Origin: Promethearchaeota archaeon
GTDB taxonomy: Archaea; Asgardarchaeota; Lokiarchaeia; Sigyniarchaeales; SOKP01
Direction of reading: 5' to 3'
NCBI GenBank assembly: GCA_048941285.1
Contig: JBHLNS010000052.1
Location: 1-20,122 of the forward strand
DNA length: 20,122 bases
Part shown: positions 1 through 20,122 of the stretch, piece by piece
How positions within the stretch are numbered: position 1 is the stretch's first letter
Layout of the letters: the number at the start of each line of letters is the position of its first letter
Translations under genes and position numbers: made by a program
Notes under the pieces: model-generated
The model's input: only the letters and a program-made list of their open reading frames with translations
Databases searched by the model: none
Told to the model about the DNA's origin: nothing

Positions 1-1776
1 GAAACTTCTTATGACGTTCTAATTACAGTGATTAAATCCTTAAAAGAAACCAATGATATTAGAATTTTCTCTGCATTGATGGATAAATTAACACAAATTT
101 CAAATGATGATATCTGGAAAGGTAATTTTCCTTCCTTTACTCAAAATTTAGTTGAAAAAACATCTCTCGAATATTTAATTGAAATACTGATAAATTTAGT
201 TACTCTAAATCATTTGAAAAAAAAATTTCAAAACCTCTGTTTTAAAATTGAAAAAGGATTTGTAATCGAAATAGATTTATCAAAGGTGGATAATTATATA
301 ATAAATTGGCGTGATAAAGATGCTTTTCAATATCATTCAGAGATATTTGGTTTAGAAAACTTAAAAAAATTAGAAAAAATTAATTTTTTTCATATTAAGT
401 GGTCAACTAACAATGAATACAACTACAAAAGTTCAATAGCATTAATTAAAGTATTAGAAAGACTAAATAATGAAGTGGCTAAAGATGCATTAATATCTCA
501 AATAAAATTAATCGACGATAATGACTTCAGTTGTTCAATTAAACATTTATATAAAAAGCTTGAGAAGTTATCCATATCTAAACTATCAGATATTTTTAGA
601 AATTTCTTAACGTTCTTATTTATGAGAACAAAATATCAAACTTTGAATTATAAGATATTAGAAGGAGAGATTGTTTCAATATCTATCGAAAATACACCAC
701 TAATTAAGATACCATTTTATATTGAATATTTCCGTTCATTAAAATCACTCATATTAAAAAATTGTAGTATTTATAACTTAAATAAATCAATCTGTTTTTT
801 GAAGCATTTACAGATTTTAGATTTAGAAGGAAATAATCTAAAAATTATTTTAGAATCAATTTCTTCTCTTAGATCCTTGAAAATATTAAATTTAAGCAAT
901 AATCATTTAGAAAAACTCCCTTATTCAATCGGTAAACTTTCTTCTCTTCAATATTTAAGTTTAGAAAAAAATAATCTAGTCAATCTCCCAAAATCAATAG
1001 GAAATCTTTCTTTGTTAAAATTTTTAAACTTAAGTGAAAATAAATTAGAAGAAATACCATCAACTATAGGAGAGATTAAATCACTTAAAACTTTGAATTT
1101 AAGTAGAAATAAGATAAAAATTTTACCAGCATCTATTGGATTACTCTATTCACTTAAGTTCCTCAATTTAAGTAATAATAAATTGAAAACGGTACCAAAT
1201 TCATTGAATTCAATCTCCTTACTTTATAAACTTAATCTTGAAGATAATAATATCACAAGTCTTCCTGGTTCAATTGGATTAATTAGTTCACTGAGGGTAC
1301 TAAAACTAGGTTGGAATAAGTTAAAAGAAATTCCAAATAATATAGGGGATCTAAGATCTCTTAAATGTATATATGTAAATAATAATAAATTATTAAAATT
1401 ACCTAGCTCAATTTGCTGTCTTACATCATTAGAATATTTAGATGCTTCCTATAATAGAATTATCGCATTACCAGATGATTTGAACAAACTTAGGCAACTT
1501 AAAGTTATTAAATTAACAGATAACCAAATTAAAAATTTTCCTGACTCGATAAACTCTCTATTTTCACTCGAAAAATTGGATTTAAGTCGAAATAGTATTG
1601 AGCGATTACCAGAATCAATAGGTTTAATGCAATCCCTTAAAGAAATTTGGTTAATTGGAAATGAAATAAAAATGTTACCAAATTCTATTACAAAATTAAC
1701 CTCAATTAAAAAATTAATGTTAAATGATAATCCACTGATGGAAATTCCGAGAACCTTTAAAACTATAAAATCATAG
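1..1776 (+). CDS. Leucine-rich repeat protein, probably 5'-truncated by the window
   Basis: Frame is open from base 1 (gaa act tct tat gac gtt cta att aca gtg) to TAG at 1774-1776, so GTG at 28 is probably not the true start. The C-terminal part has 15 consecutive 23-aa LxxLxLxxNxLxxLPxSIxxLxx repeats. Confidence 0.92.
   Translation, partial: ETSYDVLITVIKSLKETNDIRIFSALMDKLTQISNDDIWKGNFPSFTQNLVEKTSLEYLIEILINLVTLNHLKKKFQNLCFKIEKGFVIEIDLSKVDNYIINWRDKDAFQYHSEIFGLENLKKLEKINFFHIKWSTNNEYNYKSSIALIKVLERLNNEVAKDALISQIKLIDDNDFSCSIKHLYKKLEKLSISKLSDIFRNFLTFLFMRTKYQTLNYKILEGEIVSISIENTPLIKIPFYIEYFRSLKSLILKNCSIYNLNKSICFLKHLQILDLEGNNLKIILESISSLRSLKILNLSNNHLEKLPYSIGKLSSLQYLSLEKNNLVNLPKSIGNLSLLKFLNLSENKLEEIPSTIGEIKSLKTLNLSRNKIKILPASIGLLYSLKFLNLSNNKLKTVPNSLNSISLLYKLNLEDNNITSLPGSIGLISSLRVLKLGWNKLKEIPNNIGDLRSLKCIYVNNNKLLKLPSSICCLTSLEYLDASYNRIIALPDDLNKLRQLKVIKLTDNQIKNFPDSINSLFSLEKLDLSRNSIERLPESIGLMQSLKEIWLIGNEIKMLPNSITKLTSIKKLMLNDNPLMEIPRTFKTIKS
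739..1773 (+). repeat. 15 tandem 23-aa (69-nt) leucine-rich repeats
   Basis: Counted by eye from LKSLILKNCSIYNL to IKKLMLNDNPLMEIP. Confidence 0.9.
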
Positions 1777-1933
1777 AAGAAGGTTCATTAAATCTGAAGA
1801 AATAAAAAAAAATACTAATTTATCGAGTTTAAAGGAATTACAATAAAAGAGAGAAATAATAATACAATTTCCTTAAAATCAGAGTTTATCAATATTGTTT
1901 AAAAATAGGATGGGTTAAATTTAAGGAAGTCAT

Positions 1934-3277
1934 CTAATAGAATTCACAATCAGCTAAAAGTTGTGAGATATCCATAACCTTAATAGAAGAATTATCTTCA
2001 GATGCTACTTGGTACAAATTATTCTTACAGAAAACACATGAACTTACAAGAACTTCTGCTGAGGTTTCGATAGCCTCTTTCAAACGATCTTCCCGCATTC
2101 GGGTCATACAAGCGCGTGTTTCTGTTATTCTATCTCTACCTACTTCGAGAGCAATATCACCATAGAGTGCCTTTACACCTCCTCCTGCACCACAACACCA
2201 AGACATATCTCTGTTATGCTTCATTTCGAACAGCTTGACACCTTCAATTCTTCGAATAAGTTCCCTCGGTTCTTCAAAAACATCACAATATCTTCCTAAA
2301 TGACATGGATCATGATAAGTTATAAGTAAGGGGTCTTCAATTGAACGTTTTGTATATCTTATTTTAAGATTCTTTTCTTTTGCGATCTTTAAAGCATATT
2401 GAGTAATATGATATAAATCAAATCCAAGATCGTAATTTGCAAATTTAGAATATTCTAGAGAAAATGTTGAAAAACATCCAGAACATGAGAAAACCACTTC
2501 TTTTACTCCGCTTTTCCGAATCATTTCATAGTTATGTCTTACAAGGTCCATAGCTTCATCTTCTAATCCTGTTCGGAATAATACAGAACCACAACATCTT
2601 TCTTCTGGAAAAAGAGTGAACTCAACTCCTAATTTCTTTAAAACTTGACTAGTTGCTGAAACGAGTTCTTTATTTCTATATGAAGAGGTACAACCTACAA
2701 AATAGCCAACAGAAAATTCACTTTCCTTAGCAACTTGAACCTCAGGTTTTTGCATACTCCGCTCATAAGCTTCAGCTCCTTCTTCACAAGCATTAACCCA
2801 ATTAAATCTATCCCCATGTTTTTCCAAAAAAGGATTATTATTTTCCAATATTGAACTTTTAAGGATTTTCAATTTTTCAGGCATTGCTCCCTTTTTTACA
2901 ACTTGTTTCCTAAAATTTTGAAAAACACTTAATGTATCGACTTTGACAGGACATACAACTTTACAATTACCACACAACATACAACGAAAAACTGAAGGAA
3001 TTATCTCATCCTTATCAAATTTAATGTCCTTTCTGTCTAATGCTTTAATAATTCTATTTCGCCCTCCAGCGTAATCAGTTTCGCACCAAGAAGTATTATA
3101 AACTTTACAAACATGACGGCAATACCCACAATGAGTACACCTTTCATAAGAATATCTTTCTTTAAACTTATCAGAAGGCTCGACTAAATTGTCTCTTGAG
3201 GGAGAAATTAAACCTGCTACTGGGGGGCCAGAAGTTATTACATTTTTTAAATTTTTTTTTTCTTTTCCTTCACTCAT
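1934..3277 (-). CDS. Fe-S oxidoreductase, GlcF/HdrD-like (2x[4Fe-4S] ferredoxin domain plus two CCG domains)
   Basis: Ferredoxin motifs CTHCGYCRHVC and CMLCGNCKVVCP. CCG domains YFVGC...ERCCGS...CSGC and YHDPCHLGR...WCCGAGGG...CVFC. Confidence 0.9.
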   Translation of the reverse strand: MSEGKEKKNLKNVITSGPPVAGLISPSRDNLVEPSDKFKERYSYERCTHCGYCRHVCKVYNTSWCETDYAGGRNRIIKALDRKDIKFDKDEIIPSVFRCMLCGNCKVVCPVKVDTLSVFQNFRKQVVKKGAMPEKLKILKSSILENNNPFLEKHGDRFNWVNACEEGAEAYERSMQKPEVQVAKESEFSVGYFVGCTSSYRNKELVSATSQVLKKLGVEFTLFPEERCCGSVLFRTGLEDEAMDLVRHNYEMIRKSGVKEVVFSCSGCFSTFSLEYSKFANYDLGFDLYHITQYALKIAKEKNLKIRYTKRSIEDPLLITYHDPCHLGRYCDVFEEPRELIRRIEGVKLFEMKHNRDMSWCCGAGGGVKALYGDIALEVGRDRITETRACMTRMREDRLKEAIETSAEVLVSSCVFCKNNLYQVASEDNSSIKVMDISQLLADCEFY

Positions 3278-3380
3278 TTATCATTATCTCTTTTTTAATG
3301 GTTCTCTTGTTGGAAATATAATTAATTTTTATTAAATATAGTCGTTATATATTATTCATTATTCTATTGATTTGGTTTTA

Positions 3381-4877
3381 TCAATTAGATTTCTTTATTT
3401 TAAATAATTTATACAATAGTTTTGCTGTGTTAAAAAGTAATGATACTCTCCAGAATTTCATTTTGGCTTTGGTTAATCTATAAGAATTAAATAAATGTTT
3501 TGGATCCACTTTATCCTTTAGAGTTTTCCAATTCTGTACTTCTTGAGGTTTATATTTTAGTAAATAAAAAGTATTAACAATTCCTATAGTATATAGCCTA
3601 TCTCCTTGATTGAATGCTTGAACAGTAAAATCATGCAAGAAGGCTTTAACCGCAAAGAACTCGAGAGTTCTGTCAATATCCGTTAAACCGAATATTTTTA
3701 CTCGCGTCCAACCCTTTTCTCCTGAAATTGCATAAGAAGCAGTTGGGAATTTATATTTCTTATGTTCTTTTAAATATAATTCCATAAAATTTCTTAATCT
3801 CTTATCTGAAATCCAATATTCTTGGAAAATTAAATTTCTTGTGGATAATCCTATTGATACTTCTGCATCACTAATATCACGCCACTTTTCTTTTAAATAG
3901 GAAGATTCAACCTCTACACAATTTATCTTAGACGCATATAATTTAACATCCGATATACTTTTAGAAGTTTGTTCAGGATCATCATAAAATACTGCCCAAA
4001 CAATCCATTCTTGCTTTGGGAAAGTTACATGCGAGTATTTTTCAAAATTTCTTTCTGAAATTGAAAGAAATAATGGTTTACTAGGCAGATCCTCCTTCAA
4101 TAACAAATAAAAATTAATAGCTTCTTCAATTGAATTAAAACCATATCCTATTATCTCTAAGGATGTTTTTAATGTAGTGATAGACAATTCAACGTTTGCT
4201 ATTGCTCCAAATATGCCATATGTACCTATAATATCTCCCAAACTTAATTCCTCATTAGAATCTCTGGAAATCTTAATTATTGATCCATCCGGTTTAACCA
4301 ATTCTAAGGAAATGATAGTAGATTCCATTTTTCCGTATTTAATGACACCTATACCTGCTTTTCCTGGAGTAGCAATGAATCCCCCTACACAAGAAGTTTT
4401 AAAACTAGTTGGAAAAGTCTTAGGTTCAAGACCATAATCAGATAACGCTTCTATTAAATTTAACCAAGAAATTCCACTACCTACTTTCACCGTCATTTTC
4501 TCTTGATTTATTTCATGAACTTTGTTTAATCTACGTATATCTATAATTACTCCTCCCATAGAGGGAGTTGCTGAAGAAAAACAAGAAGTTCCAGCTGCCC
4601 TAATTGTAATAGGAATATTAAGTTTTCTACATTTTTTTATTGCCATTGATAATTCATTAACATTAGCTGGGCGTATAACATAACTGGCTAAATATTGTTT
4701 TTTAAACTTATAATGATATGCGGGTAGAGAAGTGAGATCAGCCGAAGCAGATTCAAGTTCAAATGGATTGGTGCTCACATGGTAAGGAGAGATAAATTCT
4801 AAAAATTGATCTTCAAGATCTTTACGTCCACTTTTTCTTTTATTACTTTTCGCTTTATTATTATTAGACTGAACCAA
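3381..4877 (-). CDS. FAD-binding oxidoreductase, GlcD/D-lactate dehydrogenase (VAO/PCMH) family
   Basis: VIRPANVNEL...ITIRAAGTS...GGVIIDIRRLN, SCVGGFIAT, GTYGIFGAI, and C-terminal LKDKVDPKHLFN. TTG start with GAGGT Shine-Dalgarno upstream. Adjacent to a GlcF-like partner. Confidence 0.88.
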   Translation of the reverse strand: MVQSNNNKAKSNKRKSGRKDLEDQFLEFISPYHVSTNPFELESASADLTSLPAYHYKFKKQYLASYVIRPANVNELSMAIKKCRKLNIPITIRAAGTSCFSSATPSMGGVIIDIRRLNKVHEINQEKMTVKVGSGISWLNLIEALSDYGLEPKTFPTSFKTSCVGGFIATPGKAGIGVIKYGKMESTIISLELVKPDGSIIKISRDSNEELSLGDIIGTYGIFGAIANVELSITTLKTSLEIIGYGFNSIEEAINFYLLLKEDLPSKPLFLSISERNFEKYSHVTFPKQEWIVWAVFYDDPEQTSKSISDVKLYASKINCVEVESSYLKEKWRDISDAEVSIGLSTRNLIFQEYWISDKRLRNFMELYLKEHKKYKFPTASYAISGEKGWTRVKIFGLTDIDRTLEFFAVKAFLHDFTVQAFNQGDRLYTIGIVNTFYLLKYKPQEVQNWKTLKDKVDPKHLFNSYRLTKAKMKFWRVSLLFNTAKLLYKLFKIKKSN

Positions 4878-4899
4878 TTTACCTCAACACCTATAACTA

Positions 4900-5772
4900 T
4901 CAAATTAATAATAAATTGGAGTTTAAAAAATAACCTAATAGGAAAGCACCCCACCAACTTACCAACGTAATATAACCTGTAATTTTTGCTGGCTTTCTTT
5001 CAGCTGCAATTCCAAACAGCATGCTTAAAAAGCCAGTGACTAAGCCTAATGCCCCTAGAATAATGTGCGGTAAGTGATAGATTAATTCATAGCCTCCAAG
5101 CCAAGCTCCAGCTGGTATTCTTATAAAAGCGGCAATAACATTGATAGTCGTTAAAATCCAAGAACCGCCTGCAAGGATCCCATGAATTTTAACGAATTTA
5201 TTTTCATTCACTAAAACTAAGATCGTTGCAAGTGTGAGTGCTAGTAATGCTGGCATTCCTAAATATAAACCTAAATGATTAAATATTGCAGAAAACAGAT
5301 CAAATCCGGGTGGGACCCCAATTATTATCTCAACATAGGCAAATTGTTGACCCCCAGTAAGGTTATTTCCTGAGATTATAAAGAGTTTATAGGATTCTTG
5401 CTCTACGATTGGTGTCACATTGAAGATTATAGTCATCGCATTGGGATTTGGGTCAAGATCATCTCCCGAGGCATCAACTATTTTATCTTTTGAAGGAATT
5501 ATGTTAAATTTATCATTATCTTTGGCACCAGGGTAAGCTTGTACAAATAAATCAGGTCCGGTTGCAGAAATGTTAAACACAAAATATGGAGTATTATTTA
5601 TTTCAGTTCTTACAGGATTAGTATATGAAATTGTATAAGCCCCTGATGAGTCATGACACCCACTAGAAGAATGTGTATCACCAAATGGAGGTCTTGCAGT
5701 TCCAAAGATAAAAATTGAAACAATCATCAATCCCATAATGCAAGAAAATATAACGAGAATTTTCTTTTTCAT
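4900..5772 (-). CDS. Secreted single-Cys H-x4-CH domain fused to a 4-TM His-containing (cytochrome b561/DUF420-like) membrane domain; candidate atypical cytochrome
   Basis: Signal peptide, then ARPPFGDTHSSSGCH (motif 5653-5673), KDNDKF and TPIVEQESYKL shared with three paralogs. Four C-terminal hydrophobic helices carry NHLG, KIHG and YHLPH histidines. Confidence 0.7.
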   Translation of the reverse strand: MKKKILVIFSCIMGLMIVSIFIFGTARPPFGDTHSSSGCHDSSGAYTISYTNPVRTEINNTPYFVFNISATGPDLFVQAYPGAKDNDKFNIIPSKDKIVDASGDDLDPNPNAMTIIFNVTPIVEQESYKLFIISGNNLTGGQQFAYVEIIIGVPPGFDLFSAIFNHLGLYLGMPALLALTLATILVLVNENKFVKIHGILAGGSWILTTINVIAAFIRIPAGAWLGGYELIYHLPHIILGALGLVTGFLSMLFGIAAERKPAKITGYITLVSWWGAFLLGYFLNSNLLLI

Positions 5773-5964
5773 GATATCTAGTTTTCCCGATTTGACGTAT
5801 TTTTAATCTATGAGTATTTCTTTTTAAACATTTTTTATATATTTTAAAAATAAGGATTTAATTAAAAGAATAGAGCAAAAATTACACCTATTTTATGTAC
5901 TTTTGTTTTTATTATAAAAATCTTTATTAAAATTCTTAAATAATACATTCTAGGTGTTTTTTTA

Positions 5965-7662
5965 ATGCTGAGTAATATATCTATAAAAAAGATTCTTGTT
6001 ATTAATTTGAGCTTAATTCTTTTACTTACATTTATACTACCATTATTATTAGATTTAATAGAATTAAGCTATAGAATTGTTTTTATATCCTTTCTTGGTA
6101 TTTTTTTGATCATATTTCTAATTGCTATCACAATCTTGGACGCCATTTTTCTAATGATTAAAAAACAAAATGTTTATTTTTTAACCGTTTTAACCATGAG
6201 TTTATCGTTGTTATTGTTTTTAATTATGATTTATAGTTTTTTAAATAATATTTATAAAATTGTATATGTAATGAATTATAGCAACAATTCCCTCCCTCTA
6301 ATTTATAAAGTTGTAGCAATCTGGGCTGGTGAAGAAGGGTCAATTATGACTTGGATGTTATTTAATTCAATAATAATCAATCTCTATAGAATTAAAAACC
6401 ATAACAAACAAGATTTAATTTTTATTCGTTCTGTAATTTTATCATCTATTATTTCATCATTTTTCTCAATAATATTATTATTCTTACATCCTTTTGAACT
6501 CCAACCATCCTCTCCTCCTGATGGATTAGGTTTAAATCCACTTTTAATATCTCCATTTATGATTTGGCATCCTTTTTTTACATTTATTGCATATGCTGTT
6601 TATTTAGTGCCATTTACTATAATAATCGCTGAAATAACAACACGCAAATTAAAACTTTTAGAATCTTTTCAAGATAAATTCTATAACTTTACCTTAAAAT
6701 TTGGATGGTTAGTTATGACTCTCAGTATCGGCTTAGGTGCATATTGGGCTAAAATCGCGTTAACTTGGGGCAGATATTGGGGTTGGGATCCAGTTGAAAC
6801 TGTTTCCCTCATTCCATGGTTTTTTATAACAGCTTTCTTTCATACTATGATTTTTAAGAAAAAAAAACCCATATTAATAAAGATAAATGTAGCTTTAGTT
6901 TTTTCCTCAATTATATTTTCAACATTAATTACACGAGGAGGAGGGTTAAGTTCACTCCATGCATTCACAGGAGAAGCAGAATTAGTTGTATGGGTAGTAG
7001 TTTTAGGCCTAATTTTAATCTTACTTCCCCTTTATGTAATTTATATTGTATTAGATTATTTAATGGAGGAATATCAGAATAAAAAACTATTCTTTGATTA
7101 CTTAAGTTATTTATTTTTAATTGGTTTAGCTTTTGTTTGTATCTTTGGACTATTTATCCCTCCATTTACCTATCTTCTTTCAGGTTTAATTCCAATAAAT
7201 ATTGTTTTCATTGGGAGCGATTATTTTATAATAACATCCTTAATTTTAGCAACGGGTTTGGCTTTAACATTGATTTTTTGTTCATTATGGGAATATTTTA
7301 GTATTAAAAATATAGTGTTTGTTATAATTATAGGATTGTTAATTCAAATTACATTCTCATTTACATTATTATTTATATCTAATATCTGGATAAATCCAGT
7401 TCTGTTAATATATTTAATGTCATTTTTTTCTTCTGTCTTCAAATTAACAAAAAATTTAATTTCAAAAAAAGGATTTAAATATTTTTTTAGGTTGAATTCA
7501 AAAACAATTATTCATGCTGGAATTTCCCTGATTCTTGCCGGATTTTTAATATCTTCAAATCTTCAAGATATCTTTTTCATTCCAGGATTCTTACTTCTAT
7601 TAATAGGTATAATTCCTTTAATTATTATCAGCTTTTTCCAAGAAAGACGGAGTTCAAGCTAA
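5965..7662 (+). CDS. ccmF: Cytochrome c synthetase (heme lyase) CcmF, compact form
   Basis: AIWAGEEGS, DGLGLNPLL, MIWHP, WWD domain WGRYWGWDPVET, FFH, TRGG-SSLHAF and C-terminal IIHAG; polytopic membrane protein. Confidence 0.93.
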   Translation: MLSNISIKKILVINLSLILLLTFILPLLLDLIELSYRIVFISFLGIFLIIFLIAITILDAIFLMIKKQNVYFLTVLTMSLSLLLFLIMIYSFLNNIYKIVYVMNYSNNSLPLIYKVVAIWAGEEGSIMTWMLFNSIIINLYRIKNHNKQDLIFIRSVILSSIISSFFSIILLFLHPFELQPSSPPDGLGLNPLLISPFMIWHPFFTFIAYAVYLVPFTIIIAEITTRKLKLLESFQDKFYNFTLKFGWLVMTLSIGLGAYWAKIALTWGRYWGWDPVETVSLIPWFFITAFFHTMIFKKKKPILIKINVALVFSSIIFSTLITRGGGLSSLHAFTGEAELVVWVVVLGLILILLPLYVIYIVLDYLMEEYQNKKLFFDYLSYLFLIGLAFVCIFGLFIPPFTYLLSGLIPINIVFIGSDYFIITSLILATGLALTLIFCSLWEYFSIKNIVFVIIIGLLIQITFSFTLLFISNIWINPVLLIYLMSFFSSVFKLTKNLISKKGFKYFFRLNSKTIIHAGISLILAGFLISSNLQDIFFIPGFLLLLIGIIPLIIISFFQERRSSS

Positions 7663-7975
7663 AAACAAACTAAATGAATTTTTTCTATAATAGACTCCTT
7701 AACTGTATAAAATGCTAATGAGCATATCAATTTCTATGAAAAGCGATTAAAAACTAACATGTTGAAATTCAATTCTTTTGAATTTAAAAATAAATAGAAT
7801 AAAGTATTTTCAATGGTTCAAATTGAAACTAACAAATCGATCTTAGTCTTAAAATGAAACTAAACCTTATTCAACCGTTAGAAATAACCAGTTTTGACAA
7901 ATCTTTTAATATTTCTTAGATACTGAAAAATTAAGAATATAAATTTTTCGATAAATATTAAAAAAGAGATATTGT

Positions 7976-10852
7976 ATGAGATTAAATAAGAAACTCGCAT
8001 CATTTTTAGTCCTTTCTATATTTGTCTTTTCTATTATTGGATTTGCAGTAGCTAGATCGAGCTTTTTTGCTGATTTTATAGGAAATGGGCATTCTGGATC
8101 TTGCCATAATGGAAACTTTATTTTGAGTTCTTCCGGTTATATCGATATAAGTTCAAGTTCAGGAAATACCGTAAATTTAGGTGAAATTTTTACTCTCACT
8201 ATAGATATTTTCTCATTCAGTGAAGCTGCGAGTGCTAAGAAAGTAGACTCAGGTTTTCCGAATGGAAATCCTGGTCGCGGTGATAATAAGCAATTTATTT
8301 TTTCCCCTAATCCTCCAAAACTTGAAGTTGATATTGATGGTTCAGGTAATTCTATTAATTCATTAAATTATCAAGTGACTGCTCCAATTACAGAGGGGAG
8401 TTACACCTTAATAGCTGATGCTATTTTTAAGGGCTCTACATATACTTATTATGCTACAGGAAATTTTGTCATCAATGTAATTTTACCTAATAATGCCCCT
8501 CAATTTAATAATCTTATTAAGAGTAGCGATCCTTTAGAATTAGGACAAGGAGAAACAGTTCAAATAGATGTCATTGATACTGAAACAAGTGTTAGTGATG
8601 TTCTCATTGAAATTGAAAGCATAAATTATACTATGACAAATTCTATAGCGGATACATATGAATACAATTGGATTCCGTCTAGTACAGGCTTAGTATTATA
8701 TACAATATATGCAAACGATACTGATGGAAGTTGGAATTCTATTAGTGATAGTATAAATGTAATTGATACAACTGCACCAACATTTTCTAATTTGGTTGAA
8801 AGTTACGACCCATTAGAATTAGGACAAACAGAAATAATCCAAATTAATGCTACAGATCTGTCAGGAATAAGTCAAGTATCTATTGAAATAAGTGGTATGA
8901 ATTATTCCATGGTAAATGTAATTGGTTCAACTTGGGAGTATAACACTTGGACTCCTACTAGCATAGGATTAAAATCTTACATAATTTATGCAAATGATAC
9001 ATTAGGAAATTTAAATTCAATAAGCAGTGATATCACAATTTTGGATACAATTGCACCAACCTACGCCTTTTTAATTGAAAGTGCTGATCCACTACCACTG
9101 GGACAAAATGAAACCATTTCAATTGAAGTATATGATTCACCAGGTTCTGGAGTAAAAGAAGTACTGTTAGAGTATAACAATTTTAATCATACTATGAATT
9201 TCGTTGGTTTTAATACGTGGCATTGGTCTAATTGGAAGCCGTCCTCTATAGGAATTTTTGATTACGTTATTTACATGATTGATAACAGTAATAATTTAAA
9301 TATAACAACAGGATCTATTGATGTATTTATTTCATCTGGACCAACAATACAAAATTTGTCAAAAAGCTCTAATCCTTTGGAATTAGGGCAAATAGAGACA
9401 ATTCAAGTTGACGTTGAAGATAATGATGGAGTGAGCGAAATTTTTATTGAAATCAATGCGATCAATTATACAATGGTACCGATTGGTGGAGTGAGATATG
9501 AATATAGTTGGGTACCAAATTCTTTTGGAACGAAATTTTTTAAAATATATGCTAAGGATTCTTTAAATAATTGGAATCAGATAACTGATAATATCATTGT
9601 ACAAGATACAACACCTCCAAATTATGCAAATTTAACAGTAAATAGTGATCCTCTTGAATTAGGCAATTTAATAATGATTTCAATTGATGCTACAGACTTA
9701 TCAGATATAAAACAGGTGCTTATTGAATATCATGGTGCAAATCATTCAATGCATTTTATTGGGGGGAATAAATGGATAAATAATACTTGGATCCCTAATA
9801 CAGCCGATATTCATCAATACACTATTTATATTCAAGATAATGCAAACAATTGGAACTTTACGATTGGTTCTTTTCAAGTAATTGATACAACTCTTCCCAC
9901 CTTATCAAATTTAAATGAAAGCGCTGAATTTTTAGAATTAGGACAAACCGAGATAATTTCAATTGATATTTTTGATTTTGCACCTATAACTCTTGCAAAT
10001 ATTGAGATTAATAGTAATAATTACACATTGAATAATATCGGAGGAGGAACATGGCAGTATAGTTGGATTCCAGATTCTATAGGACTAAAATTCTATAGAA
10101 TATACGCTAGAGATTCAAATAATAATTGGAACTATATAGATGGCAATATTACTGCAATAGATACGAGTGGACCAACTTTTTCAAACCTATTAGAAAGTGC
10201 AGATCCATTAGAATTAGGTAATACCGCTGCAATTCAAGTAGATGTTTTTGATTTTTCTCCACTAAATTTTATTTTGTTTGAGAATGCAGGTATCAATTAT
10301 TCTATGACAAATATAGGAGGGATAACGTGGCAATTTAATAATTGGACTCCAGCAAGGATGGGATTAAAATTCTATAGTCTTCATGCTGTTGATTCACTAA
10401 ATAACATGGTATCATTAAAGAATAATATTACCGTTGTAGATACAATAGGCCCAACATTTTCAAATGTAGTTATTAATAATAAAACAATAATTATTGGGCA
10501 GTCTATTTTGATTCAAGTAGATATTATAGACCCATCTAATGTTTCTAATGTTTTAATTGAATATGAAGGTTTTAATCATTCTATGATTAACATCGCTGGA
10601 AATAGTTGGGAATATAATTGGATCCCAAGTTCAACAGGGGATATATCTTTAGTTATTTATGCAAACGACAACAATAACAATTGGAATATAATAAATTATA
10701 ATATCGTTGTTAATAAAAAATTAACATCCAATTATATAATGTCAATAAAAGAAATTATTGAAGTTACAATAAATATCAGTATAATTAGTATAATTATAGC
10801 TGGAATAGTGATCATAATAAGAACTTCAAGAACAAAACGATTTATTAAATAA
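7976..10852 (+). CDS. Large surface protein: signal peptide, single-Cys H-x3-CH domain, 8 Ig-like repeats, C-terminal TM anchor
   Basis: AVA-type cleavage site, GHSGSCH (8090-8107, the only Cys in 958 aa), GDNKQF, APITEGSYTL. Eight ~93-aa repeats, then a hydrophobic helix and basic tail. Lies between ccmF and ccmA on the same strand. Confidence 0.8.
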   Translation: MRLNKKLASFLVLSIFVFSIIGFAVARSSFFADFIGNGHSGSCHNGNFILSSSGYIDISSSSGNTVNLGEIFTLTIDIFSFSEAASAKKVDSGFPNGNPGRGDNKQFIFSPNPPKLEVDIDGSGNSINSLNYQVTAPITEGSYTLIADAIFKGSTYTYYATGNFVINVILPNNAPQFNNLIKSSDPLELGQGETVQIDVIDTETSVSDVLIEIESINYTMTNSIADTYEYNWIPSSTGLVLYTIYANDTDGSWNSISDSINVIDTTAPTFSNLVESYDPLELGQTEIIQINATDLSGISQVSIEISGMNYSMVNVIGSTWEYNTWTPTSIGLKSYIIYANDTLGNLNSISSDITILDTIAPTYAFLIESADPLPLGQNETISIEVYDSPGSGVKEVLLEYNNFNHTMNFVGFNTWHWSNWKPSSIGIFDYVIYMIDNSNNLNITTGSIDVFISSGPTIQNLSKSSNPLELGQIETIQVDVEDNDGVSEIFIEINAINYTMVPIGGVRYEYSWVPNSFGTKFFKIYAKDSLNNWNQITDNIIVQDTTPPNYANLTVNSDPLELGNLIMISIDATDLSDIKQVLIEYHGANHSMHFIGGNKWINNTWIPNTADIHQYTIYIQDNANNWNFTIGSFQVIDTTLPTLSNLNESAEFLELGQTEIISIDIFDFAPITLANIEINSNNYTLNNIGGGTWQYSWIPDSIGLKFYRIYARDSNNNWNYIDGNITAIDTSGPTFSNLLESADPLELGNTAAIQVDVFDFSPLNFILFENAGINYSMTNIGGITWQFNNWTPARMGLKFYSLHAVDSLNNMVSLKNNITVVDTIGPTFSNVVINNKTIIIGQSILIQVDIIDPSNVSNVLIEYEGFNHSMINIAGNSWEYNWIPSSTGDISLVIYANDNNNNWNIINYNIVVNKKLTSNYIMSIKEIIEVTINISIISIIIAGIVIIIRTSRTKRFIK
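8489..10711 (+). repeat. 8 tandem ~93-aa Ig-like beta-sandwich repeats
   Basis: Repeat starts NNAP, DTTAP, DTIAP, ISSGP, DTTPP, DTTLP, DTSGP, DTIGP. Consensus DPLELGQ...I.I.V.D...V.IE....N(Y/H)(T/S)M......W.Y.W.P...G...Y.IYA.D..NNWN. Confidence 0.88.
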
Positions 10853-10857
10853 AATAA

Positions 10858-10867
10858 TTTTTTTTTT
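10858..10867 (+). terminator. Oligo-T tract, candidate archaeal terminator after the 958-aa gene
   Basis: T10 starting 5 nt after the stop codon. The AT-rich background limits certainty. Confidence 0.45.
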
Positions 10868-10930
10868 AATTTTTAATTAATTCTCTTTATTAAGTTTTTT
10901 AAACAATTTTAGGAACATTGATTTGAAACT

Positions 10931-11644
10931 ATGGTTCAATCCAATAAAAATATGATAAAATGCATAAATATATCAAAACAATTTGGTTATTTTCTTGCAC
11001 TCAAAAAAATTTCTCTCACAATAAAAGAAAATACGATATTCGGGATAGCAGGAGCAAATGGGGCAGGAAAAACGACCTTAATTAAAATTTTATCAGGATT
11101 ACTTAAACCAACTTTTGGCAGTATTGAGGTTGAAGGAATGAATTATCTAAACCATTCAGATATTTTGAAACAAAATATCGGTATTACTACGGATGAATCA
11201 TTTCTTTATGAGGAACTAACTATTCTGGAAAATTTAATGTTTTATGGTAATCTTCACCTAAATTTTCAAAAAACTATTTTAAAGTCAAAAATTGAACAAA
11301 TGGTGGAACAATTCAATTTAAAAGATTGGTTAAATGAACCTGTTAGAATTTTATCTCATGGGATGAGACAAAAAGTTGAATTAATAAGAGCTTTAATACA
11401 TGAGCCTTCAATATTATTTCTGGATGAACCGTTTTCAGGATTAGATTATAATGCAACTACAATGTTGATTAATTTCTTTAAAGAATTAAAAAAAAATAAA
11501 AAGATATCGATTATTCTCTCAACTCATAAAATTGAAGTATTCCAACAAATTTGTGATGATTTGATCGTATTAAAACAAGGAAAAATCAATAAAGCTTTTA
11601 TAAATGAGAGATTTGACGAAACTGAAATTAAATCTTATTTTTAG
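10931..11644 (+). CDS. ccmA: Heme exporter ABC ATPase CcmA
   Basis: Walker A GANGAGKTT, signature LSHGMRQK, Walker B LFLDEPFSGLD, STH switch. Directly upstream of ccmB. Confidence 0.88.
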   Translation: MVQSNKNMIKCINISKQFGYFLALKKISLTIKENTIFGIAGANGAGKTTLIKILSGLLKPTFGSIEVEGMNYLNHSDILKQNIGITTDESFLYEELTILENLMFYGNLHLNFQKTILKSKIEQMVEQFNLKDWLNEPVRILSHGMRQKVELIRALIHEPSILFLDEPFSGLDYNATTMLINFFKELKKNKKISIILSTHKIEVFQQICDDLIVLKQGKINKAFINERFDETEIKSYF

Positions 11645-11656
11645 GAGGATTATATA

Positions 11657-12382
11657 ATGAAAGATGAGAAAGTAACCCTGAAATCAAAACTGAAATTACT
11701 AAAAATTATTTTATCTAAAGATATTAGATCTGAACTTAGACAAATTAATGATTTATTTTCAATATTCCTCTTTGATTTAATCTCAATCTTTATATTTTCA
11801 TCAGTATATAACTTTGGCACTCAATATCAAAATATGCCATTGGAGGTTTTTGTTATTGAAAATTGGCTCATTATATTCTTTACACTTGTTTATATTATGT
11901 CTAAACTTTTCATTAAAGAGAAAGATTCTGGAACAATTGGGGGAATACTCTCATCTCCTATATCTGCTAATCTATTAATTGCAAGTAAAATCATTTTTTG
12001 TCTAATTCTACTAAGTTTTGTAGAGTTAATCCTTTTTCTCTTTAGTACATTTATATCAGTGCCTTCTATTAGTAACTTTAACGCCTCTCAATTAATGATT
12101 TATGTCTTTTTGGGTATTTTATTACCGACATTGGATCTATCTATATGTGGGAGTTTAGTCTCTGCTTTTTCTATGTATGTTAAGAATAAATCTTTTATTT
12201 TGCCAATTTTGCTTTTTCCATTAATTCTTCCTATTATTACTCCCATTATTTCAATTAATATAAAAATCTTAGAAGGTGAATTAATAACTAGTCTATATTA
12301 TGAAATTATATTTTTTTGCGCCCATATTGTTCTCATGAGTTCGATAACGATATTAACTTCACAAGCTCTCTTATACGATTAA
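11657..12382 (+). CDS. ccmB: Heme exporter permease CcmB
   Basis: KDIRSELR, FIKEKDSGT..GILSSP, ASKI, ILPILLFPLILP motifs; about 6 TM. GGAGG SD at the ccmA/ccmB junction. Confidence 0.92.
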   Translation: MKDEKVTLKSKLKLLKIILSKDIRSELRQINDLFSIFLFDLISIFIFSSVYNFGTQYQNMPLEVFVIENWLIIFFTLVYIMSKLFIKEKDSGTIGGILSSPISANLLIASKIIFCLILLSFVELILFLFSTFISVPSISNFNASQLMIYVFLGILLPTLDLSICGSLVSAFSMYVKNKSFILPILLFPLILPIITPIISINIKILEGELITSLYYEIIFFCAHIVLMSSITILTSQALLYD

Positions 12383-12389
12383 ATAAGAT

Positions 12390-12734
12390 TTAACTACATT
12401 GAGTAAGGATTTGGGTTGCTACTAAAACCAATGAGGAATTAAAAACACCTGTTACCACAACTTCAATTCCATTCTCAAGATCACTAGGAGGAGTTAACCC
12501 ATTTATATCGACATAAATACTATAATCTCCCTCAGTTAAATTGAAGTAGTTAGCATTAAAATCTTCAACAATCCCGATAATTTGAACTTCTTTATTATCA
12601 TATTTGGTGGGATTTAAGGCGACTTGAGAAACTTTAAGATAAGGGCGTGCATTAGTGGTAAGTAATGTAATTATGATTATTATAGATATAATAATTCCTA
12701 CAATTGCAATAATTTTAGATTTTTTTAGCTTCAT
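12390..12734 (-). CDS. ccmE: Heme chaperone CcmE, Cys-type, C-terminally truncated
   Basis: N-terminal TM, YLKVSQV, OB-fold (VQIIGIV...PSDLENGIEVVVTG...ATQILTQC). Ends Cys-Ser-stop where HxxxY/CxxxY normally lies. Confidence 0.88.
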   Translation of the reverse strand: MKLKKSKIIAIVGIIISIIIIITLLTTNARPYLKVSQVALNPTKYDNKEVQIIGIVEDFNANYFNLTEGDYSIYVDINGLTPPSDLENGIEVVVTGVFNSSLVLVATQILTQCS

Positions 12735-12894
12735 TGTCTATTTCTTTTAAGTTATTATCTAAATTTTTAATTCTTTTTAATATCTTTTTTAATCTAAGTT
12801 TAGGATATAAGATTAGAATTATAATAACTGCCCAAAAAAATATATAACTAACAATTATAGTTATTAAATCTTGATAGAAATATTGTAATAACAT
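12715..12894 (-). CDS. ccmD: CcmD-like small membrane protein (59 aa, missing from the ORF track)
   Basis: Hand translation: MLLQYFYQDLITIIVSYIFFWAVIIILILYPKLRLKKILKRIKNLDNNLKEIDNEAKKI*. One TM then a basic tail, GAGGAG SD in the end of ccmC, located exactly between ccmC and ccmE. Confidence 0.8.
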   Translation of the reverse strand: MLLQYFYQDLITIIVSYIFFWAVIIILILYPKLRLKKILKRIKNLDNNLKEIDNEAKKI

Positions 12895-12899
12895 TTAAT

Positions 12900-13631
12900 T
12901 TACTCCTCGATTAACCTTTTTTGTATAATTAGATCTAATTTTTCTTTTGTTTTATCTAATTCTCCTAACCTTTGAATAACATAAAAAAATAAGATGGTTA
13001 TTCCGATCAAATTAAAAATTAACATAAAAATTTTCACTGGATCCCAGTAAATATTCCCAGGTTCTCCAGGAGTTGGATTAATTAATGGATGTAAACTTGT
13101 GAATATAATAGCAGAGAAGTAACTCAAGGGAACTGTTGGAAATAATGTGATACCTAAAACTGAAGATAATTTTGCTCTTTTTTCTTTATCTTCAATCATA
13201 CTTCTAAAGATTAAATAAGATAGATAACAAAGAAGTAACACTAAAGTCATAGTTTGTCTCCCATCACTCCATTGCCAAAATATATTGTTATAATCTCCAG
13301 AAGTAGCATTGTACCATAAAGATCCGGTAATTAAAGTAAATGCAGTAAAAAATACTCCTACAATAATACTATTTGTACCTAAACGGTTCCAATTTAATTC
13401 GTGTTTCTTTAAATAAATGATATGAAATAATAAACTAATACCAAATGACAAATATGCAAGCCATGCCCCAGAGACATGGTAAAAAAATATAATGTATACT
13501 ATACGATTAGGACTCCCCCATAAAATTAGGTTTAAAGAAGTTAGGATTAAAATTAATAACAAATTGATAACAAGCATTGTCAAAGAAAGGATTAACATAA
13601 AGTTAGACTGAAATATTTTCCTACCTTTCAT
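12900..13631 (-). CDS. ccmC: Heme transporter/chaperone loader CcmC with a divergent WWD domain
   Basis: IFFYHVSGAW (His1), LITGSLW...WQWSDGRQT (WWD), YLIFR, TSLHP (His2); about 6 TM. Confidence 0.92.
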   Translation of the reverse strand: MKGRKIFQSNFMLILSLTMLVINLLLILILTSLNLILWGSPNRIVYIIFFYHVSGAWLAYLSFGISLLFHIIYLKKHELNWNRLGTNSIIVGVFFTAFTLITGSLWYNATSGDYNNIFWQWSDGRQTMTLVLLLCYLSYLIFRSMIEDKEKRAKLSSVLGITLFPTVPLSYFSAIIFTSLHPLINPTPGEPGNIYWDPVKIFMLIFNLIGITILFFYVIQRLGELDKTKEKLDLIIQKRLIEE

Positions 13632-13732
13632 AATGGAATATTATTGAATTAAAATTTTGATATATTTTCATATAAATTTAATTAATTTTACATTTAAGAC
13701 ATTTTTTTTTAACATTTAAAATTTGAGGTTAT

Positions 13733-13749
13733 AAAAAAAAAAAAAAAAA
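13733..13749 (-). terminator. T17 tract (minus strand), candidate terminator of the 15074->13759 gene pair
   Basis: Run of 17 A on the + strand, beginning about 10 nt past the stop of 13759..14424. Confidence 0.55.
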
Positions 13750-13758
13750 TTAAAAATT

Positions 13759-14424
13759 TCATTTCTTTTTACGTCTAATCAATAGGATGATTACTCCAGA
13801 GGCAGCAATTCCACCTGCAATATATAAAAATGCATTATTAAATGGTATGAACGATACTAAGGAAGCAATGTTAACAGAATCTGAAGTCACTGTAAATACT
13901 AATGTTTTATGAAGATAAATAATAGACTGTGCATCACCAGTAGTATTCATTGCGTTAACAACAGCAATTACTAAATTATATACTCCATCAGTTTCAGGGG
14001 GTAATACTCTAAATTTTAATGGATTGACTGTATTTCCATTTGCATTTAATTCAACTTCCCATATTGCGACACCCCAGTAATCAGTAAGCCCATTAACTGT
14101 GTTTTCTGCGATTCCTAATCCAAATTCTTTATTATCACCTAGCCCATAAGGAATACTGATAGCAAAGCTTCCTGATCTACCATTATTAGATTCAAGAGCA
14201 TCAGTAAAACCTTGTATTGAGGTTCTAAGGGTGACTAATCTCCCAGATGTTACTGTCGATACTGTTAATGTTCCTGCTGAAGCTGCATCACTAGAACCAT
14301 GACATCCTGTATGGGAAGCACCTTGATAATTCAGAATTTCGGTGGGATATGCGACAGCTGTACCGATTACTCCCACGGCTAAAGCTGTTAATAAAAAGAG
14401 CATTAATACTTTACTATTTTTCAT
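13759..14424 (-). CDS. Secreted, membrane-anchored single-Cys HxxCH domain protein; candidate atypical c-type cytochrome
   Basis: Signal peptide AVA|YP, SHTGCH (HTGCH at 14299-14313, the only Cys), GDNKEF, PPETDGVYNL, C-terminal TM plus RRKKK. Confidence 0.75.
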   Translation of the reverse strand: MKNSKVLMLFLLTALAVGVIGTAVAYPTEILNYQGASHTGCHGSSDAASAGTLTVSTVTSGRLVTLRTSIQGFTDALESNNGRSGSFAISIPYGLGDNKEFGLGIAENTVNGLTDYWGVAIWEVELNANGNTVNPLKFRVLPPETDGVYNLVIAVVNAMNTTGDAQSIIYLHKTLVFTVTSDSVNIASLVSFIPFNNAFLYIAGGIAASGVIILLIRRKKK

Positions 14425-15074
14425 TTTGAATCATCTCCTCTCTTTTTTTTACGGATTACAACGAGAACTATAGGAACAACAGCAAGAAGTCCAGAAGCAA
14501 TTATAAAGATTAATCCATAACCAGGAATAGCACCACCTGAGGATTTAACAGTAACTGTTACTGTGGTTTTAATATAATTAAATGGTTGAACAGTTGCGAA
14601 TGATTCTCCACCATCAACCGCTACGATAGTTAATGTATGTGCACCACCAGTAACAGGAGCATATACAAGAAGTGTTACTGTATTATTACCATTTCCAGAG
14701 GAATCCAATCCAACTTCAAACGCGATTGCTTCAAGATTTCCAGAATGATTTTGAACACCAAAAAAGAAACCATGATTATCACTAATTCTAGCTGATATGC
14801 CAACTAAAACATGCTTATTTGCTGCCGCTGTAAATCCAGTTATAGTAAGTGTAACATTAAATTGAGTCCCAGGATCAATTATATCAGTGCTAATATTAAC
14901 TGGTGAAACTGTTGCAGATAAAGTGCCAGCTGATTCTGTATAAGTTCCCGCATGACACGAACCATGATCCATTTCTTCCCATTCTATCATATAACCAGGC
15001 CATGCGCTAACAGTACCTACTATTGCGAATACAAAGAATACTATAATGAACAATCGTAAAAATTTTTTGTTCAC
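14421..15074 (-). CDS. Secreted single-Cys HxxCH domain protein with an IPGY (Loki-CTERM/PGF-CTERM-like) sorting tail; candidate atypical c-type cytochrome
   Basis: GTG start, signal peptide VSA|WP, DHGSCH (HGSCH at 14952-14966, the only Cys), SDNHGF, APVTGGAHTL, IPGY-TM-RKKKR. ATGA overlap with the next paralog. Confidence 0.75.
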   Translation of the reverse strand: MNKKFLRLFIIVFFVFAIVGTVSAWPGYMIEWEEMDHGSCHAGTYTESAGTLSATVSPVNISTDIIDPGTQFNVTLTITGFTAAANKHVLVGISARISDNHGFFFGVQNHSGNLEAIAFEVGLDSSGNGNNTVTLLVYAPVTGGAHTLTIVAVDGGESFATVQPFNYIKTTVTVTVKSSGGAIPGYGLIFIIASGLLAVVPIVLVVIRKKKRGDDSK

Positions 15075-15360
15075 TTTCTATCTCACTTTAATTCTTTTAC
15101 ATTTTTGATTATTTTAAAGTAAATTGTTTCAAATTTAAGAAAAATAGCTTCTTTTATAAGCATTACTTAAATAGGATTATTTAAACAATCAAACTTCCCT
15201 GTGTTTCAATCTTCAACAATTTTTTATAAATTATTTAAATCTGAAACTGGGAAAAAAGCTGTTTTACATAATTGTAATCAAAAATCAATAGTAAAGCGTT
15301 CAAAATAAATAATGCTTTAATAATCAGATAATTTATTTAATTTTTTTAGGATAAAATATG

Positions 15361-15924
15361 TTAAAAATTACCACATCCACTACATTTACCATCAAGAAAG
15401 GCATTACACTCTTTGCAGATATTATCACATTTTTGTTCTTTACTAATGCCACTAAAAAGGTTAAGAGGAAGAAATTTAGGAACAATCAAATCAGAAGTAA
15501 ATATAATTGCGGAGTGTAATACACCTTTTTTATTAGTAGGGCCACAAAAGTTAATATATCTACGTAAAACATCGACACTTTGTCCAATTATTCCAAATAT
15601 TAAATTATATTGACCAGTCACATGTGCTAATAGAAATACTCTAGGACACTCAGCATATGCGTCACTTATTTTCTGAACCTCTTCAAAATTTTTCATTTCC
15701 ATTAAAATAAACGCTATATAATAATTTAAGTTCTTAGCACTTATATTTCCTTGAATCTTAAGAATCCCAGTATCTTCTAATTTAGAAATACGATTTGCGA
15801 TTCCAGCATGGCTCATAGTATCATGATTTGATTTTATAATAGTTTTGCTTAAGGAACTAAAACTATCACGCCCATTATTAAATAAGGCAGTTAAAATTTG
15901 TTTATCAATTTGATCCAATAACAT
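15361..15924 (-). CDS. Lrp/AsnC-family transcriptional regulator with a Cys-rich C-terminal tail
   Basis: LDQIDKQIL..L..NGR HTH start, RISKLEDTGIL, RAM domain (CPRV..AHVTGQYNL), tail Cx3Cx2Cx7Cx2C. Start moved to ATG 15924 so it aligns with the 187-aa paralog. Confidence 0.9.
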   Translation of the reverse strand: MLLDQIDKQILTALFNNGRDSFSSLSKTIIKSNHDTMSHAGIANRISKLEDTGILKIQGNISAKNLNYYIAFILMEMKNFEEVQKISDAYAECPRVFLLAHVTGQYNLIFGIIGQSVDVLRRYINFCGPTNKKGVLHSAIIFTSDLIVPKFLPLNLFSGISKEQKCDNICKECNAFLDGKCSGCGNF

Positions 15925-16333
15925 AATTATATCACTAGAAACTCTCATATTAAAAAGAATTCTTTATATTTAACGAATTTGGTTAACCTCAACCATCCAA
16001 TATAATTAGGATTCAATTTGCAACAGATTTTAATTAAAAGTTTAAATTTGAAAAATCTAAATTATTATTTATATTCCGGGTAGATTCTTTCATCAAAAAT
16101 TTCAAAATCTAGAAAAAACAAAACTTTTAAGAGTTAAACTAATACATGTCAAATATTAAAAAATCACAATATAACATGTTATTAACATTAAAGTATCAAT
16201 TTTTCTTGTATAATGCCAAATAATTTAAAATGTTTTTACTTTGATAAATATCATATTGTTTATAACCAACAAACTTTAAAATCTGCAAATTAAGTTATAT
16301 TTAATATAACCATAGATCATTAGTCTGAATAAT

Positions 16334-16897
16334 ATGCAAATAGATGGAATAGATAAGCAAATATTAAATGCTTTGTTTGATAACGGACGCGAAAGTTTAA
16401 CAAACTTGGAAAAGATTATATTCAAATCTGGTAATGAAACCATGAGTCATACCGGAATTGCAAAACGTATTTCTAAATTAGAAGATACGGGGATTCTTAA
16501 GGTTCAAGCTAATACGAATTTAAATAATCTAAGGTATAAAATTGCAATTATATTAATAGAAATGAGTAATTACGATGAAGTACAAAAAGTTATTAGGGCT
16601 TATGAGGATTGTCCTAGAGTTTTTCTGTTAGCACATGTAACAGGTCAGTACAATTTAATTTTAGGAATAATTGGCCAAAGTATCGATGTTTTACATAGAT
16701 ATATTAACTTTTGTGGTCCAACAAATAAACAGGGGATTCTTCATGCTGCAACCATTTTTGTATCAGAACTTATTACACCTAAGTTTTTTCCACTAAATTT
16801 ATTTAGCCAAAAAAGTCAAGAGGAAAAATGTGGAAATATTTGTAATGATTGTGCTGCTTATCTTGATGGAAAATGTAACGGATGCGGTAATTTTTGA
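16334..16897 (+). CDS. Lrp/AsnC-family transcriptional regulator with a Cys-rich C-terminal tail (paralog)
   Basis: Colinear with the divergent neighbour and has the same 7 cysteines. Confidence 0.9.
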   Translation: MQIDGIDKQILNALFDNGRESLTNLEKIIFKSGNETMSHTGIAKRISKLEDTGILKVQANTNLNNLRYKIAIILIEMSNYDEVQKVIRAYEDCPRVFLLAHVTGQYNLILGIIGQSIDVLHRYINFCGPTNKQGILHAATIFVSELITPKFFPLNLFSQKSQEEKCGNICNDCAAYLDGKCNGCGNF

Positions 16898-16965
16898 TTT
16901 ATTTTATATAGCATAAATCCATGAGAATTAGCAATTTGTAATTATCTTCCATATTATCATTTATT

Positions 16966-16986
16966 AACCAATCCTATGGATCGGTT
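16966..16986. promoter_or_regulatory. Imperfect inverted repeat upstream of the hydrogenase operon
   Basis: AACCAATCC-TAT-GGATCGGTT, 8/9 arm match and GC-richer than its surroundings. Confidence 0.35.
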
Positions 16987-17242
16987 TTACCAACAGAGTG
17001 TCAACAAATCGAGTAGCTCCAACTAAAAATTTTAAGAAAATTAAAAAAATTTAGTTAATTTTGAATTTAGATTATTTTCCATATTTATCAACAATTTTAA
17101 TCGTTTATTTAAATTTTTTTTAGACATCTTTAATTAAATCAGAAATTTTTAATAAAGTTATGAATAAATAATCTCAACTAATTTTTTTTAATATAAATTA
17201 GCTATTTATACAAACAAAAAAACAATAAAAAATTGATATAAA

Positions 17243-18565
17243 ATGGCTGTAAAAGTAGCATTCTTACAAAATTCTGATTGCTGGGGGTGCCATCAAAGCT
17301 TATTAAATCTACATTTGAGTTTGCTTAATGTCCTCCCCGCATTAGAGATTGTCTATTGGCCAGCTGTAGTAGATTTCAAATATGATTCGTTAAAAGCAAG
17401 AGAAGACGGTGAGATCCTTGTAGGATTCGTTGAGGGAAGTCTACGGACTAAACACGATATTGCACAAACGAAATTATTAAGACAAAAATGTGCTTTAATC
17501 ATAGCTTTTGGTAGTTGTTCATGCTATGGTAATGTACATGGATTAGCTAATCAATGGAGTATAGAAGATCTAGTAAAGCGTAAATTTTCCGAAGTTGAGA
17601 GTATAGCAGATGAAAGTGGTGGTGAACCTATGGTTAACACTCCTGGATTTGCTGATAAAATTGTTCCTGTCGATGAGATTATTAAAGTTGATGCATATAT
17701 GGCAGGTTGCCCTCCCAAACCAGAGGCAATTGCTAGTGCAGTTGTTTTTCTATTAGGTCAAAAACCCCAACCAATGAATGATTTAGCATTCTGTAATGAC
17801 TGTTCTATTAAAGATAATTGTTTATTAGATAAAGGGACATTATGTTTCGGACCAATTACTAGTATTGGATGTAGTCTTAAATGTACTAGTGATAATAAAC
17901 CTTGTGTTGGCTGCTTTGGACCTGCTAAAACTGTTGATTCACGAGCAGATAAATTAAACAATATGGCGAATAATCTTAATTCTCTTAATAGTGGTGATAA
18001 AAAGAGTCTTTATGAATTCTTACCTCTCTTCTTAAATCTTCCTCTTATGGCAGGATTTGATTTAGCTGGAGATATTTTAAAACAGGTTAAAAAACATGGA
18101 ACTCCAGATACTCCTTTAGCAAATCTTCCACCTACAACTGAAGAGTTAGCAGGAAAAATAATGGCATTCTTAAGAGATAATCGTGATTTCACAGAAATCT
18201 CAAATGTATGCGATACTTGTCCAAGAATAATTGGTAGTAAATCAACAATGACAAGAGTAAAACGAGATTATGAAGGCCTTCCTAATATGGATGATTGTTT
18301 TATAGAACAAGGTTATATATGTGTAGGTCCGATTACTAGAGCTGGTTGCGGTGGAATGTGTATAAAGGTTAACTCTCCATGTACTGGTTGTTTCGGTCAG
18401 ACTGAATGGAATGTTAATCAAGCAGAGAGATTTGCTGATACAGTAATAAAGGGATTCAATGTAAATTTATCTAAAGATGAAATTCTTAATCAAGTAAAAG
18501 ATCCATTGGGTACTTTTGAGAAATTTACATTGGCATCAAATAGAAGTTATAAAGGAGGCGAATAA
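17243..18565 (+). CDS. vhuG: [NiFe(Se)] hydrogenase group 3c small subunit (MvhG/VhuG) with a duplicated Fe-S module
   Basis: Proximal-cluster ligands DCWGC, FVEGS, AFGSC, GCPP, followed by two copies of the 8-Cys medial/distal module. Confidence 0.88.
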   Translation: MAVKVAFLQNSDCWGCHQSLLNLHLSLLNVLPALEIVYWPAVVDFKYDSLKAREDGEILVGFVEGSLRTKHDIAQTKLLRQKCALIIAFGSCSCYGNVHGLANQWSIEDLVKRKFSEVESIADESGGEPMVNTPGFADKIVPVDEIIKVDAYMAGCPPKPEAIASAVVFLLGQKPQPMNDLAFCNDCSIKDNCLLDKGTLCFGPITSIGCSLKCTSDNKPCVGCFGPAKTVDSRADKLNNMANNLNSLNSGDKKSLYEFLPLFLNLPLMAGFDLAGDILKQVKKHGTPDTPLANLPPTTEELAGKIMAFLRDNRDFTEISNVCDTCPRIIGSKSTMTRVKRDYEGLPNMDDCFIEQGYICVGPITRAGCGGMCIKVNSPCTGCFGQTEWNVNQAERFADTVIKGFNVNLSKDEILNQVKDPLGTFEKFTLASNRSYKGGE

Positions 18566-18569
18566 AAAA

Positions 18570-19874
18570 ATGGTTAAAGAAATAGTAGTTGAACCAGTGA
18601 CTCGATTAGAAGGTCACAATAACCTAAAAGTTATTCTCGGAGATGATGGTAGTGTTCAAGATATTCAATTTAGTATTACATCAACCCGATTTTTTGAAAA
18701 ATTTTTGGAAGGTAGATATTGCGAACACATTCCTAGAATTACTCCAAGAATATGCGGTATTTGTCCAATTCCTCATCATCTAACTCCTACGAAAGCTGTA
18801 GAAGATGCTTGGGGGGTCCAAATTCCTCCTGCGGCATACAAATTGCGTCAATTATTACAGAACGCAAAACAATATTCATCACACGCATTACATTTTTATG
18901 CTCTTGCTGCTCCTGATTTCTTATTAGGGCCTATGGCAGATCCAGCTTTAAGAAATGTTGTGCATGTAATTAATAAGATGCCTGATGTAGGTGCTATGGC
19001 ATTAAAAATGATGGATTTTGGTCAAAAATTATGTCAAGCGATTGGAGGTAAATCTGTGCATCCAATTGTTGCAATTCCAGGTGGAATGAAAAAACCTTTA
19101 GATGAAGATGTCAGAGATTTATTTTTAAAACAAATTGAAGACCAAGTCGAATGGACAAAAAAAACAGTTGACATTGGATTAAAAGTTGTTGAAGATTATT
19201 GGGATGTCGTAGCTAATGTTGGAGTTGTGCCTACATATTATCTTGGTTTAACGAAAAACGGAGTTCATGATATTTATGATGGAGATCTTCGTATCTGTTC
19301 CCCTAATGGCGAAAAATTCGATTATGCACCTCAAAATTATCTTGAAGCTTTAGGAGAACATATTCCTGAACATTCATATGCAACTCATATGTATTATAAA
19401 CCAGCTGGGTATCCTGAGGGGATATATAGAGCAAATACACTAGCTATGATTAACTGTGCTGATAAAATGGCTACACCCTTGGCTGATGAAGCCTTACAAG
19501 CAATGAGAGCAAAAGTCGGAAAGGTATCACATCACACATTTGCATATCATTGGGCTCGATTAATCGAATTAGTCGAATCCATTGAAGTTATCGCAACACT
19601 TCTCCAAGATGATGATATTGTAAATCCTGATTGCAAAACACTGGATGTACAACCAAGAGAAGGAAATGGTGTTGGTGTAACTGAAGCTCCACGAGGAGTA
19701 CTTCTTTATAATATTTGGTCAGATGCAGAAGGAATTTGCAAAAAAGCAAATCTCTTAGTAGCTACTAACCATAATATAGCAGGTATTGAAAAGACACTAA
19801 AACATGTTGCTAAGCAGGTTTTTGAAGACAAAGCACTAGATGGTCTAAAATTGCCCAAGCCGTGGATAGAATAA
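18570..19874 (+). CDS. vhuA: [NiFeSe] hydrogenase group 3c large subunit, N-terminal part (VhuA)
   Basis: EPVTRLEGH, RFFEKF, L1 motif RICGICPIPH, EAPRG, ATNHN. The L2 (DPCxxC) motif is absent. The start is most likely ATG 18570, with GGAGG at 18554-18558. Confidence 0.92.
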   Translation: MVKEIVVEPVTRLEGHNNLKVILGDDGSVQDIQFSITSTRFFEKFLEGRYCEHIPRITPRICGICPIPHHLTPTKAVEDAWGVQIPPAAYKLRQLLQNAKQYSSHALHFYALAAPDFLLGPMADPALRNVVHVINKMPDVGAMALKMMDFGQKLCQAIGGKSVHPIVAIPGGMKKPLDEDVRDLFLKQIEDQVEWTKKTVDIGLKVVEDYWDVVANVGVVPTYYLGLTKNGVHDIYDGDLRICSPNGEKFDYAPQNYLEALGEHIPEHSYATHMYYKPAGYPEGIYRANTLAMINCADKMATPLADEALQAMRAKVGKVSHHTFAYHWARLIELVESIEVIATLLQDDDIVNPDCKTLDVQPREGNGVGVTEAPRGVLLYNIWSDAEGICKKANLLVATNHNIAGIEKTLKHVAKQVFEDKALDGLKLPKPWIE

Positions 19875-19916
19875 ATTAAATATATTGAAAATTAAACAAA
19901 AAAGTGAATAAAAAAG

Positions 19917-20066
19917 ATGAGTGATGTACCAGAAGGTGTAGTAAATCTCTTAGAAATGGTAGTCCGCTGTTTTGACTGTTGACTATCGTGTGCTGCTCAC
20001 ATCACATTTGTTGATGAAGAGGGCACTGAGATTTACTCTCGAAAGTTGAACGTAGGCTTAGGATGA
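19917..20066 (+). CDS. vhuU: Selenoprotein VhuU (C-terminal L2 peptide of the split hydrogenase large subunit); in-frame TGA at 19980-19982 read as Sec
   Basis: Hand translation: MSDVPEGVVNLLEMVVRCFDCULSCAAHITFVDEEGTEIYSRKLNVGLG*. TGA falls exactly at the first L2 ligand (D-x-U-x-S-C-x-x-H) and supplies the motif that vhuA lacks. Confidence 0.92.
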
Positions 20067-20122
20067 ATATCCAATAAAAATATTAGAAATTGGGTATAAC
20101 TGCCCCTTGCGTGGGGTTAAAG

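What the first reader, a model, noticed from the sequence alone, without database searches (positions are those of the whole stretch)
4900..15074. Candidate new cytochrome system: four exported single-Cys H-x(2-4)-CH proteins embedded in a full ccmABCDEF cluster with no CxxCH substrate
Seen: four paralogs (4900-5772, 7976-10852, 13759-14424, 14421-15074) each have a signal peptide, then HSSSGCH / HSGSCH / HTGCH / HGSCH ending within about 14-18 residues of the predicted cleavage site. They also share a DNxxF motif and a P-x(3-6)-(Y/H)xL strand, and all have a membrane anchor. That Cys is the only one in each mature protein, even the 958-aa one. No exported CxxCH protein is in the window. Known: System I (Ccm) attaches heme to CxxCH via two thioethers; natural single-Cys (A/F)xxCH cytochromes are best known from euglenozoan mitochondria, which use a different maturation system. 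Inference: these are dedicated Ccm substrates carrying heme through one thioether, with His replacing the first Cys as a ligand or second covalent link. Standard CxxCH scans would miss them, so Asgard cytochrome inventories may be undercounted.
Basis: partly seen in the sequence, partly recalled or inferred. Interest (0 to 1): 0.93.

Follow-up and report, generated by a model that had tools for sequence, protein, structure and literature searches.

The report
Asgard cytochromes with His-for-Cys haem motif
An Asgard archaeon has a complete haem-attachment (Ccm) gene cluster whose only plausible clients are four surface proteins carrying H-x(2-4)-CH where normal c-type cytochromes carry CxxCH, which points to a natural one-cysteine haem site and a remodelled attachment machine that standard cytochrome scans miss.

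Summary
Four exported, membrane-anchored paralogs carry H-x(2-4)-CH just after the signal peptide and are interleaved with ccmF, ccmA, ccmB, ccmE, a ccmD-like ORF and ccmC. The 3.55-Mb assembly has no credible exported CxxCH protein.

- Only the Cys-His pair is invariant across 61 diverse family members.
- All 32 of 400 Asgard genomes with the family also have Ccm.
- In a second Asgard lineage (f31), orthologs with the same architecture and operon carry C-x(2-5)-CH at the aligned position in 28 of 28 N-complete proteins, with Cys1 where this lineage has His.
- The maturation genes co-vary. CcmE here ends ...TQCS and lacks the archaeal CxxxY tyrosine. CcmF lacks a roughly 95-residue C-terminal periplasmic insert.

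Best reading (0.8): these are mono-haem c-type cytochromes of a new Ig-like family, probably an outward electron conduit fed by a GlcD/HdrD-like dehydrogenase.

Caveats: the role of the first His is unknown, and the genome lacks HemB and HemC.

This is a new variant of a known kind and needs haem staining and mass spectrometry.

The parts
4900..5772 (-). 290-aa exported protein. It has a signal peptide, HSSSGCH (nt 5653-5673), an Ig-like beta-sandwich (about aa 47-152) and a 4-TM domain with invariant His166, His197, His233 and His236. It is the putative cytochrome c / membrane electron-entry subunit.
   Evidence: sequence and motif. AF2 model with pLDDT 87 and the motif segment below 50. 118 of 120 listed homologs carry H-x(1-4)-CH; the other two are N-truncated. 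The His residues are invariant in 105 sequences and in f31 orthologs.
5965..7662 (+). CcmF haem lyase, 565 aa. It keeps NPLL..HP, WGRYWGWDPVE, PW..H, SSLH and IIHAG but lacks the C-terminal periplasmic insert of roughly 95 residues.
   Evidence: PF01578 and TIGR00353. Landmarks located. Alignment with f31 and f32 CcmF.
7976..10852 (+). 958-aa exported protein. It has an N-terminal HSGSCH domain (nt 8090-8107), eight tandem Ig-like repeats of about 93 aa (aa 176-896) and a C-terminal TM anchor. It has a single Cys.
   Evidence: Big_7 hit. The A3 profile matches aa 1-192.
10931..11644 (+). ABC ATPase in the CcmA position.
   Evidence: PF00005 only; no CcmA-specific model ranked among the best 25. 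It sits in the CcmA position beside CcmB in all syntenic loci.
11657..12382 (+). CcmB permease.
   Evidence: PF03379 at 41.5 bits against a cut-off of 24.9.
12390..12734 (-). CcmE, 114 aa, ending ...ILTQCS-stop. The haem-binding Cys is present. The Tyr of the archaeal CxxxY motif and the C-terminal tail are absent.
   Evidence: PF03100 at 33.6 bits. C-terminus read. The same end is found in G207, G263 and G227. f31 and f32 CcmE end in ..CPSKYE...
12715..12894 (-). 59-aa single-TM ORF between ccmC and ccmE; CcmD-like.
   Evidence: ORF. PF04995 E=4.9e-4, below the cut-off.
12900..13631 (-). CcmC, 243 aa, with YHV, a WQWS (WWD-like) motif and LHP.
   Evidence: PF01578 and TIGR01191. Motifs located.
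13759..14424 (-). 221-aa exported protein. It has HTGCH (nt 14299-14313), an Ig-like domain and a C-terminal TM helix followed by RRKKK.
   Evidence: 16 orthologs keep H, C and H. AF2 model with pLDDT 83.
14421..15074 (-). 217-aa exported protein. It has HGSCH (nt 14952-14966), an Ig-like domain, and an IPGY + TM + RKKK tail that resembles a PGF-CTERM signal.
   Evidence: No NCBIfam PGF-CTERM hit.
3381..4877 (-). GlcD-like FAD-binding oxidoreductase, directly downstream of the 290-aa gene.
   Evidence: PF01565. TIGR00387 E=3e-29, below the cut-off. The same gene order is found in f1 and f31 loci.
1934..3277 (-). HdrD/GlcF/TfrB-like Fe-S protein with 2 x CCG domains and a 4Fe-4S dicluster domain.
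   Evidence: PF02754 and PF13183. NF004898 E=3.6e-55, below the cut-off. Conserved operon partner.
15361..15948 (-). Lrp/AsnC-like protein with a C-terminal Cys cluster. It is a conserved neighbour of the cluster, and its paralog lies at 16334-16897(+).
   Evidence: Conserved beside the cluster in G207, G263 and G227.

Best explanation
The four proteins are exported, membrane-anchored mono-haem c-type cytochromes of an undescribed Ig-like family.

Inferred mechanism:
- CcmABC (with the CcmD-like ORF) loads haem onto Cys113 of CcmE.
- CcmF transfers the haem to the invariant Cys of the N-terminal H-x(2-4)-C-H, forming one thioether.
- The adjacent His becomes the proximal iron ligand.
- The first His occupies the sequence position of Cys1 of the canonical motif. 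Its chemical role is open: distal ligand, covalent link, or help in releasing haem from CcmE.

The maturation system has been remodelled together with its clients. CcmE has lost the Tyr-bearing tail, CcmF has lost a periplasmic insert, and there is no CcmH.

Functional inference from operon structure:
- The 290-aa protein's 4-TM domain has four invariant His and is a candidate b-haem site.
- It would receive electrons from the co-transcribed GlcD-like flavoprotein and HdrD-like Fe-S protein and pass them to its own outward-facing c-haem.
- The 217- and 221-aa surface cytochromes and the 958-aa protein, which holds its haem domain on a stalk of eight Ig repeats, would carry electrons further out. 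This would be an extracellular electron-transfer module.

Shown here: motif, paralogy, gene content, co-occurrence, synteny, and orthology to C-x(n)-CH proteins.

Inferred: haem binding, thioether number, electron flow and its direction.
For: 1. Interleaving. The genes are interleaved with ccmF, A, B, E, a ccmD-like ORF and C. The same order recurs in G207, G263 and G227.

2. Co-occurrence.
- 32 of 400 Asgard genomes have the family and all 32 are among the 104 PF01578-positive genomes.
- In family f1, 29 of 135 genomes have both.
- Only 2 f1 genomes are Ccm-positive without the family. G196 has a single match at a contig start in an 88%-complete genome. G235 has E=8.5e-4. Two of the 104 PF01578 matches fall below the cut-off, and G235 appears to be one of them.

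3. No other client.
- G000 (94% complete) has no credible exported CxxCH protein.
- PF14522 gave no over-cut-off hit in G000, G207, G217, G249 or G260, only two sub-cut-off matches.
- The f31 octahaem protein gave no hit in the same five genomes.

4. Motif conservation.
- Only C and H of 'CH' are invariant across 61 diverse members.
- H, C and H are invariant in 16 orthologs of the 221-aa protein.
- 118 of 120 listed 290-aa homologs carry the motif; the other two are N-truncated.

5. Canonical relatives.
- f31 orthologs share the Ig domain, the 4-TM domain with the same four His, and the following GlcD-like and HdrD-like genes. They carry CxxCH (12), Cx3CH (3), Cx4CH (11) or Cx5CH (2) in 28 of the 30 loci examined. 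One locus is N-truncated and one was not parsed.
- The first His aligns with Cys1.
- Rare CxxCH, CxCH and His-less members are scattered in the family.

6. Co-varying machinery. CcmE ends ...TQCS in 4 of 4 f1 loci, against ..CPSKY.. in 4 of 5 f31/f32 CcmE matches. f1 CcmF lacks a roughly 95-residue insert but keeps the four His and the WWD motif.

7. Link to haem synthesis. In G227 a full Ahb haem-synthesis operon lies about 12 kb from the cluster.

8. Cofactor-dependent folding. The motif segment is the low-confidence part of the model of the 290-aa protein, as expected for a segment that folds around a cofactor.
Against: - No experiment shows haem on these proteins.
- Canonical System I handles single-Cys apocytochromes very poorly, and they stall as CcmE-haem-cytochrome adducts (passages of PMC3268396). 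This system would therefore have to work differently.
- HemB and HemC are not found in G000. HemB is absent from 4 of 5 other f1 genomes carrying the cluster, all four of them 100% complete. Haem would have to be scavenged. The same absence holds for 5 of 5 f31/f32 genomes. The absence is therefore not specific to this variant.
- The spacing between the first His and Cys varies from 1 to 7 residues, and 5 of 81 members lack the first His. It is therefore not a rigid part of the site.
- His, Cys and His could also bind a metal ion.
- Neither model matches any known cytochrome fold. For the 221-aa model there were 0 hits at E<=1e-3. For the 290-aa model there were only generic Ig and 4-helix hits.
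- A single haem at the tip of a long Ig stalk cannot conduct electrons along the stalk. The role of the 958-aa protein is unclear.
- The co-occurrence counts come from related genomes and are not independent.
Confidence: 0.8

Rival explanations
1. The H..CH segment is a metal-ion site (Cu, Zn or Ni bound by His, Cys and His) on an Ig-like surface domain. These would be metallochaperones or metal-redox proteins in the manner of CopC or cupredoxins. The ccm genes would serve some other, unseen client.
For: His, Cys and His are classic soft-metal ligands. The fold is a beta-sandwich. The spacing is variable, as in loop metal sites. A CopC-CopD-like layout, with a beta-sandwich and a His-rich membrane domain, resembles the 290-aa protein; this resemblance is recalled, not tested.
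Against: There are no Pfam or NCBIfam hits to CopC, CopD or cupredoxin. No other Ccm client exists in G000. Co-occurrence with Ccm is strict at 32 of 32. Orthologs carry C-x(2-5)-CH, the haem c signature. CcmE and CcmF co-vary with the motif.
Confidence: 0.07
2. These are degenerate former cytochromes. Cys1 was lost, haem is no longer attached, the domains have become structural or adhesive surface proteins, and the ccm cluster is a relic.
For: Canonical Ccm handles single-Cys substrates very poorly. Most of these genomes lack haem synthesis. The 958-aa protein looks like an adhesin, with eight Ig repeats.
Against: Cys-His and the first His are under strong purifying selection. All ccm ORFs are intact, with their catalytic His and WWD motifs, in every syntenic locus read. 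The replacement residue is always His and not random. The cluster is kept or lost as a unit.
Confidence: 0.05
3. The set is a haem-capture relay for a haem auxotroph, analogous to NEAT/Isd proteins. Surface Ig-like domains of different reach would bind haem reversibly through His, and perhaps Cys, and hand it inward. The Ccm proteins would handle scavenged haem.
For: HemB and HemC are absent. The lengths are graded, from a 958-aa stalk through short anchored forms to a membrane-domain fusion. The fold is Ig-like, as in NEAT domains (recalled).
Against: There is no NEAT hit. Orthologs carry C-x(n)-CH, which implies covalent and non-transferable haem. The conserved operon with a flavoprotein and an HdrD-like Fe-S protein points to electron transfer. 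G227 makes its own haem and still keeps the cluster.
Confidence: 0.05
4. The proteins are Ccm accessory factors, for example apocytochrome-mimicking or CcmH/CcmI-replacing chaperones, and not clients.
For: CcmH and CcmI are missing, and the genes are embedded within the ccm genes.
Against: There would then be no client at all in G000. Four paralogs, one with eight Ig repeats and one with a 4-TM domain in a dehydrogenase operon, do not fit a chaperone role. M. acetivorans needs only CcmABCEF (passages of PMC9084895).
Confidence: 0.03

Closest known systems
Streamlined archaeal System I (CcmABCEF) as characterised in Methanosarcina acetivorans (PMC9084895; passages read)
   Same: The gene set is CcmA, B, C, E and F without CcmH or CcmI. 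CcmE uses Cys, not His, as the haem-binding residue. CcmF is a stand-alone lyase with the WWD motif and four His.
   Different: That paper states that archaeal CcmE universally has CxxxY and that ccmD is absent. Here CcmE stops two residues after the Cys and has no Tyr. A CcmD-like ORF sits between ccmC and ccmE, with sub-threshold support. CcmF lacks a periplasmic insert. The clients lack Cys1.
Asgard f31 orthologs with C-x(2-5)-CH
   Same: They share the N-terminal motif position, the Ig-like domain, the 4-TM domain with the same four His, the downstream GlcD-like and HdrD-like genes, and nearby ccm genes.
   Different: They keep Cys1, have an extra middle Ig-like domain (about 400 aa in total), have CcmE with CPSKY and a longer CcmF, and coexist with octahaem CxxCH proteins.
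Single-cysteine (A/F)XXCH mitochondrial cytochromes c and c1 of Euglenozoa (PMC8262978; search listing and abstract only)
   Same: They are natural c-type cytochromes with one thioether through the Cys next to the ligand His.
   Different: They have a class I all-alpha fold, are eukaryotic, are matured by a system other than System I, and have Ala or Phe (not His) in the first position.
Cytochrome f (recalled from general knowledge)
   Same: The layout is a haem motif within about 25 residues of the mature N-terminus, followed by a beta-sandwich and then a C-terminal TM anchor. The mature N-terminus often begins X-Pro, as in these proteins.
   Different: It does not appear among the 50 best Foldseek matches of either model. 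There is no sequence similarity. Cytochrome f has CxxCH. This is a resemblance only.
SfmD haem with a single thioether and bis-His ligation, HxnHxxxC motif (PMC8179489; search listing and abstract only)
   Same: It is a bacterial precedent for haem held by one Cys-vinyl link plus His ligands outside a CxxCH motif.
   Different: It is a cytoplasmic enzyme with a different motif order and fold, and it is not a Ccm client.
Membrane-bound HdrDE / GlcDEF-type dehydrogenases (family names from NCBIfam hits; subunit roles recalled)
   Same: A CCG-domain Fe-S subunit and an FAD subunit are encoded next to a His-rich membrane subunit.
   Different: The membrane subunit here is a 4-TM domain of no known family fused to an outward-facing putative c-haem domain. 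All NCBIfam hits are below their curated cut-offs.

Membership tests
c-type cytochrome (covalent haem, CXXCH) | CXXCH (or CXnCH/CXXCK) haem-binding motif with two Cys | tested here: not met
   The first Cys is replaced by His in all four proteins. Only C-H is kept.
c-type cytochrome (covalent haem, CXXCH) | Exported to the outer face of the membrane | tested here: met
   There is an N-terminal hydrophobic segment (Kyte-Doolittle maximum 2.7-3.1) followed by an A-x-A-like site. No dedicated signal-peptide predictor was available.
c-type cytochrome (covalent haem, CXXCH) | Homology to proteins with the canonical motif at the same position | tested here: met
   BLASTP E=1e-8 with His34 aligned to Cys1. 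Alignment A6. 28 of the 30 f31 ortholog loci examined carry C-x(2-5)-CH; one is N-truncated and one was not parsed.
c-type cytochrome (covalent haem, CXXCH) | Covalently bound haem | not testable with these tools
   This needs haem staining, pyridine haemochrome and mass spectrometry.
System I (Ccm) cytochrome c maturation | CcmC and CcmF with a WWD motif and flanking His | tested here: met
   PF01578 hits of 59.6 and 90.6 bits. WGRYWGWDPVE, NPLL..HP, PW..H, SSLH and IIHAG in CcmF; YHV, WQWS and LHP in CcmC.
System I (Ccm) cytochrome c maturation | CcmE haem chaperone with a haem-binding His or Cys in an (H/C)xxxY motif | tested here: inconclusive
   PF03100 scores 33.6 bits, above the cut-off. 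Cys113 is present, but the protein ends at Ser114, so the Tyr is absent. The same holds in 3 other f1 genomes.
System I (Ccm) cytochrome c maturation | CcmAB ABC exporter and CcmD | tested here: inconclusive
   CcmB: PF03379 is above its cut-off. CcmA: only generic ABC models hit. CcmD: PF04995 scores 20.5 bits, below the cut-off of 25.6.
System I (Ccm) cytochrome c maturation | CcmH/CcmI and thiol-reduction partners (CcmG, CcdA/DsbD) | tested here: not met
   None is in the window. PF02683 is absent from G000 and G260, weak in G207, and present in G351 and G370. CcmH and CcmI are also absent from the described archaeal system.
Cytochrome f | Fold similarity of the beta-sandwich with its N-terminal haem segment | tested here: not met
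   It is not among the best 50 Foldseek PDB matches of either model.
Cupredoxin / CopC-type copper proteins | Family HMM match or fold match | tested here: not met
   There is no Pfam or NCBIfam hit at E<=0.1. None appears in the Foldseek lists.
PGF-CTERM archaeosortase targets | Match to the PGF-CTERM sorting-signal model | tested here: not met
   There is no NCBIfam hit for the 217- or 221-aa proteins. Only an IPGY + TM + RKKK resemblance is seen by eye.

The most novel reading that the evidence does not exclude
The first His is not a bystander. It forms a second covalent link to the haem 2-vinyl, a His-vinyl bond of the kind CcmE His130 makes in bacteria. That would give a mixed His/Cys doubly tethered haem c. 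The link would be made by a co-evolved System I in which a tail-less, Tyr-less Cys-CcmE and a trimmed CcmF resolve the CcmE-haem-apocytochrome adduct that stalls canonical Ccm on single-Cys substrates. This would be a new covalent haem chemistry and a new System I subtype. It would also give Loki-type Asgard archaea a previously uncounted extracellular electron-transfer route to syntrophic partners or minerals.
Probability: 0.2. Interest if true: 0.93.

Novelty: new variant of a known kind. Interest (0 to 1): 0.85.

Why it matters
1. Chemistry. Canonical System I is reported to handle single-Cys apocytochromes very poorly (PMC3268396). A lineage whose only Ccm clients are H-x(n)-CH proteins, and whose CcmE and CcmF have changed in step, would be a natural experiment. 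It bears on how haem leaves CcmE and what Cys1 is for.

2. Inventories. Scans for CxxCH would score these genomes as cytochrome-free. At least 29 of 135 genomes of this Asgard family carry three or four such proteins.

3. Physiology. Asgard archaea of this type are thought to live by syntrophy (general knowledge). The module here comprises a cytoplasmic GlcD/HdrD-like dehydrogenase, a His-rich 4-TM domain, surface cytochromes and an adjacent Mvh-type hydrogenase. It suggests an electron outlet other than H2 or formate. This bears on models of the partnership that led to eukaryotes.

4. Haem economy. Most carriers lack HemB. This implies haem scavenging in anoxic sediments, and one relative has an Ahb operon next to the cluster.

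I found no paper describing this in the held library. Searches. Supplementary files could not be seen.

Tried and rejected
**Fold searches.** Neither AF2 model gave a specific PDB match. The cytochrome f idea therefore remains a recalled resemblance only.

**ESM Atlas.** All scores were below 0.9 (Thermoplasmatota 'hypothetical' and 'Reelin domain' clusters). I treated this as a lead and did not use it.

**Complex prediction.** The HdrD-like protein against the 4-TM domain (aa 150-290) scored 0.00, which is no verdict. It is reported here only.

**The look-up of sequencing runs.** No RNA holder was listed, so nothing can be said about expression.

**f31 167-aa DUF2231-like membrane protein.** BLASTP against the 4-TM domain showed no similarity. 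The idea that the 290-aa protein is a fusion of that gene pair was dropped. A stand-alone 136-aa 4-TM homolog does exist in L014.

**Lrp-like pair.** The idea that they are AhbA/B siroheme decarboxylases was rejected. They hit only Lrp/LysM-type regulator models, whereas true AhbA/B of G227 hit NF040707 and NF040708.

**A8 profile search.** Its tally of 244 of 400 is inflated by a generic Ig-like middle domain. I used only the 35 full-length matches.

**Tree.**
- The careful search did not finish and the quick IQ-TREE result was used. The backbone is weak: 31 of 78 forks are open.
- Rows left out: six hits that matched only through Ig repeats (P0149, P0187, P0191, P0192, P0216, P0220), three fragments (P0201, P0212, P0217), and all but 5 of the 290-aa family hits.

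**Literature.** The Costa Rica sediment preprint mentions multihaem cytochromes only in general terms.

**Flavinylation.** I considered an ApbE-type flavinylation site because of 'SAGT' after the motif. I dropped it because the order differs from the recalled S/T-G-A-T/S motif. It was not tested.

Full report
**What is in the window**

The window is a whole 20,122-bp contig (C88) of a 3.55-Mb, 101-contig assembly. The assembly has 29.7% GC and is 94% complete. The ORF map with Pfam and NCBIfam reads, from left to right:

| Coordinates | Gene |
|---|---|
| 1-1776 (+) | LRR protein |
| 1934-3277 (-) | HdrD/GlcF/TfrB-like Fe-S protein with two CCG domains |
| 3381-4877 (-) | GlcD-like FAD oxidoreductase |
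| 4900-5772 (-) | 290-aa H..CH protein |
| 5965-7662 (+) | CcmF |
| 7976-10852 (+) | 958-aa H..CH protein |
| 10931-11644 (+) | ABC ATPase in the CcmA position |
| 11657-12382 (+) | CcmB |
| 12390-12734 (-) | CcmE |
| 12715-12894 (-) | 59-aa CcmD-like ORF (PF04995 below cut-off) |
| 12900-13631 (-) | CcmC |
| 13759-14424 (-) | 221-aa H..CH protein |
| 14421-15074 (-) | 217-aa H..CH protein |
| 15361-15948 (-), 16334-16897 (+) | two Lrp-like proteins with C-terminal Cys clusters |
| 17243-19874 (+) | VhuG/VhuA-like [NiFe] hydrogenase |

- The motifs HSSSGCH, HSGSCH, HTGCH and HGSCH sit 8-17 residues after an A-x-A-like site that follows a hydrophobic N-terminus. Their coordinates were verified by translation.
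- The Cys is the only one in the 958-, 221- and 217-aa proteins. The 290-aa protein has a second Cys inside the signal peptide.
- The four are paralogs. They share an Ig-like beta-sandwich of about 150 residues (AF2 models), the D-N-x-x-F motif and the P...(Y/H)xL strand.
- Genome-wide, 5 ORFs combine an N-terminal hydrophobic segment with H.{1,6}CH in the first 90 residues. Four are these proteins and the fifth is a 77-aa ORF.
- 30 ORFs contain CxxCH. Only one of them, a 63-aa ORF, has an N-terminal hydrophobic segment.
- Widening the scan to C-x(2-4)-CH adds two more short ORFs, of 75 and 111 aa. All three lie antisense within longer ORFs and are probably shadow ORFs.

The Ccm cluster therefore has no canonical client in this assembly.

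**Conservation**

- The 221-aa protein has 23 database relatives, all unnamed or 'hypothetical' from Asgard MAGs. H, C and H are invariant in 16 aligned orthologs.
- The 290-aa protein has 173 relatives at E<=0.001. Of the 120 listed, 118 have H-x(1-4)-CH and the other two are N-truncated.
- A profile of all four paralogs, scored against 1.84 billion representatives, found 78 proteins. Most have H-x(2-7)-CH.
- Among those hits a few have CxxCH (P0206, P0215) or CxCH (P0202, P0213) at the same place. Five of the 81 rows in the tree set lack the first His.
- Across 61 diverse members only the Cys and the following His are invariant.

**Link to Ccm**

- Of 400 Asgard genomes, 32 have the family and 104 have PF01578, which marks CcmC and CcmF. 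All 32 are among the 104.
- In the window's own family (f1; 135 genomes including G000), 29 have both.
- Two f1 genomes have a PF01578 match without the family. G196 has one match at a contig start in an 88%-complete genome. G235 has E=8.5e-4; two of the 104 matches fall below the cut-off, and this appears to be one of them.
- These genomes are kin, so the counts are not independent.
- The distribution within genera is patchy (18 of 54 and 11 of 42), so the cluster is kept or lost as a block.
- Gene order is conserved in G207, G263 and G227.

**The decisive comparison**

- In another Asgard family (f31), the profile hits lie near ccm genes. They are proteins with the same N-terminal position of the motif and the same Ig-like domain.
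- The roughly 400-aa f31 form also has the same C-terminal 4-TM domain with the same four invariant His. It is followed by GlcD-like and HdrD-like genes, exactly as in the window.
- The f31 motif is C-x(2-5)-CH. Of the 30 loci fetched there were 12 CxxCH, 3 Cx3CH, 11 Cx4CH and 2 Cx5CH. One locus was N-truncated and one was not parsed by my filter. None has His in place of Cys1.
- In pairwise and multiple alignments the first His of the window proteins falls on Cys1, and both lineages use x2 and x4 spacings.
- In a quick tree the 290-aa H..CH clade is sister to the f31 C..CH clade (SH-aLRT 97). The C/H state changes at least 3-4 times over the family (weak backbone).
- 34 of the 35 f31 genomes with a full-length ortholog are Ccm-positive. 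The exception is a 60%-complete genome.

**The maturation genes changed with the motif**

- f31 and f32 CcmE end in ..CPSKYE.. in 4 of the 5 matches read; the fifth, a second copy in G342, has no such motif. This is the archaeal CxxxY motif described for M. acetivorans (passages of PMC9084895).
- In four f1 genomes CcmE ends ...ILTQCS-stop. The Cys is kept and the Tyr and tail are gone.
- f1 CcmF (563-579 aa) keeps the WWD motif and all four His landmarks. It lacks a periplasmic insert of roughly 95 residues near the C-terminus that f31 and f32 CcmF (664-690 aa) have, and it has an N-terminal extension.
- CcdA/DsbD (PF02683) was absent from G000 and G260, weak in G207, and present in G351 and G370. 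This is a small sample.
- This co-variation matters because canonical Ccm handles single-Cys apocytochromes very poorly, and they accumulate as CcmE-haem-cytochrome adducts (passages of PMC3268396).

**Haem supply**

- HemB (PF00490) and HemC (PF01379) were not found in G000.
- HemB is missing in 4 of 5 other f1 carriers of the cluster, all four of them 100% complete.
- It is also missing in 5 of 5 f31/f32 genomes. For two of these (G351, G370) canonical C-x(n)-CH family members were shown here, and for G351 an adjacent octahaem protein. Lack of haem synthesis therefore does not tell the variant from the canonical case. It points to haem scavenging in both.
- The one f1 carrier with HemB (G227) has a full Ahb-type operon about 12 kb from its cluster: HemA, HemL, HemB, HemC, CobA-HemD, AhbA, an AhbB fusion and an AhbD-like gene.

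**Likely function**

- The 290-aa protein's 4-TM domain has invariant His166, His197, His233 and His236. By the predicted topology, His166 and His233/His236 lie near the outer face and His197 near the inner face. This is a candidate b-haem site.
- Its gene is always followed by the GlcD-like and HdrD-like genes.
- I infer an HdrDE-like arrangement. A cytoplasmic dehydrogenase would feed electrons through the membrane domain to the outward c-haem, then to the 217- and 221-aa surface proteins.
- The 958-aa protein holds its haem domain on eight tandem Ig repeats of about 93 residues. How a single distal haem would be reduced is unexplained.
- The direction of electron flow and the substrate are unknown. 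The complex prediction gave no verdict.

**Comparison with known systems and novelty**

- The machinery is a member of System I in its streamlined archaeal form, but it departs from its published description at CcmE, CcmD and CcmF.
- The clients fail the defining CXXCH test. They are homologous to proteins that pass it.
- Neither model matches a solved cytochrome fold.
- I found nothing in the held literature on HxxCH motifs, on Ccm in Loki-type Asgard archaea, or on Asgard cytochrome c maturation.
- I rate this a new variant of a known kind. I give 0.8 confidence that these proteins are Ccm-matured haem proteins, and about 0.2 for the bolder reading that the first His makes a second covalent link.

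Noticed in passing
window 15361-15948(-) and 16334-16897(+): Two divergently placed Lrp/AsnC-like paralogs (195 and 187 aa). Each ends in a Cys cluster (C-x3-C-x2-C ... C-x2-C-G-N-F). They are conserved next to the H..CH/ccm cluster in G207, G263 and G227. They hit only regulator models, not AhbA/B. They may be redox-, metal- or haem-sensing regulators of the cluster.
   Followed up: partly
window 17243-18565(+) and 18516-19874(+): A VhuG/VhuA-like [NiFe] hydrogenase is a conserved neighbour of the cluster (also in G207 and G263). The small subunit is 440 aa against a 286-position model, with three matched stretches, so it carries an extra C-terminal Cys-rich part. The listed TTG start of the large subunit overlaps the small-subunit gene, and the true start is probably a downstream ATG.
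   Followed up: no
L026 (G227:C2:46000-65999), 1119-9583(-): A complete siroheme-dependent (Ahb) haem-synthesis operon: CobA-HemD fusion, HemC, HemA, AhbB-precorrin-2 dehydrogenase fusion, AhbA, AhbD/NirJ2-like, HemL and HemB. It lies about 12 kb from that genome's H..CH/ccm cluster. It is absent from G000 and from four other complete carriers.
   Followed up: partly
L018 (G189:C1:3292000-3310000): A variant cluster in a single-contig relative. It has two tandem CcmF paralogs (594 and 588 aa), a short CcmE ending ..ILTYCCDRSTGV, one HDYMGCH protein, and a 371-aa relative of the 4-TM protein with no motif in its first 100 residues.
   Followed up: no
L013 (G351:C148:18000-37999) and L014 (G342:C36:16000-35999): The f31 loci carry three tandem pairs of GlcD-like and HdrD-like genes. 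Each pair sits beside a C..CH family member or a small membrane protein. The loci also hold an octahaem protein (457-501 aa; PF14522, PF13435) and a 725-735-aa exported protein of no family. This looks like a larger electron-transfer island.
   Followed up: partly
window 1-1776(+): A leucine-rich-repeat protein of at least 582 aa that runs off the contig start, with a non-LRR N-terminal region. It is a conserved flank of the cluster in G207 and G263.
   Followed up: no
window 14421-15074(-), C-terminus; many family members in A5: The tail IPG(Y/F) + hydrophobic helix + R/K-rich end resembles the PGF-CTERM archaeosortase signal, but no NCBIfam model hit it. This may be an Asgard sorting signal.
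   Followed up: no
window 12715-12894(-): A CcmD-like single-TM ORF lies between ccmC and ccmE and overlaps the ccmE start by 20 nt. The M. acetivorans study states that ccmD is absent from archaeal genomes. Support here is sub-threshold (PF04995, E=4.9e-4).
   Followed up: partly

Follow-up and report, generated by a model that had tools for sequence, protein, structure and literature searches.

Two overlapping genes of a Promethearchaeota archaeon, here called A and B, probably encode single-thioether c-type monohaem cytochromes of the cell surface, whose maturation would fall to a modified Ccm system with a CcmE that ends in QCS and lacks the Tyr of CXXXY (we put the probability of this reading at roughly 0.7). 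For both proteins we infer haem binding, a single thioether and a role in electron transfer. The genes lie in a stretch of 20,122 nucleotides which was analysed as a whole and will be referred to as the window. As is characteristic of c-type cytochromes, the members of the A/B family are exported proteins with an invariant Cys-His, and maturation genes are linked to them, ccmABCEF being present in the window; of the classical two-Cys motif, the first Cys is replaced by His in A, in B and in two paralogues, C and D. The original prediction for this region had been one of distant relatives of cytochrome f, or of Reeler/DOMON domains, using the N-terminal amine as haem ligand. Homology to cytochrome f is unsupported, and the resemblance of A and B to this protein is one of layout, an analogy and not descent.

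Anatomy of A and B

The four domain genes and the relevant parts of A and B are the following:

14421-15074, minus strand: gene B, 217 aa, GTG start; signal peptide, mature W-P, HGSCH, beta-sandwich, IPGY, transmembrane (TM) helix and basic tail
15003-15074, minus strand: predicted signal peptide of B, residues 1-24, cleaved between VSA and WP (-3/-1 rule; W at +1 in 37/37, P at +2 in 37/37)
14952-14966, minus strand: proposed haem site of B, H37-G-S-C40-H41, thioether Cys and proximal His (alignment)
14424-14528, minus strand: tail of B, IPGY, TM helix and RKKKR, resembling a sorting signal (alignment, CTERM models)
13759-14424, minus strand: gene A, 221 aa; signal peptide, mature Y-P, HTGCH, beta-sandwich, C-terminal TM helix and RRKKK
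14350-14424, minus strand: predicted signal peptide of A, residues 1-25, cleaved between AVA and YP (-3/-1 rule; A25 and P27 invariant)
14299-14313, minus strand: proposed haem site of A, H38-T-G-C41-H42 (alignment)
13762-13833, minus strand: C-terminal anchor of A, helix 198-220 and basic end (AF2 model; TIGR01167 match)
4900-5772, minus strand: paralogue C, HSSSGCH domain joined to a membrane part of four TM helices, which has conserved His at four positions (alignment; AF2, low confidence)
7976-10852, plus strand: paralogue D, N-terminal HSGSCH domain, stalk of Ig-like repeats, C-terminal TM helix (5.2e-48 to the family profile)

Both A and B are encoded on the minus strand, and the start codon of A overlaps the stop codon of B in an ATGA. 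Judged by locus tags, the two genes are neighbours in other MAGs too, and their products are similar to each other (BLASTP 1e-19). The best explanation is that A and B are exported, anchored at the C-terminus and coupled in translation. Cleavage sites were predicted by rule, from the -3/-1 positions together with the invariant alignment columns (A25, P27). Read in this way, the N-terminal part of ORF A is ...GTAVA followed after cleavage by YPTEILNYQGASHTGCH, and that of ORF B is ...GTVSA followed by WPGYMIEWEEMDHGSCH; paralogue C would be cleaved after TA, giving RPPFGDTHSSSGCH, and paralogue D after AVA, giving RSSFFADFIGNGHSGSCH. The mature ends YPTE, WPGY, RPPF and RSSF named in the original prediction were recovered by the -3/-1 rule for A, B, C and D, and the xxCH motif does lie close to them, the Cys following 12-16 residues after the predicted +1 residue (15 in A, 15 in B, 12 in C and 16 in D). 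Each of the four mature proteins contains exactly one Cys, and their alignment shows H, C, H, D/N-N, F and G to be invariant. A C-terminal anchor had been expected for all four and is present as a single TM helix in A (helix 198-220), B and D; C carries a four-helix membrane domain instead, a count that comes from a low-confidence model.

The TM and basic part of the A anchor matched the generic anchor model TIGR01167 (E 0.0018), and an LPXTG motif is absent. For the tail of B, weak matches below the cut-off were obtained with Heimdall-CTERM (E 0.15) and Loki-CTERM (E 0.24). A profile search of the genome for archaeosortase (PF09721) yielded no match, and neither did the Haloferax control.

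No Pfam or NCBIfam model matched A, B, C or D, except for Big_7, which matched the stalk of D. A search of the 3.55 Mb genome for ORFs resembling secreted proteins with H-x(2-4)-CH within the first 80 residues detected four, all inside the window, which argues that the motif is beyond chance. Family A comprises 24 proteins, with P27, H38, C41 and H42 invariant across 20 rows, and family B comprises 38, with W25, P26, H37, C40 and H41 invariant across 23 rows. The named members of family B, and the named homologues altogether, are all from Asgard MAGs.

The Cys-His family and the adjacent Ccm genes

The Cys-His proteins are an unnamed beta-sandwich domain family. A profile built from relatives of A, B, C and D detected 105 cluster representatives at E<=1e-3, 68 of them at E<=1e-10, among 1.84 billion searched. 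Across a 92-row alignment of the family, C41 (91/92) and H42 (92/92) form the sole near-invariant pair; an aromatic residue is also kept 8 positions upstream (88/92), as are N98 (89/91), F101 (86/91), P143 (89/92) and position 149, which is Y in 77 and F in 12 rows. Besides these, the upstream H38 is conserved in 63/85 rows, and no further conserved His, Met or Lys was found in the 92 rows, in agreement with the earlier statement that a conserved distal Met or His is not evident. An upstream Cys, giving CXXCH, CXCH or CX4CH, occurs in 21/94 rows, and neither His nor Cys in 9/94. In a family of the same phylum designated f31, all ten orthologues of C examined have two Cys (five CX2CH, one CX3CH, three CX4CH, one CX5CH). 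Maximum-likelihood analysis of the 94 rows demonstrated that His and Cys states are clustered in the tree yet have been swapped often, with 10 changes for His, at least seven of which are forced by well-supported branches.

A named NCBIfam model, NF041895 ('choice-of-anchor V'), gave sub-threshold matches over most of the profile in 22 of the 35 members scanned. The best relative reached 5.1e-10 and 39.6 bits against a cut-off of 42, and D-type proteins of other genomes scored 30-34 bits. Only one member from the phylum exceeded the cut-off (67.2 bits, genome G069); it has a signal peptide and an N-proximal CX3CH. A and B, which differ in having His at the position of the first Cys, did not match the model at E<=1, and a publication tying NF041895 to haem was not found in the literature searched. 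Likewise, the Asgard haem and cytochrome literature searched yielded no published description of this family or of the HXXCH motif. In the passages of these sources drawn on here, a ccmD-like family is described for class HRBIN17 that is a different one (PMC10849945), and Loki is mentioned only with regard to a putative haem exporter (PMC7997004).

All four domain genes are interleaved with ccmA, B, C, E and F in the window:

5965-7662, plus strand: ccmF, haem lyase (PF01578 1.4e-25; TIGR00353 1.8e-43)
10931-11644, plus strand: ccmA (Pfam)
11657-12382, plus strand: ccmB (Pfam)
12390-12734, minus strand: ccmE, Cys-type, ending ...TQCS-stop (Pfam)
12715-12894, minus strand: ORF of 59 aa with a single TM helix, in the ccmD position between ccmC and ccmE (no family match; kept in 28/30 related loci)
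12900-13631, minus strand: ccmC (PF01578 4.3e-16; TIGR01191 1.9e-18)

This linkage extends beyond the window. Among 400 genomes of the phylum, 43 contain the domain and 89 contain CcmF, the latter being present in 38/43 domain-positive and 51/357 domain-negative genomes, counts that do not represent independent events since the genomes are relatives. Of 54 genomes in the own genus, 19 carry domain and CcmF together and the other 35 carry neither. According to a comparison of positions by hand, 32 of the 38 genomes have a domain gene and ccmF on one contig and no more than 17 kb apart. Five domain-positive genomes are exceptions without CcmF, and in one of them (G233) the domain gene lies at the end of a contig together with ccmC, E, B and A. 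The genome under study contains 30 CxxCH ORFs, none of which is a credible exported protein, leaving the Ccm system without another visible client. Neither CcmH nor CcdA/DsbD was found.

Not one of the 30 CcmE matches of the own family has the tyrosine of CXXXY; 27 end in QCS-stop, one in QCST-stop and two in YCCDRS.GV-stop. The f31 genomes with their two-Cys clients retain CPSKY in CcmE (5/5). Judged from these sequences, the machinery appears to have changed along with its clients, with an altered CcmE in the His-type family and CPSKY in the two-Cys f31 genomes. A Cys stands here where bacterial CcmE has His. The closest described arrangement is the streamlined System I of M. acetivorans, with which CcmABCEF and the Cys-type CcmE are shared and in which Cys120 of CXXXY is needed for holo-CcmE (PMC9084895, in the passages drawn on here). 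Unlike M. acetivorans as described there, the archaeon studied here has a CcmE without the CXXXY tyrosine and clients without the first Cys. In the same passages ccmD is given as absent from archaea (PMC9084895), whereas a conserved ORF of CcmD size is present here.

Proposed haem attachment and competing readings

According to our main reading, A and B would be exported by Sec with cleavage of the signal peptide, and haem attachment would happen outside the membrane through the products of the adjacent genes, CcmABC, the CcmD-like ORF, CcmE and CcmF. The Cys of the shortened CcmE would receive haem from CcmABC, perhaps aided by the 59-aa ORF product. From there CcmF would hand the haem to the single Cys of the client, where the next His would bind the iron as proximal ligand and the His of A and B would occupy the position of the classical first Cys. 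The sixth ligand may be the upstream His or the N-terminal amine, or there may be none. It speaks against the reading that the literature searched offers no precedent for a motif with a single Cys and a His in first place. Cytochromes c and c1 of Euglenozoa mitochondria also have a single Cys, in A/FxxCH; they have an alpha-helical class I fold and are not known to be made with Ccm. One thioether is expected there as here, and XXXCH with an invariant Cys-His is common to both. The differences lie in the fold, which is alpha-helical in Euglenozoa and a beta-sandwich here, in the first position, Ala/Phe there and His here, and in the presence of Ccm.

Structure models were used for comparison with known folds. 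The AF2 model of A (mean pLDDT 66.9; below 50 for residues 24-47, the motif region) consists of a single sandwich spanning residues 46-188, in which a small inserted domain is absent, and of the membrane helix 198-220. Its strands (52-60, 63-71, 87-90, 136-141, 147-157, 169-179 and 184-188) cover the stretches that the original prediction had named as beta-strands. Foldseek with this model yielded no match in the PDB at E<=0.001, and cytochrome f, Reeler, DOMON and NEAT were absent both from a VIA fold search of 48,161 chains and from the top 997 of Foldseek; the folds matched were generic Ig-like domains of macroglobulin, transglutaminase and GH2 type. The best hit of a PDB sequence search with the family profile had an E value of 0.99.

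Complex modelling suggests that A and B pair. The median ipSAE was 0.63 (runs of 0.58, 0.63 and 0.83) compared to 0.00 for the best of three controls; in a benchmark this value was reached by 116/157 solved complexes and 2/215 mismatched pairs, a calibration that is only approximate here because custom alignments and two riding haems were used. At least 58% of the contacts were common to the runs, with a partner pLDDT of at least 72. The predicted contact is formed by the edge strands of the conserved D-N-x-x-F-x-x-G, A 101-107 with B 100-107. Homodimers are just as conceivable, given that the two proteins are paralogues.

A and B resemble cytochrome f in layout. Cytochrome f has a signal peptide, a Tyr-Pro mature end, an N-proximal haem motif, a mainly beta structure and a C-terminal TM helix, and it is matured by System II. 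A and B share the signal peptide, the aromatic-Pro end (YP in A, WP in B), the N-proximal motif, the beta-sandwich and the single C-terminal TM anchor, as well as the lack of a conserved distal side-chain ligand. Distant homology of the domain to the large domain of cytochrome f, to Reeler or to DOMON, with the N-terminal alpha-amine as sixth ligand, is nevertheless unlikely. What speaks for it, besides the missing distal side chain in the 92 rows, is the conservation of the mature end: Pro at the predicted +2 is found in 20/20 proteins of family A, 23/23 of family B and 116/116 of family C, W at +1 in 37/37 B proteins, and the Cys spacing is 15 in 36/37 of the latter, against a crude genome background (n=486) of 7.6% for Pro at +2 and 7% for Y/W at +1. 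The invariant Pro and the fixed spacing make amine ligation as such possible. Position +1 is H or Y in 16/22 A proteins, but it is variable family-wide (Y in 24/84), and Pro at +2 occurs in just 6/10 f31 orthologues. Where cytochrome f has a CxxCH with two thioethers, the motifs here are HTGCH (A) and HGSCH (B), with one Cys each, and the genomic context of A and B is that of System I and not of System II. Apocytochr_F models (PF16639/PF01333) did not match the four window proteins or 82 relatives at E<=0.01, and PF16639 had no match in the whole genome at E<=1, the Synechococcus elongatus control being positive. A search of the genome (94% complete) for cytochrome b (PF00033) gave no match, with positive controls in eight genomes. 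DOMON and Reeler are extracellular, redox-associated beta-sandwiches, and neighbours in the ESM Atlas are automatically named 'Reelin domain-containing' (scores of 0.87 and 0.81), but Reeler (PF02014) matched none of the 86 proteins and hhalign gave a probability of 0.56% for DOMON against the Cys-His domain. The weak DOMON-like domain (PF03351) in four relatives (P0122, P0137, P0138, P0149) is a separate region further along the chain. The Atlas clusters near A, 'hypothetical' or 'Reelin domain-containing' and from Thermoplasmatota, score 0.81-0.89, below a level that shuffled proteins also reach, which makes them a lead only.

A closer variant of the main reading holds the protein to be the same haem protein, with H38 as sixth ligand (bis-His) or with a five-coordinate haem whose open site takes a ligand or substrate; we regard this as a real possibility, though well short of an even chance. 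H38 is the one other conserved His, at 63/85 family-wide and 115/116 in family C, and the nine of 94 rows with neither His nor Cys upstream argue that a sixth ligand is dispensable. Against bis-His ligation, the His of H-x2-CH sits where the first thioether Cys would be, at the haem edge and, by the usual CxxCH geometry, out of reach of the distal face, and close relatives have Cys in its place. Even less probable than descent from cytochrome f is a reading in which a non-haem metal (Cu, Fe or Zn) occupies the H...CH site, or the site does other chemistry on a structural surface or adhesion protein, and the Ccm system works for other clients. A triad of His, Cys and His could form a metal site, the sandwich is a generic Ig-like surface fold, D resembles an adhesin stalk, and haem synthesis genes were not found in the genome. 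This is countered by the lack of another Ccm client in the genome, by relatives that read CxxCH, by the ccmF synteny in 32/38 genomes and by the upstream His being dispensable family-wide whereas Cys-His is invariant.

Two points bear on the haem reading itself. CXCH variants, of which there are about 11 representatives, cannot span two vinyls, and this counts against it. HemB, HemC and HemD were not found in this genome, 94% complete, so that haem would have to be scavenged. HemB was also not found in 10 other genomes bearing the cluster, four of them scored 100% complete. The gap does not single out the His-type proteins, since HemB was equally not found in two genomes that encode an unmistakable multi-CxxCH cytochrome (G351, G360); it concerns all Ccm-bearing Asgard genomes tested.

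Paralogues C and D and possible electron transfer

Downstream of C, two genes for putative redox enzymes are present:

3381-4877, minus strand: GlcD-like FAD protein (Pfam/NCBIfam)
1934-3277, minus strand: HdrD/GlcF-like Fe-S/CCG protein (Pfam/NCBIfam)

The membrane domain of C contains H166, H197 and H236 in 116/116 members of family C, H233 in 112/116 and M251 in 113/116, a conservation which suggests haem b for transmembrane transfer. The first-position His was detected in at least 110/116 members by motif search and, as H34, in 115/116 in the alignment. The AF2 model of C, built without an alignment, is poor (pLDDT 50.6) and served for counting helices only; similarly, the Atlas scores of the membrane part, 0.78 for DUF420 and 0.75 for cytochrome b561, lie below a level that shuffled proteins reach too and are a lead only. 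In G351, the orthologue of C has CxxCH and a membrane domain whose four TM helices show the His pattern of C. GlcD and HdrD genes lie beside it in the same order (BLASTP 9e-11 and 3e-13), and it adjoins ccmF and the multi-CxxCH cytochrome. Two relatives (P0083, P0105) have the Cys-His domain fused directly to HdrD-like modules. The C/GlcD/HdrD layout and these fusions suggest that electrons would flow between cytoplasmic FAD/Fe-S enzymes and the surface. A, B, C and D probably form an electron chain linking cytoplasm and cell surface.

To our knowledge, cytochromes are taken to be missing from Loki-type Asgard archaea. These archaea are supposedly fermentative and syntrophic. As genome surveys count cytochromes by CxxCH, proteins such as A and B are invisible to them. 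If attachment of haem to one Cys with a His in first position is true, the rules of System I substrate recognition would be widened and a new haem-binding fold added, and close kin of the eukaryotic ancestor would gain a possible extracellular or interspecies electron transfer for which external haem is needed. The parallel to cytochrome f would then represent a convergence on an N-terminal haem site of a beta-sandwich. Carried further, and as a whole somewhat doubtful, is the proposal of a Ccm system retooled throughout a whole clade of Loki-type Asgard archaea, with all clients His-first, CcmE without the Tyr tail and a CcmD-like protein. Its products would be one-thioether cytochromes using scavenged haem, with ligation by an N-terminal amine that an invariant x-Pro end holds in place, like that of cytochrome f though evolved independently, or with no sixth ligand, and A-B heterodimers together with C and D might form a surface conduit passing electrons directly to partners or minerals.

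Two Lrp/AsnC-like genes were also detected in the window. They had been considered as AhbA/B siroheme decarboxylases, and this was dropped as only Lrp/AsnC regulator models match. The window contains in addition an Mvh/Vhu-type NiFe hydrogenase.

The carboxy terminus of CcmE and a small neighbouring ORF

12390-12734, minus strand: ccmE, ending QCS-stop
12715-12894, minus strand: 59-aa ORF with a single transmembrane helix, between ccmC and ccmE

In the CcmE of the window, the haem-binding cysteine is followed by one further residue and then by the stop codon. The tyrosine of the CXXXY motif was absent from all 30 CcmE matches in its own family (loci L055-L084), two of which represent a second CcmE type ending YCCDRS.GV; CPSKY is retained by CcmE in 5/5 genomes of f31, another family of the same phylum. 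The 59-aa ORF matches bacterial CcmD in position and size and is kept in 28 of 30 related loci, and a family search with it yielded no match. Archaea are described in PMC9084895 as lacking ccmD.

Membrane domain of C and the supply of haem

4900-5772, minus strand, residues 155-290 of the product: four-helix membrane domain of C

Within this domain of the paralogue C, His166, His197 and His236 are invariant, His233 is found in 112/116 and Met251 in 113/116 cases, a pattern which is consistent with binding of haem b. One homologue carries the automatic UniRef name 'Cytochrome oxidase subunit I profile domain-containing'. HemB (ALAD) was not found in any of the 11 Ccm-bearing Asgard genomes searched (that of the window and ten related ones), including two encoding a classical multihaem cytochrome, and HemC and HemD were both looked for and not found in the genome of the window. 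These negative results imply that haem is scavenged or made by an unknown pathway.

Neighbouring genes and domain fusions

15361-15948, minus strand: Lrp/AsnC-like gene
16334-16897, plus strand: Lrp/AsnC-like gene, divergent from the former
17243-19874, plus strand: genes for both subunits (small, large) of an NiFe hydrogenase of Mvh/Vhu type, adjoining the cluster
1-1776, plus strand: large leucine-rich-repeat protein, open at the contig 5′ end

Both Lrp/AsnC-like proteins carry an additional Cys-rich C-terminal tail (C-x3-C-x2-C ... C-x2-C-G-N-F), and in a further genome of the phylum, G233, a 64%-identical copy adjoins the cluster (L034 6303-6887). Together the two proteins may regulate the cluster in response to metal or redox state. 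The hydrogenase small-subunit ORF is long (440 aa), with additional Cys-rich regions.

Among relatives sharing the Cys-His domain, LanC-like/alpha-alpha-toroid domains are fused to it or lie beside it in some lineages (L031 5144-7351, minus strand; P0120, P0144, P0148), a rhodanese domain occurs in P0127, and PKD repeats are present in P0101.
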